IMG/VR virus record: IMGVR_UViG_3300045988_052724
Location: 125,818 to 189,817 of that record
Length of the DNA stretch: 64,000 bases
Origin: a virus
Reading direction: 5' to 3' (one strand)
Every line of letters starts with the position of its first letter. Position 1 is the first letter of the stretch. The notes beneath the pieces are model-generated. The model was given only the letters and a program-made list of their open reading frames with translations, was not told the origin of the DNA and searched no databases. The position numbers were made by a program, and so were the translations under genes. Shown here piece by piece: positions 1 to 64,000 of the stretch.

Positions 1-3000
1 ACCTAAAGCCATCCAATTAATCATAGAGTTAACCGTTTCACAATTGGCTATAGTACAACTTGTTCTAGTGTAATTACCTGCTACACAAACCTTGTCCCAG
101 TTAGTTGCAGTTGTTTTATGTGTTACTTGTACCGATATACAAGCTGTTGGGAATGCAATCGGGAAGGATTTATGTCCCGTAGAATTTGCACCTACATATG
201 CTTCACCCCATTGAATTATAAATCCGTTAGGGAATTTAACATATCCAGAAGCGTCTTTAGAAGCTGCCCAATTTGAGTTCAGTGTAAAGTCTGACAATGC
301 TTTATACCCACCAGCACCAAGTACTACATTATTATTACTACCACCTTTAGTTATATATGAACCATCGTGGTTATGGTTACTGTTTGCTTTAGAGTTAGGG
401 TCAAAGTTCTTGGTATCCCATACTTTTACCCATCCATACCAATTGTCAGTAGTATCTCTTAACGCTCTGTACCACAATCCCATACCAGCAGTCCATCCTC
501 CAGCAATTTCAACCGTACCTCCAGTACTTCTTCCAAATCCTATAACGGATGTATATGTAGTTGGTGCACCATTACTAGTTCCACTAACTGTATTATAGGA
601 GTACACATTACCTAGGTTTTGGGTTCTTCCTGTTTGTGGATTGAGGTTTCCTCTAGAATTTATATAGTTATGTGAATGGTCTGCAGGAGCGCCTCCAATA
701 TCAGCAAAAGACCATGAAACATTGGCAGAACCATTTACTGACTTAGTAGTATTACCAATAGTAAAGTTCCTAGCTGTTCCCCAATAAGAGGTAGTAATAT
801 TTGCAGTACCGTCGAAGTTAGTTCCATTAATAGAGCGGGCTATTGTAAGTCTGTCTGCACTAGCAGCATGATTGGTATAACTTGAATTAGGTCTACTAAC
901 ATTAGTGTTATAATTATTAGCCACAGTGCTTGAATAAGAAGTATTAGTAAACTGACCTGCCGATATACTACCACCATTATTAGTTACTGTATATTCAAGG
1001 CTTATATTAGTCCAATCGCTAGGTTGCCTTACTTGTACCTCCCAACTGTTGTTATTATATCGTACTATCCTAATCATATCCCAAGTACAATAAGGAGGAA
1101 GGTATAGATAACTTTGATTTAACATTGAGTCTGCAGTACCGCTATAAGCATACATTATCGCTTCAAATGGTATATCTATTACGTGCCCTTGATTGTGATT
1201 ACCTGTTATATAGTAGATTGTACCTTTGACTTTACAGCTTTGATATTGCCCTCCACCTGTACAAACATAGGTTACTATCTTCTTCCAGTTCTTGTCTGTA
1301 CCACCTCCCCATCTATCAACCCTGTATTTAGTTGAAGTAGTCCAGCCCATACTGAATGCTGCTTGGTGGTAGCCATCTAATAAATCCGCATTTAAATTAT
1401 TCCATTGTGCTGTACTACTAGATGTCATGTTAGAACCATTCCAAGTAAATCTATAGTTGTTTCCACCTCTCCATGAAGCACCCTGTTGGATAAATGCTAG
1501 TCCAGTTGCTCCGTTTAATCCTTGTAATCCAAGGCAGCCTCCGATATTACAGTCACCGAAACCGCAATCATCTCCAGCATTGTTTCTAGTACCATTAGCT
1601 AGATGTAATGCACCAGTCATAGTATCACCAGTAACATTAACATACCTACCGTCTATAATTCCAGCATAGTTATTAGTATCTAACACTCTATACCATCCAT
1701 AGTTAGTACCCCCTTGTATTCTTCTCCAGTAAATACCATCAGATGTATTTAAAGGGACTGCTATATCAGCGAAATACCCAGAACCATTTCCATGATTCAT
1801 TCTTAATATATGCCACCATTGAGCTGTTGGTCCAACATTCTGATTAGCAGCAGTACCAGCACCTAGATTTGCATTGAAGTAAGTTAATCCATTTAGTCCA
1901 AATGTTAACTGACTATTAGTAGCCAATCTCTTAGACCATTCAGCAGTACCATTTAAAGCACCAGTAAATGTTGGAGCTGTGACTGTGCCAGGGAATATTG
2001 TATTTCCATTAGCATCCAATAATGTTGCTGTCCTCTTTATGGTAGTAAATACGCCCGTGTATTGTCTTACATATATAGGTTCATCTCCATCATCACAAGA
2101 AGCTATCTCCATCCATCCTGCATTACTTGCAGTTCCCCCAAAAGCTATTCTACCATAATCGTTATCCCCACCTTGGAATCTAACTTGCCTAGTTCCAGTA
2201 GTGCTAGCTTGGTTTATTATAATATCTCCGTTCTGGGTTAAGGTTCCATTGTTAGTAATACCAGTAGTGGTAAGTAATGCAGTAAATAAACCTCCACCAA
2301 TAACATGAAGCTTCTGTGTTGGAGTTGTAGTGCCAATTCCTACATTTCCTAATCCAGTTAATACCATTTTAGCACTCATAGCCGGGTCTGTTCCAGCCTC
2401 TCCAACAGAACTCATAAAGGCTAGGTAATTATTATCATTAGTACCACTAAAGTATGGGGTTAATCCAAATTTATCACCAAAGCCATTCTCTTTCCAATAT
2501 ATAGTATTAGCACCCATTCCAAGAGTACCAGTCATGGTATCACCTGCTTTCTTTACGTAACGTCCGTCAGAATAGCTGGCGTAGTTTCCACTATGTATTA
2601 ACACAACCCAATCATTCCACTTTGAATCATCATGCCTTCTGTATTTAATCGTGTTTGTATCATAATGGAAAGCTAACTGAGTATTTCTTGTTGGAACGTC
2701 ACCTAGACTTAGCACAGTAGTATTTGCAGATAGGGTAACATCATCCGTAGGTTTAGGGTCAATAGTAACTACGTTTCCATTTCCAAAATATTGGTTTACA
2801 GTAGTGTATCTACCTCTAAGCCAAGAACGCATAACACCCTCTCTTCCACTAAATCCTGCCAAATGTACTCCATCAAGCAAATCTGCATTTAAATTATTAA
2901 CAAGCGTATTGCTTGAAACTATCAACGGTGATAACCCTGTGGCAACAGTTGACATAAACCTAGGTGCTCTCACATCATTTGGAGTGACACGTAAAACTAG

Positions 3001-5436
3001 CTTGTTGTTATGGTCTACGACACCAAATCCTGCACTATCCGTACTACCTCCTCTAAGGTTTCCTATATACCAGTATGTGTCATACCAGTTGAACCTTAAT
3101 CCGTTTCTTATAGAAGTTAACCCACCATCATCGTTCCTGATAACTTCGTTATCTTTATAGATATTGGTAATATCACAATTTTCCAATCCCTTGAATACGA
3201 TTGAGCTGGAAGTAGATGCGGATGTAAGTGTTCCAGTCATAGTATCGCCAGTCTTCTTAAGGTAACGTCCATCGAGAGTTCCTGCATAATTAGTAACATC
3301 TAATATATCTACCCAAGAACCATAGGAAGTAGAATCATTACCTGTACGATACTTTAGCCCACGTATGCCTTTTGTTGGTAATGCAAGTTGTGTAACCCAG
3401 GTCTTGTTTCCTACAATTCCCATATTAGAACCACCCCAGTTCATAGATATGATATGCCACCAGTTGCCGTTTATACCTGACTTTGTAGTCATTCCCATGT
3501 AATAACCATCGTAAGTGGCTGGGTCAAAGTCTTCTTCCTTGTAGAATATAAAGCTTTTAGCGTGTAACCCATCAAGTAAATCAGCGTTAAGATTACTTAC
3601 TAAGGTATTACTAGCTACAACTAATGGTGCAGTTCCACTAGCTACTGTAGATATGATAGGAGTTGTAAACGTCTTGCTACCATTAATAGTCTGTTCAGTA
3701 TCTAATGTTACATATATAGGGTGTGTATGGTCTGTTGTTGATACTTTTTTACCATCACTATATAGACAGTTATCAGCACCAACGTATACGTATCTATTAC
3801 TGTATGTTTGAGGACTTTCAGTCTGTGATTCTGCTCCGATTAAGAATAACTTTGTGTTTATTAAATCAGTAGCTCCAGCTGTATTTACAGTATCATTTCC
3901 AGGGTCTGCAGCTAAAGTTAAATTACCTTGGTTATCTGGAGTAATAAACATATTGTCTCCAGCAATGAAATTTACTTTCTTAGCTTCATAGCCATCAAAC
4001 GATGTAAACTCGACTCCCTTTACTTGGAATGATAATGCATGATTCAATCTATCAGGTTTATTGGCCCATGTAGGTGTGCCAGACTCATTGATTACTAGCA
4101 TTTGCCCTACTGAACCGTTTGGTAGACCTTTTATCAACTTACCCGTTATACTATCAAACACTGCCAGTTGTCCTATTGTAGAGGATGAAGGTCCACTAAC
4201 AACTCCAGTAGTATTAGTCTGAACATATGTCCACTTCTTAGAAACCTCTTCCCAGTTAGTACCATCAGAAGCAGCAGTAGCTTCCTTACATATAAGTAAG
4301 TCACCAACCTCTACCGACACTCCGTTTATATACCCCACACTATCCCTATAAGCACCATTACCAAAGGTTACAACATAAGTATTACCTACATCTGCCATTG
4401 GTGTATAAGTACCTGGAGAAGATATACCAGCCTCTAATGCTCCCTTAAATAGCATAGCATTATTAGAGCCGAGGATACTATCAGCATAACTCTTAGCAGT
4501 TTCTATAGCGTTCCATACCATTAATGGGGATGCTGCAATAGCTGCAACTACGTTAGTGTCATTTATATTCTCATTATCACTTGATGGGTCCGGCTTTCTA
4601 CTTAATATGTCCTGCAGTTTTACGTGACCATATAATTTAGTAGAAGCACCACCATATTCTGGTTTTAGAGATAAGTGAATCTTAGGAGTAGCTTGTCCTT
4701 CTACATCTCCCTTTAGCTTACCAATAATATAACCATCTAATACAGAAACGTCTCCATGATTAACTGTTACTGCTCCATCGGAAGTCATTCCTCCTGCTAT
4801 AGTTATTCTCTGTGTAGCATCATTAAATGTCAAACCATTAGCCTTTCTAACTTGAGATGTGTCCATATTATTATTAGCTTCATTATAGGATAATAATACG
4901 TTCCTCTCAGCCATCTGATTAGATGGAGCTACCTGTTCAACATAGTCCCTAATCTCAATATTATGATTCTCTGCAAATGTTATATGTCCTGTAGCATCTA
5001 CTATAAAGTTTGGAACAACAAACACACTAGCATTTCCTAGATTAGTTGATTGTCCATAAGAGCCTGAAGCTACACCGCTCTCCATGTGTAATAACTTCCT
5101 ATTAGAAGCATCCCACTTCAAAGGAGGTTCAGTATCCACTCTATTAAGTGCATTACTGCTGATAATAATTCTATTACCATCACCTTTTCTAAGGCTAATA
5201 CTGTCACCTGTAGGAGTTAGCAGGAAGAAGCTATTTCCTATTTGAACCTTAACAGAGCCGCTAACTTCTGATACTTCTATACTTGGATAGCCAATACTAA
5301 AGTAAGTACCACAAGTCCACATCTCTCTAGTATCCTCAATGAACACTACTGGATTAAGCCCTTCTGGTATTGTGGGTATTAGTGGCTCAAACTCTTCTTT
5401 CTTTCTAGCATATACAATCTTCTTATTTATTATCAT
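1..5436 (-). CDS. Large tail fiber / receptor-binding protein; C-terminal end runs off the left window edge (1812 codons in window)
   Basis: ATG at 5436-5434 (ATGATAATAAATAAG). Hand translation of the minus strand stays open to base 1 (ends ...NSMINWMALG). It is missing from the ORF track only because no stop lies in the window. Repeated modules GDTMTG(T/A)L and SNTLV(S/N)NLNADLLDG(L/V/Y)H are typical of phage fibers. Confidence 0.8.
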   Translation of the reverse strand, partial: MIINKKIVYARKKEEFEPLIPTIPEGLNPVVFIEDTREMWTCGTYFSIGYPSIEVSEVSGSVKVQIGNSFFLLTPTGDSISLRKGDGNRIIISSNALNRVDTEPPLKWDASNRKLLHMESGVASGSYGQSTNLGNASVFVVPNFIVDATGHITFAENHNIEIRDYVEQVAPSNQMAERNVLLSYNEANNNMDTSQVRKANGLTFNDATQRITIAGGMTSDGAVTVNHGDVSVLDGYIIGKLKGDVEGQATPKIHLSLKPEYGGASTKLYGHVKLQDILSRKPDPSSDNENINDTNVVAAIAASPLMVWNAIETAKSYADSILGSNNAMLFKGALEAGISSPGTYTPMADVGNTYVVTFGNGAYRDSVGYINGVSVEVGDLLICKEATAASDGTNWEEVSKKWTYVQTNTTGVVSGPSSSTIGQLAVFDSITGKLIKGLPNGSVGQMLVINESGTPTWANKPDRLNHALSFQVKGVEFTSFDGYEAKKVNFIAGDNMFITPDNQGNLTLAADPGNDTVNTAGATDLINTKLFLIGAESQTESPQTYSNRYVYVGADNCLYSDGKKVSTTDHTHPIYVTLDTEQTINGSKTFTTPIISTVASGTAPLVVASNTLVSNLNADLLDGLHAKSFIFYKEEDFDPATYDGYYMGMTTKSGINGNWWHIISMNWGGSNMGIVGNKTWVTQLALPTKGIRGLKYRTGNDSTSYGSWVDILDVTNYAGTLDGRYLKKTGDTMTGTLTSASTSSSIVFKGLENCDITNIYKDNEVIRNDDGGLTSIRNGLRFNWYDTYWYIGNLRGGSTDSAGFGVVDHNNKLVLRVTPNDVRAPRFMSTVATGLSPLIVSSNTLVNNLNADLLDGVHLAGFSGREGVMRSWLRGRYTTVNQYFGNGNVVTIDPKPTDDVTLSANTTVLSLGDVPTRNTQLAFHYDTNTIKYRRHDDSKWNDWVVLIHSGNYASYSDGRYVKKAGDTMTGTLGMGANTIYWKENGFGDKFGLTPYFSGTNDNNYLAFMSSVGEAGTDPAMSAKMVLTGLGNVGIGTTTPTQKLHVIGGGLFTALLTTTGITNNGTLTQNGDIIINQASTTGTRQVRFQGGDNDYGRIAFGGTASNAGWMEIASCDDGDEPIYVRQYTGVFTTIKRTATLLDANGNTIFPGTVTAPTFTGALNGTAEWSKRLATNSQLTFGLNGLTYFNANLGAGTAANQNVGPTAQWWHILRMNHGNGSGYFADIAVPLNTSDGIYWRRIQGGTNYGWYRVLDTNNYAGIIDGRYVNVTGDTMTGALHLANGTRNNAGDDCGFGDCNIGGCLGLQGLNGATGLAFIQQGASWRGGNNYRFTWNGSNMTSSSTAQWNNLNADLLDGYHQAAFSMGWTTSTKYRVDRWGGGTDKNWKKIVTYVCTGGGQYQSCKVKGTIYYITGNHNQGHVIDIPFEAIMYAYSGTADSMLNQSYLYLPPYCTWDMIRIVRYNNNSWEVQVRQPSDWTNISLEYTVTNNGGSISAGQFTNTSYSSTVANNYNTNVSRPNSSYTNHAASADRLTIARSINGTNFDGTANITTSYWGTARNFTIGNTTKSVNGSANVSWSFADIGGAPADHSHNYINSRGNLNPQTGRTQNLGNVYSYNTVSGTSNGAPTTYTSVIGFGRSTGGTVEIAGGWTAGMGLWYRALRDTTDNWYGWVKVWDTKNFDPNSKANSNHNHDGSYITKGGSNNNVVLGAGGYKALSDFTLNSNWAASKDASGYVKFPNGFIIQWGEAYVGANSTGHKSFPIAFPTACISVQVTHKTTATNWDKVCVAGNYTRTSCTIANCETVNSMINWMALG

Positions 5437-5438
5437 TC

Positions 5439-5813
5439 CTATATGATTTGAGTTGTTAATAATTCATCAAACCTCTGAGCTGTTTGAGCAACAGTTAGAC
5501 CTTTATCTATAAAGTTACCTGACCACCCAATAAGTAAGTCAGTACCGTCTAGTACTGGATTATTCTTAATAGCCTTCTTATTTACAGTCTTATTGCCCAG
5601 GTTCTCGATTTCTTTTTGCATATTATCAAGCTTCTCTTGAATCTTATTCACAATGTCGATAATCTCTTTATTATCAAGGAATACAACCCATTGTTCCCCA
5701 TCAAATAAGAGCATCTTACTGTTATCTTTAATCCAAATGTGGTAAATGGTTGGAGGGATTTGGTCACCCCTCCAGAAATTTACCTGCTTGTTATTTACCA
5801 TTTCATTTGCCAT
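5439..5813 (-). CDS. Hypothetical protein, 124 aa, between two fiber genes (possible fiber adaptor/assembly factor)
   Basis: ORF track. Its stop lies 2 nt before the start of the downstream fiber gene. Confidence 0.5.
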   Translation of the reverse strand: MANEMVNNKQVNFWRGDQIPPTIYHIWIKDNSKMLLFDGEQWVVFLDNKEIIDIVNKIQEKLDNMQKEIENLGNKTVNKKAIKNNPVLDGTDLLIGWSGNFIDKGLTVAQTAQRFDELLTTQII

Positions 5814-5814
5814 T

Positions 5815-8643
5815 CTATTCTAATACTATCGTTTTACTTAAATCAAGACCTTGCACCAACTTCTCTAATGCTGTAAGTCTTTCAACTAAGGCTTCAGTTC
5901 CAGTGGAAGAAGATGTTATAAATTCCTTATTAAATGTATATGTCGTTTTAGTTCCTACTACTAATGTAAATGTTAACTTCAAGTCCTGAAGTTCATCATA
6001 GTGAAACATCATTACCACTTCTACAGTTCTAACATCATCAGTGTCTTTGGTATCTGTAGCTGTCTTTCTATAAGCCGTTACAAATTTTAAAGTTGCATAT
6101 TCTAATGTTACTAATCTAGCCTTGGATAAAGCTACTATAAAATCGTGTGCATCTTCAGCCTCAGTATAATAATCAGATAGGTTCTCAGACAGATAAAGAG
6201 CCTTCTCAATATGCATGACATAGCCCTGCACATCTGACTTAAATACATTAAGTAGTCCTATCTGTTCTTTTACGTATGTATCATTATAATTCTCGAGTGA
6301 TTGTAACTTAGCTTTGTTCTCATTAGTAAAGTCATTAGTAGACAATCCTTTACCTTCAACCTTATCAACCTTAGTACTAATGTCTGGAAGTTCACTCTTT
6401 AGAGCATAATTACTTAAATCAGTTTCTGGAATATTAGCTATAGCTTGCTTGACATACTCTTCAGTAGCTAAGCCTACTATACTAGGAATTTCAGGTTTCC
6501 CAACTAAGTCTTGATACTCACCGGAGAATAATTCACTTCTATCTGCTTTGCCACCTAATGTAGTATTTATTGCAGCGATGTCTTTATTATTCTTTATAAT
6601 TGCATCTCCGACCTCTTTGAATGTGTTATAAGAAGGGTCAGAATCTTGAGTAAGTATGTCAAACTGCTGTCTAGTAAAGTTGTTAGCTATCTCAAGTATT
6701 TCTGCTGCTGTCCCAGCCCTTTCTGCACCTAACTCTTCGAGGGTATATGTAGGTTTATTAGGTTGTTTAGCCCACTCAGGAACAGTTGGGTCAGTTTCAG
6801 TATAGCTAGTTAGAAACCCTTTACTATTCAATTCTTCTTCAGTAACTAAGTTATTTGGAATTGTTGTTAAGTAATGTTTATCATTCTCTAACTGAGATAC
6901 TTTAGTAGGTACATCCTCTATATCGGCTTTATTACTAACATCAGGGATTTCACTCCTATCTGCTTTTGTGTTAACCTTCTCATCAACTTCTTTAATCAGT
7001 TCTCTAACACTAGTATCACTATAGTTAGTTAGCCCTTTTAGTTTATTCTTCTCTTCTAATGTAAAGCTTTGCTCAGATAAGCCCATTCCTTGGACTTTGT
7101 CTACCTTGTTGTTCCAATTTTGTATATCAGTAGTGTTTATAGTTGCAGCTGCACTAGCTATAAATGCCGGCTCAATCTCTTCTGTTAAATACCCTCGGCT
7201 ATCAAGCTCATGCTTTGTAACATATTCGTCTGGAATATCTGTAATGTAGTGAGAGTCATTCTCTAGTTGAGATACCTTAGTAGGTACGTCTTCTATGTCT
7301 GCCTTACCTGATACATCTGGAATTAGTGCTTTAACTTCATCCTTAGTATAATAATTATTAAGCTGAATGTCTCCTGATTCTATGTCCTGCAACTTCTTAT
7401 CAATTTCTTCCTTAGTGTAGACAGTATACTTATCAACTTTAGATGCTAAAAGCTCTTTAATTGTAGTAGTGTCAAACCCTTTAGAATCAAATCCAGCTTG
7501 ACTTAATATTTCTATTGTTGTTTCCCCAAGCCCTGCATTAGCACTCTTGAATATATAGTATATATTACCAAATATTTCCTGTGTACCTAAGAGTCTAAAT
7601 CCACCAATAATATTACTAACTGCCAACACTGCACTGGAGCCATTTGGAATCATAACGTATATGTACTCACTGCCATTTGCAGTAGTAGTAAATATATTGT
7701 CAATAGTCTTGTTTAACTTAGTATAGTCTGGTGAGGTTCCATAGTAGTTAGGATATTTAATGTCAAATGTTACTACCTTTACAGCAGTAATATCCTCATA
7801 TTTATATCGTAACGTAATAACCATAGAAGTAGTCATTCCAGCAAATGTATACTGCCTAGCTTCAGGCTTAAGAGTTACACCATTAATTGTCTGCTCAGTT
7901 ACATCTTTGTAGTATTCCCAAGTTACAGTTACATCAGTAGGCTCATCACCATAACTCATATACTCTGGGTCTACTGATATGGCTTTAATATTTTCATCTA
8001 TAGCTGCTGCTTCAATTCTAGCATTAACCCATTCAGTAGATGCAATCCTATTAGAACTATCTGTCATTAATGGTAATGTAGTAGTTGGAGTTCCAGTAAA
8101 CTTAGGTGAGTATATGTCAGCTTTGTTATTTAATCTTATTTCAATTTCACACGCCCATTGAGCAAGTTTTAGATTTATTTCATCAATTACCTTATTAATA
8201 TCAAAGGCTATTGAATCAGTCACAAAGGTATATAAATCTTTTTGATTAGACAAGTTACCTTTGATGTTTCCCCACTTTAGAGCATATTCATCTGCTATAC
8301 CAAGATTAATTCTGGCTATAGTTCTCTGATACTCATCAGTTAACTCTGAGAATAGATTCTCCTTTTGGAATCCATCATCCCCGCCAGTACACCCATAATA
8401 TTTAGAAGTATCACAATCATCCTTAATACAGATGTGGTCTACTCCTTCCTCTTCTACTTTTACACTGTCTATCTTGTCTATTGTAATAACACCATAGTCA
8501 GCACAGATTCCTTCTACCTCTTCCTTCTCAATAACTCCGTCAATTATTTTAGTATCGGGCTTTATATTGGAAATAGAATGAGGATAATCGGGTAAAATGG
8601 GGGCATCCTGTTCTTGTTCATCAAGACGTATAAACTCTGCCAT
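5815..8643 (-). CDS. Tail fiber-like protein, 942 aa, with internal tandem repeats
   Basis: Duplicated blocks PDVS(G/N)KADIEDVPTKVSQLEND(S/K)HY and KVDKV.G.GLS...FT.E.K.KL, a fiber-repeat motif also present in the DGR target protein. Confidence 0.7.
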   Translation of the reverse strand: MAEFIRLDEQEQDAPILPDYPHSISNIKPDTKIIDGVIEKEEVEGICADYGVITIDKIDSVKVEEEGVDHICIKDDCDTSKYYGCTGGDDGFQKENLFSELTDEYQRTIARINLGIADEYALKWGNIKGNLSNQKDLYTFVTDSIAFDINKVIDEINLKLAQWACEIEIRLNNKADIYSPKFTGTPTTTLPLMTDSSNRIASTEWVNARIEAAAIDENIKAISVDPEYMSYGDEPTDVTVTWEYYKDVTEQTINGVTLKPEARQYTFAGMTTSMVITLRYKYEDITAVKVVTFDIKYPNYYGTSPDYTKLNKTIDNIFTTTANGSEYIYVMIPNGSSAVLAVSNIIGGFRLLGTQEIFGNIYYIFKSANAGLGETTIEILSQAGFDSKGFDTTTIKELLASKVDKYTVYTKEEIDKKLQDIESGDIQLNNYYTKDEVKALIPDVSGKADIEDVPTKVSQLENDSHYITDIPDEYVTKHELDSRGYLTEEIEPAFIASAAATINTTDIQNWNNKVDKVQGMGLSEQSFTLEEKNKLKGLTNYSDTSVRELIKEVDEKVNTKADRSEIPDVSNKADIEDVPTKVSQLENDKHYLTTIPNNLVTEEELNSKGFLTSYTETDPTVPEWAKQPNKPTYTLEELGAERAGTAAEILEIANNFTRQQFDILTQDSDPSYNTFKEVGDAIIKNNKDIAAINTTLGGKADRSELFSGEYQDLVGKPEIPSIVGLATEEYVKQAIANIPETDLSNYALKSELPDISTKVDKVEGKGLSTNDFTNENKAKLQSLENYNDTYVKEQIGLLNVFKSDVQGYVMHIEKALYLSENLSDYYTEAEDAHDFIVALSKARLVTLEYATLKFVTAYRKTATDTKDTDDVRTVEVVMMFHYDELQDLKLTFTLVVGTKTTYTFNKEFITSSSTGTEALVERLTALEKLVQGLDLSKTIVLE

Positions 8644-8645
8644 AT

Positions 8646-9626
8646 TTAGATTTGAATAATTTGATAAGCATATGTCATAGGGTCTAAGAAGGATATAATT
8701 GTAGCCTCATTAACCTTATGAATTGTTTTAGTAATGGTCATTGATAAGCTAGTATCTCCAATAGGAAATACTTTATTATATAATGAACCTTCCATATAAC
8801 ATACGTTCTCATTGAACATATTATTAACGGAATTCCATCTTAAAGTTGTATCATGACAACCTCTTAGGAAGGTATTACCTCTACAGTCTGCTTCTAGCAC
8901 ATTATCGTAAGTATCACCTAGAAAGATATTATTAGTACATCCTTGTTTTAATTCATTATGCTTAGTATTATGTAATTCAGAGCTGTCAGTGATAACTCCT
9001 CCAGTTAAGTCTGAGAATGTATAGAAATCTCCATATGCTGCCCCAAGATTAAGATTAGTATTATCTAACTCCTCCGCAGTTCTTCTGAATTTAATATTCT
9101 TGAAATCATAGTGAGCTGAATTGAAATGATTGTCTCTCATAAATGTTATCCTACCTTTAGTGGTAGCCCCATCTTCGAGAGTTTCTTTAGTAGGGTCATA
9201 TTCAATAACCCAATCCTTCATTTTATTATCATCAATAACAATCCTTGGGTCTAATCTGTTATTAGTAATAGCTGTTACAATTAACTTCCAAACAGGAGAA
9301 GGGTTAGTGGAGTCTTCAGTACCCCACGTAACCTTTTGACCTGAATTATTAGTAACATTAGAAGAGTAAATAGTTTGAAAGTCTGTAATAACATACCTTG
9401 CTCCTGTTATTAAGCTATTCTTACTTATGTAATCATTAAGTAGCGTATATGTCACTTCCAATGGCTTAGCTTGTCCGCCTTCTCCGCTATAATCAATAAT
9501 ACCTATATTCTTCCTTAACTGTTCCTGCTCTAGTTCGGTTAAACCTCCTAGTAAGTCTTTCTTCTTGAAATAATTATTCAAATCATGAATACAGGCATAA
9601 CGTCTTGTATCCCTTTCTATTGCCAT
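8646..9626 (-). CDS. Hypothetical virion/tail protein, 326 aa
   Basis: ORF track. Lies in the tail module. The C-terminal half is N/T-rich and repetitive (beta-helix-like impression only). Confidence 0.45.
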   Translation of the reverse strand: MAIERDTRRYACIHDLNNYFKKKDLLGGLTELEQEQLRKNIGIIDYSGEGGQAKPLEVTYTLLNDYISKNSLITGARYVITDFQTIYSSNVTNNSGQKVTWGTEDSTNPSPVWKLIVTAITNNRLDPRIVIDDNKMKDWVIEYDPTKETLEDGATTKGRITFMRDNHFNSAHYDFKNIKFRRTAEELDNTNLNLGAAYGDFYTFSDLTGGVITDSSELHNTKHNELKQGCTNNIFLGDTYDNVLEADCRGNTFLRGCHDTTLRWNSVNNMFNENVCYMEGSLYNKVFPIGDTSLSMTITKTIHKVNEATIISFLDPMTYAYQIIQI

Positions 9627-9627
9627 G

Positions 9628-9813
9628 TTAATTATTCATTAGAAATTCGTATATTCCATCTATTTTATCAAAGTATTGACAAGTCTGAATAAAGGATATT
9701 TGATGTAGAATCATGTCATAATTATCTATATAGCCTTTATTTAGTCTGTTAAGGAACTTATTAAAGTCCTTAATCACTTTAAGCTTCAGGTTAGTTATTG
9801 CATCCACAACCAC
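9628..9813 (-). CDS. Hypothetical protein, 61 aa
   Basis: ORF track, tightly packed in the operon. Confidence 0.35.
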   Translation of the reverse strand: MVVDAITNLKLKVIKDFNKFLNRLNKGYIDNYDMILHQISFIQTCQYFDKIDGIYEFLMNN

Positions 9814-10585
9814 CTCCTCCTATAGTATTCTTATCAATCATAACATCTCTACAAATTCCTCCGCACTGAGTAACATCCTCTAATACTCTCTGAGCTTCGT
9901 AATACTGTCCCAGCTCAATTAGATATTTAATAATATTGATAGCCATCCATATAATATCTCTATTGTAGATTAGTGATTTAACATCATCAAGCCTATTCTT
10001 GCACCTTCCAGGTAAATCTCCTAAAAGATTTTTACATAGTCTGTAAAAGCATTCATTAATATGGCATATACAGAACGTATTCTTATCACCTCTGATAATC
10101 GTAGTAGTTTTCTCAGTGACAGTAGATGGGGGTGTAGCATTCACCTCTAATACCTCTTCTATAGTTACCTCAACAGACTCTTCATCAACATACTTCATAA
10201 ATACTTCAGATTTGGTATCATAGTAGTAAATAGAGTTATAAGCTGTTAAAGCAGTTGCATTCCTCTCTAACACATAATCCAACCATGCATCAGTGGGTAG
10301 TATTATATGTGTAACTTCATATAAACCGTCAATAGGCATTTCCATTTCAGATTCATCAATACAATCTATAACGTGTTCAACAATGTCATACTTCTGTGTT
10401 ATTTCTTCTCCAGAAGATTTAATACTTGTTATAGCATTAATAGTTACAGTTTGACTGTAGGTATAATTACGAGTACTTACTGCAACTTCTCCATCCTCAT
10501 TTAAGTATTCATCATTGTCTTTCTCTAGCCCAGTGATTGTAATACCGCAGGCTCCCTTCTTGCATATTTTAAATACTGAATCCAT
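9791..10585 (-). CDS. Hypothetical protein, 264 aa, Cys-rich C-terminus
   Basis: ORF track, operon context. Confidence 0.45.
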   Translation of the reverse strand: MDSVFKICKKGACGITITGLEKDNDEYLNEDGEVAVSTRNYTYSQTVTINAITSIKSSGEEITQKYDIVEHVIDCIDESEMEMPIDGLYEVTHIILPTDAWLDYVLERNATALTAYNSIYYYDTKSEVFMKYVDEESVEVTIEEVLEVNATPPSTVTEKTTTIIRGDKNTFCICHINECFYRLCKNLLGDLPGRCKNRLDDVKSLIYNRDIIWMAINIIKYLIELGQYYEAQRVLEDVTQCGGICRDVMIDKNTIGGGGCGCNN

Positions 10586-10587
10586 AA

Positions 10588-10965
10588 TTATACGTTGAAG
10601 TCAGCTCTTACTTTAGTTTTGATTTCTCCTACCAGTGTAAGATAATCTAGGTATTTCTGTCTATCAGTTTGATTATCAGATAAACCTAAAACAATACTAT
10701 TGGAGCTGTTAATTAAATCAAACTCTTCATCTTGGTCTACATACTGTCTAATAATAGCTTTAATGCATTCTTTGTGGTCTGGTTGACCATGTAGATGAAC
10801 TTGTATATATGTCCACCTTGTTTCCTTCGTTACATCTTCTGTTTCTGGGTCTGTAACATTAACCTCTTTTGATTTAATATCATAGTTATAGTAATATGTA
10901 CCATTACCTAATTTCTCTATTAAGTCTGGCTGCACATCCATTTCTATTCTTCTTGGTTCTAACAT
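10588..10965 (-). CDS. Hypothetical acidic protein, 125 aa; overlaps the 3' end of the RT gene by 62 nt
   Basis: ORF track. Its acidic composition argues against an Avd-type DGR accessory protein. Confidence 0.4.
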   Translation of the reverse strand: MLEPRRIEMDVQPDLIEKLGNGTYYYNYDIKSKEVNVTDPETEDVTKETRWTYIQVHLHGQPDHKECIKAIIRQYVDQDEEFDLINSSNSIVLGLSDNQTDRQKYLDYLTLVGEIKTKVRADFNV

Positions 10966-12160
10966 AAGGTCTTATTTTAAAATTTACTGGGAATGAATAT
11001 CTGGTTAGAGAGTAGAATAGATTCCTACTCTTACTCTCAAAGTAATAGGATTTATTATTGTATACAAGGTTAACTCTAGAACACTTACTATAGCCAACTA
11101 TATCTACAATATGAATGTACTTGTTATAAAATCTTGAAATATTAGATTTCTTCCCATCCCAATTAGAGAATCTCAAACCTGTATCTCTTTGAATCTTCCT
11201 TAGTAGATTCTTAGAATTACAAAACTTTAGCCAACCAAAATATGATTGCATTCTCCTTCTTAATTCTTGTTTATCAATCTTGCCTGATTGATACCTTCTA
11301 ATAAGCTTGAATAATCTAATCTTAATTGACTTCCTTAATAATACATGGGTATGATAGAACCTATAACCTACAAAGTCTACACCTCTATCATCTACTGGGA
11401 ATATTTGGTAATTTGATTTTAACCTTAAATTTAGAACCTCCTTTAAGTACATCTTAATTGCTATAAGTATGTTTCTCAAGAAGTTCTTATCACTGCTGAG
11501 AATTACAATATCATCAGCATACCTGAAATAGAATTTACACTTTAACTCCTCCTTGACCCAATGGTCAAAGTAAGCTAAATATAGATTAGCAAAGAACTGA
11601 GATAAGTAATTACCTATAGGAACCCCATCGGCTGAATAGATAATCCCAATAAGTAATGTTAGAAGATATTTGTCCTTTATCTTCTTTTTAATTATATCAC
11701 ATAATATATCGTGGTTTACAGATGGGTAAAACTTCCTAACATCCATCTTCAAACAATATATAGTTTCTTCTGGATGTTCAATTAATGCAGTCTTTAAGTC
11801 ATGAGCTACATTATGAATACCTCTATTCTTAATACAAGAGTAAGTCTGCTTAATAAATATTTTAGTCCAAATAGGTTCCATCACGTTCATTATAGCGTGA
11901 TGTGTTATTCTATCTGGATAGTATGGTAGTCTAAATATCAACCTTTCTTTAGGTTCATATACTTTAAAGGTACTATATTCAGAGGTTTCATATACCAAGT
12001 CCCTTAGCTGCTCAGATAACCTCTCATTCTCATTTTGTCTATTTCTATCGTGCTTAACGATTCCCCATCTAATTGATTTATTCTTTCTAGCCTTATCATC
12101 AGCTATTTCGATATTCTCTATATCATAAACCTGTTCATGTAAATAACCTATACGTTTCAA
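10904..12160 (-). CDS. DGR-type reverse transcriptase, 418 aa
   Basis: YADDIVILS catalytic motif. IGNYLSQFFANLYL carries the SQ motif characteristic of DGR RTs. Lies 145 nt downstream of the template repeat. Confidence 0.9.
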   Translation of the reverse strand: MKRIGYLHEQVYDIENIEIADDKARKNKSIRWGIVKHDRNRQNENERLSEQLRDLVYETSEYSTFKVYEPKERLIFRLPYYPDRITHHAIMNVMEPIWTKIFIKQTYSCIKNRGIHNVAHDLKTALIEHPEETIYCLKMDVRKFYPSVNHDILCDIIKKKIKDKYLLTLLIGIIYSADGVPIGNYLSQFFANLYLAYFDHWVKEELKCKFYFRYADDIVILSSDKNFLRNILIAIKMYLKEVLNLRLKSNYQIFPVDDRGVDFVGYRFYHTHVLLRKSIKIRLFKLIRRYQSGKIDKQELRRRMQSYFGWLKFCNSKNLLRKIQRDTGLRFSNWDGKKSNISRFYNKYIHIVDIVGYSKCSRVNLVYNNKSYYFESKSRNLFYSLTRYSFPVNFKIRPYVRTKKNRNGCAARLNREIR

Positions 12161-12305
12161 GTCTTATATATTTATTATGGAAGCGTTCGAGACTTAACCT
12201 ACTAACACCCAGTTATTAAATACTACGTTGTCTTTTGCCAAGAGGCAAGGGTACTATTTAGACTGTAAAATGAAACCAAATTACCTAAATAAAGAAATAT
12301 ATAAT

Positions 12306-12408
12306 AAGCCTACATTGGAATTGACATTGCTGACTCCATTGTTAGAATTGAAGTTACTAAGACTGGCATTACTACCATTATTAGCGTTGCTGCTAACGAT
12401 GAGTGTTT
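12306..12408 (-). repeat. DGR template repeat (TR)
   Basis: 103 nt, aligning with 12516-12618 at a constant offset of 210 nt. All 18 mismatches fall at TR adenines on the coding strand. Read in the VR frame the TR is AAY/AGY-rich (AGC AGC AAC GCT AAT AAT GGT AGT AAT ...). Confidence 0.9.
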
Positions 12409-12487
12409 GTAGTAATTTGAATTAATCAGCACCAACAGAAGTGTAGGTAAATAGCACCCCTAATCTCGTATTTTATCTGTTTATGTA

Positions 12488-14428
12488 TTATTGAGTTATT
12501 CTGTTTAATGTTCTGAAGCCCACATTGGAACCGACATTGCCGACCCCATTGTTAGAATGGAAGTGACTAAGACCGGCATCACCACCATTAGAAGCGCCGC
12601 CGCCAACGATGAGAGTTCTTAAAGATGTACTAGCAGCATTGCACCAATGATAGTCACACATATAAGTAGTAGCTGAACCACCGACTACTGAAGGTATAAT
12701 TTCACCCTTACTTCCAAGGTCAAAATCCTTTGTATATCCATCAGACACTATTTCTTTACCTGCAACAGTCATTTTACCTTTAGCAGTATTATCATCTCCA
12801 AATGCACTCGGATTAGATGTAGTATACACACTACTTGGTTGATTAGCTGCTGTTCTTTCTAAGATAATACCATCTAGGTTTGTCCAAATGTCTCCGAATG
12901 GATTGTCAAATCCCCTCCACCTTGGAACTTTAAATGTCTTAGTGGGGACTGTTGCAGATTCATTCACTATGGTCTCTGGAATAACTAACTCCTTAATTCC
13001 AGTGAAGTTACCAATATCATTACAATATCCGCATGGTGTTATTGGATAAGTCCCATTATATCCAGACCACCCATTAGCATTGTTGTTCCAATCAGTAATT
13101 CCGGGACCAAGTCCTCCTTGATGATAACCATCAGCTGTTAACTCAGCGTTATAAGTAGCTTGTGAATTAAATGTTGCATATTCAATAACCCAAGCCCAGT
13201 AGAATATCCACTTGTAATATTCATAGCATAGCATTTCTGAACCAGCATTAGTGGCATAAGTTCTCATGTTTGCTCTTGAAATATTAGTTCTTGGTTTACC
13301 TAAGTCACTTCTAAATTTATCAGATGATAGATATGTATCGTTAGCTGTTCTATTACCACCACCTCTAAATTGAGCTGTAGTGTTAACTACTGATACAGCC
13401 TTATTACCAGTCTGGTTCACCGTACTCCTATAGGCATCTAACAGCATTTCTGGAATCTCTACCCATGTATCATCACATTTAACTGTAGAAATTCTAACCC
13501 ATCTCTTATTACCTTCAACTCCAGACTTACCATAGAATTTGGGAATGTGTACTCTTACAGTACCATCAGTCCCATCAAGGACAGAAGGGGTTCCATCAGC
13601 TTTCTTAGACCAATCGTTAGGGTCTAAATAATAATTAACTTTAGCACCATTAGCTACACAACCCTTATATTGAGATTGCACTGGTAATGACTTATGTAGC
13701 AATGGATTACCAATTCTAGTTAATGTGGGGTCTGCTACTGTAGAATCCCATTCAACTCCATAGGAGTAAATATCTTCCAATCCAGTTAAATCAATACCAG
13801 GCTCTACATCTTTCCATTCTCCAGTACCATCGCCACTGTTGACTAACACCTGCCCTACTGTACCACCAGCAGGTAGATGTTTATTTCCAGCTGTAGTTGG
13901 ATGGGTATAGTTATTAGCATTGGCAGCAATACCTTGCAATTTATTCTTCTCACTTGTTGTATAATCATTGGTAGATAATTGCTTACCATCAACCTTATCA
14001 ACCTTTAGAGCAAGTGCACTAGTAGTTCTACCTTCTACTCCTTCAATTGCTTCATTAACCTCGGCCTTAGTATAATAATCTTTTAAGTTTACGTCTACGT
14101 GTTTATTTCCTAAGAACTCCCAGCCAGTCTTTTGTTCTGTAATAAGATAAATATATTCATCATATACATCATTTGTTCTTGAGCTTTCGTTAGGAATTAG
14201 GTAGATTTTATTTACATCTCCCTTTGCAGGTAATTCAGTAACAACTACTGTCTTACCGCCAGCATTATTAATTGCTTCTATAACCCATGCCTCTGTTGCT
14301 AACCCTTCTTTGATTTTAGAAATAGTAGCTGACTTATTACTTCCGTTCTGTACTATAGGAACTAACTCATCTCCAGCAAGGGTGTTAGTAGCATCCATTT
14401 GAGATATTTTTACTCCTGTTGCTGCCAT
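12488..14428 (-). CDS. DGR target: tail fiber / receptor-binding protein with a variable C-terminal (C-type-lectin-like) domain, 646 aa
   Basis: Contains the VR. The N-terminus carries the fiber repeat KVDKVDGKQLSTNDYTTSEKNKLQ. The C-terminus is Gly/Asn-rich and ends in FRTL, as in DGR variable proteins. Confidence 0.85.
   Translation of the reverse strand: MAATGVKISQMDATNTLAGDELVPIVQNGSNKSATISKIKEGLATEAWVIEAINNAGGKTVVVTELPAKGDVNKIYLIPNESSRTNDVYDEYIYLITEQKTGWEFLGNKHVDVNLKDYYTKAEVNEAIEGVEGRTTSALALKVDKVDGKQLSTNDYTTSEKNKLQGIAANANNYTHPTTAGNKHLPAGGTVGQVLVNSGDGTGEWKDVEPGIDLTGLEDIYSYGVEWDSTVADPTLTRIGNPLLHKSLPVQSQYKGCVANGAKVNYYLDPNDWSKKADGTPSVLDGTDGTVRVHIPKFYGKSGVEGNKRWVRISTVKCDDTWVEIPEMLLDAYRSTVNQTGNKAVSVVNTTAQFRGGGNRTANDTYLSSDKFRSDLGKPRTNISRANMRTYATNAGSEMLCYEYYKWIFYWAWVIEYATFNSQATYNAELTADGYHQGGLGPGITDWNNNANGWSGYNGTYPITPCGYCNDIGNFTGIKELVIPETIVNESATVPTKTFKVPRWRGFDNPFGDIWTNLDGIILERTAANQPSSVYTTSNPSAFGDDNTAKGKMTVAGKEIVSDGYTKDFDLGSKGEIIPSVVGGSATTYMCDYHWCNAASTSLRTLIVGGGASNGGDAGLSHFHSNNGVGNVGSNVGFRTLNRITQ
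12516..12618 (-). repeat. DGR variable repeat (VR) at the 3' end of the target gene
   Basis: Encodes ...LIVGGGASNGGDAGLSHFHSNNGVGNVGSNVGF, ending about 25 nt before the stop of the 646-aa ORF. Confidence 0.9.
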
Positions 14429-14625
14429 GTTTCACTATTTAATATTTCATTTAATTCTACACTGTCGTATGGGTAGAATATAATCTCTTCATCATTATTA
14501 ATAACTGGTTTAATGAAATCTTCATGTAGAATTACTTCTGAGCTATCTAAGCTCCTTCTTGCGTGGATGGGAGGAACAATCCCATGTTCCATACACCATT
14601 CTATTGTTACTATAACGTATCTCAT
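14410..14625 (-). CDS. Hypothetical protein, 71 aa
   Basis: ORF track, overlapping starts and stops with neighbours. Confidence 0.4.
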   Translation of the reverse strand: MRYVIVTIEWCMEHGIVPPIHARRSLDSSEVILHEDFIKPVINNDEEIIFYPYDSVELNEILNSETWQQQE

Positions 14626-16160
14626 TGTGTTATTATATTTTTAAGTACATAATCAATCAAATCCTGTTCGGTGAATCCGTCAGTTTCCTTGGTAGGAACT
14701 GAATCGAATAAGATAGATTTATAAAACGCCATAGAGCCAAATCTAGTCTTATTGTTGCTATCCGACAAGAATAATGACATATTTGTACCAGTTTGTCCAT
14801 AAGTACCTGCTAGAGTTGCCTTCTCTTCACCTACATAGCAAGTCATTAATTCATTATTTGCCGAGAGAACATAACTGATTTTATCCTCTACACTAGGCGT
14901 AAACTTAAAGTCTGTATAAACGTAGTTACCGAACTTTACAGAATTTGCACTTCGTCCTTGCAATAACATCCATCCTCGATTACTTGTCGCTATTGAAGTT
15001 GTCGAGAACATACCTTTAAGAGCGGTAGGTCTTATGATAGCACATTGGAAGAACATCATGTAATTTTGCAGTGATTTAAAGTTCTCCACAACACCGTAAT
15101 CATCCGCTCCATCAGTTACTAGTGAGTTGGGATATTTAGGCAGGAACTCTATTGTTACGTCCATATCTCCTATATCCCCTGTAACTCCTATGGCGTTATA
15201 CAATGAAGTGGTTCCTTCGGGATAGGTTAATGTCACCTCATGTTCTCCGTTGTCAAAAGTATAAAATCCGCCATTTCTGTTTACCAAACTAACTTGTCTG
15301 CCATCAGAAAGACCTGTAACCTTAAACTTATGCGTTGGGTTAGAGTTTGCCGGAACTATGTTTACCATGTTATCCGTAGTGGATAGTTTTTTAGTAATAT
15401 GAATAATTCTGTTATCTGTAACAGTAACATTTGCTCTATCGGGTAGAATATTGGTGCTAGAAATGTCATACCCTCCCACACCGCTCATTGCAGCGAACAG
15501 GAAATTGTTAAGTTTCAATCGTCTGTTGTTTCCACTGAAATCCTGCAAATAAGGATTAGCTTTTAGTATTTCGTTTGTGGGAACGGATTGTCCTGACGGG
15601 AGCTGGGTAATGGTGATATTACAAGCACCGACTATGTTTATACTCCTAAAACCTATATTTCCTGTTACACTATTAATAGGTTCTAGTGTATAAGTTCCAT
15701 TTTTAGGCATCCTTACCAATGGATCGTTATTATATCCCCATGCTATTTCTTGACCGTCCAATAATCCATCTACCGTAATCGTTATGCCATTAAACTTTTT
15801 AGATTTGGCGATATATATAGACGCATTATTTACGGCATCAAAATTTGTTATATTGACGCTCTTATTTGTCACGGTATATTTTGCTCCTGTGAATTTCGTC
15901 CAATCATTAAAGTTTTCCGCATAAACATCCACAGGCTTTGACATATCATACCAAAACACCATGTGTTCTTTCACCCAGGTAGCGATTTCATCTTCTGTAA
16001 CATATTTATCTAATAATATATGCTTACCTCTTTCAGTAAGTACAGCGATTTCATCTTCTGTAATTATATAGTAATCGTTAGGCCCAATTGGTTGCCCTCC
16101 GCCATCACCAATCTGCCTAACTCTACCTATATAATTACCAATACCTACAAATATTCCCAT
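14622..16160 (-). CDS. Hypothetical tail-associated protein, 512 aa (C-terminal lectin/LamG-like impression)
   Basis: ORF track. Lies between portal and fiber genes. The domain call is weak. Confidence 0.4.
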   Translation of the reverse strand: MGIFVGIGNYIGRVRQIGDGGGQPIGPNDYYIITEDEIAVLTERGKHILLDKYVTEDEIATWVKEHMVFWYDMSKPVDVYAENFNDWTKFTGAKYTVTNKSVNITNFDAVNNASIYIAKSKKFNGITITVDGLLDGQEIAWGYNNDPLVRMPKNGTYTLEPINSVTGNIGFRSINIVGACNITITQLPSGQSVPTNEILKANPYLQDFSGNNRRLKLNNFLFAAMSGVGGYDISSTNILPDRANVTVTDNRIIHITKKLSTTDNMVNIVPANSNPTHKFKVTGLSDGRQVSLVNRNGGFYTFDNGEHEVTLTYPEGTTSLYNAIGVTGDIGDMDVTIEFLPKYPNSLVTDGADDYGVVENFKSLQNYMMFFQCAIIRPTALKGMFSTTSIATSNRGWMLLQGRSANSVKFGNYVYTDFKFTPSVEDKISYVLSANNELMTCYVGEEKATLAGTYGQTGTNMSLFLSDSNNKTRFGSMAFYKSILFDSVPTKETDGFTEQDLIDYVLKNIITQ

Positions 16161-16161
16161 A

Positions 16162-16425
16162 TTAATTACCTACTTGTAATGTATTCTCAGGTACGGCCTT
16201 AATCCCTATAACTAACTCAGGGTTCCATCCAGGATAGAACACGGTAGATATATACTGACCCTCTGCATCTTTTAATAACACCTCTACAGTTACATTATCT
16301 TCAGTAATATTCTTAACAAGAACTGCATTACTTCCATAAGGCAACTCAAAGTTACCTGCGGGCAGTAGAGATAATCTACTTACTTGTAGGGAGGTTGGTC
16401 TTTCATTCTGATTGAGATTTATCAT
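16162..16425 (-). CDS. Hypothetical protein, 87 aa
   Basis: ORF track. Confidence 0.4.
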   Translation of the reverse strand: MINLNQNERPTSLQVSRLSLLPAGNFELPYGSNAVLVKNITEDNVTVEVLLKDAEGQYISTVFYPGWNPELVIGIKAVPENTLQVGN

Positions 16426-16427
16426 TT

Positions 16428-18650
16428 CTATGCGTTTTTAACTTCGTTATTCATTTGGTTACCATCGAATAATTGAGCATATTCAATGTCTGTTCTCTTA
16501 GTATCGTTCTCAGCATCACTCTGAGATTTGTCTCTTTGAGTCCTAGCATTATACCAGTTAATATCAGCCTCATTCTGAACCTTCTGTCTCTCAATGTCCA
16601 ACTTAGCCTCATTAAGACTTTCAATCTTGCCTTGAGCTTGTTGTAGTTGTTGTTGTAACTTCTGATTCTCTTGCTGTAATTGTTCAAGCTGTTGTTGCAT
16701 TTGACCTACCTCATTCATCTCCTTCTTCTTCTTAGCAAAGGCTTTGGTAACCTTAGCCTTAAGTTCAGTAAGACTTCTAGCAGTTAAAGCATCAACAATC
16801 ATATCTGGGTCTAATTGACCACTCTTTATAAGCTCAATAATGATTTGCTGAACATTCTGCATCTCCTTCATAATCTGAGTACTCGGCACAATATGCACAT
16901 CGTAATCAGTATGAGTAAAATGCTCTGGTAGTGCGGTAAATACTTTCTGTAGTTTATCTCCAAGAATTAGAGTTCCAGTTAATCCTTTCTTCCACACTAT
17001 CTTAGCTATATCAAGACAATCTCTAAGAATGTCTATTGATAATGTATCCATAGTCTGATAGAATGGTTTAGTAATAGTATATGAGTTTCTAGCTCCAGCC
17101 TCTACATTACTAACTGCATCCTTTTGCTGAATACCATTAAGTCTTTCTCTAAATACACCAGTGATAGATGATGTTTGGTCTTCCACTCTTTGTAGTGCTA
17201 AATCAAAGGCTTGAATAGTCTGCACTTTAATAGTATCAGTAAATCCAGCAAATGAAGTATTGTTATTAAATGCCCTACCTTCCTGACTGGTATCTACTAA
17301 AGCTACTCCAGTCTTTTTAAATGCAATCCATTTCTGTATTCTTTCAGTAAGGTCATCACCTAATATTGTTGGAAGCATAGATAAGTCTAGCCAATCACCA
17401 TCAGTACCACTATTAGCTAAGATATTATCTCTAAAGTAAGTAATTAAGTCATACTTATCCTGTAGGTGAGCACATTGTAATACTAAAGACTGTGGAACAT
17501 TGTCTCTATTAACCAGATATATACCATTAACAGATAATCCACACTTAGTAGGGGCATCCTTAGTTCTAATTACATTCTCTGATTTACCAGTAAGAACATA
17601 TATAGACTGTCCTATCCTAACTCCCTCGTACCTATTCTGAACGTATTCATTACCTTCTTTGTCTATGTCAATCCATTCTGTTTCATAAACAGGTAATAGC
17701 TTATAGTTAAATGACTCATAAGTATCAGCAGGAAATCCTGGGACAATACCTTTACCTGCATCTAATCCAGCACCCTCACCTTCCATAATAGGTCTACATC
17801 CTACTTGGTTCTCCATAGCTCTAATATACATATAGGAACTATCAGAGTAATGCTCATACATATCTTCTAATTCAGCTCTACTCTCATCATTTAGGTCTTT
17901 ACCATACTCAATAAGAATTTGCTGTTTAGTCATCCATTTCCTAATTACGACCCTATAACTATCCTTTACATAAGGAGATTCAGGGTTCCTATCAACAAAT
18001 GTATTTAAGGGATTAAGAACATCAATACTAATATTAGTTCCACTAGCTGATGGTTTAACCTTATAGAATGAGCATCCAGTAACAAGTAAGTCTAATAGTA
18101 ATGCCTTTAGCTTATTAGCCAAGTCAGTGTTCCTTGATTGAATTACGTACTCAATAACATTCTGGGCAGCTATTTCGTAGTCACTAATAAAGTTATTATT
18201 AATATCCTCAATTAGCTTCTCTATGTCGGCCTCAACTGAAGCATCACTAACATTACCTCCTCCTATAAAGGCTAGAATCTGATTGTTCAAATGCCTCTGT
18301 AAGAATGTATAGACTTGCTGGCTTATTTCTAACTCCTTCTGCCTAGTAATCTTGGAGATTGTTTCCTTATCTTTACAAGATACCTTTGGAAGAATTGGAA
18401 TGTCTAAATACTCTCCAATTAAAGCATCAACGTGTTTCTTTATAAGGGGAGTGAACTCAATAGAAGTAGGATTACCTATTCCAAAGTTTTCTTCAAGATA
18501 CCTAAATTGTTCGGCGTCTCTCTTACCGTTATAATAGTTGTATGCCTTCTGTAACTTCCATTTGTTGAAGACTAACTCATTTACAGCTTTGTCAATCTTC
18601 TCTATCAAATAATCATCACTTCTTTGCTTTGCACTCATCTTCGTAATCAT
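16428..18650 (-). CDS. Portal protein, 740 aa, with a Gln-rich coiled-coil C-terminus
   Basis: Size and position immediately downstream of the large terminase. Long QQLEQLQQENQKLQQQLQQ coiled-coil tail. Confidence 0.6.
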   Translation of the reverse strand: MITKMSAKQRSDDYLIEKIDKAVNELVFNKWKLQKAYNYYNGKRDAEQFRYLEENFGIGNPTSIEFTPLIKKHVDALIGEYLDIPILPKVSCKDKETISKITRQKELEISQQVYTFLQRHLNNQILAFIGGGNVSDASVEADIEKLIEDINNNFISDYEIAAQNVIEYVIQSRNTDLANKLKALLLDLLVTGCSFYKVKPSASGTNISIDVLNPLNTFVDRNPESPYVKDSYRVVIRKWMTKQQILIEYGKDLNDESRAELEDMYEHYSDSSYMYIRAMENQVGCRPIMEGEGAGLDAGKGIVPGFPADTYESFNYKLLPVYETEWIDIDKEGNEYVQNRYEGVRIGQSIYVLTGKSENVIRTKDAPTKCGLSVNGIYLVNRDNVPQSLVLQCAHLQDKYDLITYFRDNILANSGTDGDWLDLSMLPTILGDDLTERIQKWIAFKKTGVALVDTSQEGRAFNNNTSFAGFTDTIKVQTIQAFDLALQRVEDQTSSITGVFRERLNGIQQKDAVSNVEAGARNSYTITKPFYQTMDTLSIDILRDCLDIAKIVWKKGLTGTLILGDKLQKVFTALPEHFTHTDYDVHIVPSTQIMKEMQNVQQIIIELIKSGQLDPDMIVDALTARSLTELKAKVTKAFAKKKKEMNEVGQMQQQLEQLQQENQKLQQQLQQAQGKIESLNEAKLDIERQKVQNEADINWYNARTQRDKSQSDAENDTKRTDIEYAQLFDGNQMNNEVKNA

Positions 18651-18930
18651 ATAATTGTATAGCAGTGAAGTACTTAGTTCTCACTAAGCTTCTCTCCCTT
18701 AATTCTTTCTCAATAAACTTTATAAACTCCTCAGCCGTACCATCACATGCAATGGACAATGGCTTCTCATCTTTATTAAGTCCAAGGTCCATTCTGTATC
18801 CCACGTGCTCAGATTCTTCGCCTGGAAATTTATAAGTGGTTTCATAAACCTTTAGGACTCCTTGATATTCTACGCAATATAAAGATTTAATTAAATCTCG
18901 GATTGCTTGTTCGATGTCCTGTGTCGTCAT
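18616..18930 (-). CDS. Hypothetical protein, 104 aa
   Basis: ORF track, between terminase and portal. Confidence 0.4.
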   Translation of the reverse strand: MTTQDIEQAIRDLIKSLYCVEYQGVLKVYETTYKFPGEESEHVGYRMDLGLNKDEKPLSIACDGTAEEFIKFIEKELRERSLVRTKYFTAIQLYDYEDECKAKK

Positions 18931-21136
18931 AATATTGTGTAGGGAATAAGTTAAACTTAGGTACTATAGACTGTTTGTCTGGAATAACTCCTTTATGTTT
19001 TATGCCATATTCATCAGTCCAGTAGCCAAATAGCTTCAACTTCCTACCCCCATTATCAGCTTCCTGTGGTGGAATACCACTTAACTCCTCATCTCCTAAT
19101 TCAGCCATACCCATTGCTGCTACAATATCGAACTTTCTTTTATTCTCATATGAATAAGTGATAAGCTCGTTAATCATTGGTTCAAACCACATATTGTGAC
19201 AATAGTCATTGATGTAGCAATCAATAAGGTCTAACTGATGTTGAATAACTGCTTCAGTTGCAGGAGCACCAAACTGTTTACTCCTACCACCCTGTATATC
19301 AGATTGAGTAGCTCTTGGTCTTCTCATTAAGAATCTCTCTTCCTTATGCTTAGTTCTAAACCATGTTAAGATACTAATACGGGTAGATTCCAAACAAGCT
19401 TTACAGTTATAGTATTCTAATATCTTTAGGGTAGTTCTATATGCCTCTTCAAGGTTGTTAGGTCTGTCTTTATAGACACAAACATACATTGGCTCTTGTA
19501 AACCAAAGCATCTCTTTTTAACTACTACACAGAAGTCTGATGGGTCCCTTGTATTATCTGATGTATCATTCATACCCATATCAATACCGTCAATACCAGC
19601 TACATATAGGTTTCTAAAGTCTACACCATTCTCGCTCTTAATAGGATGTTCAATAATGCAAACTTTACCTTTATCACTAGGGATAAACCTCACTCCATTC
19701 TTAGCTTCTTCAGAATGTACATTGTTTTGAAATATATATTCTAGTTGTCCCCATTTAGGTTTTAACTCCGGAGGAGTAACTTTGTGTAATTTAATTGCAG
19801 CTAACTGTTCTGTTAGTAATACAGTATTAAACTGGTTATCACCTTCCAAAGCTAATGCTTCATCAGGAGTGAAGCAATACTCAGCAGAGTATAACATTAA
19901 TCCTTTGGGGTCAGCTATCTTGGTAGCCCTCTTAGCCATGTAGAACTCCTTACCCTTCTCTGGGTCTGTCCATCCTCTGTGGTCTACATATCCTGGAGCA
20001 GTAACAATAGTATATGCGGGAATGAAATATGCAGTCTCTACATAAGTACCTTCCTTAGTATAGTTATGTTTATAGGGAAGAACATCATATCCTCTAGGGT
20101 CATGGAATGCAGCAGCCACACCCTCCAATGCAGGACCACTATCACCACCTGTACCCCAAGCTAGTTTAATGCCGAATCTCTGTCCTTGAATATCAATCAA
20201 AGCATCACCCTGAATGAAAGCTTTCTTCCAATTGGGCCATGAACCGCTTTCTTCATACATCAAAATATCAGTACGGTCACCTCTAATCTTATTAGGCTTA
20301 TCAGCTGTAATACCTTCAATTTCTGACATCCATCCAGATTCTACACCATCTACATTCTTACTAGAAGCTCTCTTCCATTTAGCTGTATTGTGAACCTGCC
20401 TTAGTTTTCTCATACCATCTTCTGTATTATCATCTAAGTATGATAATTGCATCCAGCACTTACTAAGGGTATCGTCAACATAACCTTCTTGTTGTGCAGC
20501 TACTACTCCTCTAAAGTGTGGCCTTGTTATATAACCATTAATAAGGATAGCGGCAGCTATTTCTGAGAATCCAACACCTCTGGCTTTTAATCCAATGGCA
20601 TTCTTTCTCAATACTTTACATAATTCTATGTAATGGAAGTACTCATATTGTTTTACAAAGAAATTTGGGAAGTCTACTGAACGACCACCACCAGCTTTAG
20701 TAGCAGAAGATAGATTAGGTAACTGGTAGTAATTTATAAAATAATAATTATCACCAGTAATAGTATAACCATTAACAGTCATACCATTTCTACATCTATC
20801 ATATTCTTGGTCCCAGAACTCACCATAAGCCTTACCAAACATTGGTTCATTACAGTACTTACCAGTAGCAGCCTTAGTTCGTCTAGCTTCCATAAACCAT
20901 TCTGGGTCAAAGTCTAATCCTCTCGTACCATCAATGGGTCTATAGCCAGTAAGTTCATAAGATAGATTAGAGTCAAAATAGTCTACTGGGTCCCCAATTT
21001 TAACATCCCATTCAAATTCTGTAGGCTTCTGTTCTAGTACTCCAGTATTCTCCCCTACCTCAGTAATCTTTTCAACTAAGGCTTGGACGGTAGGGGATTC
21101 TGGTAATTTATTCTTAGGTTTCCTTCCACGTGCCAT
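18887..21136 (-). CDS. terL: Terminase large subunit, 749 aa
   Basis: ATPase-like segment GLKARGVGFSEIAAA. C-terminal nuclease-like segment VAGIDGIDMG...DPSDFCVV. Size and context fit. Confidence 0.8.
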   Translation of the reverse strand: MARGRKPKNKLPESPTVQALVEKITEVGENTGVLEQKPTEFEWDVKIGDPVDYFDSNLSYELTGYRPIDGTRGLDFDPEWFMEARRTKAATGKYCNEPMFGKAYGEFWDQEYDRCRNGMTVNGYTITGDNYYFINYYQLPNLSSATKAGGGRSVDFPNFFVKQYEYFHYIELCKVLRKNAIGLKARGVGFSEIAAAILINGYITRPHFRGVVAAQQEGYVDDTLSKCWMQLSYLDDNTEDGMRKLRQVHNTAKWKRASSKNVDGVESGWMSEIEGITADKPNKIRGDRTDILMYEESGSWPNWKKAFIQGDALIDIQGQRFGIKLAWGTGGDSGPALEGVAAAFHDPRGYDVLPYKHNYTKEGTYVETAYFIPAYTIVTAPGYVDHRGWTDPEKGKEFYMAKRATKIADPKGLMLYSAEYCFTPDEALALEGDNQFNTVLLTEQLAAIKLHKVTPPELKPKWGQLEYIFQNNVHSEEAKNGVRFIPSDKGKVCIIEHPIKSENGVDFRNLYVAGIDGIDMGMNDTSDNTRDPSDFCVVVKKRCFGLQEPMYVCVYKDRPNNLEEAYRTTLKILEYYNCKACLESTRISILTWFRTKHKEERFLMRRPRATQSDIQGGRSKQFGAPATEAVIQHQLDLIDCYINDYCHNMWFEPMINELITYSYENKRKFDIVAAMGMAELGDEELSGIPPQEADNGGRKLKLFGYWTDEYGIKHKGVIPDKQSIVPKFNLFPTQYYDDTGHRTSNPRFN

Positions 21137-21137
21137 A

Positions 21138-21725
21138 TTACTTCAGTTTTGGTACATATCCCTCAACAGCACCAGCACGAAGACCTGTAGCAGCTTTCTG
21201 TTTCTTCTTAATACGGGCTTCTAAGGCATCTAATTCGTCTAATACCTTAGATATAGATGACATTTCACCAATAACATCTTTAGCCTTAAAGATTGGCTTG
21301 CCAGTGATTGGGTCTCTTTCTTGTAAATCTGAACCTTCATTGAAATAATCAATTAGTTCATCTACCTTATTCTGAGCTGCCCTTATTAACTTAATGTCTC
21401 TTGCTGATTCTTGTATCTCTCTATATTTCCTACATGCAGCTCTAAACAGAGGGTCATTAAACTCCTCTTCTGTAATACCACTATCCTGTTTAGCAGCCTC
21501 ATTACGTTCTGCTTCAGTAAATTGTGAATAGTGTGATTGCCAGTCAATCATTAGATACATATAGGTAAACTCTTTAAATGCTCTTAGCTTTTTAATACCC
21601 TTTGGGTCTTCCTTACTGATATTTCTATCATTAGTCCATAACTCAGCAAACTCCTTAATAAGGAGAATCTCTGGCTCGTTTAATCGCAATTCATGATTTA
21701 CATTATCATATAGAAATATTGTCAT
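21138..21725 (-). CDS. Hypothetical protein, 195 aa; possible small terminase subunit by position only
   Basis: Immediately upstream of terL; helical and charged. Confidence 0.3.
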   Translation of the reverse strand: MTIFLYDNVNHELRLNEPEILLIKEFAELWTNDRNISKEDPKGIKKLRAFKEFTYMYLMIDWQSHYSQFTEAERNEAAKQDSGITEEEFNDPLFRAACRKYREIQESARDIKLIRAAQNKVDELIDYFNEGSDLQERDPITGKPIFKAKDVIGEMSSISKVLDELDALEARIKKKQKAATGLRAGAVEGYVPKLK

Positions 21726-21730
21726 AATAA

Positions 21731-22363
21731 TTACTGTTTAATTATACGTCTTTGGACTGTTCCTCCGAAGTAATTCTTACCAATTCCTTTATTCTTTACA
21801 GCTCCTGCCCCGCCAGCACCTCTACCATTAGCTTGGTCTTTCATATCAACCTTAACTTTATCCCTATCAGATAGTTTTCTATAATCAGCAGGAGTCATCT
21901 TTTTATAAGGAAGCTTCTTATTACTAACATTATATACTCCCTTATTTGTGTGTACAGTATCAGCCTTATTAACTACAGCACCTTTTTGGTCTTTCTTAAC
22001 TCTCTTCTTAGCTTTACCTCCACATTTATCCTTAAATATATCTACTACTTTAGCACCCTCAGCTTTCTTCTTGCACTTAACACAACCTCCAGCCATATAC
22101 TTCTCAACCTCGTATCCTTCTGGGCACTCACCTCTAAGGGTTTGAACATAACTTAATTTGGCTCCTAATTTAGCCATTGAAATTTGATTACCTTCCATTG
22201 CTTTGTATTGTTTATAAAACTCTTTTAATTCGTTCTCTGATAGCTGTGCTACTTTGTTTTCAAAGTCCGCTGCATCTTTAGGGTTTAGGACTTTAATAAG
22301 ATAGGCAGTGAACGCTTTTTGTTCTTCGTTCATCTGCCCACCCTGTTGAAACATACTTATCAT
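21731..22363 (-). CDS. Hypothetical Lys-rich protein, 210 aa
   Basis: ORF track. Confidence 0.4.
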   Translation of the reverse strand: MISMFQQGGQMNEEQKAFTAYLIKVLNPKDAADFENKVAQLSENELKEFYKQYKAMEGNQISMAKLGAKLSYVQTLRGECPEGYEVEKYMAGGCVKCKKKAEGAKVVDIFKDKCGGKAKKRVKKDQKGAVVNKADTVHTNKGVYNVSNKKLPYKKMTPADYRKLSDRDKVKVDMKDQANGRGAGGAGAVKNKGIGKNYFGGTVQRRIIKQ

Positions 22364-22379
22364 ACTTTAACTAAATCAA

Positions 22380-22607
22380 TTATACCTTCAAAAGGTCTTT
22401 GGTATTAAAAATAGCTTCCTGCAAAACTCCTTCTGTAGAGAACCACCTACATCTAATACCTTTAAAATAATCTTCTGCCATATTTGAAACACCATGAGTC
22501 CTAATGCTCATAGTCTCTTTCTTAACCACAATCATTACAGGTTTGTTAGGTATATCTTGCTTAAGAGTTACTACCTCACCTGGCATAAAATAAACTTTCT
22601 CTTCCAT
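22380..22607 (-). CDS. Small protein, 75 aa, DUF2158/YodC-like
   Basis: Pattern F.PGEVVTLK....KP.M.V......C.WF recalled from the YodC family. Confidence 0.35.
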   Translation of the reverse strand: MEEKVYFMPGEVVTLKQDIPNKPVMIVVKKETMSIRTHGVSNMAEDYFKGIRCRWFSTEGVLQEAIFNTKDLLKV

Positions 22608-23230
22608 TATACATTATCACTTTTAAATTCCTTTGTATATCTATCTTTTAATCCAGAATTAACTACTACTTGAACTTGAGGTTCAGCTACAACTTCAAAT
22701 CCTTGTCCGAAGAATGGGATAGGAACTCCACAAGCTCTTCTATAGTAAATAATATCGCCCTCCTTCACAAATTTACATAAAGGACTAGCTTCTATTACTA
22801 ATGCTTGAACTGATAAGTTCTCTTCTTGGTCCATTTCACCAGAGTCTGGATTTTTAAATGTACCTGTATATTCTGGAAGTATCAACCCCGACTCAGTTAC
22901 CTTCATCTTCTGGAATGGGTTCTTAGCATAAGGTTGTACTAATATATAACTGTTGATAGGGACAATCTGTAAGTCCTTCATCTTCTCATCCATCATCTTA
23001 GCGTGTCTTTCCTGCTCTTCAATTTTAGCATTCCATTCTGCTCTAGCCTCTTCAACTTGTTCATTGAACTTTACTTTAGCATCCTGTTTAGCCATTTCAG
23101 CTACAGTAGGAGACATAATAAATACATCACCATTGCCCATTAAATTATTCTTGCCATTACCATCTCCTTTGACTAATTGATTCTTTGTTCTTAATACTGC
23201 TTCTACTGTACTTAAATTATCCATACTCAT
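22607..23230 (-). CDS. Protein with a C-terminal GroES/gp31-like co-chaperonin domain, 207 aa
   Basis: The C-terminal 100 aa follow the GroES pattern: IVPINSYILVQ ... ESGLILP ... ALVIEAS ... VKEGDIIYY ... EVVAEPQVQVVV. Confidence 0.45.
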   Translation of the reverse strand: MSMDNLSTVEAVLRTKNQLVKGDGNGKNNLMGNGDVFIMSPTVAEMAKQDAKVKFNEQVEEARAEWNAKIEEQERHAKMMDEKMKDLQIVPINSYILVQPYAKNPFQKMKVTESGLILPEYTGTFKNPDSGEMDQEENLSVQALVIEASPLCKFVKEGDIIYYRRACGVPIPFFGQGFEVVAEPQVQVVVNSGLKDRYTKEFKSDNV

Positions 23231-23239
23231 TTAATTAAA

Positions 23240-23512
23240 TTACCATTTCCCTATAGGACACGTTGCGTTAGGTAGAGTTGTTTTAGCTCTTAACCTACAC
23301 CCACATCCATTAATATAACCATCTTTCTTCTCTGTACTTACATCTTCATTATCGGGGTTTACCCATAACTTACTGTTACATATCTCCCCCAATACTACAC
23401 TCTTCTTGTAGAGTTTACATCCTTTACACAAACGGATGCGGACTTCTGATATATTCTTATTAAGCCCGAACATCTCGTTAGTGTGCCCATTTAAAATAGC
23501 ACCAAGACCCAT
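23240..23512 (-). CDS. Cys-rich small protein, 90 aa (zinc-ribbon-like)
   Basis: CKGCK...CGCRLRAK....CPIGKW. Confidence 0.4.
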   Translation of the reverse strand: MGLGAILNGHTNEMFGLNKNISEVRIRLCKGCKLYKKSVVLGEICNSKLWVNPDNEDVSTEKKDGYINGCGCRLRAKTTLPNATCPIGKW

Positions 23513-23584
23513 ATTATTCTTTTTAATTCATAAGTTGCTAATATCTCAAACCTAAATGTTTGAAAGATACTCATATAGGTAATA

Positions 23585-24502
23585 TTAGAATTCTATAGGT
23601 CTTCTGCTATTCTTTCTGGCTTCTAATATAGCTTCCTTCTTATAGAACCTACACATTCTTTCTACATCATCTCTTAGGTAATCTAGCTCATGCTCGGAGA
23701 CATTGCCTTGATGGTCGTAATGTATAAGTATTAATTTTTTAACTACGAACTTAGGGTTTAGTTTCTGAAGCATCCAAGCATAGGTTGATAATTGTAATGC
23801 ATAGTGCATCTTGTTACAATCCATAATATTATTCATAGGATACTTCATCATTTGACATTTCTTTGTTCTCTTATCAAAGAATGACTTATCATCCAATTTC
23901 TTATTGGTCTTATAGTCTATGATGTAGATGTCGTTGCCATCCTTAATTAGTAAGTCAATCTGACCTGCCAACCTAAATTTACCATCTTCTGACTTCCTAT
24001 ATATCATATACTCAGGGAATACCCCCTTATCAATGTCAAGTAAATCCTTGTTATGCTTCATTAAAGAATCATTGGTGTTCACTTCAAATTTACCCCCAAG
24101 CCCAAACTTCTTTATTTCACATTGCTTCTTAGAAGTGTATTTACCTTCTAGTTCTGCATGAATTTTAGAACCTCTTTCACAGGATTCAGCATTAGTCTTC
24201 TGCCACTCATCTAAAATATCCTGCTGAGCTTTATTGTAATCATTAACAGTAAACCCATACATATCACAGAAGTATTTAACATCTATCTTATGTGTGTTTA
24301 GTAACTGAGACTTCTCAGCCTTAAATTCGTCTGCTGATAATAACTTCTCCAATGCCTTATAACCTGACCAGAAATCCTTATCAAAATCTTGGCAGAATTT
24401 GCCAATTAATGTTGTTACTGATACATATACTCCATTTTCATCCCAGTACATATGCTTCTCATCGTTGTAGCAAACGTTCTGGTTCTGCTTGTCCACTTTC
24501 AT
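23585..24502 (-). CDS. PD-(D/E)XK family nuclease/exonuclease, 305 aa
   Basis: GQIDLLIKDGNDIYIIDYKTNKK matches the D...(D/E)xK core. Confidence 0.6.
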   Translation of the reverse strand: MKVDKQNQNVCYNDEKHMYWDENGVYVSVTTLIGKFCQDFDKDFWSGYKALEKLLSADEFKAEKSQLLNTHKIDVKYFCDMYGFTVNDYNKAQQDILDEWQKTNAESCERGSKIHAELEGKYTSKKQCEIKKFGLGGKFEVNTNDSLMKHNKDLLDIDKGVFPEYMIYRKSEDGKFRLAGQIDLLIKDGNDIYIIDYKTNKKLDDKSFFDKRTKKCQMMKYPMNNIMDCNKMHYALQLSTYAWMLQKLNPKFVVKKLILIHYDHQGNVSEHELDYLRDDVERMCRFYKKEAILEARKNSRRPIEF

Positions 24503-25196
24503 ATAGCCTTTTAAATTTATCCTTTACTGAATTATAATCTAACCATGTTGTAAGAGGTTGAAGAGATGGGGCTATTATAGATTGATAATATCCCAGGTAG
24601 TACTCCTTCTTCACAGGATAGATAACTATTAACATTCCTACAGGTCCATCTACACCTGATAACGTGTAGAACGCAGCCGACTTAGCTTTGCTACGTTGCA
24701 ACAGTTCAGTTAAATTCGGAAGACTTATACTGTACTGTTGAATGCTATCCATTCTTAAAGACTTACTTTCATTTACCTTTTCAATCTCATCTCCATAGTT
24801 TGTATATTCTAACTCCTTCCATATCCTTAGACAGCTCCTAGTGTTTAGACCTCTCTTCTTCTCAGTTAGTGCTGTAAGATACCTATACGATAATCCATGA
24901 GTACTAACCAAGGAATTGTGGTAATTCATTAGGATAACATTAGATGCCTCTTTGTCTTGTACTAGTATTCTTTCAATGTACTCATTAATAGAAGGGGAGA
25001 TTATCTTTGTGTATTCCTCAGCGAGGTACTTTTCCTGCCGGACTTGTTCAGTATAATCTTGTAAGATAAGTTTCGTATGACCTCTAAAACCTGTTTCCAA
25101 TACTATTATTGATAAAACTATAATAATGATAGTCTTAACATTTGGACCTAAGTTATTAATCCAGCCATAAATTGCTTCTAGTCTACTTAACGACAT
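24459..25196 (-). CDS. Membrane-anchored hypothetical protein, 245 aa
   Basis: N-terminal TM segment (IIIIVLSIIVL). First gene of the leftward operon. Confidence 0.45.
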   Translation of the reverse strand: MSLSRLEAIYGWINNLGPNVKTIIIIVLSIIVLETGFRGHTKLILQDYTEQVRQEKYLAEEYTKIISPSINEYIERILVQDKEASNVILMNYHNSLVSTHGLSYRYLTALTEKKRGLNTRSCLRIWKELEYTNYGDEIEKVNESKSLRMDSIQQYSISLPNLTELLQRSKAKSAAFYTLSGVDGPVGMLIVIYPVKKEYYLGYYQSIIAPSLQPLTTWLDYNSVKDKFKRLYESGQAEPERLLQR

Positions 25197-25364
25197 TAAT
25201 CTATTTCCTTTAAATGTTGAATGTTAGTCCGCCTAAAAATAAACTCTAATTCATTTTCATCAATCCATTATTTATAATTTACCACCTTTCATTTGATAAT
25301 GTGCAAATTTAGTGATAACTTGCGACATAAAAAAGTAAAGTTTAAACTTAATATAAAATGAATC

Positions 25365-26051
25365 ATGGGAGAACGTAAATTGATTAATGGTAAAGAGGAT
25401 TTAAAGGTAAAAGAGATAAATGGAGCACATTATAAGCACTGCCCAAAGTGTAAAAAGTACAAACCAATGACTGATGAATTCTTTCATAAAAATAAAAACT
25501 TGTCTACTGGATATGACTCATACTGTAAGGAATGTAAGAAATTATTAAGGTCAGAGTATACTAGATATAAAGAAATTGACAGTAATGGAAATCTATACTG
25601 TTTAAGTTGTAAAACATATAAACCATTATCTGAATTTAGTAAAACTCCAGGACATAACCCAAAAAGAGGAGAATATCATATTAATTGTAATGACTGTATG
25701 CAATTAAAATCCAATCCATTAAAGTCACATATATCTAAAATAATATACGAGTGTAATTATACAAAATCTAAATATAAGAGAGAATATGAGGTGCTGATAA
25801 ATATAGAGGACATATTAAATTTGTATGAAGAACAAAATCATAGATGTGCTTTAACAGGACTTGAATTAACATATTCTAAAGATGATACTCACACTAATCT
25901 GTCAATAGATAGGATAAACCCAGGTAAAGACTATTCCATTGACAATATTAGACTGGTATGTAAAACTGTAAATATAATGAGGAACTCCCTATCAGATGAG
26001 GAATTTATTAAGTGGTGCAATTTAGTTGTTTTACATAATGAAAATGATTAA
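25365..26051 (+). CDS. Zinc-ribbon-rich protein with a C-terminal HNH-like nuclease motif, 228 aa
   Basis: Repeated CxxC pairs. C-terminal SIDRINPGKDYSIDNIRLVC..VN resembles IDRID-type HNH endonucleases. Confidence 0.45.
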   Translation: MGERKLINGKEDLKVKEINGAHYKHCPKCKKYKPMTDEFFHKNKNLSTGYDSYCKECKKLLRSEYTRYKEIDSNGNLYCLSCKTYKPLSEFSKTPGHNPKRGEYHINCNDCMQLKSNPLKSHISKIIYECNYTKSKYKREYEVLINIEDILNLYEEQNHRCALTGLELTYSKDDTHTNLSIDRINPGKDYSIDNIRLVCKTVNIMRNSLSDEEFIKWCNLVVLHNEND

Positions 26052-26090
26052 TTTTGTAAATAAAAAAATGAAACATAAACTTATTTAATT

Positions 26091-27002
26091 ATGGAACTAA
26101 ATCAGAGAGAATTGAAGGCATTGTATATCTCTTTAAAGGAGATGTGTAGTAATGTGGATTGTGATAGTATTCCTATGTTTAGACAGGGAAGTAAGTTAAT
26201 ACCAAGATGTAAGAATGGAAGTGGTATTCATATTAAGAAGGAGAATAGAGGTAAGTTTACAGCATCAGCTAAGAGGGCAGGTCAGGGAGTTCAGGAGCAT
26301 GCTCGTTCTGTACTTAATAACCCAAATGCTACTCCTCTACAGAAAAAGAGAGCTAACTTTGCTAGGAATGCTGCCAAGTGGAAACACCAGGAAGGAGGGA
26401 TACTTTATAATGGAACTCTTCCAGAAATTACAGTAACTCCTAGCAAATACCAAAATCAATATTTTAAAGAAATGCGGCCCTATTTAGATAAAAAAGTAGC
26501 TACTGCTTTAGCTCATGATTTTGATAGAGACAGACTAAAATATGGTGATGAGATTATGGCTGCTTTAGCAGATATTCATAAAATGTCAGGAAAGCCTAGA
26601 ATAACTTCCACTGATAGGTTAAACAACAATCCTAAAGATAGTATTCCTAGACCCTATTGGGTTCCTGTAGTTAATAATATTCATAGTGCACATGGTATTG
26701 AAGATATAATTAGTGAATTAGCACATCCCTTGCAGTCGAAATATGGAAATAACTATGAAATATTAAATAAAATTAATAGCTGGATTCACCTTAAACCATA
26801 TAATGCTGATAAGGGAATCAATGGAGTTTCTTGGTATAATAATCCTTCAGGGATGGAATACGAAACCCATAAAATATTTGAACCTATGATTAAGAAAGAA
26901 ATTTACTATTCAAATCCCCCACTTAATGAAAAAGAAATCTTTACTAAAGAAAATATAAGGGATTGGGCTGACTGGGCTAAAGAATATTACAATGAAAAGT
27001 AA
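26091..27002 (+). CDS. Hypothetical protein, 303 aa
   Basis: ORF track. Confidence 0.45.
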   Translation: MELNQRELKALYISLKEMCSNVDCDSIPMFRQGSKLIPRCKNGSGIHIKKENRGKFTASAKRAGQGVQEHARSVLNNPNATPLQKKRANFARNAAKWKHQEGGILYNGTLPEITVTPSKYQNQYFKEMRPYLDKKVATALAHDFDRDRLKYGDEIMAALADIHKMSGKPRITSTDRLNNNPKDSIPRPYWVPVVNNIHSAHGIEDIISELAHPLQSKYGNNYEILNKINSWIHLKPYNADKGINGVSWYNNPSGMEYETHKIFEPMIKKEIYYSNPPLNEKEIFTKENIRDWADWAKEYYNEK

Positions 27003-27258
27003 ATACTATAAAGAGAATAGAAAAATATTTAATAATGCTAAAACAAAGTGTTGTTTATGTGGTGAGTCAAATAAGTGTTGTTTAGAATTTCATCATAATC
27101 AAGAGAAGCATTTTAATATATCTAAATCACTTAAATATATAACCCCGAAACAATTGATAGATGAACTGAAATTAACTTGTTGTGTTTGCTCAAATTGCCA
27201 CAAGAAAATACATAATAATATTAAATATGGAGATAATAAACAAATTACAGAAGGGTAA
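26992..27258 (+). CDS. Small HNH endonuclease, 88 aa
   Basis: CCLCGESNKCCLEFHHNQEK ... CSNCHKKIHNN. Confidence 0.6.
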   Translation: MKSKYYKENRKIFNNAKTKCCLCGESNKCCLEFHHNQEKHFNISKSLKYITPKQLIDELKLTCCVCSNCHKKIHNNIKYGDNKQITEG

Positions 27259-29482
27259 TGTAGTTAAACAAGACAATACTAGAGTATCTAAACCAATCAT
27301 CCCAGAAATTATTAAGGCAACCCCAAGACAGTATCAATTTGTTGACCTAGGGGGAGGGCCTTCTACTGATACAAGAACAGCTGCTGAAAGGAATAGAGAC
27401 TATTGGCATCCCATTAAAGGAGCTAAAGAAAGGTTTAAATCTTCTATGAAGAATGAGACTAACCCACTAGTAGGTATAGAAAGAACTATAATGCCTGCTA
27501 TGGCTGGTGCAACATTAGTAACAACTCCAGCTACAGTAGGAGGTTTATTAGGAAGTGAAGCTGTTAATAATGCTACTGGTGGATTTGGTCAATGGTTGGA
27601 AGGTAAGGTTGGAATACCAGCTGAAGTTGGAGAATATCTAAACCCTGGTGCAGTATATGGAGGAGGCAAAGGTCTTAATGTTACTAAGAACAAATTAGTT
27701 TCTAAGTTTATTAAAGGGGATGCTGACTTAGGTTGGAATGCTCTTAATAGAAATCATTGGATATTTAATAGAGAGGCTCGTACACCTACTAATATTGCTA
27801 TGGCTACTGCTAATAGAGCAATGCCATTCTTATCTAATGTAGAGAAGACTCCAGCAAGAATTGCAGCTTATAAAGTAGGTAGAAGAACCAAAGGTAATGC
27901 TTCTGTATCTTTAAAGGATATAAAGAATAATGAGTCTACATACACAGGTTCAGCAACACCAGAAGGTAATAATGGTGATAGGGACTTATTAGGAATGTAT
28001 CTATTTCAGAATGACCCATTAATAAGTAAGAGTCCTTGGTTTCAGAAGGTAGCTAAATCATTTAAACCTGCTAAAGGAAAAGGGTTCAGTCATGGAGATA
28101 GATATAATCAACTATATCCTGGTATTGAGAATAGAAGATACCAAATGCAATCTGTAGTTAAAGATTCAAGACCTTTAAGGTTTAGAAATATAGAAGAGTT
28201 TAATGAATACTCTAATGGTATAGGTAAATTACAAGGTAAAGAAGGTGATATGGTTATAGAGATGCCAGATGGATTTCAAACCTTTAGACAGCCTGGAACT
28301 AATTATGTAGGACCTATAGATGATGTAGGAGGTCATGTTATAAAGATTGATTACAACAATAAGGGAAAGCTAACCCAAATATCTCAAGATATGTGGAAGT
28401 TTAATCCAGCTGACTATGCTAAGAGATGGTCTGGCAAGAGTGTAGCAGAGGGAGTTAGGGCTACTAAACAAGCTGCACTTATGGATAAGGTGGGAACTCC
28501 ATTTATATTACAGCAAGAGAATCCTATCTATATAGGTGGAAGAAGAGTATGGGATAGCATTAAGAGTATTCCTAAGAATCCATATATAAGAAGACAACCT
28601 ATGATGCAAGGTGCATTATTAACTATGAAGAAAGGTGGTAGTCTAGTATCTGATGGTAGAAGATTCAAGTTTAAAGATTCTACACTAGTAAAGAACTCTA
28701 AGACTCTTAACAATAAGAGAGATATGAGGAAGAAATTCATGAAATCTGACAGACCTACATATAGTAACAATAGAGTTAGGAAGGGACAAGAAGGATTACG
28801 ATTTACTAGGTATGATGTTATAGAAAGACCTACTCTTAATATGGATAATACATTTGAAGAATACAGATTCCCAGTTGATAATACTCCAACTTATACTATT
28901 AAGAGAGAGGAAACTCCAGTAGATGTACAGCAACCCATTATTAAAGAAGAAGAAACACCTATTATGAAGAGAGAGTTATTCAACATCAAACCATCTAAAG
29001 GATTAGATGAGTTTAATAAGTGGTACGATGAGGTAGAACAAGAAGACCCAGAAGCTAAGAACTATAGACAATTCCTTACTAAGATGGCTGAACAGGAATC
29101 AGGATTTAATAGTGCAATACAAAATAGAGCTGGCGCTCCTGCCTATGGCTACTTCCAATTCATGCAAGATGGTAAAAAATATAATAATATTTCTGCTTAT
29201 GCTGGAACAGATGTAGATACATTTAGGAATAATCCTAAACTACAGATTAAAGCCGCTATTAAATTAGCTAAGCAATTTGAAAGAGGGTTTAATAAACAAG
29301 ATTTAGAGCTAGCTGCACAAAAAGGATATACTAAATTTGGATTGTTAGGTGGGGCATGGTTGGCTGGTAATGGTGGAGTTAGAAAATATCTACAAGGATT
29401 GGCTAACCCATCTGATAAACATTGGAGTAAATCTGGAAGTGGAACGGATGTAGCTAGTAGAATACAGATGTTTAATTTCTAA
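27227..29482 (+). CDS. Large virion-associated protein with a C-terminal lytic transglycosylase (SLT) domain
   Basis: C-terminal MAEQESGFNSAIQNRAGAPAYGYFQFM carries the catalytic E-S motif and GxxQ. The internal ATG at 27227 is preferred over the track start at 27182. Confidence 0.65.
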   Translation: MEIINKLQKGNVVKQDNTRVSKPIIPEIIKATPRQYQFVDLGGGPSTDTRTAAERNRDYWHPIKGAKERFKSSMKNETNPLVGIERTIMPAMAGATLVTTPATVGGLLGSEAVNNATGGFGQWLEGKVGIPAEVGEYLNPGAVYGGGKGLNVTKNKLVSKFIKGDADLGWNALNRNHWIFNREARTPTNIAMATANRAMPFLSNVEKTPARIAAYKVGRRTKGNASVSLKDIKNNESTYTGSATPEGNNGDRDLLGMYLFQNDPLISKSPWFQKVAKSFKPAKGKGFSHGDRYNQLYPGIENRRYQMQSVVKDSRPLRFRNIEEFNEYSNGIGKLQGKEGDMVIEMPDGFQTFRQPGTNYVGPIDDVGGHVIKIDYNNKGKLTQISQDMWKFNPADYAKRWSGKSVAEGVRATKQAALMDKVGTPFILQQENPIYIGGRRVWDSIKSIPKNPYIRRQPMMQGALLTMKKGGSLVSDGRRFKFKDSTLVKNSKTLNNKRDMRKKFMKSDRPTYSNNRVRKGQEGLRFTRYDVIERPTLNMDNTFEEYRFPVDNTPTYTIKREETPVDVQQPIIKEEETPIMKRELFNIKPSKGLDEFNKWYDEVEQEDPEAKNYRQFLTKMAEQESGFNSAIQNRAGAPAYGYFQFMQDGKKYNNISAYAGTDVDTFRNNPKLQIKAAIKLAKQFERGFNKQDLELAAQKGYTKFGLLGGAWLAGNGGVRKYLQGLANPSDKHWSKSGSGTDVASRIQMFNF

Positions 29483-29486
29483 GAAC

Positions 29487-29744
29487 ATGAAATTTATAAC
29501 CTTTATAAAGGGGATGGTTACTTCACATTCTGGTATTAGTAGTAAGAGAGTGTGTGGAGTATTAGGATGGATAGTTGCTATAATAGTGTTACTATATTGT
29601 ACTATTCATGTTATCCAAGCCCCATTAATGATAGATACATTCTTAGTATGCTGTATGGCATTACTTGGTATAGATTCAATAACTGGTATCTGGAAGAAAT
29701 TTGATAAACATGATAGACCAAATAAAGAAATTCCTGAAGGGTGA
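29487..29744 (+). CDS. Membrane protein, 85 aa (holin-like)
   Basis: Two predicted TM segments. Follows the transglycosylase gene. Confidence 0.4.
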   Translation: MKFITFIKGMVTSHSGISSKRVCGVLGWIVAIIVLLYCTIHVIQAPLMIDTFLVCCMALLGIDSITGIWKKFDKHDRPNKEIPEG

Positions 29745-29943
29745 TAAAATATTACATATGATATGCTGCTTTGCTATTGTAGTAATATTTGGATTAATCT
29801 TAAATATAGTTAGTGGAATTGCTCTAGCTCTAATAGCTTCATTTGGTAAAGAAACTTATGATGAAGTAAAATACAAAGGTTGGAGCTGGGATGATTTGCT
29901 AGCAGATTTATTAGGAATAGTTTTAGGAATCTTAGTACTATGA
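29701..29943 (+). CDS. Membrane protein, 80 aa (holin/spanin-like)
   Basis: Hydrophobic segments CCFAIVVIFGLILNIVSGIALALIA and LLGIVLGILVL. Confidence 0.4.
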   Translation: MINMIDQIKKFLKGDKILHMICCFAIVVIFGLILNIVSGIALALIASFGKETYDEVKYKGWSWDDLLADLLGIVLGILVL

Positions 29944-30131
29944 ATTATAATCAAGCTACACTTCACGCTGCTACTGGTAAGATATTAATGCTTCCAGGTT
30001 GGCACGGATACTTTTATTGGAACTATAGTACTAAGGAACTAAACTTTAGAGATGGCGATTATCATTTAGATGGGAAGCAATTACGAGATATGAACATTAG
30101 AGATAGGAATGATTGGTATTATATTACCTAA
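29940..30131 (+). CDS. Hypothetical protein, 63 aa
   Basis: ORF track, ATGA start/stop overlap. Confidence 0.35.
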   Translation: MNYNQATLHAATGKILMLPGWHGYFYWNYSTKELNFRDGDYHLDGKQLRDMNIRDRNDWYYIT

Positions 30132-30161
30132 GTTTTATTAACAATTAAACACAACACAATT

Positions 30162-30362
30162 ATGAGACATTTTATGATGGACGTTTGGATTTGGACAGAG
30201 GATAAGCACTCTAAGCCATTAAAGACAATTAGATTTGAGCAAGACCATTTTCCTACTGAGAAGGAATGTTGGCATTGGTTTACTAAAGATGAAGATGTAG
30301 AAGTATATATGAAAAGTGGTATTTGTGTAAAATTCAATAATATACATGAGTATCAGAAATAA
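30162..30362 (+). CDS. Hypothetical protein, 66 aa
   Basis: ORF track. The antisense 69-aa ORF is judged spurious. Confidence 0.35.
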   Translation: MRHFMMDVWIWTEDKHSKPLKTIRFEQDHFPTEKECWHWFTKDEDVEVYMKSGICVKFNNIHEYQK

Positions 30363-30366
30363 ACAA

Positions 30367-30410
30367 AAAGGCGGCTCTAGCTTAATTGCTAAAGTCGCCT
30401 TTAAATTTTT
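30367..30410. terminator. Bidirectional intrinsic terminator between convergent operons
   Basis: aaaggcg ... cgccttt stem flanked by A-run and T-run. Confidence 0.6.
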
Positions 30411-30414
30411 ACTA

Positions 30415-30765
30415 CTATTGTGGATTGCATCTTCCTACAAATACAAGAATTGGATAGCCATCTTCATCTAATTCTTCATCATACATCTTATTAGATGTCA
30501 AGTTAGAGTAGCATACTTCTAGCTCTACTGCTGGGTATTTAAGATAGTCCCAGCCTGGATGTACATAAGCTCTTTCTTGTATAGCTCTACACTTTAGATT
30601 ATATAGTGCAGGAGGCATTGGATTAGCATAATTAAGAACAGCTAAATTAAATAATGCTGCACCCTTCTCACCAGTTATAAATGTGAAGTCATTATCTTCT
30701 TTAATAGCATTTAGCTTATTAATAGTATCCTTAAAGGTTTCCCAGGTTAGGTTATTGTAACTCAT
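30415..30765 (-). CDS. Hypothetical protein, 116 aa
   Basis: ORF track. Confidence 0.45.
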   Translation of the reverse strand: MSYNNLTWETFKDTINKLNAIKEDNDFTFITGEKGAALFNLAVLNYANPMPPALYNLKCRAIQERAYVHPGWDYLKYPAVELEVCYSNLTSNKMYDEELDEDGYPILVFVGRCNPQ

Positions 30766-31030
30766 TGAAATTTATTTTAAAACTCTTAGATGTATAACTT
30801 AATGAACTATTATCAACATGAGATGGAAAGTCTACATCCTTAGTCTTTACATATAATTGACAGTGGCACATACCCTCTTCCATTTCTCTAAACTCTTTAC
30901 ACATACATACTGTATCATCGTCCCTTACTAAGGAGCAAGGGCAGTATCTTTTACCATACTTCTCCTTGTTCCTTTGTAAGCCTGCTAATACAGCTTCCTT
31001 CACTTCTTTATCATCGGTTACTCTTACCAT
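30752..31030 (-). CDS. Ferredoxin-thioredoxin-reductase catalytic-subunit-like Cys-rich protein, 92 aa
   Basis: YCPCSLVRDDDTVCMCKEF....GMCHCQLY matches the CPC...CxC...CHC pattern of FTR beta chains. Confidence 0.45.
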   Translation of the reverse strand: MVRVTDDKEVKEAVLAGLQRNKEKYGKRYCPCSLVRDDDTVCMCKEFREMEEGMCHCQLYVKTKDVDFPSHVDNSSLSYTSKSFKINFNELQ

Positions 31031-31055
31031 ATATTTATACTTATATTTCTAATGC

Positions 31056-31229
31056 TCATCTTCTCCCTGTCTTTATTAGTCTGACCATCTCTTCATGGGC
31101 TTTTGCTATATTCATAAGTAATAACTCCTCTGCAATCTGAGGATTAGTTGGAACCACATGAGAGATTTTTACAGTATACTTCCCCTCTTTAAGGAGTATA
31201 TAGCACACTCCACCATTATAATATATCAT
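31056..31229 (-). CDS. Hypothetical protein, 57 aa (below the ORF-track cutoff)
   Basis: Hand translation MIYYNGGVCYILLKEGKYTVK.... ATGA overlap with the upstream gene stop. Confidence 0.35.
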   Translation of the reverse strand: MIYYNGGVCYILLKEGKYTVKISHVVPTNPQIAEELLLMNIAKAHEEMVRLIKTGRR

Positions 31230-31501
31230 AGTATATTAGACCACTTCTTATTTGGAGCAATGTCTTGAATGCAGCCTGGAATACGTTTAGTTTCATATTC
31301 TGTGATAGTCTTAGCACCTAGAATGTTGCCAGCTTGTAGTATCTTTTCCCTTAGCTCTTTAATATATTTATCTCTAATAGTAATCATCCCGCATAAAGAT
31401 GATATTGCTCTTTGTACAACATTAGCATCTTCATCGGATAGGTGTGATAATATTTCATCAACAGCCTCTACATCATATAATTCAATTTCATCAATAGTCA
31501 T
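31226..31501 (-). CDS. Hypothetical protein, 91 aa
   Basis: ORF track. Confidence 0.45.
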   Translation of the reverse strand: MTIDEIELYDVEAVDEILSHLSDEDANVVQRAISSLCGMITIRDKYIKELREKILQAGNILGAKTITEYETKRIPGCIQDIAPNKKWSNIL

Positions 31502-31644
31502 TATTTCTTTAGTTTATTTTCTAGCTCAAGAATCTTAGCCTTTAATTCGGAGTTCTCCTTAGCTAGTGCTATATTATCATTCTTAACCTGTTCTGCTTTC
31601 TTCATAAACTCTTCTACACCCTGCTCAAACAGAGTTAGATTCAT
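31501..31644 (-). CDS. Coiled-coil microprotein, 47 aa
   Basis: Hand translation MNLTLFEQGVEEFMKKAEQVKNDNIALAKENSELKAKILELENKLKK. Fills the gap between two genes. Confidence 0.35.
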   Translation of the reverse strand: MNLTLFEQGVEEFMKKAEQVKNDNIALAKENSELKAKILELENKLKK

Positions 31645-31645
31645 T

Positions 31646-32035
31646 TTAATTTGTCTGATTTCTGGAATCATTGTTAAACTTATCCTCTAGTTCATTAATA
31701 ATTCTGTGAAGACTTGGAATCTTACTTGTAATAATACTATCCAAGTAATCTTTAATATCATCCAGAGTCATTGCATCAAATTCATCTTTAGATAAATTAC
31801 GTGATTCAATTGTCTCTATAAATACATCAATAGCATCTTTAATAGCTTGTTTGTCTCTTAGTAGCTGTTCATGTGTTAGATGAACATTAGTAATCTTAGA
31901 GAACAATGCTGGGTGTCTAGTAAATATCTCTTCTAATTCCTCATCACTAATTAGTTGCAGTAATTCTACTGCCTTATTATAGAGTACTTGTGCCTCTATA
32001 ACATCGTACTTATCAAGTATAGATTTTAATTGCAT
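31646..32035 (-). CDS. Hypothetical protein, 129 aa
   Basis: ORF track. Confidence 0.45.
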   Translation of the reverse strand: MQLKSILDKYDVIEAQVLYNKAVELLQLISDEELEEIFTRHPALFSKITNVHLTHEQLLRDKQAIKDAIDVFIETIESRNLSKDEFDAMTLDDIKDYLDSIITSKIPSLHRIINELEDKFNNDSRNQTN

Positions 32036-32238
32036 AGATTTCTGTAAATATTAGATAGTGTTAGACAATGCTCAATATTAGCACCATTCTCTAGTCCTGA
32101 TATGATTTTATCTAATACTGTCAGTTTAGCTACCATAGCCTTACCCCATACAATAGAATCCTCTTTAGGTTCGCAAGAACCACACTGACATTTACAACCT
32201 TCTTCTGTTGTTACAATTTCTTTTACTTCTTTAGCCAT
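32026..32238 (-). CDS. Hypothetical Cys-containing protein, 70 aa
   Basis: ORF track. First gene of the leftward early-type operon. Confidence 0.4.
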   Translation of the reverse strand: MAKEVKEIVTTEEGCKCQCGSCEPKEDSIVWGKAMVAKLTVLDKIISGLENGANIEHCLTLSNIYRNLCN

Positions 32239-32446
32239 AATTCAAAATTTTATAATTAATACGTTATTTCTTCCTTATTGTTTGGTAATACAAAGATAAT
32301 ACATTCTAAATAGATTACCTAATGAGTTATACTTAAATATACTTAATATAGGCGAACTCAATTACTAGGTACTCCAAAAATACGCCCCTCCCCATTGAGG
32401 TGACCAGTCAATAAATATTTGAGTTTTATTGGTAGATAATTGTTAG

Positions 32447-32470
32447 ATTTGCAATTCGCGAATTGCAAAT
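32447..32470. promoter_or_regulatory. Perfect 24-bp palindrome in the divergent control region (candidate operator)
   Basis: atttgcaattcg|cgaattgcaaat, an exact reverse complement. Confidence 0.5.
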
Positions 32471-32595
32471 TCTTTAGTCTGAGTTTGTCATGGGATATGT
32501 GAGTAGGAGCTATGTTGTGAGAGGGAGGGTAGTGTACTACAAAACGCCCCCTCTGGGTTGCTCAAGAAAAATTGAATTAAAATTGAAGTTGCCGA

Positions 32596-32675
32596 TGCAC
32601 TATTACTAATATATTTCATCAGTCTTTGCTTGAATTGTTGAACTTAAAACCTTGCGGTGTAGAGGCTAACCGCAA
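32596..32675 (+). promoter_or_regulatory. Promoter/leader cassette copy A (conserved TTGAATTGTTGAACTT box plus leader hairpin ttgcggt/accgcaa)
   Basis: Shares boxes and the CGGT...ACCG leader hairpin with copies at 32811-32885 and 33225-33301. Confidence 0.45.
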
Positions 32676-32682
32676 TACAGTC

Positions 32683-32763
32683 ATGCAAACTACATACGTT
32701 TTATTCAATGGCGTTTTGGTTACTTTACAAGAGTACAAAGAAATGATTGCAGAGCAACAATAG
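32683..32763 (+). CDS. Microprotein, 26 aa (MQTTYVLFNGVLVTLQEYKEMIAEQQ)
   Basis: Has its own leader and terminator. Paralog of the 25-aa ORF at 32896. Confidence 0.45.
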   Translation: MQTTYVLFNGVLVTLQEYKEMIAEQQ

Positions 32764-32776
32764 TGCTCTGCTTTCA

Positions 32777-32810
32777 AAAGGAGATTGTCTCCCTTTAATT
32801 CTTTTCTTTT
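32777..32810 (+). terminator. Intrinsic terminator
   Basis: ggaga-ttg-tctcc hairpin followed by a T-rich tract. Confidence 0.5.
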
Positions 32811-32885
32811 ATATACTATTACTTGTTATATATCTTCATTATGGTTTTGATTATTAACTTAGGCTTTGCGGTTGTGTGTAACCGT
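32811..32885 (+). promoter_or_regulatory. Promoter/leader cassette copy B
   Basis: ATATACTATTACTT box, TTGATTATTAACTT box, leader hairpin gcggtt/aaccgt. Confidence 0.45.
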
Positions 32886-32895
32886 TATCAGAATT

Positions 32896-32973
32896 ATGAA
32901 TACGACATACGTTCTTTATTGTGGTGCATTGATTACTTTAGCTGAATACAAAGCAATCATCGCTGAACAGTAG
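32896..32973 (+). CDS. Microprotein, 25 aa (MNTTYVLYCGALITLAEYKAIIAEQ)
   Basis: Paralog of the 32683 ORF (TTYVL....L.TL.EYK..IAEQ conserved). Confidence 0.45.
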   Translation: MNTTYVLYCGALITLAEYKAIIAEQ

Positions 32974-32980
32974 CATTAAT

Positions 32981-33007
32981 GGGAGTGGCGACACTCCCTT
33001 ATTTTTT
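32981..33007 (+). terminator. Strong intrinsic terminator
   Basis: gggagtg-GCGA-cactccc followed by ttatttttt. Confidence 0.7.
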
Positions 33008-33028
33008 CTAATCATTAATACTTATCTT

Positions 33029-33202
33029 ATGAATACGTTAACAGACAAGGAACTTAATGACTTACTATCATTAATGGTTATGGTTGGGCAACAACCATCT
33101 ATTAAAGCTTATGACCTTCTTGACCCATATTATGGAAAGGTCTCTCAGGAGGTGTGGGAACATGCTAACACTCTCATTCAGTTAAGACTAAGACAGGGTT
33201 AA
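33029..33202 (+). CDS. Hypothetical protein, 57 aa
   Basis: Hand translation MNTLTDKELNDLLSLMVMVGQQ.... Followed by a terminator hairpin. Confidence 0.4.
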   Translation: MNTLTDKELNDLLSLMVMVGQQPSIKAYDLLDPYYGKVSQEVWEHANTLIQLRLRQG

Positions 33203-33219
33203 TCCCTGTTTTAGTTTTT
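33193..33219 (+). terminator. Intrinsic terminator
   Basis: acaggg-ttaat-ccctgt followed by a T-run. Confidence 0.55.
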
Positions 33220-33224
33220 GAATA

Positions 33225-33301
33225 ATATACTATTACTTAATTAATATCTTCAGAATATCCTTGAATTATTAACTTTCCCTTTTACGGTGTGGGTAAAACC
33301 G
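33225..33301 (+). promoter_or_regulatory. Promoter/leader cassette copy C
   Basis: ATATACTATTACTT, TTGAATTATTAACTT, leader hairpin acggt/accgt. Ends 10 nt before the ATG at 33312. Confidence 0.45.
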
Positions 33302-33311
33302 TTAGAAGCAT

Positions 33312-33833
33312 ATGGATACATTATTCAGCTTTGCAATCGAGTACAACAAGGCATTCTGTGCCAAGTTAGGTGTTGAGATTAAGACTGGCTTAGATGCCTT
33401 CGAGTCTAACGACACAGTTGTGCGGCGTTCCTTAGAGGACGCAATGTTTCACGTTGGTGACATCGTGGAAATACCTGCAAAGGATAGTGACCAATGGGTT
33501 TCGTGTCCCGTAGCTAAAGGAGGCAATGCAGTGGTTCGTCCAGTCTGCAAGGTCACTGCATCAGACGGGACAGTTACAGCACGCGAGCTGTTTTACGGTA
33601 CACTCACCAAATCGGTGCAGAATCGTGAGACGAAGCAGACTGTAGCTGTTACTGGCACGATTGTCGACGAACTTCGTAACTGCATCATGCAGAAGGAAGG
33701 TTGGTTGAAATTGTGCGGCAAGAAGCTCAAGGTGACCAATGCAGTCGAGGTGCCAATCATCCGAAGAGGGTGGAATGGGCAGCCAGACAGAGCTACCACA
33801 ACCACAGTCTACAGCATAGACGTGGTTGAGTAA
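33312..33833 (+). CDS. Hypothetical protein, 173 aa, visibly more GC-rich than its surroundings; paralog of 34385-34915
   Basis: Shares VTASDGT, LF.GTL.KSVQNRETKQ, VPIIRRG.NGQPDR with the 176-aa ORF. Confidence 0.6.
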   Translation: MDTLFSFAIEYNKAFCAKLGVEIKTGLDAFESNDTVVRRSLEDAMFHVGDIVEIPAKDSDQWVSCPVAKGGNAVVRPVCKVTASDGTVTARELFYGTLTKSVQNRETKQTVAVTGTIVDELRNCIMQKEGWLKLCGKKLKVTNAVEVPIIRRGWNGQPDRATTTTVYSIDVVE

Positions 33834-33838
33834 CACAG

Positions 33839-33870
33839 AGGAGAGTGGTGACAGCACTCTCCTTTCTTCT
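33839..33870 (+). terminator. Intrinsic terminator
   Basis: aggagagtg...cactctcct followed by ttcttctt. Confidence 0.55.
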
Positions 33871-33894
33871 TAAAACAATTAAATACATTATATT

Positions 33895-34224
33895 ATGAAA
33901 GTTACAATATCAGGAATTACATTAAAAGATGAGAAAACTATTCATCTGTTAGTTGCAGGAAATGCTAAGCCCAATCAGCAAGTCACATTCCATTACAGTC
34001 ACAACATTCTGACTGTTGAACATAAATATGGAGCAGTTCAACTTCCAGTAATCAAGTTCAAGTTTAGTAGAAATGATGTAACGTTCTATTGCTATGATTT
34101 GGACGGCAAAACTGTTCTATATTTCAATGGCAGCAAATTCACATCTAACCCTAAAGAGTTCGAAGACACTATTGATAAGTGGGCTTTGCAGGATTTAGAT
34201 GAAATAATCGAAATGAATAGATAG
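33895..34224 (+). CDS. Hypothetical protein, 109 aa
   Basis: ORF track. Confidence 0.45.
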   Translation: MKVTISGITLKDEKTIHLLVAGNAKPNQQVTFHYSHNILTVEHKYGAVQLPVIKFKFSRNDVTFYCYDLDGKTVLYFNGSKFTSNPKEFEDTIDKWALQDLDEIIEMNR

Positions 34225-34229
34225 ACAGA

Positions 34230-34255
34230 AGGGAGACTAACAATCTCCCTTTAAA
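34230..34255 (+). terminator. Intrinsic terminator
   Basis: agggaga-ctaacaa-tctccct followed by tt. Confidence 0.45.
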
Positions 34256-34384
34256 ACTTTCTAATGCTACATCCTTATACTAGTACTCCTCACATCCTCG
34301 ATATGTATTTGAATAAAATAATATACTAAATACTTTTATGTATTGGTGTATTGCATTGTTAAACTCAAATAAATTTTAAAGATT

Positions 34385-34915
34385 ATGGCAAACGAAAGCC
34401 TTTTCGCTTTTGCAACTAATTATGCAGAAGCTAGAGCTAAAGCTCTTGGTGGTAACATTGTTAAGGGTGCAGCAGCATTCGAAGTTGAAGACGCTCCAGT
34501 AAGACGTGACTTGTCGGAAACCCAGTTCAATATTGGGGATAAGATTGTCATTCCTGCTACTGCTGATTCAGAACAATGGATTTGTACTCCGCTGACTAGA
34601 GGACAGAATCCTGTTACTCGTGCACTGTGTGAAGTCACTGCATCTGACGGCACGAAGAGTGTTAAGGAGTTGTTCCTCGGTACACTCATGAAGTCCGTAC
34701 AGAACAGAGAGACTAAACAGAATGTCAGCGTTACTGGCTCAATCACCAACTTCACTTCGAATTGTATTACGAAGAAAGAAGTATGGCAGAAGCTGTTCGG
34801 TAAGACTCTGGAAGTCGTTGGTGTTCAGATGGTTCCTATCATCCGAAGAGGATTCAACGGACAACCTGACAGACCGACTGAAACATCTGTACTGAAAATC
34901 AATGTCCTCGAATAG
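34385..34915 (+). CDS. Hypothetical protein, 176 aa; paralog of 33312-33833
   Basis: See the paralog entry. The antisense ORFs are judged spurious. Confidence 0.6.
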   Translation: MANESLFAFATNYAEARAKALGGNIVKGAAAFEVEDAPVRRDLSETQFNIGDKIVIPATADSEQWICTPLTRGQNPVTRALCEVTASDGTKSVKELFLGTLMKSVQNRETKQNVSVTGSITNFTSNCITKKEVWQKLFGKTLEVVGVQMVPIIRRGFNGQPDRPTETSVLKINVLE

Positions 34916-35093
34916 ACCTCGAAGGACAAAGACAGTTAAAGCTTGGGTAATGGATAAGTATCGTATTAGGACTAATGATAATATATATCAAGTTCTTGAT
35001 ACGAGTTCATTACCCCAAGACAAAAGCTTCTGGGCACTAATAACTCCGCTCGACTTTTGTAACTGGGCAGTCCTAAAATGGATTCCTCTTTGA
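34902..35093 (+). CDS. Hypothetical protein, 63 aa
   Basis: ORF track only. Confidence 0.3.
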   Translation: MSSNRPRRTKTVKAWVMDKYRIRTNDNIYQVLDTSSLPQDKSFWALITPLDFCNWAVLKWIPL

Positions 35094-35107
35094 GGGACAT
35101 TTGTAAC

Positions 35108-35190
35108 TGTACACACATTTAGACACAAGCTCTAAAGAATTAAATTCCAAATATACCCAAATTAAGGGTTTGGTTCTAAATGTGTGTACA
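35108..35190. repeat. 16-bp perfect inverted repeat with a 51-nt spacer
   Basis: tgtacacacatttaga (35108-35123) against tctaaatgtgtgtaca (35175-35190). Confidence 0.6.
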
Positions 35191-35321
35191 TATATACCTT
35201 TATTTATTGTAATGCAGCATATAGATGTATTAACACCTATATAGAGTTCAAAGCCTCTACAAATGCAGATGACAATAACTAATTCTAAAGACCTCACACT
35301 GATTAGGTAAGTGTAAAGATT

Positions 35322-35522
35322 ATGAATCCATTAAATATTCAATCGGGTTGGTGGGTATCTACAGATGAAAGATTTGTGCGTTGTTATAACACTAGAGAAG
35401 AGGCAATCTCTCATGTGAAATATCAACAAGATGTAATGCATTCAACAGCAAACTGGCGTGTGCAACACATTAAAATCACATTTGAAGAACAGGAAAGTTT
35501 CATCTACAATCCCACAAAATGA
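35322..35522 (+). CDS. Hypothetical protein, 66 aa
   Basis: ORF track. Confidence 0.4.
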   Translation: MNPLNIQSGWWVSTDERFVRCYNTREEAISHVKYQQDVMHSTANWRVQHIKITFEEQESFIYNPTK

Positions 35523-35728
35523 TAATTCATATTGATAAAGAGGAAGTAACTATTTTAGAGATTAAGATAGTTACTCTTGGAGAGAAGGACACTCATGCAT
35601 ATAATTATAGAAAGGATAAGAAGTGGATAAAGTTCTGTAGGGAACATAACTTCCATCCACACAAGGACTATAATACAAAAATATATGACCTATATCTAAG
35701 GTTATGTGCAGAGGGTATAATTAACTAA
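35519..35728 (+). CDS. Hypothetical protein, 69 aa
   Basis: ORF track, ATGA overlap. Confidence 0.4.
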   Translation: MIIHIDKEEVTILEIKIVTLGEKDTHAYNYRKDKKWIKFCREHNFHPHKDYNTKIYDLYLRLCAEGIIN

Positions 35729-35760
35729 TCGTATAAACCTATAATTGGAGGATTAAAATT

Positions 35761-36147
35761 ATGAAATTATTTTATTTGCCTGATACTAAGGCAATAGTTG
35801 CAAAGTACAACAACAAGTTTGTCTCATTGCCCAACGCAGAAGAGATAGAGAAACCTGCTAAGCTCATCCCTTGTCAGCCATTCTTAAAGGAGTCTAAAAC
35901 CTCTAAATGGAATGACATTCCAGATGACGATGATGCGTTCTATGCTCATTTAAGACACTATAATGCTGCATGCCCATCTAATTGGAGACCTGGTATTATT
36001 AAAGTTCACAAGATTGTGTTGACTATAATATATACTACTAATGAGGTGGGAGAACCTTGGTTCCAGCTATCTGGCAACGTTCCTCACTATGTATTAAATG
36101 GAATTGCTAATGTTCTAAAAGAAGAATATTATGATTCTATTAAATAA
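35761..36147 (+). CDS. Hypothetical protein, 128 aa
   Basis: ORF track. One of the few genes with a GGAGG motif upstream. Confidence 0.5.
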   Translation: MKLFYLPDTKAIVAKYNNKFVSLPNAEEIEKPAKLIPCQPFLKESKTSKWNDIPDDDDAFYAHLRHYNAACPSNWRPGIIKVHKIVLTIIYTTNEVGEPWFQLSGNVPHYVLNGIANVLKEEYYDSIK

Positions 36148-36207
36148 GTAGTATTATTTACCTTTGACAACTAATAAAATAAGTAACAATTTAAATAACT
36201 AATCGAC

Positions 36208-37017
36208 ATGAAAGTAATCAAAACTAATATTAAGGCTGAAACTGTAGAAATCAATCCTAGAGAAGCTGAAGCTCTCAGAAACACATTCCAGGACAATAGA
36301 CGTACTTATAACGATAATATACGCAAGTATGCCAAACAGATGAAAGATGGGAAGTGGAGACTAAACGGTGAACCAATCATCGTTGATGATCAGGGATGTT
36401 GTGTGAATGGCTACCATAGGCTTTCTGCCTGCATTGAAGCAGGAGTTCCATTTAGAACTTTATTAGTAACTGGAGTACCTCACGAGACTTGGACTACAGT
36501 AGATACTGGCAAGGTTCGTAGTGCTGGAGATGTCTTCCAGATAGATGGAATTAAGAATGGCATTGCTAAGGCTACTTTAGTTGCTAAGTTCTCTGCCCTA
36601 GTTCAAGGACTGAATGGTATTGCTGATACTGGTAGTTTGCACAGACTTCGTAGTTCAAGTATTACTCGCGAAGACCTGTTAAAGTTATATAGAGAGCACG
36701 AGGAGGACTTTGATAAAGTAATTAGCCTTATTGGTAAGTATTCTGCTACTTTGAAAGGTATAATTACTCCATCTATGCTCGGAGGTATAATTGCTTATCT
36801 GTACATACAAAAAGGCTATAAGTTCTCAAAGCTGGAAGAGTTTGTAGACAGACTAGCTACAAGTGGATTAAGTATCTATGCTACTGGAAGGATGAAACTT
36901 AAGAGTTGTAGAGGATTTGATAAGCAGAAAGCTATATGTGATATATGGAATAAGTTCAAGACCAACAAGGAGAAAGTAAGAATATGTATCACCTATGTGT
37001 CTGGAACATTTGAATAA
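36208..37017 (+). CDS. ParB N-terminal-domain-like (sulfiredoxin/ParB nuclease fold) protein, 269 aa
   Basis: PIIVDDQGCCVNGYHRLSACIEAGVPF resembles the ParB-like DG.HR..A motif. Confidence 0.45.
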   Translation: MKVIKTNIKAETVEINPREAEALRNTFQDNRRTYNDNIRKYAKQMKDGKWRLNGEPIIVDDQGCCVNGYHRLSACIEAGVPFRTLLVTGVPHETWTTVDTGKVRSAGDVFQIDGIKNGIAKATLVAKFSALVQGLNGIADTGSLHRLRSSSITREDLLKLYREHEEDFDKVISLIGKYSATLKGIITPSMLGGIIAYLYIQKGYKFSKLEEFVDRLATSGLSIYATGRMKLKSCRGFDKQKAICDIWNKFKTNKEKVRICITYVSGTFE

Positions 37018-37019
37018 AC

Positions 37020-37755
37020 CTACGTAATGGGTGCTAGTTTAATAGCTAGCACCGCTCACCCATAATTAAGGCAGGTTCTCCGTGAGGAGAATAAGTGAAA
37101 GCACAAGTGTAACATCTAAAAGCTTAGATAGTTAATTACTGTGAGTTGAGTAACCCAAGACCTGTGCTCACTTGGTATAAGAAGAAGCGTTTAATAGTGT
37201 ACATAAAAGCGTGGATACTCAGAGCACCAAGTATGGTTGTAGGTAAAAATTAAAAAACTCAATAACTTCCCAAGACATTGAGGGCACCAGTTTCTTTATT
37301 ATAAAATGTAAGCAAACTATTCCAACTAGAATGTGAGTTGCGACTTATAAAGTTTTAGGTGTAAAATGCATTTGTGTATTCTTGATTTAAGATTTAACTT
37401 GGTAAATTCCGAGACCATAATGGGTACGCCCTGAGACTAATGCAGAGCATCTCTTATACCAAACAGTATGACCTTGATACTGGAGAGATGTCTTATCGAG
37501 AGATAAGGCAAAGTATCGTGAGATTGCACTGGCAATCAAAGACAGTCATGCGCACCTTAATAACAGCGGTTATTAAAGAGACTGTAGGCACAGGAAGGTC
37601 TTGCGTTCCATAAATTAAAATTTTATATATAGGTAGATATTTCTACTATACCCCGTGATGGGGTCGGCATCATGACTAAGCCTTTACGTGGCGATGCTAT
37701 AAGTAAGCTATAAGCTGAAACTAATTAGTCATAACTAATTAAAACTAATCGCAAT
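37020..37755 (+). ncRNA. About 730-nt ORF-free, hairpin-dense region; candidate large structured RNA
   Basis: No ORF of 60 aa or more on either strand. Many local helices capped by GNRA loops: ttctcc-GTGA-ggagaa, cttatc-GAGA-gataag, cccc-GTGA-tgggg, taataac-AGCG-gttatta. Nested long-range pairs such as acagtc/gactgt. Confidence 0.5.
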
Positions 37756-38019
37756 ATGAAGTATTATGCATTTATGCCATTTTGGCATTGGTCTGAAGTT
37801 ATGGATGAAAGACCAAAAGATAGTGACTTTGTTCTCGGAAATATAGTCAGAACTACTGATTCATTGGTAGCTCTTAGTTTATATTCAGAGACAAGATGCC
37901 CTGCATCTCAACTAGTTGAGGCTAATAGTGAAGAAGAGCTTGAAGCCAAAATAGAAGAGATGAAACAGAACTTTAAGAACAATGATTGGTTGGAGGCAAA
38001 TCTCTACCCTTGTCTGTAG
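37756..38019 (+). CDS. Hypothetical protein, 87 aa
   Basis: ORF track. Preceded by the AACTAATCG motif. Confidence 0.45.
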   Translation: MKYYAFMPFWHWSEVMDERPKDSDFVLGNIVRTTDSLVALSLYSETRCPASQLVEANSEEELEAKIEEMKQNFKNNDWLEANLYPCL

Positions 38020-38143
38020 TTTCCATATTTGTAAAAACTTAGTTTGAACACTAGTTTCCTATGAAAAGAGTAATCATGTGCTAGCCCTGTGAAACATGAC
38101 ATAGGTTTTAAGTGTTCTTTTAACAATTAAAACTAATCGTAAT

Positions 38144-38443
38144 ATGAAGATTGAAAAGAACAAATTGGTGAATCGTGCACAAGTGTTAAACAAAGACATT
38201 CAGCTGGGAATTATTGCATACTCTGTAGCTGAAATGGCATCTATTGCTGCTCAGAGTCTAGAGAAACGAAATGCAGGTAAAATTACAGAGGAAGAAGATA
38301 AAGCTGTCTTTAAGGACTGCAAGGAGTATATTCGCTCAGCAAAAGAGTTCTGTGACGAGAATGGCCTTGACTGGTCTGTATGTATCCTACTGTCTCGTTC
38401 CTCACTTAAACAGTACACAGATGTGGAAAGCAAGAACGACTAA
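38144..38443 (+). CDS. Hypothetical protein, 99 aa
   Basis: ORF track. Preceded by the AACTAATCG motif. Confidence 0.45.
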   Translation: MKIEKNKLVNRAQVLNKDIQLGIIAYSVAEMASIAAQSLEKRNAGKITEEEDKAVFKDCKEYIRSAKEFCDENGLDWSVCILLSRSSLKQYTDVESKND

Positions 38444-38570
38444 AACAATATTCCTGCTATTAGCAGGATATTTAGGACTACAATGTATCAGAGCATCCTT
38501 ATGGATTCCTCTGATATTATGCATATTATTATTTACTTTTATTATTCAACTTAAAAACAAAGAATTATGA
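38421..38570 (+). CDS. Small membrane protein, 49 aa
   Basis: Internal ATG of the 38271 ORF. Sequence MWKARTTKTIFLLLAGYLGLQ...LILCILLFTFII is hydrophobic. ATGA-coupled to the next gene. Confidence 0.35.
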   Translation: MWKARTTKTIFLLLAGYLGLQCIRASLWIPLILCILLFTFIIQLKNKEL

Positions 38571-39004
38571 GAAAGATTAACGCAATCCTGAGCAACTCAA
38601 CTAAAGAACAGTATCCAGTATTAATAAACAAACTATCTGACATTATTGAACCCTTCGCTCTACGTGCTGTAGGCTTACCTCCAGTATATGTTGGGCTTGA
38701 AGTTGAGCAACTTACAGTTAAGCAGAGCGGAGAGAGTGTTTATGTATTTGGCATTAATGGTAAGGATGTTGCCCATGTTGATACTGAGAAGGCAGAAGCA
38801 TCTGTGTTTGGAGGTAAAACATTCGCCATCTCCGCTGAGGATGTTAAGTCCGTAACTAATACACTAACAGCATTACATAACTGTAAAGAAGAGGATGATG
38901 AAGACCCTCTTGAGGGAATTCTTGAGAATATACCTAGAGAACTCAAACCTCTTCTTGGGGCAGCTATCATAGCATCTAAACTCCGCAAGGGAGGAAACAA
39001 CTAA
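38567..39004 (+). CDS. Hypothetical protein, 145 aa
   Basis: ORF track. Confidence 0.45.
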   Translation: MRKINAILSNSTKEQYPVLINKLSDIIEPFALRAVGLPPVYVGLEVEQLTVKQSGESVYVFGINGKDVAHVDTEKAEASVFGGKTFAISAEDVKSVTNTLTALHNCKEEDDEDPLEGILENIPRELKPLLGAAIIASKLRKGGNN

Positions 39005-39087
39005 AGAAGGTTTTTGAAGACAAATATCAAGGGGTTAGTCCACTGTGAAGTGAGCTAGCTCCGCCAACTTTTAAAGCTAATAATGAA

Positions 39088-39288
39088 ATGGATATACTGA
39101 AGCAATTAGAAGAAGGCAAACCTTTCTCTGGTAGAAATGGTGCTTTTACTGGAAGAGTTGAACCGCAATCAATAAGTGGAGATACTCTGAATGTCATATG
39201 TGATAAGGATGGCACAAGATGGCATGAGAATTGGGAATTACAGCATGTTATTTGGGCATTTGAATGTGGAGATTATTACTTCTTATGA
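39088..39288 (+). CDS. Hypothetical protein, 66 aa
   Basis: ORF track. Confidence 0.4.
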   Translation: MDILKQLEEGKPFSGRNGAFTGRVEPQSISGDTLNVICDKDGTRWHENWELQHVIWAFECGDYYFL

Positions 39289-39686
39289 TTAAGTGTGATA
39301 TATCTAAATGCCATGCGAGTTGTTGTTATAACGCTCCATTGCCTAAGAAATACATATTTGCATTAAAGAATAGGATTGTTACTCCAGTTAAGGAGATTCT
39401 CGTTATTGATGATGAGAATATGAAAGGTGAGGTAATGTGTTATCCAATCACAGACCATAACCCTGATAAGAACAAATGTCCATTCTTAACTGAGAATTGT
39501 AGATGTAATATTTATGATAGAAGACCACCAATATGTAAGAAGTTTGGTAATGGTACTGAACCATTATTGACTTGCTCATTCTTAGTTCCAGAAGAACAAA
39601 GAGAGTCTGTATTGGCTGGATATAAATCTGCTATCAATAAACTAACATCTCCAGCTGCTTGGGAACTTGCTAAAAAGTATAAATAA
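39264..39686 (+). CDS. Zinc/iron-chelating CxxCxxCC-type (YkgJ/UPF0153-like) protein
   Basis: KCHASCCYN ... CPFLTENCRCNIYDRRPPICKKF. Confidence 0.5.
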   Translation: MWRLLLLMIKCDISKCHASCCYNAPLPKKYIFALKNRIVTPVKEILVIDDENMKGEVMCYPITDHNPDKNKCPFLTENCRCNIYDRRPPICKKFGNGTEPLLTCSFLVPEEQRESVLAGYKSAINKLTSPAAWELAKKYK

Positions 39687-39687
39687 T

Positions 39688-40050
39688 ATGCCAAAGGATT
39701 ACGCTCTAAGAAAGTTACACTCTAAAGAAGAGAAAATCATCTTCTGTGGATGCGATGCTATAAGCGGTTTATTAATGCATTACCTACTTGATGAATTGTT
39801 TGGTAGAGGTGAATACAAGATATTACACCACTACGATTTACGATTACAGAAAGAATGGGAATGGACTATTGATGAACCAATACCTGACAAAGATATTATT
39901 AAGGAATGGTTCTTCTGTGAACCTGAGAGGATAATAACTACTTGTTGGGATTACGAGAGAACTCTCAAAGCTGTAGAAGATGCACAGATTAGCAATGTGC
40001 GTGTCTATGAGTTTTGTAAGTATAAACACATAACTGACTTACCGTTCTAA
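39688..40050 (+). CDS. Hypothetical protein (ATG at 39688 preferred)
   Basis: ORF track 39667-40050 with the first in-frame ATG. Confidence 0.4.
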   Translation: MPKDYALRKLHSKEEKIIFCGCDAISGLLMHYLLDELFGRGEYKILHHYDLRLQKEWEWTIDEPIPDKDIIKEWFFCEPERIITTCWDYERTLKAVEDAQISNVRVYEFCKYKHITDLPF

Positions 40051-40271
40051 TGTTAGTACCTCTAAGTACCCAAATAGTTGCTGATGACCCTATAGAGGAA
40101 CGTCAGATAGCTAAGGAGAAATACTCATCGTACAAACGACCAGGAGTTGAACCAATTACTATAGTTAAGACATATGTAAAAGGTAACATACGATATTGGG
40201 AAGAGTGTACACCTAGTGGTATAATAGTTAGAATTAGTAGTAGAGAAATAACTCATAGTGCAGGAGTATAA
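40050..40271 (+). CDS. Hypothetical protein, 73 aa
   Basis: ORF track. Confidence 0.4.
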   Translation: MLVPLSTQIVADDPIEERQIAKEKYSSYKRPGVEPITIVKTYVKGNIRYWEECTPSGIIVRISSREITHSAGV

Positions 40272-40282
40272 CTGCACTAACT

Positions 40283-40818
40283 GGGCTTGCATGGTTTTGA
40301 CAGGCGATTACAAGTTATAAGGACGTGTAGAGTTCGTACCAACTCTTATAAAATGATACACAATTTTAAGTGGCAACACTGAAGTAAGAATGGCAGCTTA
40401 AGCTGTGGCTTATTAATATTAACGTATTAGTATAGTCGGGTTAACGGAGAAGACCTAGAAACAGAAGAGGTGTGGGAAGAAGCATATAGGGCAGCCCACT
40501 TAACTTGAACGCCAAAGGTTAGTAGAGCTGAGATTCTCCACAATGTGTATGGTAGAGACGCAAGGGCTATGCCTAAAAGTACTACTCGTTCTCCAACGTA
40601 AATGGAGTGGTGGAGAGCCGACTTCGGTCAGCCCAGGTTTGGTAGTTTGTAAATTAGCTTTAAGTGTACTGACTTCATCTATGATAAGTCTGGTTCTGAG
40701 TAAGACTAATAAAACTATCTACATGCTAGAACTCACTAGCTGATGTAATAAAAATGAGACACACGTTATCCTTGTAATAAGGGTTGTTTGGACGGCGGTT
40801 CGACTCCGCCCAAGTCCA
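40283..40818 (+). ncRNA. ssrA: tmRNA (SsrA), unusually long at about 536 nt
   Basis: The 5' strand GGGCTTG pairs with CAAGTCC at 40811-40817, giving a G3:U70 wobble (Ala identity). T-arm ggcgg-TTCGACT-ccgcc. GGTTTTGACAGG resembles the conserved GGATTCGACGGG. Candidate tag ORF GGC AAC ACT GAA GTA AGA ATG GCA GCT TAA at 40372-40401 encodes (A)GNTEVRMAA and starts about 90 nt from the 5' end. Confidence 0.75.
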
Positions 40819-40851
40819 CAAACATTATGTTTAACTAATCGACAATTTGAA

Positions 40852-41379
40852 ATGGAACAGAAAAAGAAACGAAATTACGGTAAGATGACAGCTGAAGAGT
40901 TGTCAGCTGCTGTAAATCTAGTGAAGTCTGAGAACTCTGGAGTATTCGGAGTTAAGGACATTAGAAGTGCATTTAAAGACCTAGGTGTGCCCATGTATAG
41001 CGAGTTTGCTACAACATTGGTTCAACAAGGTGTTCTCGTACAGGCAGGACTGACATATCAAGATGGATTTAGTTGGTCTAGTACAGAGCCTATTCATATA
41101 AATAAGGTAGTAGAGCTTATGACTATTACTCGTAAGAAAGTAGCTGCACAGGCAAGAAAGTATAGTCAAAAGAAGAAAGCTATACAACAAGGTACATGGG
41201 TTGAACAACCTAAAGAAACTACAGAGATTGAACAGGTACTTGAAGAAGTTCCAGTTCATGAACGTAAAGAGCTTGTACCAGTTGATAAGGCTATTAATAA
41301 GGCTATTAAATTATTAACCGAGAATGGTTATAGAGTCTCTAGACCAGTCTTAATATACGAAGAAGTAACAGTGAAATAA
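40852..41379 (+). CDS. Hypothetical protein, 175 aa
   Basis: ORF track. AACTAATCG motif upstream. Confidence 0.45.
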   Translation: MEQKKKRNYGKMTAEELSAAVNLVKSENSGVFGVKDIRSAFKDLGVPMYSEFATTLVQQGVLVQAGLTYQDGFSWSSTEPIHINKVVELMTITRKKVAAQARKYSQKKKAIQQGTWVEQPKETTEIEQVLEEVPVHERKELVPVDKAINKAIKLLTENGYRVSRPVLIYEEVTVK

Positions 41380-41380
41380 T

Positions 41381-41632
41381 ATGAGAAGAGTATATATTCA
41401 AATTATTGACCCGATTAATGGTACATATATAAATGCACGCCATGAATACCTCAATGCACATATGCAAGTCGTAGAGTCTACTCTAAGACAGTATGGCATA
41501 CGTAGCTCAGATTGTACACTTAAAACTGTGTCTAATATCGGTAAGGAGGTTCCTGGAATGCCCAAATACTCATTGTATCAAGGGTTGGTAAATGATACTT
41601 CCAAACTAGTAAATATAACTGTTGTAGGATAA
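41381..41632 (+). CDS. Hypothetical protein, 83 aa
   Basis: ORF track. Confidence 0.4.
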   Translation: MRRVYIQIIDPINGTYINARHEYLNAHMQVVESTLRQYGIRSSDCTLKTVSNIGKEVPGMPKYSLYQGLVNDTSKLVNITVVG

Positions 41633-41952
41633 CTCCTACTGCGAAACACGAAACTGACCTGATGAGTTAGGCTACATAGTGCGCACTATGTGGTTGACTT
41701 AAACGTGTATAAATAAAAGTTGGAACCTATTACGTATAGATTGTATTCTGCCCTCTGCGGGTGGATGAGGTGCAACTCCTCAATGTAATATATAAGGAGA
41801 GAATCCTTATATCTCTTGTAGTATCTATGTATAACTTGATTAATAGTCAGCATAACAAGAGTAGGTCGTCAGTGAAATTATTAAAAGATAGATTATGTAG
41901 GTAAAGTACGCTATATAATTATCTTATTTATGTATAAATAAGATATAAAACA
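41633..41952 (+). ncRNA. 320-nt ORF-free structured leader upstream of the TROVE-like gene
   Basis: Hairpins acatagtg-cg-cactatgt, tgagg-tgcaact-cctca, taagga-gagaa-tcctta. Contains cacgaaactgacctgatgagtt. Confidence 0.35.
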
Positions 41953-43755
41953 ATGGAATTTAGTAAGAAAAAGAAAAGTCTTTTTAAGACTGAAACTCCA
42001 ACGCAGGAGAACAACTTTGTGAAGGAGGGATTGAAGCTATCGGCTGAAACTGTGAGTGGAAACGGTGCTAAGAAGTATAGCACCAGTAACGATGCATTCG
42101 TAGACAACTTCTCAATGATTGCAAACTTTAAGGCACCTCGTGATTATGCTGAGGTATCTAAAGATATGTATAAATTGTGGAGTATTAATCCGAAGAAGTG
42201 TCTGCAACTCGCTGTATATATTCGGTTGATTACTCGTGAGACTCAGATTGTTCTTCCTAATGAAACTATCACTCTGGATGTTCAGAGAGGACAAGGCTTA
42301 AAGAATGAAGGTATTATGCGTATGCTATGGTTAGCTATGCATCACAAACCTACATTCATGGCTAACATGCCTTATTTCATCGCTGCTGGTAGTTGGAAGG
42401 ATGTATTTGAAATGATGAGCCTTGATTTACAATATCATGGCTGGGAAGGAAGGAAGTTGGATTGGAATTTCATGCGTAAGGTTATCTTAGCTGGATTAGC
42501 TAATGGTCATACAAGTGAATTGGTAAAGAAATACCTGCCAACTATTCGTTCAATGAAAGAATGTAAAACTGTTGAATCACAAGCTCGTACTATTATCGGT
42601 CAGTATCTTGCTTCTTGCATCTATGGTAAAAAGAAAGACAAGAAGGCAGATAAAGAGACTGCGGATAGCCGTGCTGCACAACGTAGATACAGGAAACTTA
42701 AACAGAGTGGAACTGCTCATACTTGGCAGCAATTAATAAGTCAGAAGAAGTTGCTCGAACTGGACTTCAATACCATTCATGGACGCGCTCTGAGCCTATT
42801 GGTAGGCTCTAAGTTCTTGAAAAATCAGGGATTAGTAGAGAAGTATTCTAAGTGGATAAGTGGTCGCAAAGTGGCTAAATACACTGGATTTGTGTTCGAG
42901 TTGTTCCAACCGCTTGGTGAAAGCTACCGTACTAATAGGCTTGAAGAGTATAGAGAACAGACTATCAATGCTCAGTTTAATGGGCTAGTTGAGACTGGAA
43001 GACAGAATCTTAACCAGAACAGCAAGCTGTTAGTGGTTAGAGATATTTCTGGTTCTATGACCTCTAAGGCAGTTGGAACCAATATGTCTTCTTATGCTAT
43101 TGGTAAAGCAATGGCATTATATTTCTCTGCTCTGTTGGATGGTCCATTTAAAGATGCCTATGCTACATTTAGTAGTACTTGTAAGCTCTGTACATGGAAG
43201 GGTAAGACTCCTATTGAGAAATGGGCTAACGACACAGATGGTAACTTTGGTAATACCAATTTACTATCTGTGGCAGATATGTTCGTTAAGCTGAGAAGCA
43301 CAATGAAGATTTCTGAGAACGAGTTCCCAACAGGAGCATTGTTGGTTAGTGATGGTGAATTTGATGCAGCTCGTAGTTGGGGTGGCTCAGGTGCATCCGT
43401 TACTAATTTTACTGCATTCAGACAAAGACTACTTAGAGGTGGTTTCAGTAAGGAGTATGTGGATAACTTTAAGTTAATCCTTTGGGATTTACCTAACGGT
43501 TATTATGGTGGAGGTCTTCGTCCTAAGTTTGAAGACTTTGCAGATGCTCCGAACAATTTCTATATCAGTGGCTATGACCCTGCTGCTGTAGCATTTATCT
43601 TGGGAACTAAACCATTCAAGGCTACACCTAAGAATGCAACAGAGTTGTTCAATGCAGCTATGGACCAAGAATTGTTAAATCGCCTTGTTGTGTCTGAACG
43701 AAAGGTGGTCAACAAAACTAAGAAGAATACAAACTTTAAAAAGAATAAGAAATAA
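41953..43755 (+). CDS. DUF2828/TROVE-like domain plus vWA domain protein, 600 aa (Ro60-like architecture)
   Basis: The N-terminal T.SGNGAKKYSTSNDAFVDNF...LW..NP...LQLAVYIRLITR...G.G.K.EG...LWLA pattern matches recalled DUF2828 proteins. vWA MIDAS VVRDISGSMTS lies near residue 362, as in Ro60. Confidence 0.55.
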   Translation: MEFSKKKKSLFKTETPTQENNFVKEGLKLSAETVSGNGAKKYSTSNDAFVDNFSMIANFKAPRDYAEVSKDMYKLWSINPKKCLQLAVYIRLITRETQIVLPNETITLDVQRGQGLKNEGIMRMLWLAMHHKPTFMANMPYFIAAGSWKDVFEMMSLDLQYHGWEGRKLDWNFMRKVILAGLANGHTSELVKKYLPTIRSMKECKTVESQARTIIGQYLASCIYGKKKDKKADKETADSRAAQRRYRKLKQSGTAHTWQQLISQKKLLELDFNTIHGRALSLLVGSKFLKNQGLVEKYSKWISGRKVAKYTGFVFELFQPLGESYRTNRLEEYREQTINAQFNGLVETGRQNLNQNSKLLVVRDISGSMTSKAVGTNMSSYAIGKAMALYFSALLDGPFKDAYATFSSTCKLCTWKGKTPIEKWANDTDGNFGNTNLLSVADMFVKLRSTMKISENEFPTGALLVSDGEFDAARSWGGSGASVTNFTAFRQRLLRGGFSKEYVDNFKLILWDLPNGYYGGGLRPKFEDFADAPNNFYISGYDPAAVAFILGTKPFKATPKNATELFNAAMDQELLNRLVVSERKVVNKTKKNTNFKKNKK

Positions 43756-43757
43756 GT

Positions 43758-44549
43758 ATGATTAAGCTTAACACTTTACTTGCTAAAGTAGAACATGGTA
43801 CATCAACATTCAATAGAATGATTGGTGATTATGCTGTGTTCTTTAAGAATAAGCAAGGTATGTTTGAGGGTATCAAGAAGACCTTCAAACCGAGAGATGG
43901 CTACGCAGAAGATGCTCGTTATATGGGCACTACTAAGGTAGCTACAACTGTAGAGGAGAAGCTCGCATGGTTCGAACAGAATGCAATTCCTTATTTGAAA
44001 GACCTATTCTCTGTTGAGGCAACTAACTCTGCTGGTGCACCGAGAGTTGAATTGATAGTAGATGGTATTTCATTTGGTAAGTTGACTGCTCTTGACCTTA
44101 TGAGGCTTAAAACTATCCTAACCAGTAAGCAGCTGGAAGATATGTACGCCAATGTACCAGTGCGTTCAGATTCTGAGGTTTGGCTTGAAGGAACTGATGC
44201 AGAATATCAGGGACGTGATGTACATGAGACAGAAATGTTGAAAGGTATAACTCGTACTACTGAATCTGAGGAAGTTATCCTTAAAGACCCGAATCTTGAC
44301 CCAGCTAAGTTACCTGCTAACTATAACGCTAAGGTTACTGTTAAGAAGAAAACAGTAGAAACTGGCGATTATACATTGCAGAAGTTTACTGGCGCCTGGA
44401 CACAGAGACAACGTGCTGAATTACTGCAAAGAAGAAGTAAGATTCTTGCAGCAGTGATTGAAGCATTGAAGGTTGTTAATGATAACGAAGCACAGAGTCC
44501 GAACCTCAGTGTAGAGAAACTCATTAACTTCTTGCATCATGGTAAGTAA
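43758..44549 (+). CDS. Hypothetical protein, 263 aa, translationally adjacent to the TROVE-like gene
   Basis: ORF track. Confidence 0.45.
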   Translation: MIKLNTLLAKVEHGTSTFNRMIGDYAVFFKNKQGMFEGIKKTFKPRDGYAEDARYMGTTKVATTVEEKLAWFEQNAIPYLKDLFSVEATNSAGAPRVELIVDGISFGKLTALDLMRLKTILTSKQLEDMYANVPVRSDSEVWLEGTDAEYQGRDVHETEMLKGITRTTESEEVILKDPNLDPAKLPANYNAKVTVKKKTVETGDYTLQKFTGAWTQRQRAELLQRRSKILAAVIEALKVVNDNEAQSPNLSVEKLINFLHHGK

Positions 44550-44660
44550 GAAATAAAATATTGACTAAAGCTTTAGCTTAAGCCTCAGCATTACTAAATC
44601 CTAGATATTTAGCATAAGCATTGAGTCAAGAGCTTTAGCTTTAGCCTTATAGTGAGAAAC

Positions 44661-44918
44661 CAGTAGCTTAAATAATCAATTGATTATAAATCTGACCATT
44701 CGCAGGTTCGAATCCTGTACGCGCCTCTAAACATAATCCTTTGTTTTAAAAGGTGAGATAGAAGCATAAGAATCAACATACTAGATAAGCAGTATTGCAA
44801 GTAAGCAGCAATCAGTATGACTCTTATGTGTATGATTCTCACCTTTCTACTAACATGGCGCGTTGGTGAAGTGGATTAACACGTCAGACTAATAAACAGC
44901 ATTAGCATGAAACTACTG
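44661..44918 (+). ncRNA. Circularly permuted tRNA-like RNA with a long imperfect closing stem
   Basis: Order is tctgac (stem), T-arm gcagg-TTCGAAT-cctgt, acgcgcc, a 131-nt insert with a 9-bp stem aaggtgaga/tctcacctt, ggcgcgt, D-arm-like gtgaagtggattaacac, gtcaga. The outer ends pair as cagtag/ctactg. Confidence 0.5.
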
Positions 44919-44971
44919 AACGTTATCTCACAACTAGGGGCTATCATCGAGGATTTTCGAGTTAGTCCTTA

Positions 44972-45046
44972 GGGGGGTTAGCTTAATGGTTAAAGCACAA
45001 GAACGTTTAATTCTTGGGAGTGGGAGTTCGACTCTCCCACCCTCTG
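44972..45046 (+). tRNA. tRNA-Lys(TTT)-like, atypical (G33, two G:U pairs in the acceptor)
   Basis: Cloverleaf gggggt/accctct, D gctt/aagc, loop cgtttaa, T gggag-TTCGACT-ctccc. Confidence 0.5.
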
Positions 45047-45083
45047 CTTCTTTTCGACATAATAAGAAATAATAGTAGAATAA

Positions 45084-45109
45084 ACTACTTGTCTGTGAAG
45101 ATAGGTAGT
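45084..45109 (+). ncRNA. Conserved GTGA-capped leader hairpin, copy 1
   Basis: Apical G-TCT-GTGA-AGA-T is conserved in 3 copies, with covarying basal stems. Confidence 0.45.
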
Positions 45110-45114
45110 AATAT

Positions 45115-45208
45115 AAGGGGATACGCAAATGGTAAAGCGGCAGTCATTAGGGACTGTGGTATAATATTCTAGGTGTATACATTGAGGGTTCGATTCCCTC
45201 TCTCCTTA
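45115..45208 (+). tRNA. Class II tRNA-like gene (long variable arm), irregular anticodon loop (6 or 8 nt, contains TAG/TTA); possibly Leu-derived or a pseudogene
   Basis: Acceptor aagggga/tctcctt, T gaggg-TTCGATT-ccctc, variable arm gtata...tatac, anticodon arm cagtc-attagg-gactg. Confidence 0.4.
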
Positions 45209-45238
45209 CAATTCTTTGTAAAAATTACATTTGTCAGC

Positions 45239-45266
45239 AGTTATTGGTCTGTGAAGATAGATAACT
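45239..45266 (+). ncRNA. Conserved GTGA-capped hairpin, copy 2
   Basis: agttattgg-TCT-GTGA-AGA-tagataact. Confidence 0.45.
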
Positions 45267-45436
45267 ATTAGTAGAGCATTAAGAAATGGTTTCTATAATG
45301 GGATATAGTAATAAATTTGATTGTTACAAAATTTAACATTATTCACTTTGTAGAGTCTAAAGATTACACTATCTTTGTACTCAGAAACGTTGAGAGAACG
45401 TGATTGTGTTTGTGTTTTATTTATCCCATTGTTGAG

Positions 45437-45520
45437 GGGAGTGCGCCAGAGTTGGAGAGCTGGGGCGGACTGTAAATCCGTTGCCTTCGGGCTGAGTAGG
45501 TTCGAATCCTACCACTCCCA
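45437..45520 (+). tRNA. tRNA-Tyr(GTA)
   Basis: Acceptor gggagtg/cactccc, loop ctgtaaa, long variable arm, T gtagg-TTCGAAT-cctac. Confidence 0.85.
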
Positions 45521-45558
45521 CAACAATATCTGCTAAAGTCAAGTGCTTTGGTGAAAAG

Positions 45559-45584
45559 TGTGCTCGTCTGTGAAGATGGGCACA
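45559..45584 (+). ncRNA. Conserved GTGA-capped hairpin, copy 3
   Basis: tgtgctcg-TCT-GTGA-AGA-tgggcaca. Confidence 0.45.
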
Positions 45585-45593
45585 TTTCATCTT

Positions 45594-45665
45594 GCAGGAT
45601 TAGTACAATGGTTAGTATGTCAGACTTCCAATCTGAATATGAGAGTTCGATTCTCTTATCCTGCT
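45594..45665 (+). tRNA. tRNA-Gly(TCC)
   Basis: gcaggat/atcctgc, loop cttccaa. Confidence 0.85.
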
Positions 45666-45672
45666 CAAATTT

Positions 45673-45746
45673 GCGGGTATAGCTCAATCGGCTAGAGTAC
45701 CACCTTGCCAAGGTGGAAGTTGTGGGTTCGAATCCCATTACCCGCT
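45673..45746 (+). tRNA. tRNA-Gly(GCC)
   Basis: gcgggta/tacccgc, loop ttgccaa. Confidence 0.85.
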
Positions 45747-45754
45747 CTTCTTAT

Positions 45755-45827
45755 GGGCTGATAGTGATAACGGTAAGCACTTCTGCTTTGCACGCAGAGA
45801 GTCTAGGTTCGAATCCCAGTCGGTCCA
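45755..45827 (+). tRNA. tRNA-Ala(TGC)
   Basis: gggctga/tcggtcc with G3:U70, loop tttgcac. Confidence 0.75.
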
Positions 45828-45838
45828 CTATTTATAAT

Positions 45839-45910
45839 GGTGCATTGGTCTAATGGTCAGGATACTAGACTGTCTATCTTGGGGTACGAGTTCGATTCTC
45901 GTATGCACCG
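45839..45910 (+). tRNA. tRNA-Asp(GTC)
   Basis: ggtgcat/atgcacc, loop ctgtcta, one U:U mismatch in the anticodon stem. Confidence 0.75.
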
Positions 45911-46163
45911 CATTCTTCCCCAATCTTCCAAAGGGTGAGACGGAAGCGTTATGTTGAGGGCATCACGATAGAGAGACCTTAGTATCATGCTAACTTGAAA
46001 GCATGGAGAGCATTCGCTAATAAGGCTCTCTTAAATATTTTTAGTGAGGTTAGGTAAAGCTAGCATAGCCTAATGACAGGAATTTAGTCCATAATAGATG
46101 GAAACCAATGAAGTGAGGATTGAAGTCTTCCTTATGTCCAACTAAATTCCTTTATTCAACATC
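45911..46163 (+). ncRNA. Structured spacer (several strong hairpins)
   Basis: cttcc...ggaag, catgct-aacttgaa-agcatg, and the 11-bp aggaatttagt/actaaattcct. Confidence 0.3.
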
Positions 46164-46249
46164 GCGGATTAGAGAAGTGGTCTATCTCGCCAGTCTCATA
46201 AGCTGGAACACTCATAAGGTGTCACAAGTTCGAATCTTGTATCCGCAAC
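46164..46249 (+). tRNA. Atypical tRNA, anticodon CAT, long variable arm, C1:A72 mismatch
   Basis: cgcggat/atccgca, D gaga/tctc, ccagt-CTCATAA-gctgg, 17-nt variable arm acac...gtgt, T acaag-TTCGAAT-cttgt. Confidence 0.6.
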
Positions 46250-46264
46250 TAACTTAATGTATTA

Positions 46265-46441
46265 TGGAAGAGAAATTAGACTTAATTATTCAAAAATTAG
46301 ATGAATTGCTTGTATTAGCAAAACGTATTCATAAAGATACAGAGCCATCTATTGAGAATAATGCATCTGAATATCTTCTAAATGTATTAGGTGATGTTAC
46401 TGGCGATGTCTTAATGCAAGGTTTTACTGGTAGCAGATAAG
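46265..46441 (+). CDS. Hypothetical protein, 58 aa
   Basis: Hand translation MEEKLDLIIQKLDELLVLAKRIHK.... Confidence 0.35.
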
Positions 46442-46452
46442 GAAATTAATAT

Positions 46453-46535
46453 GTGGGATGGTGTAAGGGTAACATTCTAGGCTCATAACCTAGAGACAGT
46501 AATGCTTGTGGTGGTTCGAATCCACCTCCCGCTAC
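46453..46535 (+). tRNA. Atypical tRNA, anticodon CAT, long variable arm, U1:U72 mismatch
   Basis: tgtggga/tcccgct, ctagg-CTCATAA-cctag, 17-nt variable region, T ggtgg-TTCGAAT-ccacc. The HNH ORF starts 2 nt downstream. Confidence 0.6.
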
Positions 46536-46536
46536 T

Positions 46537-47007
46537 ATGAAGAGCAGGATTGATACATTTAATGATTCTACATTTAAGGAGATAGTTAGTTCTTCATCAA
46601 CTTGGAAAGAACTAGCGGAGAGATTTGGATATGAAAGTACCTTGTCCTCAAACCTTAAAGCTAAGATTATTCAAAGATGTAAGTCCCTAGGCATTCCTTG
46701 CTTAGAGATTGCTAAGAAGATACCTGCAAACCAAAGAACTAAAGGAGAGTTGTTTACTACATTAAAGAATTGGCAAACTGCTAGAACAGCAATTAGGAAA
46801 GATGCCCAAGCCGTATTTGATAAATCTAATATCCCAAGATGTTGTGCTGTATGTGGATATGATAAACACATTGAGATAGCACACATTAAAGCCGTAGCCG
46901 ATTTTGATGATGGTACTTTAGTTTCTGAGATAAATGATATAAATAATCTAATAGCCTTATGTCCTAATCACCACTGGGAATATGATAATGGGCTTTTAGA
47001 ATTGTAA
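46537..47007 (+). CDS. HNH homing-type endonuclease, 156 aa
   Basis: CAVCGYDKHIEIAHIKAV ... LCPNHHWEYDNG. Confidence 0.75.
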   Translation: MKSRIDTFNDSTFKEIVSSSSTWKELAERFGYESTLSSNLKAKIIQRCKSLGIPCLEIAKKIPANQRTKGELFTTLKNWQTARTAIRKDAQAVFDKSNIPRCCAVCGYDKHIEIAHIKAVADFDDGTLVSEINDINNLIALCPNHHWEYDNGLLEL

Positions 47008-47099
47008 TGATATTACTCCAGGCAATGCAGAGAATTTCTCTGTTATTAGGACTGTTGTAGTTACGAAGAGTATGAGGGGTGAAACTCATAACTCACTAT

Positions 47100-47166
47100 A
47101 AGAAAGCATACAGCAACTATTTCAGCATCAAACTTTCAATTTGACACCGCTAAAACTGCTTTCTGT
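47100..47166 (+). ncRNA. Box element (agaaagc ATACAGCAA ... gctttct GT), simple form
   Basis: Closing 7-bp helix plus the conserved box. Ends 6 nt before tRNA-Ile. Confidence 0.55.
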
Positions 47167-47172
47167 TTAGAT

Positions 47173-47246
47173 TGGGTGATGGCGCAATTGGTTAGCGCAC
47201 CTCTCTGATAAGGAGGAGGTTCTGGGTTCAAGTCCCAGTCACCCAA
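47173..47246 (+). tRNA. tRNA-Ile(GAT)
   Basis: tgggtga/tcaccca, loop ctgataa. Confidence 0.85.
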
Positions 47247-47263
47247 CATCTTGATGATAGAAT

Positions 47264-47335
47264 AAGAAGTCTAACAGCAAATTACTAATCCAACATTTGA
47301 TTGCTATTCAAATTAATGATTACAGCGACTTCTGT
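47264..47335 (+). ncRNA. Box element (agaagtc TAACAGCAA ... gacttct GT), simple form
   Basis: As above. Ends 4 nt before tRNA-Val. Confidence 0.55.
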
Positions 47336-47339
47336 AAAT

Positions 47340-47413
47340 AGTCCCTTAGCTCAGTTGGTGAGAGTATCTGGCTTACATCCAGAGGGTCGTAGGTTCGAAC
47401 CCTACAGGGACTA
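47340..47413 (+). tRNA. tRNA-Val(TAC)
   Basis: agtccct/agggact, loop cttacat. Confidence 0.85.
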
Positions 47414-47496
47414 CGTAATGCACGTGAGGCTAGCGTGACGTAGACATTCCTATCCCTGACAGCAAATATGGAATCCACATCGTAGGGTGGCGTTGG

Positions 47497-47527
47497 TACT
47501 ACAGCAAGGGTAGTGTTATCTGTAGTA
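47497..47527 (+). ncRNA. Leader hairpin tactacag/ctgtagta containing ACAGCAA
   Basis: 8-bp perfect stem. Ends 3 nt before tRNA-Asn. Confidence 0.4.
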
Positions 47528-47530
47528 ATT

Positions 47531-47605
47531 GGGGAGTTAGCTATAATTGGTTAGAGCGACGGGCTGTTAACCCGTAGGTTGTCGGTTCGAACCCGACACT
47601 CCCCT
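47531..47605 (+). tRNA. tRNA-Asn(GTT)
   Basis: ggggagt/actcccc, loop ctgttaa. Confidence 0.85.
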
Positions 47606-47687
47606 CAACCTAGCGAGGTTTCACGTACTAATATGTACACAAAAGAGAACTTCTACGTAGATTTGTTGTGAAACAAGTCTACTATAT

Positions 47688-47759
47688 GCGTCGGTGGCAT
47701 GACTGGGAAGCAACGCTCTCCAAAAGCGTGATATGGGGGTTCGAATCCCTCACGGCGTG
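47688..47759 (+). tRNA. tRNA-Trp(CCA), weak D-arm
   Basis: acgct-CTCCAAA-agcgt, T ggggg-TTCGAAT-ccctc. The acceptor has wobbles. Preceded by the 11-bp GTGA-capped hairpin gtagatttgtt/aacaagtctac. Confidence 0.65.
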
Positions 47760-47777
47760 CAGCGATTAGTTATCAAT

Positions 47778-47849
47778 AAGAAGACTTACAGCAAACAATT
47801 ATGATTATAGCAGTATTTTGGACCGCAAATATCAACAATAGTCTTCTGT
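47778..47849 (+). ncRNA. Box element (agaagac TTACAGCAA ... gtcttct GT), simple form
   Basis: Ends 5 nt before tRNA-Pro. Confidence 0.55.
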
Positions 47850-47854
47850 TAAAT

Positions 47855-47928
47855 TGGGAGGTAGGACAATGGGCTAGTCTACTACATTTGGGATGTAGAG
47901 GTTGCGAGTTCGAATCTCGTCCTCCCAA
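47855..47928 (+). tRNA. tRNA-Pro(TGG)
   Basis: tgggagg/cctccca, loop tttggga. Confidence 0.85.
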
Positions 47929-47950
47929 CACATTTATGGTTAAGTTATAT

Positions 47951-48107
47951 AAGAATACTTACAGCAAAACTTAAAGCAAATTCAAACAAATCGTAATTTT
48001 GTCTTAAACGTAGGTTCGATTCCTACCCTTCCCACCATTGTGTGACTATTTAAATGGGAAGGTTGAAATGTTGGGGTAGTCCGAAAGGGCGAAAAGAAGT
48101 ATTCTGT
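47951..48107 (+). ncRNA. Box element (agaatac TTACAGCAA ... gtattct GT) enclosing a permuted tRNA-like core
   Basis: Interior order: T-arm gtagg-TTCGATT-cctac, ccttccc-ACCA, 18-nt loop, gggaagg. Ends 4 nt before tRNA-Ala. Confidence 0.55.
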
Positions 48108-48111
48108 CTAT

Positions 48112-48184
48112 GGGGAGGTAGCATAATTGGCTAATGCACTAGATTTGCAATCTGGAGGATTGGGTTCGAGTCCCACCTGCTCCA
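48112..48184 (+). tRNA. tRNA-Ala(TGC), second copy
   Basis: ggggagg/ctgctcc with G3:U70, ctaga-TTTGCAA-tctgg. Confidence 0.7.
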
Positions 48185-48271
48185 CGAATCTTAGAGATTC
48201 ATGTTTCAACAACTCTTTATTTAAATTAGACCCAGATAGAGAAACATAAATACACGTAAAGTAGTGTTTAT

Positions 48272-48343
48272 GTAGGGTTGCCCGAGCGGTTTAGGGGCTG
48301 GTCTGCAAAACCAGTTAGAACGGTTCGACTCCGTTACCCTACT
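48272..48343 (+). tRNA. tRNA-Cys(GCA)
   Basis: gtagggt/accctac, ctggt-CTGCAAA-accag. Confidence 0.8.
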
Positions 48344-48362
48344 CTATTTTGAGTTTAACGAA

Positions 48363-48484
48363 AAGAAACCTTACAGCAATACCTCTATGCCTTGTAAGCC
48401 GTAGGTTATGGGTTCGAGTCCCATAGGTGGATACGTCCACTTTAGCTCAATTGGATAGAGCAACGTATTAAAAATGGTTTCTGT
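48363..48484 (+). ncRNA. Box element (agaaacc TTACAGCAA ... ggtttct GT) enclosing a permuted tRNA-like domain with a tetraloop-capped acceptor
   Basis: atggg-TTCGAGT-cccat, then gtgga-TACG-tccac, then tt-agctcaattggatagagc (canonical D-arm). Confidence 0.65.
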
Positions 48485-48522
48485 ACCCACATCTATTGTT
48501 AATTCAATAATGTGGGTTTTCT

Positions 48523-48596
48523 CACCCCGTAGCTTAATTGGTTAAAGCCTTGCACTTTTAATGCAGAGAGTCCGAGTTCGAGTCTCGGCGGGGTGA
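48523..48596 (+). tRNA. tRNA-Lys(TTT)
   Basis: caccccg/cggggtg, loop cttttaa. Confidence 0.85.
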
Positions 48597-48633
48597 CAAG
48601 GTGTTTTTCATAACACCTCCTTTCAACTACTGT

Positions 48634-48851
48634 AAGAGGACATACAGCAAAGTCTGATACAACTAATTATTAAATTCAATGACTGTCTCCGAAGTAATCC
48701 CGTAAGGGTGCAGGCAAGACTAGAGTAGGACGCTTGAAGTAAATGTACTAAGCTATGAGAATTAGCCCTGACTATGCTAGGTAAGTATAGTGTCTACCCA
48801 TTCTGAATTGGGAGAGTGGGAGACATTAAATGTAAAACCCATGTCCTCTGT
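48634..48851 (+). ncRNA. Box element (agaggac ATACAGCAA ... gtcctct GT) with a 200-nt structured interior
   Basis: Nested long-range pairs gtctcc/ggagac. Local hairpins ccc-GTAA-ggg and ccca-ttctgaat-tggg. Confidence 0.5.
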
Positions 48852-48852
48852 T

Positions 48853-48903
48853 AAACCTATCCATCGAATTTCTGTTTCTGGAGTTTTGGATAGGTTTATT
48901 TTA
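48853..48903 (+). terminator. Intrinsic terminator
   Basis: aaacctatcc...ggataggttt (10 bp) followed by atttt. Confidence 0.6.
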
Positions 48904-48945
48904 ACTAACAAGATTGACATATTTATTCAGTAACACTATCTTATT

Positions 48946-49050
48946 ATGAAAGCAATTAGACTAATTAAGAAGGCTGTTAAGTGGTATTTGGACAGAACTG
49001 CTAATTCTTACATCTACCCTACTGGAACTCTCCCTATTATAAAGGAGTAA
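48946..49050 (+). CDS. Possible microprotein, 34 aa
   Basis: MKAIRLIKKAVKWYLDRTANSYIYPTGTLPIIKE. TTGACA-17 nt-TATCTT lies upstream. Confidence 0.25.
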   Translation: MKAIRLIKKAVKWYLDRTANSYIYPTGTLPIIKE

Positions 49051-49092
49051 GTTCCTATGCTGCTGAAGTGAATATGTAAATCAACAAACTAT

Positions 49093-49184
49093 GGAAGTGT
49101 AAGCCTAATTGCTAAGGCAGCGGTCTTGAAAACCGCCAGTAATCGTGTAACAGCGATGTGTGGGTTGGAGTCCCACCACTTCCT
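49093..49184 (+). tRNA. tRNA-Ser(TGA)
   Basis: ggaagtg/cacttcc, gcggt-CTTGAAA-accgc, long variable arm, unusual T-loop TTGGAGT. Confidence 0.75.
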
Positions 49185-49206
49185 CAACTATCAACAACAA
49201 AGTATT

Positions 49207-49515
49207 ATGACAGGAAGATTTAGAGCAATTAACAAGATTAGTAAACACAAGATGTCCTTATTATGGGATAGAGCATTTGCAGTACTTACAAAGGAGTATG
49301 CAGTGGTCAATGCTATTAATAAAGGATTTAGTGAAGAGAGCAAACAAGTAGTAACTAAGAGATTTGATTACCTCGAATCCTTAATCTCTACTGGTCACTT
49401 AGAGAAAATGCCTCGTAAAATGAAGAAGGCATTTATAAGAGAACTTTCAGCAAGGTATAACCTTTGTCTGATTATATTACAACATTGGGATGAATTTAAA
49501 GAAATAAAGGCATGA
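49207..49515 (+). CDS. Hypothetical protein (start moved to the ATG downstream of tRNA-Ser)
   Basis: The ORF-track 49126 start lies inside the tRNA. MTGRFRAINK... begins at 49207. Confidence 0.45.
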   Translation: MTGRFRAINKISKHKMSLLWDRAFAVLTKEYAVVNAINKGFSEESKQVVTKRFDYLESLISTGHLEKMPRKMKKAFIRELSARYNLCLIILQHWDEFKEIKA

Positions 49516-49581
49516 TTGACGTATTATTAGCAGACATTGTATTTGATTGGACTTTCCTAAAACCCTTAATTGAAAGAGACG

Positions 49582-49842
49582 ATGGAAAGAAAGAATCAAA
49601 CGAAGTGGATGAGTCCACGCAACAGGTATTGGCGCAAGCAGAAGTTAGTCCAGAAATATATTACTAGGTTAAAGAAGTTTCCTGCTAGTAATTATGGATT
49701 GTGGTGTGATAACTATAATCAACATTGGACTTTGCCTTATAAATCAACAAGTACTCCATGTAGTTGTTGGTTATGTAAAGGAGAACGATATAATAGACGA
49801 AAGTTTAAAAAGGAAACTAGACTTGAAATAGCAATGTTTTAA
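49582..49842 (+). CDS. Hypothetical basic protein
   Basis: ORF track frame, first ATG. Confidence 0.4.
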   Translation: MERKNQTKWMSPRNRYWRKQKLVQKYITRLKKFPASNYGLWCDNYNQHWTLPYKSTSTPCSCWLCKGERYNRRKFKKETRLEIAMF

Positions 49843-49856
49843 GTTATTTAATTTAT

Positions 49857-50000
49857 AAGAAGTCTTACAGCAACAACATTAGCAATTCGATTATGGTTCG
49901 ACTAGCCTGGGTTCAACTCCCAGCAACCTCCCAAATTATTAGTACTATATGGAGGTTGTAGTGTAACGGTTAGCACAGTATATGCAAACAAATGACTTCT
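49857..50000 (+). ncRNA. Box element (agaagtc TTACAGCAA ... gacttct) enclosing a permuted tRNA-like domain
   Basis: ctggg-TTCAACT-cccag, caacctcc, 18-nt loop, ggaggttg, ta-gtgtaacggttagcac (D-arm). Ends 6 nt before tRNA-Arg. Confidence 0.6.
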
Positions 50001-50006
50001 GATGAT

Positions 50007-50078
50007 GCCTCGATAGTTCAACGGATAGAACAGTAGCCTTCTAAGCTACATATCTAGGTTCGATTCCTAGTCGGGGTA
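50007..50078 (+). tRNA. tRNA-Arg(TCT)
   Basis: gcctcga/tcggggt, gtagc-CTTCTAA-gctac. Confidence 0.8.
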
Positions 50079-50208
50079 CTAACTTGGCAAGGTTGACTTA
50101 TAGACCGAGGTTGTGGTAGGGGTAGTGCCTTATGTGGATGAGGTCGTACCTTATTGGTGATGCATCACTAATCATAAATGGAAGTGGGTACGAGTGTAGG
50201 TCTAACAT

Positions 50209-50281
50209 GGTGTTTATAGTTCAACGGTTAGAATAACTGATTGTGGTTCAGTAGATGTGGTTTCGACTACCACTAAACACC
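50209..50281 (+). tRNA. tRNA-His(GTG) with encoded G-1
   Basis: 8-bp acceptor ggtgttta/taaacacc, actga-TTGTGGT-tcagt. Confidence 0.85.
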
Positions 50282-50376
50282 CTTATGGCAGTAGGTTTTA
50301 AAATAAAATCTTCCTGTTTGTTTACTATTGCCTTAACGTGGTTTAGAAGGATTGCACGAAAATAAATCCTTCCTCT

Positions 50377-50448
50377 GGGGCGGTAGCTCAATGGTAGAGC
50401 GCAGGTCTGAAGAGCCTGGCGTTGGAGGTTCGATTCCTCCTCGCCCCA
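50377..50448 (+). tRNA. tRNA-Phe(GAA)
   Basis: ggggcgg/tcgcccc, caggt-CTGAAGA-gcctg. Confidence 0.85.
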
Positions 50449-50463
50449 CGTCGATTAGTAGAC

Positions 50464-50582
50464 GAGAACTAACAGCATTAGCATTGTTTCCCAAGCAGTT
50501 GGTCTGAGGTTCGAATCCTCACGTTAGCTTAGGCTAATGTAGCTCAGTGGTAGAGCAACAGCCTCATAAACAAATAGTTCTC
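50464..50582 (+). ncRNA. Box element (gagaac TAACAGCA ... gttctc) enclosing a permuted tRNA-like domain
   Basis: tgagg-TTCGAAT-cctca, cgttagc-TTAG-gctaatg, ta-gctcagtggtagagc, then acagc-CTCATAA. Confidence 0.6.
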
Positions 50583-50621
50583 AGCTGTTTTACAGAGTTA
50601 CAGGTTAAAGAAACTCTGTAT

Positions 50622-50709
50622 GGAGAGTTGGGTGAGCGGTCGAAACCAGAGTCCTGCTAAGACTCCGAACCTCAAAAGGGTTCCGCTAGTTCGAATCTAG
50701 CACTCTCCG
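50622..50709 (+). tRNA. tRNA-Ser(GCT)
   Basis: ggagagt/actctcc, gagtc-CTGCTAA-gactc, long variable arm. Confidence 0.85.
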
Positions 50710-50747
50710 CAAGTATATTTGGAATTTTTGTATAATAATGATTAATT

Positions 50748-51086
50748 ATGATTACTATGACAAAGATTCAGCCTATAAATCCTAATGAAATAATCAGCGA
50801 GAAGGTAAAGATAATACCTGACCAAGTTATTAGGGTTTTCAACGAACTGATTGCAAGAAACTGGAACAAAGACAAATCAATAGTGTTTACTAATGAAGCT
50901 GTTGAGTTTATAAAGTTTCTGACTGGTGCTAGTAAGGATACTATCATACAAAACCATTGGTTAGATGTAGAACCTCTCTACAGAGAAAATGGATATGAAG
51001 TAACTTACCATGAGTCCCAGGGTAATGAATCCTTCCCCTCATATTATGAGTTTAGGAAGAAGTCTCTAAATGCTGGGTTCGAATAA
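50748..51086 (+). CDS. Hypothetical protein, 112 aa; 3' end overlaps tRNA-Glu by 15 nt
   Basis: ORF track. Confidence 0.4.
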   Translation: MITMTKIQPINPNEIISEKVKIIPDQVIRVFNELIARNWNKDKSIVFTNEAVEFIKFLTGASKDTIIQNHWLDVEPLYRENGYEVTYHESQGNESFPSYYEFRKKSLNAGFE

Positions 51087-51143
51087 CGGCTAGTTCCTCA
51101 CACTTTCGATGTGAAGATAGGGGTTCGATTCCCCTACCCAGTA
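51072..51143 (+). tRNA. tRNA-Glu(TTC)
   Basis: gctgggt/acccagt, tcaca-CTTTCGA-tgtga. Confidence 0.8.
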
Positions 51144-51326
51144 CCTTGTAGTCCTCCTTAATCCTTAATAGGATAGTTAGGCTACACTGTGAACGAACAG
51201 AGGAGAGGAGTTCACACGTTGGCTAGCAACGTAGTACACAATGGTGGGATAGGAACGGCTAGCACCCACCTTAACTGTTCTTATAATACTAGTTAAACGC
51301 CTAGCGGGGGTTAGAACAGTTAAAAT
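51144..51326 (+). ncRNA. Structured spacer
   Basis: atcct-taat-aggat, ggtggg...cccacc, and the 11-bp ttaactgttct/agaacagttaa. Confidence 0.3.
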
Positions 51327-51398
51327 ACTCCTATCTACTAATGGTTAGGTAATCGGTCTCTCAAGCCGAAAATACGGGTTCGAATCCCGTTGGGAGTA
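51327..51398 (+). tRNA. tRNA-Glu(CTC)
   Basis: actccta/tgggagt, tcggt-CTCTCAA-gccga. Confidence 0.7.
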
Positions 51399-51469
51399 CG
51401 ATAATGGGGTACCATTATGAAAATCATCTTATAACAGAGTTATCAGTTCGTGAGAATAGATAACTAATC

Positions 51470-51539
51470 GAGGGCGTAGTGTAATGGTCAGCACGCCTCC
51501 CTGTCACGGAGGTAGAGGGGTTCGAGTCCCACGTTCTCG
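51470..51539 (+). tRNA. tRNA-Asp(GTC), second copy, weak T-stem
   Basis: gagggcg/cgttctc, cctcc-CTGTCAC-ggagg. Confidence 0.55.
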
Positions 51540-51568
51540 GCTGAACGTAGTAAGAATTACTTTATTGA

Positions 51569-51715
51569 AAGAAGACTTACAGCAAATCAAAACTACTAAG
51601 AATCAATTGGTAAGTGAAAGGTGCAGGGTTCGATTCCTTGCCTATACCGCTAAAGTCCTGATGGGTATAGTAGTTTAAATGGTTAGAACGTATTAGAAAC
51701 AGGCAATAGTCTTCT
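51569..51715 (+). ncRNA. Box element (agaagac TTACAGCAA ... gtcttct) enclosing a permuted tRNA-like domain
   Basis: caggg-TTCGATT-ccttg, ctatacc, 14-nt loop, ggtatag, ta-gtttaaatggttagaac. Confidence 0.6.
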
Positions 51716-51745
51716 GAGCGTACATCTAAGTATGTACGCTAATTC

Positions 51746-51805
51746 GCCTCCTTAGCTTTAATGGTAGAGCAACTCACTTGTAATGAGAAGGTTGTCAGTT
51801 AAGTA
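51746..51805 (+). pseudogene. 3'-truncated tRNA-Thr(TGT)
   Basis: gcctcct acceptor strand, D-arm and ctca-CTTGTAA-tgag are present. There is no matching T-stem or 3' acceptor strand. Confidence 0.5.
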
Positions 51806-51849
51806 TTACAAAGATTAGCATTTGCAAATGTTTTTATGTAAAATGATTT

Positions 51850-52227
51850 ATGAGTAGCTTTAAAGACGGATTGAGAAGAAGTGGTCAGAGTGTATTGGAT
51901 GCAAGGGCGCAGAACTTGTATGAAATGACTAAAATTGAAGAGGAACGTTTCATTCAGGAATGTAAAATGAAGGTTCTTCGTATCAAGAATGAGTTGAACA
52001 AACACAGAGACCTATCTGTAAAGTCCACTACTTCGTTAGAGGTTGGTAACGGCTTTGACCCGAAGGCTTGGGTAGCTAAAAGACATCAATTGGAACGTGA
52101 CCTGAGGGTTGCTAACATTGAATATGCTTTGGCTCTTAAAGTAGACGGAGAAGAGTTTCCAGCTGACGAAACTGAGGAACAACTTAACGTAGCAGCAGTG
52201 CTAGAAAACGATGCTAAATTGAATTAA
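51850..52227 (+). CDS. Hypothetical coiled-coil protein, 125 aa
   Basis: ORF track. Confidence 0.45.
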   Translation: MSSFKDGLRRSGQSVLDARAQNLYEMTKIEEERFIQECKMKVLRIKNELNKHRDLSVKSTTSLEVGNGFDPKAWVAKRHQLERDLRVANIEYALALKVDGEEFPADETEEQLNVAAVLENDAKLN

Positions 52228-52230
52228 TCT

Positions 52231-53178
52231 ATGGGAAGTGGAAGTTATTCTTTTGCAGCTTATGCAAGCTTAGCTAGTGATAGAGGATATGCAACTAAGT
52301 CAGCCGATGCTGTCTTCACTAATCATTCTCTATCAGCTAAATCAGACATTAAATTGTCTAATATAAATGCAAGAACTTATAACACTCAGATTAAACCAGA
52401 AATGGTTGATACTGGTGTTAGAGAAAGTAGAGATAGCAACGAACACCCAGAGACAACTCCAATTATCATTGCTCTTGATGTTACTGGTTCAATGCGTAGA
52501 ACACCTCATGAAATGATTAAGGATAACTTCCCTAAACTCATGGATGCTCTAATGCAACTGGGAGTCAAAGACCCGCAGCTGCTATTTATGGCTGTAGGAG
52601 ACCATGAATATGACCGCTATCCAATTCAAGTTGGGCAGTTTGAGTCTGATACTGAGAAGATTGTAAATTCACTAGAAGAGTTTGTACTCGAAGGTGGAGG
52701 TGGTGGTAATGCTGGCGAAAGCTACTTACTAGCACATATAATTGCTGGGTATCACACTGAAACAGATTCATGGTTTAAGAGACACAAGAAAGGTTACTTA
52801 TTCACCATTGGTGATGAACCTAACTTGCGTAACATCAGTGGACATGCTTTAGAAGATTTCTTAGGCTATCAACATCCTGCTAATCCTATTAGTGCGGATG
52901 AAGCTGTTAAGAAGGCTCAAGAGCAATATAATGTCTATCATATTCACGTTACTAATGGTAGCTATGGTACAAGAATCGCTCCAGGTTGGAAGGATTTACT
53001 TGGACAGAATGTATTAACTTGCGATTCGCATAACATTCACAATGTTATTGCAGAAGCTATCAAGCAACACGAAGACCTTACTGGAATACCTTATGAGGCA
53101 CAAGCAGTGGTTGATATCCCTGCTTACACTCCTAATAGTACCAGTGCAGGTGAAGAAAACGGAACTTATACCTATTAA
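52231..53178 (+). CDS. vWA-domain protein, 315 aa
   Basis: MIDAS-like IIIALDVTGSMRRT with downstream ...GGGGGNAGESY... and TIGDEP. Confidence 0.6.
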   Translation: MGSGSYSFAAYASLASDRGYATKSADAVFTNHSLSAKSDIKLSNINARTYNTQIKPEMVDTGVRESRDSNEHPETTPIIIALDVTGSMRRTPHEMIKDNFPKLMDALMQLGVKDPQLLFMAVGDHEYDRYPIQVGQFESDTEKIVNSLEEFVLEGGGGGNAGESYLLAHIIAGYHTETDSWFKRHKKGYLFTIGDEPNLRNISGHALEDFLGYQHPANPISADEAVKKAQEQYNVYHIHVTNGSYGTRIAPGWKDLLGQNVLTCDSHNIHNVIAEAIKQHEDLTGIPYEAQAVVDIPAYTPNSTSAGEENGTYTY

Positions 53179-53184
53179 TAGTAG

Positions 53185-54291
53185 ATGAATGAAATTGTAT
53201 TAGGTTCGTTCTTTGGTGACGAGGGTAAAGGACAAACTATCCATAATTTATGTAAGGCACATCCTAAAGAAGAGACAATAGTTATACGATTCAGTGGTGG
53301 ACACCAAGTAGGACATACTGTAAGGCATGGAAAGCTTGAACACACATTTAGTAATTATGGTAGTGGTACTTTACTAGGGATACCAACGTACTGGTCTAGT
53401 TACTGTACAGTAGACCCTATTACTACTATGAAGGAGTTGGTTGATTTAAATAAAATGGGAGCAAACCCTGAGATTATTTATCACCCACTCTGCGAGGTTG
53501 TTACTCCCTTTGACGTTATTAGTCAATGGAATAATGAGGACAACCTTAGACATGGTACTGTAGGGACTGGTTTCAAATCTGCTCTTGATAGAGTAGCTGC
53601 TGGTTATCATATTACAGTTCGAGATTGTGCTAATATCATGGTTTTAAGAACCAAGATAGCATCACTTATCAAGAACTATTATGATTTTAGTTCCAACCTT
53701 CCAATGTACAATATTGATGAATGGTGTGTTAAAGTGTATGAGTATTTCAAGTCCGTAATTGTACATGACGAGAGTATTTTAACTCGTTATGAGTACAAGG
53801 TATTTGAAGGCTCACAAGGTATATTATTAGACCAGAGGTTTGGTATAATGCCTTATTGCACTCCAAGCAACACCACTTGTCAAAATGCTGTGGAGATTAT
53901 TAATAGGATTAGAAAAGAATCTAAGAACCACTTAGATAGAATGACGGAAGAGATAACAGACCATGTGTATGTTATCAGACCATATATCACTAGACATGGT
54001 AATGGTCCAATTCCTTCTACTAAACCTGTTAGAGAAGTAAATGACCCTAATAATAAGTTCAACGAGTTTCAAAAGACTCTTAGAGCTGTAGAGTTTGATG
54101 TGAATTTATTCCAGCACTCTTTATTAGTTGATTCTACTTTCATTCCACACCATTACACTCACAGAAGAGTATTAGTTATTACTCATAGAGATGAAATCAC
54201 ATCTCAGTTTAATGATGAACTTCTATCTGGTGATTGGGAGGAACAATTCAACAGCATACGAACATCTTATTATGACAAACTCACTGTTTGA
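53185..54291 (+). CDS. Adenylosuccinate synthetase family protein, short form, 368 aa (PurA/PurZ-like)
   Basis: GSFFGDEGKGQ (P-loop GDEGKG), RFSGGHQVGHTV, FEGSQGILLD, YCTPSNTT, ITRHGNGPIP align to PurA motifs. The Asp/IMP-binding TTGRRRR region is diverged. Confidence 0.65.
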   Translation: MNEIVLGSFFGDEGKGQTIHNLCKAHPKEETIVIRFSGGHQVGHTVRHGKLEHTFSNYGSGTLLGIPTYWSSYCTVDPITTMKELVDLNKMGANPEIIYHPLCEVVTPFDVISQWNNEDNLRHGTVGTGFKSALDRVAAGYHITVRDCANIMVLRTKIASLIKNYYDFSSNLPMYNIDEWCVKVYEYFKSVIVHDESILTRYEYKVFEGSQGILLDQRFGIMPYCTPSNTTCQNAVEIINRIRKESKNHLDRMTEEITDHVYVIRPYITRHGNGPIPSTKPVREVNDPNNKFNEFQKTLRAVEFDVNLFQHSLLVDSTFIPHHYTHRRVLVITHRDEITSQFNDELLSGDWEEQFNSIRTSYYDKLTV

Positions 54292-54304
54292 CATAGTATA
54301 TTAT

Positions 54305-54402
54305 AAAACGACATACAGCAAGTAATCATACTGACTTTCAAATAGTAAAACCCTCTGCTGCCCATTGTGGAGGTTAAAGAGTTGAATGGGAATGTCGTTT
54401 GT
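54305..54402 (+). ncRNA. Box element (aaacgac ATACAGCAA ... gtcgttt GT)
   Basis: Interior stem cccatt/aatggg. Ends 5 nt before tRNA-Gln. Confidence 0.55.
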
Positions 54403-54407
54403 TTTAT

Positions 54408-54479
54408 TGGGCTATAGTGTAACGGCTAGCACACAACACTTTGACTGTTGTAGTCCAGGTTCGAATCCTGGTAGCCCAA
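54408..54479 (+). tRNA. tRNA-Gln(TTG)
   Basis: tgggcta/tagccca, caaca-CTTTGAC-tgttg. Confidence 0.85.
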
Positions 54480-54494
54480 CTAAGAGATAATCTT

Positions 54495-54797
54495 ATGAAG
54501 GCAATGAAGGATAAGAAGAAATTCGGAGGATGTTCCTTAACATCTAAGAATCATAGCTGTAAGAAATTCGGCTGGAGTTATGATAAGGAAACAAGAAGAA
54601 TCTGGAGGATTGAAGCTAAACGTATGGCTCATAAAGTACTTATGCATCTACCTATCAGTAGGGAAGAGATTCAGAAAGCGTGGAGTAATCCATATATGAA
54701 CCTTTCTGAACTTGGTGTTCCTTATGTGTGGGATGGCGTAGGCTATTATGAAAGATGGGTTGAGCAAGTGTACAAAAAATTAAATAACGTAACATGA
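54495..54797 (+). CDS. Hypothetical basic protein (start moved downstream of tRNA-Gln)
   Basis: MKAMKDKKKFGG.... The ORF-track start at 54441 lies inside the tRNA. Confidence 0.45.
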   Translation: MKAMKDKKKFGGCSLTSKNHSCKKFGWSYDKETRRIWRIEAKRMAHKVLMHLPISREEIQKAWSNPYMNLSELGVPYVWDGVGYYERWVEQVYKKLNNVT

Positions 54798-54955
54798 TTT
54801 ATGCAAGAGTAATTCTAGTAGTGCTTATCATACTAATATTAGTATACTATGCTATGGTGGTTGCACACCTCTCTGGTATTATATACCTTACGAGCAGGAA
54901 AGTAACCTTCGCCAAACTGTGTATTCCGTTTTATTATTGGATACATCAGGATTAA
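54794..54955 (+). CDS. Small membrane protein, 53 aa
   Basis: MIYARVILVVLIILILVYYAMVV.... ATGA overlap. Confidence 0.35.
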   Translation: MIYARVILVVLIILILVYYAMVVAHLSGIIYLTSRKVTFAKLCIPFYYWIHQD

Positions 54956-54986
54956 TGATAATGTTTTAATGTAAATAAGTAGAAAA

Positions 54987-55883
54987 ATGAATCAACCTAA
55001 AGTAAGTAAAAGTTCAATCTTTGCTATTTTGGCAGGAGTAATCGTAGTACTGTTAGTCTGCATGGCAGGTTCACTCTTTGAAGATGCTGATAAGTCTAAG
55101 AACTATGTTTGTCAGATGCCTATGTCTGGTAAATACGTTGTATGGACAGATGGTGGTCTTCAATGGCAAGGCCTTGGTAACAAGCACGAGTACTTCAAAA
55201 CTTCTCAAATAGAGTTCGTAGATTTAACGGAAGTTAGTGAAGGTAATTATGTTGCATCTGGCGCAAATCCAGCAGCTTCACTTACCTTTAATGATAAGGG
55301 TAAGGGATTTATTATCGGTTCTTTCCGAGTTGTTATGCCTAATGATGAAGCTAATATGAAGAAGATTCAGCAGGACTTTGGTTCTGAAAAGGCATTAATA
55401 GCTAACTTAATTAAACCTACTCTATATAAGGTTGTAACATCTTGTGGTCCTCTGATGTCATCATTGGAATCTGTATCTGAGACAAGAACTGACCTTATTG
55501 CCTACATCACTGACCAGCTTAATAACGGAGTATACAAGACGGTTGTAATACGTGATTCCGTTACCAATGAAATTACTGGTGAGAAGGAATTGAGAGCTAA
55601 GGCACAGATTGTTGCTGATGCTAACTCTCCAAGTGGTTATAAACGTCAAGAAACATCACCGTTCAGTCAGTATGGTATTACCTGTGGATTGGTATCTATT
55701 TTGGATATTAAATATGATGGAGCTACTCAATCTCAGATTGATGCCCAAAAGCAAGCTAACTTAGCCGTAATAACTTCTAAGACTAAATCTTTGGAAGCAA
55801 TTCAAAGAACTGTTCAGATTACTGAAGAGGGCAGGTGTGTAGAGTTCTACAACATACTGAGGGTTTGGAGTCTGAGACGGTAA
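54987..55883 (+). CDS. SPFH/Band-7 (prohibitin-like) membrane protein, 298 aa
   Basis: N-terminal TM segment, then a typical SPFH core (FRVVMPNDEANMKKIQQDFGSEKALIANLIKPTLYKVV...). Confidence 0.5.
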   Translation: MNQPKVSKSSIFAILAGVIVVLLVCMAGSLFEDADKSKNYVCQMPMSGKYVVWTDGGLQWQGLGNKHEYFKTSQIEFVDLTEVSEGNYVASGANPAASLTFNDKGKGFIIGSFRVVMPNDEANMKKIQQDFGSEKALIANLIKPTLYKVVTSCGPLMSSLESVSETRTDLIAYITDQLNNGVYKTVVIRDSVTNEITGEKELRAKAQIVADANSPSGYKRQETSPFSQYGITCGLVSILDIKYDGATQSQIDAQKQANLAVITSKTKSLEAIQRTVQITEEGRCVEFYNILRVWSLRR

Positions 55884-55967
55884 GAACAAACTGGGTAAAG
55901 ACTAAGTAATTGCGTATTTACGGACCTATAGCTCAGCCAGGTCAGAGCAACTAATTATGAGTCAGAT

Positions 55968-56044
55968 AGGGACGTATCCCCTCAAGCTTATACCTTGTAG
56001 AAAGGGTAGTCGGTCGCACGTGGGTTCAAGCCCCACCGTCCCTA
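55968..56044 (+). ncRNA. Nested tRNA-like element inside the insertion
   Basis: agggacg/cgtccct acceptor, gtggg-TTCAAGC-cccac T-arm. The D and anticodon regions are irregular. Confidence 0.4.
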
Positions 56045-56117
56045 CAACTTCTGGATTGAATTTTTAGTTTTGCACCAAAACATTTGGTATTATGATTATT
56101 TTCATATATATTTGTAT

Positions 56118-56666
56118 ATGAATTACAATGATTATAATACACAGAAGTTAAGAGGTTTAAAGCGCAAATTAGAGCTAGTAAAATCTCGTGGTGGTAAATG
56201 TGAACTATGCGGCTATGATAGAAACATAGCTGTTCTAGAATTTCACCATATCAATCCAGATGAGAAAGAGTTTCAGTTAGATATGAGACATTTATCTAAT
56301 ACAAGTCTAGAAAGGCTTAAAGAGGAAGCAGATAAATGTCAACTTCTATGCGCTAATTGTCATAGAGAAGTACATAACCCTCACTTGGGAATGGACGAAG
56401 TTGAAGATTTAGTTAATACTGAAGCTAAAGATAAGACGTCTTTTGAAAATATGACTGGGTCTGTATGCCCAGTATGCGGCAAAAGATTTCCTAAATCTAA
56501 GGGTAAGATATACTGTTCTAAGGAATGCAGAGATGCTGATAAACATTATCCTTCTCTAGAAGAAGTAAATGAGCAGTACGAAATACTTAAGAATTGGGAG
56601 AAAGTTGCTCAGCATTTTGGATTAACTCGCAGAGTTATTCAAGGAATAAGAAAGAAAGACTCATAA
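56118..56666 (+). CDS. HNH homing-type endonuclease inside the tRNA-like gene
   Basis: CELCGYDRNIAVLEFHHINPDEKEF ... LLCANCHREVHN. Its stop TAA is part of the CTCATAA junction. ATG at 56118 preferred. Confidence 0.75.
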   Translation: MNYNDYNTQKLRGLKRKLELVKSRGGKCELCGYDRNIAVLEFHHINPDEKEFQLDMRHLSNTSLERLKEEADKCQLLCANCHREVHNPHLGMDEVEDLVNTEAKDKTSFENMTGSVCPVCGKRFPKSKGKIYCSKECRDADKHYPSLEEVNEQYEILKNWEKVAQHFGLTRRVIQGIRKKDS

Positions 56667-56864
56667 TCAGGAGGTCGGGGGTTCAAAGCCCTCTAGGTCC
56701 ACTCCAGTTCTGCAGGACTTATCTATGCTGGGATAGAGAAACAAAGCAACCAGCTAGGCTACTTGAGTGAAGTGACGTATAGTAGTAGGTAATTCCATAC
56801 CTAATTGACGGAATATAGTTAGCCATTACTGAAATTAATGGCAAATCAATGAGAATTTGGTGGG

Positions 56865-56938
56865 AACTTAGTAGCTCAGCTGGATAGAGCACTCCCTAGC
56901 TAAGGGAGAGGTCAGTGGTTCGAATCCACTCTAGGTTG
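56865..56938 (+). tRNA. tRNA with an Arg(CCT)-type body but anticodon loop TAGCTAA (GCT, A33)
   Basis: aacttag/ctaggtt, ctccc-TAGCTAA-gggag, T agtgg-TTCGAAT-ccact. Its backbone closely parallels the tRNA at 61696. Confidence 0.55.
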
Positions 56939-56961
56939 CAAGTAATATTAAACTATTAAAT

Positions 56962-57111
56962 ATGAGTAATTTTACGAAAGGTATTATATTAATTATCCTA
57001 GGTATCTGTATAGGATTACTGTCTACAGTAGTTCCAGAAGCAATTGGAGTATTTATCCCACTTGCAGTATTTTTAGGAACACTGGGAATATTTAAGTTAA
57101 TAGATGATTGA
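56962..57111 (+). CDS. Small membrane protein, 49 aa
   Basis: MSNFTKGIILIILGICIGLLSTVVPEAIGVFIPLAVFLGTLGIFKLIDD. The antisense track ORF is judged spurious. Confidence 0.4.
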   Translation: MSNFTKGIILIILGICIGLLSTVVPEAIGVFIPLAVFLGTLGIFKLIDD

Positions 57112-57486
57112 ATGAAGAATATACTTTTACTTTTATTACTTATTCCCATGTCTATGTCAGGTCAGCATAATGTAACGGCAACGTATTATCATGCAGGACC
57201 AAAACATGGTTTATCATGGCACACAGCCAGTGGGAATAGAATTAGTGTTAAGAAACTAAATGCTGGTAAGTTAAGATGGGTAGCGCTATCACATAACTTA
57301 TTAAAGCATTATGATTATGGAGATACTATTATAGTAGTATCTAATAACCCTAAGCTTAGAGGTAAATGGGTAGTGATGGATAAGATGCACAAGAGACACT
57401 ATAATAAGATAGATTTCTTGACTCCATCTGGAAAGAATTTAGGAATGCTAAAACCAACTAAAGTAAAGATAAAGAAAAAAGAATAG
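57112..57486 (+). CDS. Secreted RlpA/3D-domain (double-psi beta-barrel) lytic transglycosylase-like protein
   Basis: Signal peptide, then TATYYHAGPKHG...TASGNR pattern. Confidence 0.5.
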   Translation: MKNILLLLLLIPMSMSGQHNVTATYYHAGPKHGLSWHTASGNRISVKKLNAGKLRWVALSHNLLKHYDYGDTIIVVSNNPKLRGKWVVMDKMHKRHYNKIDFLTPSGKNLGMLKPTKVKIKKKE

Positions 57487-57490
57487 CAAT

Positions 57491-57571
57491 GGGGTAGTGG
57501 CGGAACGGTAGACGCGCATGGCTTAGGACCATGTGTCTTCGGGCGTGAGAGTTCGAGTCTCTCCTACCCTA
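57491..57571 (+). tRNA. tRNA-Leu(TAG)
   Basis: ggggtag/ctaccct, catgg-CTTAGGA-ccatg, long variable arm. Confidence 0.8.
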
Positions 57572-57594
57572 CAAACTTTTAAACAACAGGAAGT

Positions 57595-57966
57595 ATGAAA
57601 GAGATTAAAGAATTTATTCAAGAATTGTACGATAGTGCAACTTCTGGCTACACTGGTATGTTAGTACCCCTCGATGCTGCTACCAGAATTGTGTCCGAGG
57701 CGTTTGCTGCTGGTATGAACTTTCAAGACCATGAAATAAAGAGTAAACATAAGTTTAGGCGATTTGAGAAGTCAGATATTAATAAGGTGGCTGACTTTAA
57801 ATATATTCCAAATCCTGCCAATGGAGGTGATGATGATTACATCATTGCTGATATGGTATTTAGGGAATACACATATGGAGAAGATGGTACAGAACCCTTC
57901 TGTAATGTTAATGCCTTAAATAGAGATTTTGGAGAACTTAGGTTGAAAGAAATCATTAAACTTTAA
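57595..57966 (+). CDS. Hypothetical protein, 123 aa
   Basis: ORF track. Confidence 0.45.
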   Translation: MKEIKEFIQELYDSATSGYTGMLVPLDAATRIVSEAFAAGMNFQDHEIKSKHKFRRFEKSDINKVADFKYIPNPANGGDDDYIIADMVFREYTYGEDGTEPFCNVNALNRDFGELRLKEIIKL

Positions 57967-57969
57967 GCT

Positions 57970-58413
57970 ATGGCAATATTTATAGATTTAAGACCTCAAT
58001 TGAAGCATATAAGACTTCTTTACATCTTTATAGGTATACTCGTGTGTACTGCTTCTTTCAAAGGATGCCATTCAGGCAAGTTGGGAGAATTTAACGGACA
58101 TCGTACAGTCCCAGTAGACATTAATAATAGATATAAAAAGGCAACTTCTAATGGAATGGACTGTTATGTAACAGGGACTGTTCCAGGTGTAGGTGATTGT
58201 ACAATTAAGGTCACTGAGAGTACATACGATGAGGCTAGAAAGAAGGGTAAGTACCAGAGGTTGTATTTTGACCTTTATGGTAATGAGTATATGTCCACTG
58301 GATGGCTTTTGCCTGTGTTCCTTCTGGCTGCTGCTTGTATGGCTGGTGGAGGTCTTGCTATATTTAATGTATATCATTACATTGTTGAATTAGTTAAAAG
58401 GTATCATGGTTAA
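57970..58413 (+). CDS. Membrane protein, 147 aa
   Basis: N- and C-terminal TM segments. Confidence 0.45.
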   Translation: MAIFIDLRPQLKHIRLLYIFIGILVCTASFKGCHSGKLGEFNGHRTVPVDINNRYKKATSNGMDCYVTGTVPGVGDCTIKVTESTYDEARKKGKYQRLYFDLYGNEYMSTGWLLPVFLLAAACMAGGGLAIFNVYHYIVELVKRYHG

Positions 58414-59221
58414 ACAAGAATTATTAAAAGTTGCAGACGTGAGAGCAGAATTAGCTCTTGTAGCTGCAGAGTATGTAAGACGGTATCACGCTAAAGTAGA
58501 TACCAGCAAGGCTAGAGTTGAGTTAGCAAAGCTTAGAGAGTCCGGCTTAGGAGGTTCTTTGAATGCTAAGAAGCTTGCCTCTATTATTGATAGTACATCT
58601 GAAGCTGACCCATTTGGGGTTAGAATAAACATTGACAAAGTAATTAACACCTTAACAAAAGCTAAGCTTATATTGCCAGATTCTATAGTAGTACCCTGGA
58701 AAGCTTTCTTTGAAATATTGGCAAAGTATAATCTAGCGTGTGGACCTATAAGTGCTTATGAAGGAATCATACCCGAGGAGAATACTAGAGATGTGGAGAA
58801 GGCATCCCATGCGTTGAGTACATCTAATATTGCTTTTAACGACTTCTTATATCTCCGTAGAGTTAGAGTTGGAACTGATAAGCTCTCTAAGAAAGAACTA
58901 AATATGGTGGTGGAATACCTACGAAGGTTTCCATATGTTCCAAGTCAGCTTGAGATTTCTGATATACTACATAATATAGTTGGTAAGCGGCTTAATGTTA
59001 GAGCTACATATGATGCTCTTATGCGTAATGAATGGATAATTGCAGCTCCAGTAGATACTATGACTAATAATACTACTATAGAACTATATTCTGAGTACTC
59101 AGAAATGAAGAAACGTATAATAGAAGACCCTATTATATTTAAGGCTAGTGAGATAGGGGCAGTTATAGTTACTATGTGGGATAAAGAAGCCGAGGATAGT
59201 ATGTTTGACAAATATAGATAA
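58406..59221 (+). CDS. Hypothetical protein, 271 aa
   Basis: ORF track. Confidence 0.45.
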   Translation: MVKQELLKVADVRAELALVAAEYVRRYHAKVDTSKARVELAKLRESGLGGSLNAKKLASIIDSTSEADPFGVRINIDKVINTLTKAKLILPDSIVVPWKAFFEILAKYNLACGPISAYEGIIPEENTRDVEKASHALSTSNIAFNDFLYLRRVRVGTDKLSKKELNMVVEYLRRFPYVPSQLEISDILHNIVGKRLNVRATYDALMRNEWIIAAPVDTMTNNTTIELYSEYSEMKKRIIEDPIIFKASEIGAVIVTMWDKEAEDSMFDKYR

Positions 59222-59464
59222 ATGTCGATGAAATACTTATTGATATTATTAGTGTTGGGGTTCGCTTCATGTACTGGAGCAGAACCTAGAATGACAGCTC
59301 CTTCTAATAAGGAGAAGTTTGCTATTGAGGACTTTGCTAAGAGTGTCACTGCTGCTGAGTTTACGTACAGAGGTCATAGTTATATATGGTTCCATCACCC
59401 AGGAGGATGGGATGGTAATGATGGCATAGTACATAATCCAGACTGTGAGTGTAATAAGAAATAA
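59222..59464 (+). CDS. Lipoprotein, 80 aa
   Basis: Lipobox LVLGFASC. Confidence 0.5.
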   Translation: MSMKYLLILLVLGFASCTGAEPRMTAPSNKEKFAIEDFAKSVTAAEFTYRGHSYIWFHHPGGWDGNDGIVHNPDCECNKK

Positions 59465-59470
59465 ATCCAT

Positions 59471-59576
59471 ATAAGAACATAAAGAGACAAAGCCAGACTA
59501 GCTAGCAACGAGGCGAACGGGAGGTATTAAGGTTACATCAGTGATGATATAGACACGATGAGCTTTATGTTCTTAT
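59471..59576 (+). ncRNA. 106-nt element closed by a perfect 14-bp helix, ending 4 nt before tRNA-Met
   Basis: ataagaacataaag (59471-59484) pairs with ctttatgttcttat (59563-59576). Confidence 0.5.
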
Positions 59577-59580
59577 TAAT

Positions 59581-59655
59581 GGCGACATAGCTCATTTTGG
59601 TTAGAGCGTGGAAATCATAACTCCAAGGTGGTTGGTTCGAATCCGACTGTCGCCA
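59581..59655 (+). tRNA. tRNA-Met/Ile2(CAT), class I
   Basis: ggcgaca/tgtcgcc, tggaa-ATCATAA-ctcca (A31:C39 mismatch). Confidence 0.75.
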
Positions 59656-59669
59656 CACATCTTAATTTC

Positions 59670-59924
59670 ATGTATATGAGTAGAAGTAGAAAGAAGCACA
59701 TTATTGTCAAAGACAAGACTGGAAGATGGTATAATAAACTTATTCGGAGGAGGAACAAGATAGAGGTTAAACAGATAGCTAATTTAACTGATATGCTAGA
59801 ATATAATATCTCACAACCCTATGAATTAGTAAACCCTTGGGATATTTGTGATTGGAGATTTCTTGTAGATAAACGTGATGATATGTTCACCCCTGATGAA
59901 ATTAGAAAGTATTGCTGTAAATAA
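59670..59924 (+). CDS. Hypothetical basic protein (start moved downstream of the tRNA)
   Basis: MYMSRSRKKHIIVKDK.... Confidence 0.45.
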   Translation: MYMSRSRKKHIIVKDKTGRWYNKLIRRRNKIEVKQIANLTDMLEYNISQPYELVNPWDICDWRFLVDKRDDMFTPDEIRKYCCK

Positions 59925-60085
59925 CAGCACTCCCAATCTCAGTCAAAGGAGTTAAAATATTAGGCTGGGTGATGACAACTACATAGAGTTGAGCGTATGT
60001 AATAAGACGCGTTCCGAAGTACAAGGAATGGGGTGGGTGCAGAATACCTCTTTAGACTATCTTGTATAGTCAATCACTGCTTCAT

Positions 60086-60171
60086 GGCTCGATGGCGAAA
60101 TTGGTAGACGCCCCAGATTTAAGCTCTGGTGTCCAGAAATGGGCGTGTGGGTTCGAATCCCACTCGGGCTA
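60086..60171 (+). tRNA. tRNA-Leu(TAA)
   Basis: ggctcga/tcgggct, ccaga-TTTAAGC-tctgg, long variable arm. Confidence 0.8.
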
Positions 60172-60210
60172 CACCCTTGAATTTACTCTTAATCCTTAAA
60201 TATAACTGAT

Positions 60211-60441
60211 ATGAATATCTTTGGTAACACTGCAGCAGGATTTAGTAAGGAAGTAGACAACGCAATGTCTACATTTAAGAGTACTATTACGAAGCTTAAA
60301 GCTACAGCTGAGAAAGCAGTAGCAACTAAAGCTGAGAAGCAAGATGAAATTAAGAAGCTGGAATCTGAATGTTCAGCTCTTGATGGAGTATCTACTAAGG
60401 CTAATAACTTGGCTGCCAAGTTGGAAGCATTATTTGAATAA
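60211..60441 (+). CDS. Hypothetical coiled-coil protein, 76 aa
   Basis: ORF track. The antisense ORF is judged spurious. Confidence 0.45.
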   Translation: MNIFGNTAAGFSKEVDNAMSTFKSTITKLKATAEKAVATKAEKQDEIKKLESECSALDGVSTKANNLAAKLEALFE

Positions 60442-60443
60442 TC

Positions 60444-60845
60444 ATGAAAGTTGAGAATTTACTTGACCATCCTATTGACTTCACAACCGTTGAGGGATGC
60501 AAATCGTTCAACGAGTGGGTTAACAAAGACATATCTAATGCCTTCTACTTAGGGTTCCTAAGAGAAGAATTTAGTGAGTATGTCCCTAAGATAAACGAGA
60601 GCGAAGAGGGAGTTCAGTTTATAAAGAGTATGGTTACAGCAGGTGTAAAGGCTAAAAAGTATCTAAAAGAACTCGCTAGATTGATGGAGCCTTACTTACA
60701 TAGTAAAGAAGGGTTTATAATCCTGGATATGGTTAACGATGTACTAGAGAAAGTATCTTTAGAGAAGAAGGATGATGTCTATGGAGTTGCCTATGTATTA
60801 GGTGTTTATGTTAACTACTTATTTACTACTCAAGCTGAGGCATGA
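60444..60845 (+). CDS. Hypothetical protein, 133 aa
   Basis: ORF track. Confidence 0.45.
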   Translation: MKVENLLDHPIDFTTVEGCKSFNEWVNKDISNAFYLGFLREEFSEYVPKINESEEGVQFIKSMVTAGVKAKKYLKELARLMEPYLHSKEGFIILDMVNDVLEKVSLEKKDDVYGVAYVLGVYVNYLFTTQAEA

Positions 60846-61252
60846 GTTCTTATATTGTTTATACTGACGGTGCATATTCCAATACCAGAAATCAAGGTGG
60901 TATAGGGTTTGTCATTTTGAAAGAAGGTAAAGAAGTTGCTAGATATAGTAAAATGTATAAGAATACTACAAACCAAAGAATGGAGCAGATGGCAGCAATA
61001 GTTGCCCTTGAATCTATTACTACACCTTCAGAAGTTACCATAGTTTCTGATTCTCAGTATGTGGTCTGCACATACACTAAGAACTGGAAGAGAAAGGCGA
61101 ATCTGGACTTGTGGAAGAGATTTGATGCAGCAATCGCATTCCATACTAAGGTTGACTTCAGTTGGACTAAGGGTCATGCTGAAGACCAATATAACAAGAT
61201 TTGTGATAAGCTGGCGCAAGAAGCTAGTAAGACTATAGAGATTACTAATTAA
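60842..61252 (+). CDS. rnhA: Ribonuclease HI
   Basis: VYTDGAY, NQRMEQMA, VSDSQYV, TKGHAEDQYNKICDKLA (DEDD pattern). Confidence 0.8.
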   Translation: MSSYIVYTDGAYSNTRNQGGIGFVILKEGKEVARYSKMYKNTTNQRMEQMAAIVALESITTPSEVTIVSDSQYVVCTYTKNWKRKANLDLWKRFDAAIAFHTKVDFSWTKGHAEDQYNKICDKLAQEASKTIEITN

Positions 61253-61272
61253 TAATTTGTAAATTCTTCTAT

Positions 61273-61404
61273 ATGAAATACAAGAAAATGGTAGCTAACT
61301 TAGAAGCAGCTAAGAGATGGTGGGATGCTCAACCTGAATCATTCAAGAAGGCAACTACACGTCCTGGTTCTGTTAAATGCAAATCTGTTAATAGAGGTAA
61401 GTAA
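61273..61404 (+). CDS. Possible microprotein, 43 aa
   Basis: MKYKKMVANLEAAKRWWDAQPESFKK.... Confidence 0.3.
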   Translation: MKYKKMVANLEAAKRWWDAQPESFKKATTRPGSVKCKSVNRGK

Positions 61405-61552
61405 TACCGATTGGTTAAGGGAAGTGGGAAGTCCGTAACCCTTTGCTTAGGCTAAACCCACCATGAGAGGTATCGGTGACTCTCAATGCCCATGTAAAAT
61501 TACACTGGGTTTCGGGGCAGGAGGTACATGATTACTATCCTGCCCTGCGTAT
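61405..61552 (+). ncRNA. Structured leader upstream of tRNA-Lys(CTT)
   Basis: taccgat/atcggta closing helix with nested aaggg/ccctt and gtggg/cccac. 8-bp hairpin gggcagga/tcctgccc. Confidence 0.35.
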
Positions 61553-61625
61553 GACCCTATAGCTCAGTTGGCAGAGCTAATGACTCTTAATCATTAGGTC
61601 GTGAGTTCGAATCTCACTGGGGTCA
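61553..61625 (+). tRNA. tRNA-Lys(CTT)
   Basis: gacccta/tggggtc, aatga-CTCTTAA-tcatt. Confidence 0.85.
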
Positions 61626-61695
61626 CAATAAAGTTGAAATAATGAAAGAAGAAGTAGTATGTCACTTGCTCGTGAGAGTAGGTGGCATTTTTTAT

Positions 61696-61769
61696 GGTCT
61701 AGTAGCTCAGCTGAACAGAGCGTTCCCCTCCTAAGGGAAAGGTCGCGGGTTTGAATCCCGCCTGGACCA
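61696..61769 (+). tRNA. tRNA-Arg(CCT)
   Basis: ggtctag/ctggacc, ttccc-CTCCTAA-gggaa, T-loop TTTGAAT. Confidence 0.8.
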
Positions 61770-61791
61770 CTAATTTAACGTATTAAAGATT

Positions 61792-62121
61792 ATGAAAGTA
61801 TATGATGTTATAATAATTGCTGAGGATATCTATATAAATGAAATAAGTCATTTATGCTATCCAGGTATGTGTTGGTGTCTTAAAGTGGCAGCAACTAGAG
61901 GATTGGATTTTAAAGAGAAGAATAGGAGAGGACATCCGTCTTACAAAGACTTAGTCACTAATATACCTGAATTTAATCCAGAGTTCCTTAAAGCTACTAA
62001 AGATGTACGACATGCAGGTTTAGACTTCTGGTGGGACAACAACGATACAAAGTCTAGGCTCAGTGCCTTTAGTGTCTTAAAAGACATTTATAAAGAGAGT
62101 GTTAGAGAATTTGAATATTAA
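61792..62121 (+). CDS. Hypothetical protein, 109 aa
   Basis: ORF track. Confidence 0.45.
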   Translation: MKVYDVIIIAEDIYINEISHLCYPGMCWCLKVAATRGLDFKEKNRRGHPSYKDLVTNIPEFNPEFLKATKDVRHAGLDFWWDNNDTKSRLSAFSVLKDIYKESVREFEY

Positions 62122-62124
62122 CAT

Positions 62125-62545
62125 AATAGAGGGGATGTGGGCTTAAGAGTAGCCATCATTTAAAGAGTTGCGAGCGGAAGTTATGGTATATCCTTAGGTC
62201 ACGATTAGCTGTCGTGATGTAGACAAGCGTGAAGGTATAGAACTTACTGGTCCTTCCGTAGAGCCGCAGGGAGGTGCAAGCATTAATCTCGGAGAGTAGT
62301 ATTCCAAGTCTGAAATGACGAGGGTTCCTATACGTTGCTCAATGTGATATTAAGTGTCGGAGCCAGTTATTGATAAGTTCCAATAGTACGAGAGGAGCCT
62401 GGAATTAAGATTGGGAGAGTACGTGATACTCTTAGCCACTAATAGGAGAACGAAACACGGCTAATGTGTACCTTAAGTCAATGCACATACGTTCAACGTC
62501 AATAACCGCCCTTAGAGCATTTGGTGTAACAGCACACCCTCTATT
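62125..62545 (+). ncRNA. 421-nt structured RNA closed by a 9-bp helix; carries a sarcin-ricin-loop copy and other 23S-rRNA-like motifs
   Basis: aatagaggg (62125-62133) pairs with ccctctatt (62537-62545). No ORFs. tagtacgagagga at 62384-62396 sits in a hairpin closed by ttcca/tggaa. Ends 4 nt before tRNA-Arg(ACG). Confidence 0.6.
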
Positions 62546-62549
62546 CTTT

Positions 62550-62621
62550 AGTCTTATAGTTTAATGGATAAAACGCTAGCCTACGAAGCTTGAGTTCCCA
62601 GTTCGATTCTGGGTAAGACTA
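62550..62621 (+). tRNA. tRNA-Arg(ACG)
   Basis: agtctta/taagact, ctagc-CTACGAA-gcttg. Confidence 0.8.
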
Positions 62622-62644
62622 CAATACAAGAAATCTAAATTCTT

Positions 62645-63004
62645 ATGAATAAGTTAGTAAAGCTTAGGGATAAGTGGTTTCCCAAGCCTAAGCCACTAAG
62701 TGCCTTAGATGCTTATACAATCACTAAATATGGATTAAAACTTGATAAAGACACCTTGCATAAGAAATGTATAGGAGAGATAGCTGGCTTAATGCAAGCT
62801 AAATCTGCTAGAAATGAATATAGCCTGGTGTTTGACCTTGACGAGAATATTCCCGAATTAGGAGAATACTTATCTGAGTATTATACTAACCTAGGGTTTA
62901 ATTGCTTCGTCCTAGACAGCTCAGTAGATAAGAGGATTGAAACACCTCAACTCTATCTTAGCTGGAAACGAAAAGGTGTTAAATCGCCTGTGTTTGAAGG
63001 ATAG
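62645..63004 (+). CDS. Hypothetical protein, 119 aa
   Basis: ORF track. Confidence 0.45.
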   Translation: MNKLVKLRDKWFPKPKPLSALDAYTITKYGLKLDKDTLHKKCIGEIAGLMQAKSARNEYSLVFDLDENIPELGEYLSEYYTNLGFNCFVLDSSVDKRIETPQLYLSWKRKGVKSPVFEG

Positions 63005-63037
63005 TCCTTCAATTAACTTTAATAACTTAATTACATT

Positions 63038-63637
63038 ATGGCAATTAACTTGCAAAAAGGTGGACGCATTGACCTTTCTAAGGAGTCCACAGCTAGTGTG
63101 TTTAGAATTGGTTTGGGCTGGGATGCAGCACAACCTGGTAAAGAATTTGACTTGGATGCTATGGCATTGATGTTGAAAGCTGATGGTAAAGTCCTCAGTG
63201 ATAACAACATGGTGTTCTACGGTAACTTGGAAGACCCTTCTAAGTCTGTAAAGCATTCTGGTGATAACAGAACTGGTGCTGGTGACGGTGATGATGAAAC
63301 TATCACTATCGACACTACTAAGGTTCCTGCCGAGGTGCAAGAAGTTGTTATCTTAGTAAACATTCACGATGCTAAGAACCGTCAACAGAACTTCGGTATG
63401 GTTCACAATGCTAAGGTGAACCTGTATGAAGGTGCAGAAGGCAACAACATCCTTGCTAAGTATGACTTGGAAGAAGATGCTTCTATGGATAGAGCATTGG
63501 TATTCTGTAAGCTGTACCGTAAGGATGGTAGCTGGAAATTCCAGGCTGTGAATGAAGGTAAGGGTAACTATCAGTCAGTGCTGTTGTGCGACGTTCTGGC
63601 TGGTTACGGTATTGATGCTGGTCCAAAGGATTTATAA
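63038..63637 (+). CDS. terD: TerD-domain stress-response protein, 199 aa
   Basis: MAINLQKGGRIDLSK ... GLGWD ... DLDAMALML ... HSGDNRTGAGDGDDETI ... typical TerD/CAPAB Ca-binding motifs. Confidence 0.85.
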   Translation: MAINLQKGGRIDLSKESTASVFRIGLGWDAAQPGKEFDLDAMALMLKADGKVLSDNNMVFYGNLEDPSKSVKHSGDNRTGAGDGDDETITIDTTKVPAEVQEVVILVNIHDAKNRQQNFGMVHNAKVNLYEGAEGNNILAKYDLEEDASMDRALVFCKLYRKDGSWKFQAVNEGKGNYQSVLLCDVLAGYGIDAGPKDL

Positions 63638-63640
63638 GCT

Positions 63641-64000
63641 ATGATAAATCTATCTAAGGGTGGCAGAGTCAATCTGTCAAAGGACGATAACGGTAATAAG
63701 TTATCTAAAGTATTCTTTGGAGCAAACTGGGGAGCTATCAAATCTGGTGGTTTCTTAGGTTTTGGTGGAGGTACTGAGGCTGTAGACCTTGATGCTTCTG
63801 TAGTTCTTATGGACGCTAACAAGCGTAAGCTTGAAACTGTTTACTTTGGTCATAAAGACTCAAGTGACAGAGCAATCCATCACTCTGGTGATGATTTGGT
63901 AGGTGATACTGACGGAGACGACGGAATGGATAATGAAACTATCTTAGTAGAACTAGATAGAATCAGACCTGAAGTTGAGTATGTTGCTTTCATCCTCAAT
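63641..64000 (+). CDS. Second TerD-domain protein, partial (runs off the right edge)
   Basis: MINLSKGGRVNLSK ... VDLDASVVLMD ... HHSGDDLVGDTDGDDGMDNETI. Not in the ORF track because there is no stop in the window. Confidence 0.8.
   Translation, partial: MINLSKGGRVNLSKDDNGNKLSKVFFGANWGAIKSGGFLGFGGGTEAVDLDASVVLMDANKRKLETVYFGHKDSSDRAIHHSGDDLVGDTDGDDGMDNETILVELDRIRPEVEYVAFILN

Follow-up and report, generated by a model that had tools for sequence, protein, structure and literature searches.

Ten units dispersed through a phage tRNA cluster probably encode, judging from their sequences, a family of small, modular RNAs that resemble Y RNAs and have a putative Ro-like protein partner. They were found in a 64,000-nucleotide stretch of viral DNA, here called the window (IMG/VR record IMGVR_UViG_3300045988_052724, positions 125,818 to 189,817). 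The most likely explanation for them, in which we infer both binding and function, is that they are modular Y-RNA-like partners of a Ro-like protein encoded by the phage.

All ten units lie on the plus strand of the window between 47100 and 54402, where a preliminary description had placed ten copies of the element. Each reads as an A, a unit-specific helix strand, (U/A)ACAGCA(A/U), a variable interior, the complement of the helix strand and then G(U). The common scaffold is thus a short closing helix and a UUACAGCAA box. The helix is perfect, at 7–9 bp, in every unit (the pair in unit 8 is GAGAACUA/UAGUUCUC), and the dinucleotide 3' of it is GU in seven units, GA in two and AG in one. Units 1 to 3 are short. 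Unit 1 (47100–47166; helix 47101–47108/47157–47164, box UACAGCAA at 47109–47116, tail GU) encloses an anticodon-stem-loop-like hairpin, UCAAA-CUUUCAA-UUUGA, and its helix ends 8 nt before tRNA-Ile. Unit 2 (47264–47335; helix 47265–47271/47327–47333, box AACAGCAA, tail GU) begins 16 nt past tRNA-Ile, with tRNA-Val 6 nt past its helix end, and unit 3 (47778–47849; helix 47779–47786/47840–47847) shares the box UACAGCAA and the GU tail with unit 1. The 218-nt unit 6 (48634–48851; helix 48635–48643/48841–48849, box UACAGCAA) has a large, structured interior of unclassified type and is followed by a hairpin and then a U-run. Three protein-coding genes separate unit 10 (54305–54402; helix 54306–54314/54392–54400, AAACGACAU; box UACAGCAA, tail GU) from the other units, and tRNA-Gln begins 7 nt past its helix. 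An uncertain candidate for an eleventh, variant unit, GACUAA-UAAACAGCAUUAGCAU ... UUAGUC, lies on the plus strand at about 44889–44967 and ends 4 nt before tRNA-Lys. It has AACAGCAUUAGCAU in common with unit 8, and its closing helix is not favoured by the minimum-free-energy fold.

Comparison with related phage DNA shows that the closing helix is under selection. The actual helix strand has a perfect 7-mer complement downstream at 252 of 323 distinct box occurrences and upstream at just 8, and when helices were swapped between elements a mean of 12.5 of the 323 had a downstream complement. As a chance background, 34% of random positions have a 6-mer complement no more than 400 nt away. The elements use 86 different helices. 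Among 26 aligned units of a single interior class (the anticodon-stem-loop-like class of unit 1), both sides change at all seven closing pairs and all five hairpin pairs, and RNAalifold found the closing helix de novo. The inner five pairs of the 7–8 bp helix appear free to vary. The compensatory, RNA-level helix of the preliminary description is therefore borne out, and the pattern is kept in related phages. Strand is also conserved, with 137 of 140 units in related phages on the strand of the Ro-like protein gene. A position weight matrix trained solely on elements of other phages scored nine window units at 21–30.5 bits and the variant unit 8 at 9.3; the next best plus-strand site reached 15.4 bits, and the minus strand held no strong copy, with no site above 8.0 bits.

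These patterns bear on whether the units act as DNA, as promoters, terminators or attC-like folded single-strand recombination sites that shuffle tRNA cassettes. A conserved box in a constant place, inverted repeats around a variable centre, a location between tRNA genes and a weakly promoter-like 5' context (TAUAAG-like) would all fit such a role. However, conserved RNA motifs are present in the interiors (T-loops, D-loops, anticodon-type loops of 7 nt), the strand bias tracks transcription, and in some back-to-back arrays neighbouring units are just 4 nt apart, with no cassette in between. No integrase was found linked across the loci, and scans for sigma-70-type promoters and terminators came out at or below shuffled expectation. 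We consider a DNA-level role the least probable of the explanations weighed here.

Some of the units mimic tRNA. A T-arm followed by a loop-closed acceptor helix is present in units 4, 5, 7, 8 and 9, and by sequence reading a canonical D-arm comes next in four of them, those starting at 48363, 49857, 50464 and 51569. The preliminary description had counted five units with this full order; its T-arms and sealed acceptors stand, and its D-arm count was slightly overstated because unit 4 (47951–48107; helix 47952–47960/48097–48105) reads as non-canonical in the D region. The T-arm of that unit (48010–48026) leads into an 8-bp acceptor helix with a loop of about 17 nt, its 3' acceptor strand is followed by ACCA, and the permuted and beta tmRNA models match weakly at 48010–48063. 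Unit 5 (48363–48484; helix 48364–48370/48476–48482) is, on its sequence, the cleanest YrlA-like unit of the ten, with its T-arm at 48408–48424, the acceptor GUGGA-UACG-UCCAC and the D-arm AGCUCAAUUGGAUAGAGC. Unit 7 (49857–50000; helix 49858–49864/49994–50000) has its T-arm at 49907–49923, an 8-bp acceptor helix with a 19-nt closing loop and the D-arm UAGUGUAACGGUUAGCAC, with tRNA-Arg 6 nt past the helix end. Unit 8 (50464–50582), with the variant scaffold GAGAACUA-ACAGCAUU, has its T-arm at 50505–50521, a 7-bp acceptor helix closed by UUAG and the D-arm UAGCUCAGUGGUAGAGC. In unit 9 (51569–51715; helix 51570–51577/51708–51715) the T-arm (51624–51640) precedes a 7-bp acceptor helix with a 15-nt closing loop and the D-arm UAGUUUAAAUGGUUAGAAC. 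The remaining units hold an anticodon-stem-loop-like hairpin or an unclassified interior.

A search with the Rfam YrlA model, as had been proposed, gave two window matches that are significant though below the gathering score of 69: 48400–48468 in unit 5 (40.1 bits, E 8.8e-6, model positions 23–88) and 50472–50591 in unit 8 (38.3 bits, E 2.8e-5, full model 1–114). Units of an Enterococcus and a Klebsiella phage scored 47.9 and 40.1 bits. With T-arm, 3' acceptor strand, loop, 5' acceptor strand and D-arm in this order, the units might instead be split or permuted tRNA genes that yield a functional tRNA after cleavage of the acceptor loop or Cyanidioschyzon-like circularisation. The 7–8 bp acceptor helices of units 4, 7, 8 and 9 and the ACCA encoded in unit 4 would suit this, and YrlA of M. 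smegmatis is cleaved by RNase P and gains CCA (PMC4201824). However, there is no anticodon arm, and the closing helix and box stand in its place; half of the units are devoid of tRNA parts; the acceptor helix of unit 5 is only 5–6 bp; and 33 ordinary tRNAs are already encoded in the window. This makes functional tRNAs a very improbable product, by a slight step less so than DNA-level elements.

The position of the units among tRNAs can be read in more than one way. A tRNA begins 6–8 nt past the helix end in six of the ten units, in agreement with the six copies earlier described as lying just upstream of a tRNA, and seven units begin 14–36 nt past one. The spacing makes release by RNase P plausible; it would also suit cis-acting punctuation, leader–trailer helices for maturation or stability of the tRNA array with no independent life as RNAs. 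In one relative a unit encloses a whole tRNA-Tyr (locus L166, 2935–3050), as such helices might. We find this explanation unlikely, if far less so than the two above. Against it are arrays in which as many as about 14 units stand in tandem without intervening tRNAs (L166, L172, L178, L186) and the conservation of YrlA-like domains and a CUUNUAA-loop hairpin as interior modules across distant phages, and the same scaffold gives abundant stand-alone RNAs in Dictyostelium (PMC7919456).

The presumed protein partner is a 600-aa product encoded on the plus strand at 41953–43755, with an alpha-helical N-terminal part and a vWA domain whose DxSxS metal-site motif is invariant (D364/S366/S368). Pfam assigns it to DUF7788 (6e-10) and DUF2828 (7e-5), with TROVE not found, and PHROG 850, "RNA-binding protein," matches at 8e-30. 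Searched against the PDB with Foldseek, a structural model of moderate quality (pLDDT 70.7, pTM 0.48) gave Ro60 as its top eight matches (E 7.6e-8, about 590 aligned columns), with TM-scores of just 0.30–0.37. The Ro60-like ORF noted previously upstream of the units thus holds by predicted fold and not by Pfam family; on the model, the protein appears Ro60-like within DUF2828/DUF7788 rather than TROVE. An Enterococcus phage homologue matches mycobacteriophage entries named "Ro-like RNA binding protein" at 1e-67 to 8e-77. CKA15_055, the homologue in Listeria phage CKA15, has an HHpred match to Rsr, and up to 2 kb upstream of it are three very highly transcribed non-coding regions that, according to the authors, might be Y RNAs (PMC12282133). 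We found no correspondence between these regions and the units of Listeria phage A511; the sole CKA15 region with coordinates falls on a different unannotated stretch.

The scaffold adjoins Ro60-like genes in many unrelated phages, a very broad linkage of RNA genes and a protein gene. Of 66 loci retrieved by way of the protein (41–99% identity), 62 have units no more than about 4 kb from the Ro-like gene, often in tight tandem arrays and, in distant relatives, often 8–900 nt from the gene. Among 59 loci found by the RNA motif alone, the protein is present in 15, whenever the fetched DNA was long enough (for example, L004, L018, L020, L045 and L073). Nine of 11 cultured phage lineages examined have units flanking the gene: Leptolyngbya Lbo-JY46, Klebsiella KP2025, Enterococcus EfsSzw-1, Mycobacterium Lumos, Salmonella FelixO1, Listeria A511, Campylobacter F370, Staphylococcus S-CoN_Ph7 and Bacillus MrDarsey, with Vibrio K566 ambiguous. 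In Aeromonas phiAS5 and Yersinia fHe-Yen9-03, no unit lies closer to the homologue than 4 kb. The proposed pairing of RNA and protein genes accordingly extends across very distant phages. Among related phages the linkage is partly inherited and to that extent not independent evidence.

Another host or phage protein might bind the scaffold, with the Ro-like gene merely a member of a neighbourhood of tRNA and RNA-repair genes. The sole direct binder shown for a Class I RNA of Dictyostelium, the family whose scaffold the units share, is the RRM protein Rnp1A, which binds DdR-21 (PMC7919456). The window units lie within a tRNA array, 3.3–10.5 kb from the Ro-like gene, and it may be the array, not the protein gene, with which they are really associated; in A511, genes for RtcB-type and other RNA ligases are nearby. 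The Rsr-binding motif of YrlA, GNCGAAN0-1G, is absent from the phage units, which counts against our preferred explanation and fits a different binder. However, in phages whose fetched locus holds few tRNAs or none, units abut the Ro-like gene (at 8 nt in L186 and 39 nt in L180), the L177 locus has no tRNA, and no other protein gene was found conserved across the loci. Bacteria are not known to have obvious Rnp1A homologues, which also speaks against this alternative. A different binder is the strongest of the competing explanations, although still an improbable one.

Each unit combines a constant scaffold with variable cargo. The scaffold comprises a 5' (A)AG, a closing helix of 7–8 bp, a (C)UUACAGCAA box that is single-stranded and lies opposite an A-rich strand, and a 3' CUG(U); the cargo is a permuted YrlA-type tRNA-like "elbow," an anticodon-stem-loop-like hairpin or unclassified sequence. 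If the units are indeed partners of the Ro-like protein, they would be transcribed together with the tRNA array and trimmed out, partly (for six units) by RNase P cutting the 5' end of the following tRNA. The scaffold would then be the putative binding site of the Ro60-like protein, and tRNA-like cargo might tether or decoy tRNA-recognising host or phage factors, by analogy with bacterial Y RNAs that tether PNPase to Rsr. In this scheme we infer where the transcripts end, that RNase P processes them, that the protein binds them and what their biological role is.

Several known RNAs share parts of this design. Metazoan Y RNAs and nematode stem-bulge RNAs are multi-copy families with an end helix and a variable loop or module. 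As proposed for the phage units, their paired ends carry conserved protein-binding features for Ro60 (PMC4201824), but the phage units have no GGUCCGA bulged helix, and their single-stranded box is enclosed by the helix rather than lying within it. In two-piece tmRNAs and permuted tRNA genes the T-arm and 3' acceptor strand likewise precede the 5' acceptor strand; the phage units differ in having no mRNA-like or anticodon part and in the Class I-type scaffold that closes their termini. Canonical phage Ro60 does bind phage-encoded Y-like RNAs. In Thermus phage phiLo, Yrl1 and Yrl2 are encoded beside the gene for a Ro60-type protein, for which RNA binding and a PNPase complex were demonstrated (PMC12135203). 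However, phiLo Ro60 is canonical and its RNAs carry a CGAA motif, so that both protein family and RNA motif differ from those of the window phage.

Bacterial and phage YrlA-type Y RNAs (RF02553; PMC4201824) share the order of T-arm, loop-closed acceptor helix and D-arm, with a terminal helix in place of the anticodon arm, and the 7-bp acceptor helices of the phage units resemble those of the RNase P-cleaved M. smegmatis YrlA. Like the phage units, YrlA genes stand near a Ro60-like gene on the same strand (within 4 kb; PMC4201824; Chen 2014), and YrlA/YrlB occur as several paralogues in one genome. The YrlA topology earlier assigned thus holds for about half of the units, whereas an identity with YrlA is not supported. 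The units lack two defining features of YrlA, since ACAGCAA replaces the Rsr motif (cmscan sets phage AGCA(A/U) opposite YrlA GGCGA) and the scores, at 38–48 bits, fall far short of the gathering score. In addition, half of the units are without a tRNA-like domain, the presumed partner is DUF2828/DUF7788 and not Pfam TROVE, and phage arrays reach about 14 units.

The phage scaffold, which runs from an AAG start through a short helix and CUUACAGCAA to a CUGU end, is that of dictyostelid Class I RNAs, for which AAG, helix, CUUACAGCAA, helix and CUGU is the published signature (PMC7919456; Rfam RF01414). This link was unexpected and is absent from the preliminary description. End-to-end alignments of phage units to RF01414, a model built solely from Dictyostelium sequences, reached 39.3, 30.7 and 30.5 bits (the last at 47780–47848 in unit 3, the best in the window), and no unit reached the gathering score of 41.5. 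Shared features include a short covarying helix that joins the ends, a conserved AAG start and CUGU end in which that G pairs with that C, the roughly 11-nt conserved motif CCUUACAGCAA right after the 5' strand, an A/U-rich variable interior with an A-run ahead of the 3' strand, and clustered genes (Aspegren 2004; Avesson 2011; Kjellin 2021, PMC7919456). Unlike Class I RNAs, the units are phage-encoded, are found within tRNA arrays or next to a Ro-like gene and have no DUSE promoter. Class I RNAs are 42–65 nt long, and many phage units are far longer because they carry tRNA-like cargo. Class I RNAs have been reported as unique to Dictyostelia (PMC7919456); their scaffold is now seen in phages.

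The best description of the ten RNA elements on the plus strand between 47100 and 54402 is a new phage-borne branch in which the scaffold of the dictyostelid Class I RNAs carries cargo of the YrlA type or otherwise tRNA-like; the branch is linked to Ro-like proteins of the DUF2828 family. All ten copies named in the preliminary description were confirmed (units 1 to 10: 47100-47166, 47264-47335, 47778-47849, 47951-48107, 48363-48484, 48634-48851, 49857-50000, 50464-50582, 51569-51715, and 54305-54402). Its account of their ends also held, with the box directly after the 5' strand, an exact complement closing the unit, and G, usually GU, next. Each copy reads A, one strand of a 7-9 bp helix, (U/A)ACAGCA(A/U), an interior, the exact helix complement, and G (usually GU). 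The helix is perfect in 10/10 units; the form (U/A)ACAGCAA stands immediately past it in nine, usually as CUUACAGCAA, and unit 8 has AACAGCAU. A weight matrix trained only on elements of other phages recovered nine copies at 21-30.5 bits and the variant copy 8 at 9.3 bits, with the best other sites in the window at 15.4 bits (plus strand) and 8.0 bits (minus strand). Eight of the ten units start with AAG; seven end in CUGU or UUGU and two in CUGA. Lengths run from 64 to 218 nt, only three units being 72 nt or shorter, and in relatives the median is 92 nt and the mode 60-80 nt.

To assess the closing helix beyond the window, an exact scan of IMG/VR for AAGAAGNCUUACAGCAA was followed by a scripted search, which gave about 200 elements on many contigs of roughly 100-200 kb. 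For a non-circular sample, every occurrence of A-RG-N5-NN-ACAGCAA was taken without requiring a helix. Among these 323 distinct occurrences, 252 were followed within 450 nt by a perfect 7-mer complement, compared with 8 that had one upstream and a mean of 12.5 when helices were swapped between elements. Related DNA holds 86 distinct helices. The family logo reads AUA-AG-AAGAC-UUACAGCAA-AU, an A-rich stretch, and GUCUU-CU-GU; conservation covers helix pairs 1-2 and the last pair, with those between free to vary. It starts with A (100%, set by the filter used for selection), A (88%), and G (89%), and ends with C (84%), U (93%), and G (83%). We also aligned 26 units of one interior class from seven kinds of phage. 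RNAalifold recovered the closing helix unguided, and changes on both sides were present in 7/7 closing pairs and 5/5 pairs of an internal hairpin; as these units were picked for being paired, the percentage paired is biased, but the diversity of pair types is not. The compensatory stem changes first noticed within the window extend to related phages, both in how often the helix closes and in the covariation of all seven pairs. ACAGCAA is invariant across five phage lineages (alignment A2). At its base the helix has a lineage-specific sequence (AG...CU in the window, UGGAC...GUCCA in Mycobacterium phage Lumos, AGACC...GGUCU in Salmonella phage FelixO1) while ACAGCAA and the 3' G stay constant, a pattern that, on sequence grounds, suggests co-evolution with a protein.

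Several other readings were considered. A promoter or terminator would act at the DNA level, but sigma-70-type scans were at or below shuffled expectation. A retron could account for the AGC that the box places beside the helix, but the sole reverse transcriptase gene (10904-12160, minus strand) lies 35 kb away and is DGR-like. Integron attC-like sites were rejected because the units hold conserved RNA motifs, show a strand bias with transcription, and form arrays with 4-nt spacing with no linked integrase. A pairing of ACAG with CUGU can be drawn instead, but it would rival the covarying helix and has nothing in its favour. At permissive E-values, Rfam assigned the units of this region and of three cultured-phage loci to no ribozyme and no other known family, apart from sub-threshold matches to YrlA and Dicty_Class_I_RNA.

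The units are linked to the gene at 41953-43755 (plus strand, 600 aa) and its homologues. When loci were found through this protein (41-99% identity), at least one unit lay within about 4 kb of the gene in 62 of 66, and contig ends cut two of the four exceptions. In loci found by the RNA motif alone, the gene was present in 15/59, whenever the DNA retrieved extended far enough. Close relatives have their units in a tRNA array about 3 kb downstream of the gene, like the window, and distant relatives have tight tandem arrays beside it with 4-nt spacers (...CUG-AUA-AG...). One relative (L166, 1700-3190) has about 14 units in a row straight after the gene; also there, at about 1700-1770, is a tRNA-like element whose anticodon region is shortened. 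Units flank the gene in nine of the 11 cultured phage lineages examined: Leptolyngbya Lbo-JY46, with five unannotated units 8 nt past the gene, Klebsiella KP2025, Enterococcus EfsSzw-1, Mycobacterium Lumos, Salmonella FelixO1, Listeria A511, Campylobacter F370, Staphylococcus S-CoN_Ph7, and Bacillus MrDarsey. Aeromonas phiAS5 and Yersinia fHe-Yen9-03 had no units within 4 kb of the homologue. No other neighbouring gene is universal; only DUF7873 (43758-44549 in the window) recurs, in 29/67 loci.

Additional RNA features were observed around these arrays. In related phage contigs, some arrays have hatchet ribozymes (68.6 and 55.4 bits) and group I introns no more than a few kb away (L004 1620-1705, L177 5062-5246, L178 16821-17548). 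In EfsSzw-1, a conserved segment of about 50 nt with a GUUCC...GGAAC hairpin precedes each unit (L188 4369-4420, 4554-4604, and 4736-4786), a module not seen in the window. In A511, about 650 nt of unannotated sequence with a strong sigma-A-type promoter, and without the ACAGCAA box, lies upstream of the units (L191 3444-4103; record positions 26142-26801). In the related Listeria phage CKA15, HHpred matches the homologue to Rsr and the protein has been found in virions; the 2 kb upstream of its gene include three non-coding regions with very high transcription (PMC12282133). The A511 stretch is probably the counterpart of the most highly transcribed of these; attempts to map the three regions onto the A511 units were without success.

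The preliminary description had placed a Ro60-like ORF upstream of the units, which stands for architecture but not for sequence family. Pfam assigns ORF 41953-43755 to DUF7788 (6e-10), with DUF2828 (7e-5) below its cut-off, and gives no TROVE match; NCBIfam had no match, and PDB searches by sequence and by profile returned nothing. An AlphaFold2 model built from 26 homologues (pLDDT 70.7) has helices over the N-terminal residues 48-352 and a C-terminal alpha/beta vWA-like domain at 359-576. Foldseek ranks 1-8 against the PDB were all Ro60 (E 7.6e-8 to 2.2e-5) over about 550-620 columns, nearly full length, although TM-scores were low (0.30-0.37). The features of Ro60, an alpha-helical repeat ring and a C-terminal vWA domain with a metal-ion site, are predicted for this protein also, and the metal-site motif DxSxS (D364-x-S366-x-S368) is invariant. 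Given the fold match and the lack of TROVE, we consider it to have Ro60-like architecture within a separate sequence family. Homologues occur in 698 sequenced phage records and, according to BFVD, in giant viruses; published papers also report the DUF2828/DUF7788 family in plants. The Enterococcus phage homologue matches mycobacteriophage proteins (1e-67 to 8e-77) that carry the annotation 'Ro-like RNA binding protein', and the cultured-phage homologues, including one annotated 'Ro-like', carry DUF2828 and DUF7788, not TROVE. Our literature search on DUF2828, 'Ro-like' phage proteins, and Y RNA found no earlier description of these units. Ro60/Y-RNA biology would be extended to a second, divergent protein family.

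The interiors are more varied than the scaffold. Five copies had been described as enclosing a permuted tRNA-like domain with a canonical D-arm; a T-arm and loop-closed acceptor helix are present in all five, but the D-arm is canonical in only four. The domain is thus complete in the units at 48363, 49857, 50464, and 51569, and partial at 47951-48107, where the D region, read by eye in the sequence, is non-canonical. The other five window units have no T-arm/acceptor/D-arm domain. A T-arm was found in 78/344 distinct elements, mostly those of 80-180 nt. Many short elements instead have a 5-bp hairpin with the 7-nt loop C-U-U-N-U-A-A, most commonly CUUUUAA, which is an anticodon-loop signature; unit 1 has CUUUCAA. 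One unit of a relative (L166 2935-3050) encloses a complete tRNA-Tyr(GUA). The cargo that could be classified is made of tRNA pieces, and many interiors, such as that of unit 6, remain unclassified. A guide or antisense role was not favoured, as the longest interior matches elsewhere in the window (12-15 nt) were at chance level or shared T-loops.

The window is a piece of a large phage genome, related contigs being about 100-200 kb, and Megablast against sequenced phages returned nothing beyond short tRNA or tmRNA matches, so it has no close cultured relative. The left half holds terminase, portal, and tail genes together with the reverse transcriptase gene (PHROG 1423, 1e-113), which adjoins tail and tail-fibre genes and probably belongs to a diversity-generating retroelement. 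In the right half (40-63 kb) everything lies on the plus strand, including a tmRNA, a RAGATH-34 RNA, and 33 tRNA genes. The phage-encoded tmRNA (40283-40821, Rfam 83.3 bits) precedes the Ro-like gene by 1.1 kb, and EfsSzw-1 (L188 1231-1581) and another relative (L173) likewise have a tmRNA near this gene. Directly upstream of the Ro-like ORF is the RAGATH-34 RNA (41623-41733, 73.8 bits, above its gathering score), which includes CUGAUGAG and for which we found no literature. HNH endonuclease ORFs are located within the tRNA array (46537-47007 and 56070-56666), and among the RNA genes are an ORF with a PHROG 2971 match, a DxSxS-type motif, and no Pfam hit (52231-53178), and genes for an adenylosuccinate-synthetase-like protein (53185-54291), RNase H (60842-61252), and a TerD-domain protein (63038-63637). 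Two tRNA-Met genes, at 46163-46249 and 46452-46535, are unusually long, and the tRNA call at 45115-45209 has an anticodon of 4 nt. Just past unit 9 and a hairpin, with a protein-coding block next, Rfam reports a truncated tRNA (51746-51800) that covers model positions 1-53 and lies at the limit of the searched stretch; ARAGORN on the whole window called none there.

Other plus-strand structures were noted in the same region. A second hairpin family (45080-45115, 45236-45275, and 45555-45595) has the conserved loop G-UCUGUGAAGAU-R and 6-nt arms that vary between copies yet remain complementary; of the three copies in the window, two stand right before tRNAs, and related loci have 33 distinct variants. 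At 44690-44975, a T-arm and 3' acceptor strand (44700-44730) are separated by about 125 nt from a matching 5' acceptor strand and D-arm (44857-44885). These split tRNA-like parts are followed by a possible variant unit (44889-44967), which has AACAGCAUUAGCAU in common with copy 8. A small hairpin at 47488-47522, UACUACAG-CAAGGGUAGUGUUAU-CUGUAGUA, has an ACAGCAA box that pairs through ACAG with CUGU; it and a second stray ACAGCAA at 47459 may be decayed units.

How the units might work can be proposed from better-known systems. By analogy with Ro60 and Y RNA, including those of phage phiLo (PMC12135203), the scaffold would serve as a handle for the Ro-like protein and the tRNA-like cargo as an effector module. 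As previously proposed, six of the ten copies stand just before a tRNA, ending 6-8 nt ahead of it (counted from the helix), and seven begin 14-36 nt downstream of one. The units and the tRNAs probably share transcripts, from which RNase P may release some of the units. Because the classifiable cargo is made of tRNA pieces, a role in phage-host conflict over tRNA is suggested, the units perhaps acting as decoys or recruiters of enzymes that cleave, repair, or modify tRNA; their position inside phage tRNA arrays fits such a role. With no unit at any Rfam gathering score, a large unannotated family of non-coding RNAs is defined here, and the lineages that carry it include classic model phages in which experiments are easy.

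The earlier suggestion of a Y-RNA or YrlA-like architecture is partly supported. In the definition of Chen et al. (2014), YrlA has a tRNA-like domain, carries GNCGAAN0-1G as its 5' motif, and is encoded no more than 4 kb from a Ro60 gene, on the strand of that gene (PMC4201824). The tRNA-like domain is found in four or five units; the motif, presumed to be the Rsr-binding site (PMC4201824), is absent, and the phage units have ACAGCAA, although cmscan places ACAGCAUU opposite YrlA acggCgaA. The units are all on the strand of the Ro-like gene, the first three 3.3-4.0 kb downstream and the others up to 10.5 kb, but the protein is Ro60-like by fold only, and whether position counts therefore depends on its identity. 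The Rfam YrlA scan that had been proposed gave significant matches far below the gathering score of 69: 40.1 bits over the tRNA-like core at 48400-48468, 38.3 bits at full length (50472-50591), and at best 47.9 bits in other phages. YrlA is bound by Ro60/Rsr, and by analogy the phage units may be bound by the Ro-like protein. A permuted tRNA gene should regain a complete cloverleaf, anticodon arm included, after processing, but the units lack such an arm and have the Class I-type helix and box in its place.

The scaffold itself corresponds to that of the Class I RNAs, RNAs of about 60 nt from clustered genes, in which a short covarying helix joins ends that begin with AAG and finish with CUGU, an 11-nt motif lies beside the 5' strand, and the interior is variable (PMC7919456). 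Kjellin et al. (2021) state that such RNAs do not occur outside Dictyostelia, the only bacterial search being of one species (PMC7919456), and we found no paper linking Class I RNAs with phages or phage Y-like units. Beyond YrlA, the only Rfam match in the region was Dicty_Class_I_RNA, with 30.5 bits at 47780-47848; units of Lbo-JY46 (L186) scored 39.3, the best anywhere, 30.7, and 26.2 bits. Neither the window nor the 147 kb scanned from nine loci has a match that reaches the gathering score of 41.5. The Rfam consensus, GaUcuC-CUUACAGCAA-Uua...AAAAAc...GagAuC-UG, nevertheless aligns with the phage units end to end. In both, a short helix conserved in structure and not in sequence joins the ends (86 helices in the phages). 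The Class I motif of about 11 nt (CCUUACAGCAA) directly follows the 5' strand (positions from PMC7919456) and has its equivalent in the phage units, which by sequence also share AAG and CUGU at their predicted ends. The phage units differ in length (42-65 nt, median about 60, in Class I RNAs versus 64-218 nt in the window), and a DUSE promoter about 60 nt upstream and association with Rnp1A are eukaryote-specific features of the Class I RNAs. Judged from predicted structures and motifs, every scaffold feature of the Class I RNAs is common to the phage units, while length and gathering score are not, nor, probably, is the promoter. A broader reading, which we advance tentatively and place somewhat short of an even chance, is that Class I RNAs, phage YrlA-like RNAs, and short phage units form one ancient scaffold family with the DUF2828/DUF7788 Ro60-like protein as its conserved partner. 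The scaffold would be a universal handle for that protein, the interior an exchangeable cargo (a tRNA elbow, an anticodon stem-loop, even a whole tRNA), and the system would have passed among phages, protist-infecting giant viruses, and amoebae. If so, the Class I RNAs, orphans since 2004 and called unique to Dictyostelia, would gain a testable molecular function, a DUF2828 protein would be predicted among their unidentified binding proteins, and model phages such as FelixO1 and A511 would encode an uncharacterised RNP. The link to Class I RNAs, which are implicated in development, joins their literature to that of the tRNA-mimic Y RNAs of bacteria and phages, two fields never before connected, and makes the role of Class I RNAs directly testable.

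What the first reader, a model, noticed from the sequence alone, without database searches (positions are those of the whole stretch)
55922..56701. tRNA-like gene split in its anticodon arm by a roughly 700-nt insertion carrying a nested tRNA-like element and an HNH endonuclease
The two outer parts reconstitute a perfect 7-bp acceptor, a canonical D-arm and a T-arm.

The insertion is bracketed by 13 complementary nucleotides (ctaattatgagtc / gactcataatcag). The endonuclease stop codon is part of a CTCATAA motif, the CAT anticodon-loop sequence also seen in the tRNAs at 46164 and 46453 and in the element at 50464.

It could be a group I intron with a homing endonuclease in a tRNA(CAT) gene, a free-standing HNH invasion that killed the gene, or another extended-arm tRNA-like RNA. 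A second HNH gene (46537) starts 2 nt after a tRNA(CAT) and is followed by a gagtatgag...ctcataactc hairpin. This suggests that CAT-anticodon tRNA genes are the homing targets.
Basis: partly seen in the sequence, partly recalled or inferred. Interest (0 to 1): 0.65.

Follow-up and report, generated by a model that had tools for sequence, protein, structure and literature searches.

The report
Mobile HNH cassette splitting a phage tRNA gene
A selfish DNA-cutting-enzyme gene, carrying its own promoter and an oddly built isoleucine-type tRNA, has jumped into the anticodon stem of a tRNA gene of a gut crAss-like phage; it is not a self-splicing intron, and most related phages still have the tRNA gene intact.

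Summary
Window 55922-55952 and 56658-56701 are the two parts of a tRNA(CAU) gene, separated by a 705-nt insert (55953-56657). About 38 of 48 related crAss-like contigs carry the same gene uninterrupted (76 nt, 65 bits on Rfam tRNA). The window's closest relatives show a base-precise empty site.

The insert is not a group I intron. There is no ribozyme match, its last base is A rather than G, and its non-coding part is fully taken up by other features. It is a mobile cassette with four parts:
- an inverted copy of the anticodon stem-loop;
- a 77-nt tRNA-like gene with anticodon UAU and no D-arm;
- a Bacteroidetes-type promoter;
- an HNH endonuclease ORF under purifying selection, whose stop codon lies in the old anticodon loop.

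The cassette is 97-99% identical in phages whose flanks are only 75-85% identical. It sits in at least four different tRNA(CAU) genes and shows every stage of decay elsewhere. The split tRNA is therefore most likely inactivated.

The nested RNA belongs to a conserved, almost unannotated phage family. A covarying helix encloses its anticodon arm, and its anticodons are only UAU or GAU. It may replace the AUA-reading tRNA that the cassette destroys.

The parts
55922..55952 (+). 5' part of the outer tRNA(CAU) gene: acceptor 5' strand, D-arm and the first three bases (ACT) of the anticodon stem.
   Evidence: Identical to the first 31 bases of the uninterrupted allele in L003, L007 and L039. The BLAST alignment breaks exactly after 55952.
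55953..55967 (+). 5' junction of the insert, AATTATGAGTCAGAT. Together with 55951-55952 it forms the 13-nt arm. It is an inverted copy of tRNA positions 28-38 (TTATGAGTCAG is the reverse complement of CTGACTCATAA).
   Evidence: Sequence comparison with the intact allele. It travels with the cassette into other tRNA genes (L058, L059).
55968..56044 (+). Nested tRNA-like gene with anticodon loop CTTATAC (UAU, isoleucine AUA). It has no D-arm. A 3-bp basal helix (CCC/GGG) encloses the anticodon arm, followed by a 14-nt linker with invariant GGT.
   Evidence: Rfam tRNA 30.4 bits. All four helices of the family covary: 98% of cells paired and 0 of 500 shuffles reach this. Scores 98 bits on the family model R1.
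56083..56114 (+). Bacteroidetes-type promoter motif TTTG-N20-TATATTTG, ending 3 nt before the ATG. This implies a leaderless or near-leaderless HNH mRNA.
   Evidence: One of only 3 such composite motifs in 64 kb on both strands. It is conserved in the L080, L166 and L169 cassettes. The consensus itself is from established knowledge of Bacteroides promoters.
56118..56666 (+). HNH endonuclease ORF, 182 aa. N-terminal HNH domain (CxxC...HH...CANCH), then a CxxC...CxxxC zinc motif and a helix-rich tail. The last three codons (GAC TCA TAA) are tRNA positions 30-38.
   Evidence: phrog_2255 HNH endonuclease, E=7e-26. Pfam HNH 20.7 bits, just below the cutoff. pN/pS 0.09 among intact copies.
56658..56701 (+). 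3' part of the outer tRNA(CAU) gene: GA of the anticodon stem, loop CTCATAA, stem 3' strand, variable loop, T-arm, acceptor 3' strand and discriminator A. Bases 56658-56670 are the 3' arm of the junction helix.
   Evidence: 100% identical to the uninterrupted alleles; the alignment resumes exactly at 56658.

Best explanation
The 705-nt insert is a mobile homing-endonuclease cassette, not an intron.

Inferred mechanism:
- The HNH protein is made from the cassette's own promoter.
- It cuts the uninterrupted tRNA(CAU) gene of a co-infecting related phage, in or near the anticodon stem-loop.
- The break is repaired by recombination with the cassette-bearing genome. The cassette is copied in, together with variable lengths of flanking tRNA sequence.

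Shown by comparison:
- The insertion lies between tRNA positions 29 and 30. The enzyme's last two codons and its stop codon are supplied by the old anticodon stem and loop.
- The outer tRNA(CAU) is most likely a tRNA-Ile2 type that reads AUA after lysidine modification. It is left in two pieces and is most likely dead as a decoder.
- The cassette carries a tRNA-like gene with anticodon UAU, which also reads AUA.

Inferred: the UAU gene may make up for the loss of the outer tRNA.

The 13-nt complementarity is an inverted duplicate of the anticodon stem-loop, made at or after insertion. Whether it now has an RNA-level role is open.
For: 1. Presence/absence polymorphism with a base-precise empty site. 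About 38 of 48 contigs have the 76-nt gene and about 10 have the 780-nt form. L003, L007 and L039 have flanks 95-99% identical to the window and are contiguous across 55952|56658.

2. The cassette is 97-99% identical in genomes whose flanks are 75-85% identical or unalignable.

3. The same cassette sits in at least four different outer tRNA(CAT) genes: GGACCTA, GGGCCTA, GGGCCTC and GGGCCTG/GGACCCA types.

4. Exon markers at positions 27 and 43 occur only as A/G or G/A in 17 distinct uninterrupted contexts. All four combinations occur among interrupted alleles, as expected from variable co-conversion.

5. HNH identity and selection: PHROG E=7e-26; pN/pS 0.09, with 5 of 17 distinct copies disrupted.

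6. The protein family gave 546 viral hits. Nearly all of the best 80 lie in phage tRNA arrays.

7. Decay stages of the outer tRNA and the cassette in related phages:
- L085: HNH truncated, CANCH mutated to CANSH, and the 3' tRNA part deleted.
- L163: HNH almost entirely deleted.
- L166 and L169: the anticodon is destroyed (CAATAA, AAATAA) but the TAA stop is kept.
- L078: the loop reads TCAAA.
- L156: acceptor pairs 6 and 7 are broken.
- L061 and L062: no 5' part is present.

8. No ribozyme match.

9. An internal promoter motif is present.
Against: - No cleavage or transcript data exist, so homing and loss of tRNA function are both inferred.
- In the window itself both halves are still perfect.
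- The junction helix tolerates only pairing-preserving changes in the variants seen (A-U to G.U, C-G to U.G, and one G-C to A-U double change in L156). This hints at an RNA-level constraint that the simple 'dead gene' view does not explain.
- The Ile2 identity of the outer tRNA rests on similarity only. The best full-length E. coli match is a CAT tRNA annotated tRNA-Ile, at 75% identity. The control search with the tRNA at 59581 was uninformative.
Confidence: 0.75

Rival explanations
1. Two-piece tRNA-like scaffold. The 5' part is released when RNase P cuts at the nested tRNA. It anneals through the 13-bp helix and the 7-bp acceptor stem to the tRNA 3' part that ends the HNH mRNA. This gives the mRNA a tRNA-shaped 3' end that stabilises it, directs its processing, or masks its stop codon to tune expression.
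For: - The helix is strong in all window-type cassettes, with dG -12 to -18 kcal/mol and p<0.002.
- Variants keep pairing through G.U pairs and one compensatory change.
- L078 has a different sequence that is still partly complementary.
- The HNH ORF always runs into the tRNA 3' part, even in cassettes at 56-65% protein identity.
Against: - The helix is absent in L077, L079, L166 and L169.
- The 5' part is missing in L061 and L062, and the cassette is free-standing in L064 and L065.
- The 3' part is deleted in L085.
- The helix is fully explained as an inverted duplicate of a hairpin.
Confidence: 0.12
2. A true intron. The insert is removed from the RNA by a cryptic self-splicing activity or by a phage or host enzyme pair (endonuclease plus ligase). 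The helix aligns the two ends, and the tRNA(CAU) stays functional.
For: - The insert lies in the anticodon stem-loop, where bacterial tRNA group I introns and archaeal tRNA introns lie (established knowledge).
- The 5' exon ends in U.
- Precise removal restores a perfect tRNA.
- The ends are brought together by a helix.
Against: - No Rfam ribozyme or intron match at E<=10 with permissive filters.
- The insert ends in A, not the G required by group I introns.
- There is no bulge-helix-bulge: the two junctions lie 11 bp apart in one continuous helix.
- The non-coding part is a separate tRNA-like gene that also occurs outside any tRNA (L064, L065, EGole), plus a promoter.
- Related lineages lose the anticodon but keep the stop codon.
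Confidence: 0.07
3. Assembly chimera, or an integrase-type attachment-site remnant: a duplicated tRNA 3' fragment left by site-specific recombination.
For: tRNA 3' fragments that start in the anticodon loop are typical of integrase att sites (established knowledge).
Against: - The same 780-nt structure occurs in more than 25 contigs from independent samples and three collections.
- There is no integrase ORF in or beside the insert.
- The two parts are complementary halves, not a duplicated fragment.
Confidence: 0.02

Closest known systems
Free-standing homing endonucleases in phage tRNA gene clusters: T4 SegB (PMC2330249; also PMC13096335) and the HNH enzymes of the T5 tRNA region (the latter from my own knowledge)
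   Same: An endonuclease gene resident in a phage tRNA array. It is polymorphic among related phages and is inherited together with neighbouring tRNA sequence after cleavage of the endonuclease-less genome.
   Different: - SegB is a GIY-YIG enzyme and lies between tRNA genes.
- Here an HNH gene lies inside a tRNA gene, at anticodon-stem position 29/30, and uses the anticodon loop as its stop codon.
- It brings its own promoter and a passenger tRNA-like gene.
Group I introns in bacterial tRNA anticodon loops (cyanobacterial tRNA-Leu(UAA) and tRNA-fMet, proteobacterial tRNA-Ile/Arg; own knowledge)
   Same: An insertion in the anticodon stem-loop of a bacterial-type tRNA gene, with patchy distribution. 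The 5' exon ends in U.
   Different: - No P3-P9 core and no terminal G.
- The insert carries a promoter and an independent tRNA-like gene.
- Relatives show decay of the exons.
Split tRNA genes of Nanoarchaeum and archaeal bulge-helix-bulge introns (own knowledge)
   Same: Two tRNA halves with a 12-14-nt complementary stretch next to the anticodon region.
   Different: - Here the halves lie on one strand, 705 nt apart.
- The complementary stretch pairs insert sequence with the exon's own anticodon loop.
- No bulge-helix-bulge motif is present, and no splicing endonuclease is known in Bacteroidota or their phages.
D-arm-lacking mitochondrial tRNAs, e.g. metazoan mt-tRNA-Ser(AGY) (PMC4394434, PMC12221289)
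   Same: The nested element has an acceptor stem, T-arm and anticodon arm, but no D-arm.
   Different: - It occurs in phages of bacteria, whereas all known bacterial tRNAs are said to be canonical cloverleaves (PMC11551756).
- It is full length at 77 nt.
- A covarying 3-bp helix encloses the anticodon arm.
- A conserved D-loop-like GGT segment sits after that helix.

Membership tests
Group I intron | Conserved catalytic core (P3-P9), detectable with Rfam RF00028 | tested here: not met
   No Intron_gpI or any ribozyme family match at E<=10 in 55800-56900 with permissive filters, and none at gathering threshold in the whole window.
Group I intron | U as the last exon base and G as the last intron base | tested here: not met
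   The exon ends in T at 55952, which is met. The insert ends in A at 56657 (...AAGAAA|GACTCATAA), and the junction is unambiguous from the empty alleles.
Free-standing HNH homing endonuclease gene | HNH (beta-beta-alpha-metal) nuclease domain | tested here: met
   phrog_2255 'HNH endonuclease', E=7e-26. CxxC...HH...CANCH is invariant in the alignment. Pfam HNH scores 20.7 bits against a cutoff of 21.4.
Free-standing HNH homing endonuclease gene | Presence/absence polymorphism with a precise empty site in close relatives | tested here: met
   L003, L007 and L039 are contiguous across window 55952|56658.
Free-standing HNH homing endonuclease gene | The element is more conserved than its flanks, is found in several backgrounds, and flanking markers are mixed | tested here: met
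   The cassette is 97-99% identical against flanks of 75-85%. It sits in four or more outer tRNA genes. The 27/43 marker combinations are mixed among interrupted alleles.
Free-standing HNH homing endonuclease gene | Site-specific cleavage of the element-less allele and over-transmission in mixed infection | not testable with these tools
   Needs purified protein and phage crosses.
Canonical tRNA (nested element 55968-56044) | Four-arm cloverleaf including a D-arm | tested here: not met
   Acceptor, anticodon and T arms covary, but there is no D-arm. Helix 11-13/37-39 encloses the anticodon arm instead. ARAGORN does not call it.
Canonical tRNA (nested element 55968-56044) | Aminoacylation and use in translation | not testable with these tools
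   Indirect support only. Anticodons in the family are exclusively TAT or GAT. A canonical tRNA-Ile(TAT) occupies the same cassette position in L080-L082.
tRNA-Ile2 (CAU, lysidine-dependent) for the outer tRNA | CAU anticodon with Ile2-type rather than Met-type body | tested here: inconclusive
   The best full-length E. coli match is a CAT tRNA annotated tRNA-Ile by PGAP, at 75% identity and E=3e-4. C4-G69 and C5-G68 are present; that these are the E. coli TilS determinants is from my own knowledge. The control search was uninformative, and no Ile2-specific model was available.
Archaeal-type tRNA intron / split tRNA | Bulge-helix-bulge motif at both junctions | tested here: not met
   By inspection of the helix, the junctions lie 11 bp apart in one continuous helix with no 3-nt bulges.

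The most novel reading that the evidence does not exclude
The cassette avoids harming its phage by replacement rather than by splicing. It destroys a lysidine-dependent tRNA-Ile2(CAU) gene and delivers a working substitute in the same step. The substitute is a structurally rewired, D-arm-less tRNA-Ile(UAU) that reads AUA without needing the host TilS enzyme.

The substitute belongs to a widespread family of non-cloverleaf tRNAs, unannotated in all but one record examined. The family occurs in crAss-like phages, in 84 Streptomyces phages and in a Rhodococcus phage. If these RNAs are charged and used in translation, they would be the first natural non-canonical tRNAs in a bacterial translation system.
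Probability: 0.3. Interest if true: 0.85.

Novelty: new variant of a known kind. Interest (0 to 1): 0.62.

Why it matters
Homing endonucleases in phage tRNA clusters are known, and have recently been linked to the spread and amplification of tRNA genes that counter host defences (PMC13096335). This case adds three things.

1. An endonuclease gene sits inside a tRNA gene without any intron. Intron-like gene splits in phage tRNA arrays should therefore not be assumed to be spliced.

2. The cassette carries a tRNA-like gene whose anticodon covers the codon of the tRNA it disrupts. AUA makes up 34% of isoleucine codons in this phage. A selfish element that pays its own damage in this way has not, to my knowledge, been described.

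3. The passenger belongs to a strongly covarying RNA family with a non-cloverleaf layout. The family is present in cultured Streptomyces phages, where charging and decoding can be tested directly. A recent paper states that all known bacterial tRNAs are canonical (PMC11551756).

For annotation, both the split gene and the passenger are missed or mislabelled by standard tRNA finders.

Tried and rejected
- Group I intron or other ribozyme: Rfam at E<=10 found nothing, so this was rejected.
- The short ORF starting at ATGAGT in the 5' junction as the vestige of an older HNH start codon: rejected. L156 has both the junction motif and a separate ATGAGT start after the nested RNA. The junction also matches the inverted tRNA sequence 11 of 11.
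- Junction helix as a universal feature of the cassette family: rejected. It is absent in four lineages.
- CTCATAA as an enriched motif in the window: not enriched.
- The hairpin at 47068-47096 as a scar of the second HNH: rejected. It is present in alleles without that HNH.
- The Rfam 122-nt 'tRNA' in L052, which joins the outer 5' part to the nested T-arm: judged spurious because the acceptor pairing is poor.
- Control classification of the tRNA at 59581 against E. coli: uninformative.
- Literature searches for HNH-split tRNA genes, crAss tRNA introns and D-arm-less phage tRNAs: no prior description found. A sequence-string search for known tRNA-Ile2 found nothing.
- A wider search of viral contigs for the 46452 tRNA gave only unrelated tRNAs.

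Full report
Context. The window comes from a crAss-like phage. Its SPFH-family gene at 54987-55883 is 76% identical to that of Bacteroides phage crAss001. The phage has a very large tRNA array: ARAGORN tRNAs, and there is also a tmRNA and a RAGATH-34 RNA. The finding lies inside this array.

- Bases 55922-55952 give an acceptor 5' strand, a D-arm and the first three bases of an anticodon stem.
- Bases 56658-56701 give the rest of the stem, the loop CTCATAA, a 5-nt variable loop, a T-arm, the acceptor 3' strand and a discriminator A.
- A pattern search for the 5' part found 48 viral contigs of 60-270 kb. About 38 of them carry the two parts joined as an ordinary 76-nt tRNA(CAT). About 10 carry the same 780-nt interrupted form as the window.
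- The uninterrupted allele scores 65.1 bits on Rfam tRNA.
- The relatives with the most similar flanks (L003, L007, L039; 95-99% identical) align up to 55952 and resume at 56658 with no gap on their side.
- The insert is therefore 55953-56657, 705 nt, between tRNA positions 29 and 30.
- The two arms pair at 12 of 13 positions.

What the insert contains, in order:
1. AATTATGAGTCAGAT (55953-55967). TTATGAGTCAG is the exact reverse complement of tRNA positions 28-38. The upstream part of the split gene thus carries an anticodon arm whose loop has been flipped.
2. A 77-nt tRNA-like gene (55968-56044).
3. A 73-nt spacer holding TTTG-N20-TATATTTG (56083-56114). This matches the Bacteroidetes promoter consensus and is one of only three such composite motifs in the 64 kb. 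It is conserved in diverged cassettes.
4. A 182-aa ORF (56118-56666). It matches PHROG HNH endonuclease families at E=7e-26. Its last three codons, GAC TCA TAA, are tRNA positions 30-38.

Not an intron.
- A permissive Rfam scan of 55800-56900 found no group I intron or other ribozyme.
- The insert ends in A, whereas group I introns need a terminal G.
- There is no bulge-helix-bulge.
- The non-coding part is fully accounted for by the junction, an independent RNA gene and a promoter.

A mobile cassette.
- The cassette is 97-99% identical in contigs whose flanking DNA is 75-85% identical to the window or cannot be aligned.
- It also sits, with the same junction sequences, in other tRNA(CAT) genes that have different acceptor stems and T-arms (L052, L058, L059, L177). 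A metagenome scan added 24 more loci.
- Two linked exon markers, positions 27 and 43, occur only as A/G or G/A in 17 distinct uninterrupted contexts. All four combinations occur among interrupted alleles. This is the expected trace of co-conversion tracts of different lengths.
- Intact HNH copies are under purifying selection (pN/pS 0.09), while 5 of 17 distinct copies are broken.
- A profile of the protein found 546 viral relatives. Nearly all of the best 80 lie among tRNA genes.
- This matches the biology of free-standing homing endonucleases in phage tRNA clusters, such as T4 SegB (PMC2330249). Here, however, the gene lies inside a tRNA gene.

The outer tRNA is probably dead. More distant cassettes (38-72% protein identity) show every intermediate state:
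- Split tRNAs with good halves: L077, L078, L079, L086.
- Only a 3' part left: L061 and L062, with no 5' part within 3 kb.
- No outer tRNA at all: L064, L065, L083.
- In L166 and L169 the CAT is destroyed (CAATAA, AAATAA) but the TAA stop is kept. In L078 the loop reads TCAAA. In L156 two acceptor pairs are broken. In L163 almost the whole HNH gene is deleted.
- In L085 the HNH gene is truncated, a zinc or active-site cysteine is mutated, and the 3' tRNA part is gone.
Where they diverge, selection thus keeps the stop codon, not the anticodon.

The junction helix.
- In the window-type cassette it is strong, with dG from -12 to -18 kcal/mol.
- The variants seen keep it as RNA pairs. L011 has two changes to G.U, L058 has three changes that keep or restore pairing, and L156 has one G-C to A-U double change.
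- It is absent in L077, L079, L166 and L169.
- I take it to be an inverted duplicate of the anticodon hairpin, created at or after insertion. An RNA-level role in this lineage remains an open minority possibility.

The nested RNA.
- It is not a degenerate tRNA. Nineteen members were collected: from window-type cassettes, other cassettes, Streptomyces phages EGole, Jollison and LilMartin, and Rhodococcus phage Peregrin.
- On the 12-sequence alignment A3, all four helices covary: 98% of cells are paired, 17 of 19 pairs have changes on both sides, and 0 of 500 shuffles reach this.
- The unusual helix is a 3-bp stem (columns 11-13 with 37-39; C-G, A-U, U-A and G-C variants) that encloses the anticodon arm. 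There is no D-arm.
- A conserved 14-nt linker with invariant GGT follows. It looks like a displaced D-loop; that reading is my inference.
- Anticodons in the family are only TAT or GAT.
- In cassettes L080-L082 a canonical tRNA-Ile(TAT) takes its place, and in L077 a canonical tRNA(CAT) does.
- In uninterrupted relatives of the window the element is absent from the fetched flanks, so it is cargo.
- In 84 Streptomyces phage records it lies, where inspected, between a nucleotidyltransferase gene and an FtsK-like gene. Nearly all listed records leave it unannotated.

Replacement idea.
- The outer tRNA's best full-length match in E. coli is a CAT-anticodon gene annotated tRNA-Ile. It also has C4-G69 and C5-G68.
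- AUA is 34% of isoleucine codons in the window's long ORFs.
- The window has no other Ile2-like gene.
- A cassette that breaks an AUA-reading tRNA and brings another AUA-reading one is an attractive reading, but it is unproven.

The second HNH (46537-47008).
- Relatives L048 and L038 lack it and have an ordinary 75-nt tRNA(CAT) where the window has an 84-nt variant. It too travels with its own tRNA allele.
- The hairpin at 47068-47096 is present in both states and is unrelated to it.

Verdict. The finding is real and biologically interesting, but the group I intron reading fails. It is a new variant of a known kind: a tRNA-array homing endonuclease that inserts within a tRNA gene and carries a passenger, non-cloverleaf Ile-type tRNA-like gene. 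I found no prior description in the searchable literature.

Noticed in passing
window 55968-56044; L002 1500-1576; L185 300-376; L186 594-669; L187 295-372: The D-arm-less RNA family with Ile anticodons (TAT/GAT) occurs in 84 Streptomyces phage records and in Rhodococcus phage Peregrin. In the Streptomyces phages inspected it lies between a nucleotidyltransferase gene and an FtsK-like gene. Nearly all listed records leave it unannotated, and one labels it tRNA-Leu.
   Followed up: partly
window 46452-47008: A second HNH gene (46537-47008) follows an 84-nt tRNA(CAT) with a long variable arm. Relatives L048 and L038 lack this HNH and have an ordinary 75-nt tRNA(CAT) there, so this is another endonuclease travelling with its own variant tRNA allele.
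   Followed up: partly
window 47068-47096: Conserved hairpin GAGTATGAG-GGGTGAAA-CTCATAACTC, whose 3' arm resembles a CAT anticodon loop. It is present with or without the neighbouring HNH gene. Function unknown.
   Followed up: partly
window 46163-46249: An 87-nt tRNA(CAT) with the C1xA72 mismatch typical of bacterial initiators. It lacks the three G-C pairs in the anticodon stem, and it has an extra variable arm whose loop repeats CTCATAA.
   Followed up: no
window 45115-45209: A 95-nt tRNA for which ARAGORN reports a four-base anticodon (ttag). It scores 38 bits on Rfam tRNA.
   Followed up: no
window 50540-50570: A piece resembling the 5' part of a tRNA(CAT) (GTAGCTCAGTGGTAGAGCAACAGCCTCATAA), with no obvious T-arm after it. 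It may be another broken or extended tRNA-like gene.
   Followed up: no
window 40283-40821 and 41623-41733: A phage-encoded tmRNA of 539 nt (83 bits), long for the family, and a RAGATH-34 RNA (74 bits). In relative L060 a tmRNA starts 8 nt after the 3' part of a split tRNA.
   Followed up: no
window 56703-57160: This stretch is absent from the closest relatives L003, L007 and L039, so a second indel lies directly downstream of the split tRNA. It includes a 75-nt 'tRNA-Ser(GCT)' at 56865-56939 that lacks the long variable arm expected of tRNA-Ser.
   Followed up: partly
L061 3466-3468, L062 3454-3456, L064 3463-3465: Relatives of the HNH ORF carry in-frame TGA at a Trp position (L061, L062) and in-frame TAG at Gln positions (L064). 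This indicates stop-codon recoding in those phages.
   Followed up: partly
L061 590-659: A Pistol ribozyme (61 bits) lies in the tRNA region of a related phage contig.
   Followed up: no
L086 1300-1810: A related HNH gene with no passenger tRNA is inserted cleanly between positions 31 and 32 of another tRNA(CAT). Its TAA stop lies immediately before an intact CTCATAA loop.
   Followed up: partly

Follow-up and report, generated by a model that had tools for sequence, protein, structure and literature searches.

What does a large phage encode in a 421-nt stretch that holds no evident gene, is closed upon itself by a helix and ends just short of a tRNA? The stretch in question occupies positions 62125–62545 of the DNA analysed here, a 64,000-nt section of the IMG/VR record IMGVR_UViG_3300045988_052724 (hereafter the window), which also carries 33 tRNA genes, a tmRNA and a RAGATH-34 RNA. 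The original prediction, made from the letters alone, took it for an ORF-free structured RNA, and in this respect it has held up: no ORF longer than 37 aa lies within 62125–62545, the longest stop-free run comes to 60 codons under code 11 (66 codons with TAG recoded), and the helices of the element covary. A reading of the element as a coding region, recoded stops included, was rejected, there being no convincing ORF and the covariation being of the RNA type. The predicted 9-bp terminal helix (P1) is also present, with AAUAGAGGG (62125–62133) complementary to CCCUCUAUU (62537–62545) on the plus strand and strong covariation in relatives. As predicted, the element adjoins a tRNA: a plus-strand tRNA-Arg(ACG), detected by both ARAGORN and Rfam at 62550–62622 and a neighbour outside the RNA proper, begins 4 nt downstream and probably sets the 3' processing site of the element. 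The same tRNA-adjacent arrangement recurs in sibling contigs. No sigma-70-like promoter was predicted upstream of the window's element on the plus strand, which fits co-transcription with the tRNA array. The minimum free energy of the single sequence is unremarkable (z = −0.89).

Which part of the ribosome, if any, does this RNA resemble? When the element and the whole window were compared by blastn with three real 23S genes, only two rRNA-like pieces emerged, the 13-mer of the sarcin–ricin loop (SRL) and the segment 62133–62168, the latter 88–89% identical to 23S positions 1055–1088 in E. coli numbering, which cover helix 43 and the beginning of helix 44; an nhmmer profile built from 18 relatives gave the same two rRNA matches and no others. 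Two 'phage' records among the distant blastn matches are actually bacterial 23S genes, and it was these that led to the recognition of the GTPase-associated centre (GAC), that is, helices 42–44 in domain II of 23S rRNA (E. coli 1051–1108), the 58-nt domain that binds uL11 and thiostrepton. The original prediction was right that the element mimics rRNA but had assigned the likeness to the wrong domains, V and VI. The segment 62139–62175, which it had taken for helices 91/92 of domain V, proved by blastn to be the L11-binding GAC of domain II; gggttcctatacg and ttagccactaataggagaacgaaac, described as domain V/VI-like, have no significant rRNA counterpart; and blastn, nhmmer and Rfam found no similarity to domains V and VI beyond the SRL that would make the element a miniaturised 3' part of 23S rRNA. 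The Rfam LSU models, a check put forward with the prediction itself, gave no match to the element at the gathering threshold or at E ≤ 10, the reason for the miss being an insert of ~355 nt that divides the GAC copy in two. With two short, non-collinear 23S matches and no match to the LSU model (RF02541), the element is not an LSU rRNA gene or a fragment of one.

The second half of the GAC copy lies at the opposite end of the element, where GGUGUAACAGCACAC (62523–62537) corresponds to E. coli 1090–1104 (AGCGUAAUAGCUCAC) in helix 44. The helix 44 half at 62523–62535 had gone unrecognised in the first reading of the sequence. Once the insert of ~355 nt between positions 1089 and 1090 is excised, 41 of 50 positions of E. 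coli 1055–1104 are identical, and P1 continues exactly at the place of helix 42, from G1055–C1104 outward. Since the two halves stand at the two ends and together match at 41/50 positions, the element is a GAC split by an insert between 1089 and 1090. Read at the level of sequence, its ends (62133–62167 and 62523–62537) together with P1 are shown to rebuild the GAC, both in secondary structure and in the sequence signatures of the tertiary contacts.

All parts of this fold can be placed on the plus strand of the window. The 5' strand of P1 (62125–62133) is the analogue of distal helix 42, with G62133 equivalent to E. coli G1055, and it pairs with the 3' strand (62537–62545), in which C62537 is equivalent to C1104. 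The helix 43 analogue follows at 62135–62159 (E. coli 1057–1081), with the 9-nt loop UUAAGAGUA at 62143–62151, and leads into the junction UUAAAGAG at 62160–62167 (E. coli 1082–1089), which includes the 1082–1086 pair, A1084/A1085, G1087 and A1088. The helix 44 analogue at 62523–62535 (E. coli 1090–1102) has a G.A in first position, then G1091–C1100 and U1092.G1099, and is capped by the hexaloop GUAACA (GUAAUA in E. coli); over E. coli 1091–1104, this region is identical at 11 of 14 positions. Helices 42, 43 and 44 are of rRNA-like length, with loops of 9 and 6 nt and the junction UUAAAG, and a fourth helix (P2, with the insert) enters between 1089 and 1090. The sequence also bears the signature of the tertiary contacts that join the loop of helix 43 to helix 44, and of those within the junction. 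The likeness to the ribosomal GAC thus extends over the same helices, the junction UUAAAGA and the contact signatures G1071/G1091–C1100, 1072/1092–1099, U1060/A1088, 1082–1086 and A1084/A1085 over G1055–C1104. Unlike the ribosomal domain, the phage RNA is free-standing, outside any rRNA gene, and accommodates a domain of 120–355 nt between 1089 and 1090; it also has G for A1089, a G.A in place of A1090–U1101, and a helix 43 loop that varies at 1067–1070.

The insert ranges from 120 to 355 nt across the family. In the window, it starts at 62168–62177 with the 5' strand of P2 (U62169, G62170, C62171), followed by a tandem G.A/A.G (G62172, A62173) and the 5' strand of P3 (62174–62177). The 3' strand of P3, CCGC at 62264–62267, is directly followed by the 5' strand of P4, AGGG at 62268–62271 (both from RNAalifold), and the insert closes at 62509–62522 with the P4 3' strand CCCU, the tandem G.A partners in UAGA, the P2 3' strand (G62517, C62518, A62519) and UUU. 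P2 covaries clearly, with i52–j10 seen as GC36/UA6/AU2/CG1 and i51–j11 as UA41/AU2/GC2. RNAalifold on 18 long-class sequences proposed 65 pairs, of which 41 carry compensatory changes, and resolved the insert structure in part; P3 (columns 50–53/197–200) and P4 (columns 201–204/459–462) both show compensatory changes in this alignment. Common to all classes are P2 (UNC/GNA) capped by the tandem G.A, P3, P4 (AGGG/CCCU) and conserved junction strands, with the motif CAGGG(G)A shared by long-class and short-class members and YAGAG.AUUUGG conserved throughout. Beyond P2, P3 and P4, the insert domains differ among classes, and sibling contigs with the same P1 and downstream tRNA may hold a short insert (L018, L033) or a long one (the window).

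Within the long insert of the window lies the second rRNA-like piece. The original prediction of an exact SRL copy was borne out: tagtacgagagga (UAGUACGAGAGGA) at 62384–62396 is identical at 13 of 13 positions to E. coli 23S 2653–2665, and 100 shuffles of the window did not yield the 13-mer once. It stands, again as predicted, at the tip of a conserved hairpin (62376–62406, plus strand) with the stem AGUUCCA/UGGAAUU (62376–62382/62400–62406) and the loop AUAGUACGAGAGGAGCC, and it conforms to the SRL sequence AGUACGAGAGGA, suggestive of a bulged-G S-turn and a GAGA tetraloop closed by C–G. Like helix 95 of the ribosome, it presents UAGUACGAGAGGA at a hairpin tip with non-canonical flanks; unlike helix 95, it has a different stem, stands beside a GAC copy, and occurs only in the long class, sometimes twice and in some lineages in degenerate form. 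The SRL sequence is found in most long-class relatives, and its stem is retained with changes (UUCCA/UGGAA in the window, UUGCA/UGCAA in L026, GCCCGC/GCGGGU in L071). It has degenerated in Lak-A/B/C (AAUUAC[G/A]AGAGGA, the bulged G being lost) and in L016/L021/L044 (loop AAGC). SRL-type loops occupy two architectural positions, of which L046 and L063 use both, L071 only the second and the window only the first. At the second position the window has another conserved hairpin (62434–62462, plus strand; stem AGCC/GGCU, loop ACUAAUAGGAGAACGAAACAC), the stem of which covaries (alignment columns 375–410); it is not SRL-like in the window but bears an SRL-type loop in L046, L063 and L071. The SRL copy, on which the original prediction centred, looks selected where it is present, but it is accessory, and the GAC copy is the constant part. 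Because SRL-type loops are absent from the short classes and degenerate in some lineages, SRL mimicry cannot be the core function.

How widespread is the RNA, and in what surroundings does it occur? We scanned IMG/VR with two independent exact patterns, one for the helix 43 (5') side and one for the helix 44 (3') side, and each scan recovered elements that also carried the other half of the GAC. The expectation that the element would be conserved in related phages was thereby met with at least 51 distinct relatives of 180–430 nt, on contigs of 5–550 kb (mostly >50 kb). Among named phages, the Prevotella Lak megaphages come closest to the window's element (~73% identity over 350 nt). Cultured carriers are the Yersinia phages fHe-Yen9-03/04, the Xanthomonas phages XaC1 and XacN1 and the Acinetobacter phage ME3, in all of which the region is unannotated. 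In Yersinia phage fHe-Yen9 and in XacN1, an RNA of ~230 nt is predicted. Across the 51 loci, all 327 of 327 tRNA genes lie on the strand of the element, 24 elements are within 30 nt of a tRNA, and tRNAs often stand on both sides; in XacN1, a clear intrinsic terminator lies downstream. No protein gene was consistently adjacent among the ORFs near the window's element and at six other loci, nor did these neighbouring ORFs hold an informative or shared Pfam domain. When one genome each of 185,579 bacterial and archaeal species was searched with the 3' pattern, six matches were obtained, three arising by chance and three true, and all three true ones sit on short MAG contigs that are mis-binned or phage-like, one with a tRNA array. 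The family is in practice phage-specific and absent from the bona fide bacterial chromosomes searched.

To ask whether the fold is under selection, we examined 39–45 non-identical phage cores. When 39 cores were threaded onto the rRNA pairing scheme, 94.5% of paired cells could pair compared with 74.4% in shuffles, and the covariation score was 0.533, reached in none of 500 shuffles, compared with 0.158 in the shuffles, although the sequences are related and such shuffle tests overstate significance; controls with slid partners scored at most 0.198. In P1, eight of nine pairs show compensatory changes (39 cores), and Lak-B3 has a wholly different but complementary pair of strands. Within the GAC, pair 1058–1080 is seen as UA, GC, AU and CG, pair 1064–1074 as CG and GC, pair 1082–1086 as UA in 35, AU in 3 and CG in 1 of the 39 cores, and pair 1092–1099 as UA23/CG12/UG10 in 45 cores. 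RNAalifold preferred another register for helix 44, GUGU/ACAC, which a scan also marked as 'terminator-like'; we rejected it because it leaves a C.A mismatch in 12 cores, whereas the rRNA register pairs in 45/45.

Tertiary contacts appear to be maintained as well. Nucleotide 1072 is the same as nucleotide 1092 in 45 of 45 cores (C/C in 12, U/U in 33; permutation p ≤ 1e−5). The same covariation, from C/C–G to U/U–A, was reportedly found among rRNAs by Conn, Gutell and Draper in 1998, and the U form of this contact is the eukaryotic one. The GAC of E. coli has C1072 paired with C1092 of C1092–G1099, and G1071 with G1091 (PMC2952862), and it is this known tertiary contact that the phage RNAs reproduce. 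A1085, G1087 and A1088 are the same in all 45 cores, partly fixed by the search pattern, and G1071, G1091 and C1100 do not vary either; the contact positions G1071, U1060, A1088, A1084/A1085 and G1055–C1104 are retained, some of them likewise fixed by the patterns; exact-pattern searches bias invariance in general, many invariant positions being set by the patterns themselves. The helix 43 loop departs from rRNA, with A1067 present as A in 21 and G in 24 cores and 1068–1070 variable.

The covariation bears directly on the view that the element is a miniaturised or relic copy of domains V/VI captured from host 23S rRNA, as the original prediction had it. The exact SRL 13-mer speaks for such an origin. 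The best 23S match, however, is to domain II, the two rRNA pieces lie ~1550 nt apart in 23S rRNA and are differently arranged in the element, and the covariation points to selection and not to a decaying relic. As covarying helices and a covarying tertiary pair mean selection for the fold, a relic of captured rDNA is excluded, and the reading as a whole is left scarcely credible.

Another reading is that the RNA has nothing to do with mimicry of the ribosome and borrows the four-way junction and the S-turn/GNRA hairpin merely as compact modules, being for instance self-assembling or catalytic like other ornate phage RNAs. Sarcin–ricin (bulged-G) modules and GNRA loops do turn up repeatedly as building blocks, the inserts are large, conserved and different from class to class, and GOLLD, a large RNA of unproven function, is also found in tRNA arrays (PMC12286853). 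However, a covariance model built solely from insert-excised phage cores matched the true GAC in the 23S rRNA of S. aureus, Paenibacillus and E. coli end to end at 65–70 bits (E-values of 1e−20 to 1e−22). That the ribosomal GAC is found at E about 1e−20 by a model derived from phages alone, and that 41/50 positions of the GAC core and 13/13 of the SRL equal rRNA, takes the likeness beyond architecture, and the presence of two rRNA elements of one functional site in a single RNA is hard to ascribe to chance. Rfam models of ribozymes and ornate RNAs gave no match either: cmscan of the element (E ≤ 10) and of the loci of eight relatives (E ≤ 0.1 or E ≤ 1) returned only tRNAs and noise, with no match to group I/II introns, RNase P, tmRNA, GOLLD, ROOL or ribosomal protein leaders. 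We consider a pure scaffold distinctly unlikely.

What, then, might an RNA with the fold of the GAC do in an infected cell? It would be transcribed together with the tRNAs and freed by tRNA-processing enzymes, in which case an RNase P cut at the downstream tRNA would yield its 3' end. L11 binding requires the tertiary fold of the GAC, which is an autonomous folding unit (PMC6239185). Since uL11 recognises that fold and not its context, host uL11 would probably be bound by the RNA in the infected cell, unless the extra helix interferes: the insert makes a three-way junction four-way, and this might hinder uL11 binding. No L11 or L12 genes were detected in the carrier phages by tblastn; the records that do have L11 or L12 matches exclude the carrier Lak, Yersinia, Xanthomonas and Acinetobacter phages, and most look like contaminating bacterial DNA. 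Any L11 bound would therefore be that of the host.

One consequence might be that the RNA serves as a sponge for host uL11, possibly together with uL10–bL12, leaving L11-poor ribosomes and, for example, blunting RelA-dependent (p)ppGpp signalling, with no toxin involved. L11 is required for RelA activation. What stays constant across the family is precisely the fold that uL11 binds, tertiary contacts included; L11 binds that fold by itself (PMC6239185), and the phages bring no L11 gene of their own. Yet a cell has roughly as much uL11 as it has ribosomes, most of it already bound, so a very high copy number of the RNA would be needed; the SRL hairpins and the conserved P2/P3/P4 junction are left unexplained; and uL11 binding is itself a prediction. 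We regard such a sponge as unlikely.

In the ribosome, the GAC and the SRL form the docking site for EF-G and EF-Tu (PMC8661411), and since copies of both are present in the element, one RNA carries both rRNA elements of the GTPase docking site. The RNA, with or without uL11, could accordingly be imagined to bind EF-G, IF2, RF3, RelA or similar factors through its GAC and SRL copies and so reprogramme translation. That the GAC and SRL dock these factors in the ribosome (PMC8661411) and that the long class holds both in one molecule agree with such a trap. Most members of the family, however, are without an SRL, A1067, a main factor contact, is not conserved, and contacts with factors would be lost in the SRL loop variants AAGC and AAGA. 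Oligonucleotides of the SRL and of the thiostrepton domain, each in isolation, reportedly bind EF-G in vitro (Munishkin and Wool, 1997), which would favour a trap. A trap for translation factors is, in our estimate, improbable.

The preferred reading is one of molecular mimicry. The RNA, or an RNP formed from it, may imitate the ribosomal factor-binding site and compete with ribosomes for proteins that recognise this site, and the likeliest targets, although this is speculative, would be host effectors that inactivate ribosomes by attacking helix 44 or the SRL. Attacks of this kind are documented: Tre23 ADP-ribosylates helix 44 at bases 1095–1098, and VapC-mt20/26 and ricin attack the SRL (PMC8661411). 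It is because the GAC and SRL are both a factor dock and known toxin targets that we commit to mimicry, with protection against toxins as first choice. A decoy would keep translation running for the phage, by the same logic as phage tRNAs that replace nuclease-destroyed ones. Against it weigh the variable helix 43 loop, which speaks against faithful mimicry for any factor or drug that reads A1067, the loss of the SRL in several lineages, which does so too, the extra helix at the junction, the unremarkable minimum free energy, and the finding of no phage L11 or L12 and no consistently adjacent protein gene. A toxin that acts as an enzyme would, besides, be difficult to titrate with a decoy of anything less than tight binding. 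A decoy or sponge role, which the original prediction had already suggested, remains the most plausible kind of function. Taken as a whole, the best explanation, a phage GAC-fold RNA carried in tRNA arrays and acting as a decoy of the ribosomal factor-binding site, has to our mind an even chance of being right. The bolder claim, that it is a trans-acting replica of the factor dock (the GAC, probably with host uL11, and in some lineages one or two SRLs) that works as an effector decoy or as a trap for GTPases or stringent factors, is held tentatively and falls somewhat short of that.

Several known systems invite comparison. The autoregulatory mRNA leaders of ribosomal proteins such as L10 and L1 are likewise non-ribosomal RNAs that copy an rRNA protein-binding site, but those are cis-acting 5' leaders of cellular ribosomal protein operons, while the phage RNA is discrete and lies in tRNA arrays; the element is flanked by tRNAs or hypothetical genes, has no ribosomal protein gene nearby and matches no Rfam leader. 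GOLLD and ROOL, ornate RNAs that are also known from prophages, resemble it as large, structured non-coding phage RNAs among tRNA genes with unproven function (PMC12286853), and differ in that the element does not match their Rfam models and that rRNA mimicry has not been reported for them (PMC12286853). By analogy, the proposed logic, in which a viral RNA imitates a host RNA to divert or outlast an effector, may be that of decoy RNAs and of phage replacement tRNAs. Viral and phage decoys include the pseudo-ToxI antitoxin mimics of phages and adenovirus VA RNA; the phage RNA, unlike these, would be copying the ribosome itself at one of its functional sites. The 'ribosome-in-pieces' oligonucleotides that Munishkin and Wool reportedly used in 1997 comprise the same two rRNA domains outside the ribosome, but they were synthetic and separate, and the phage domains are natural, joined in one transcript and conserved.

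Rfam 15 holds no family that matches the element or the loci of eight relatives, and a full-text search of the literature, including a 2026 review of jumbo phages and the paper on the GOLLD/ROOL structures (PMC12286853), found no description of this RNA. Within the literature and databases searched, we regard it as a kind of phage RNA not described before. As the family is present in cultured phages, it is directly testable, and since the GAC is a well-studied folding unit, its more than 50 natural GAC variants with large insertions are a ready data set for RNA folding and for recognition by proteins and thiopeptides. If the RNA binds uL11 or translation factors, it would be a natural 'ribosome-in-pieces' from which the cooperation of GAC and SRL could be learned. 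Should it act as a decoy, antiviral attacks on the GTPase centre, at helix 44 and the SRL, would have to be frequent enough for a countermeasure to be retained in many phage lineages, and the RNA could be used as bait for finding the effectors concerned. The translation toolkit of large phages, with its tRNAs, tmRNA and synthetases, gains an RNA that imitates part of the ribosome, and a trans-acting replica of the factor dock would, if true, be the first viral mimic of a functional centre of rRNA and a new RNA-based form of host takeover or counter-defence.

In three sibling contigs (L018, L033 and L070), the terminal helix (P1) and core of the GAC-mimic RNA, the RNA that rebuilds the GTPase-associated centre of 23S rRNA, as well as its locus and the downstream tRNA-Arg(ACG), were all identical in kind to those of the window. 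Their insert, the variable domain between E. coli positions 1089 and 1090, was wholly unlike the window's and far shorter, so that the GAC-mimic RNA spans about 210 nt overall in these contigs versus about 410 nt in the window. The insert seems to behave as an exchangeable module.

The core itself is altered in the versions from the Lak megaphages Lak-B3, Lak-C1 and Lak-A1 (L005–L007, ~1517–1956), where helix 44 is remodelled to CC-GAGUAAA-GG, breaking the rule that E. coli-numbered positions 1072 and 1092 carry the same nucleotide. Together with the degenerate sarcin-ricin loop (SRL) of these three relatives, this remodelling suggests that the Lak versions may have diverged functionally. Within the window, a second SRL-like 13-mer, TGGTACGAGAGGA, occurs on the minus strand at 20918–20930 with one mismatch; as about 1.6 matches with ≤2 mismatches are expected by chance, it is probably without meaning.

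The array of 33 tRNA genes in the window (44972–62622) is entirely co-oriented. It includes an odd tRNA at 45115–45209, read by ARAGORN as having the four-base anticodon 'ttag', several long tRNA-Met calls (among them 46163–46249 and 46452–46535), and a weak tRNA detected by Rfam only (55968–56044, 30.4 bits). Internal to the array, between tRNA-Lys(CTT) and tRNA-Arg(CCT), lies a terminator-like hairpin (61659–61688) with 13 pairs and a trailing U run; it may act as a processing or attenuation signal. Two ORFs stand immediately 3' of the array: the first (63038–63637) encodes a TerD-domain protein (Pfam, E = 1e-64), and the second (63642 onward) begins with N-terminal residues resembling those of the first, the Pfam comparison having covered the first ORF.

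A phage-encoded tmRNA was also found in the window (40283–40821; Rfam, 83 bits), its unusual length being due to a stretch of ~219 nt that falls outside the Rfam model. Four other GAC-mimic RNA loci (L049, L058, L079 and L085) likewise have a tmRNA nearby. Flanked by the tmRNA of the window on one side and the tRNA array on the other is a full-length RAGATH-34 RNA (41623–41733; 73.8 bits, above the gathering score), a member of a candidate structured RNA class for which we know of no function.

Under the standard bacterial code, no ORF reaches a length of 60 aa in long stretches of the window (1–5438, 32239–33311 and 37018–37755), the longest such stretch being up to 2.3 kb (3161–5438). These could reflect stop-codon recoding (cf. 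Lak phages) or the presence of further non-coding RNAs. At L012, L030, L058 and L089, amber-suppressor tRNAs (anticodon CTA), which ARAGORN reports as tRNA-Pyl, share arrays with the GAC-mimic RNA, consistent with stop-codon recoding in several carrier phages.

Elsewhere, two distinct members of the GAC-mimic family (L092 and L095) reside on two contigs of one 'Neisseriaceae' MAG, representing either two phages or a pair (n = 2) of paralogous GAC-mimic RNAs within one phage. In Xanthomonas phage XacN1 (L097, 37–687 and ~705–985), the GAC-mimic RNA is directly preceded by a gene carrying the annotation 2'-5' RNA ligase and followed by a strong intrinsic terminator; at this one locus (n = 1), the RNA-repair neighbour may hint at a role in RNA-damage counter-defence.
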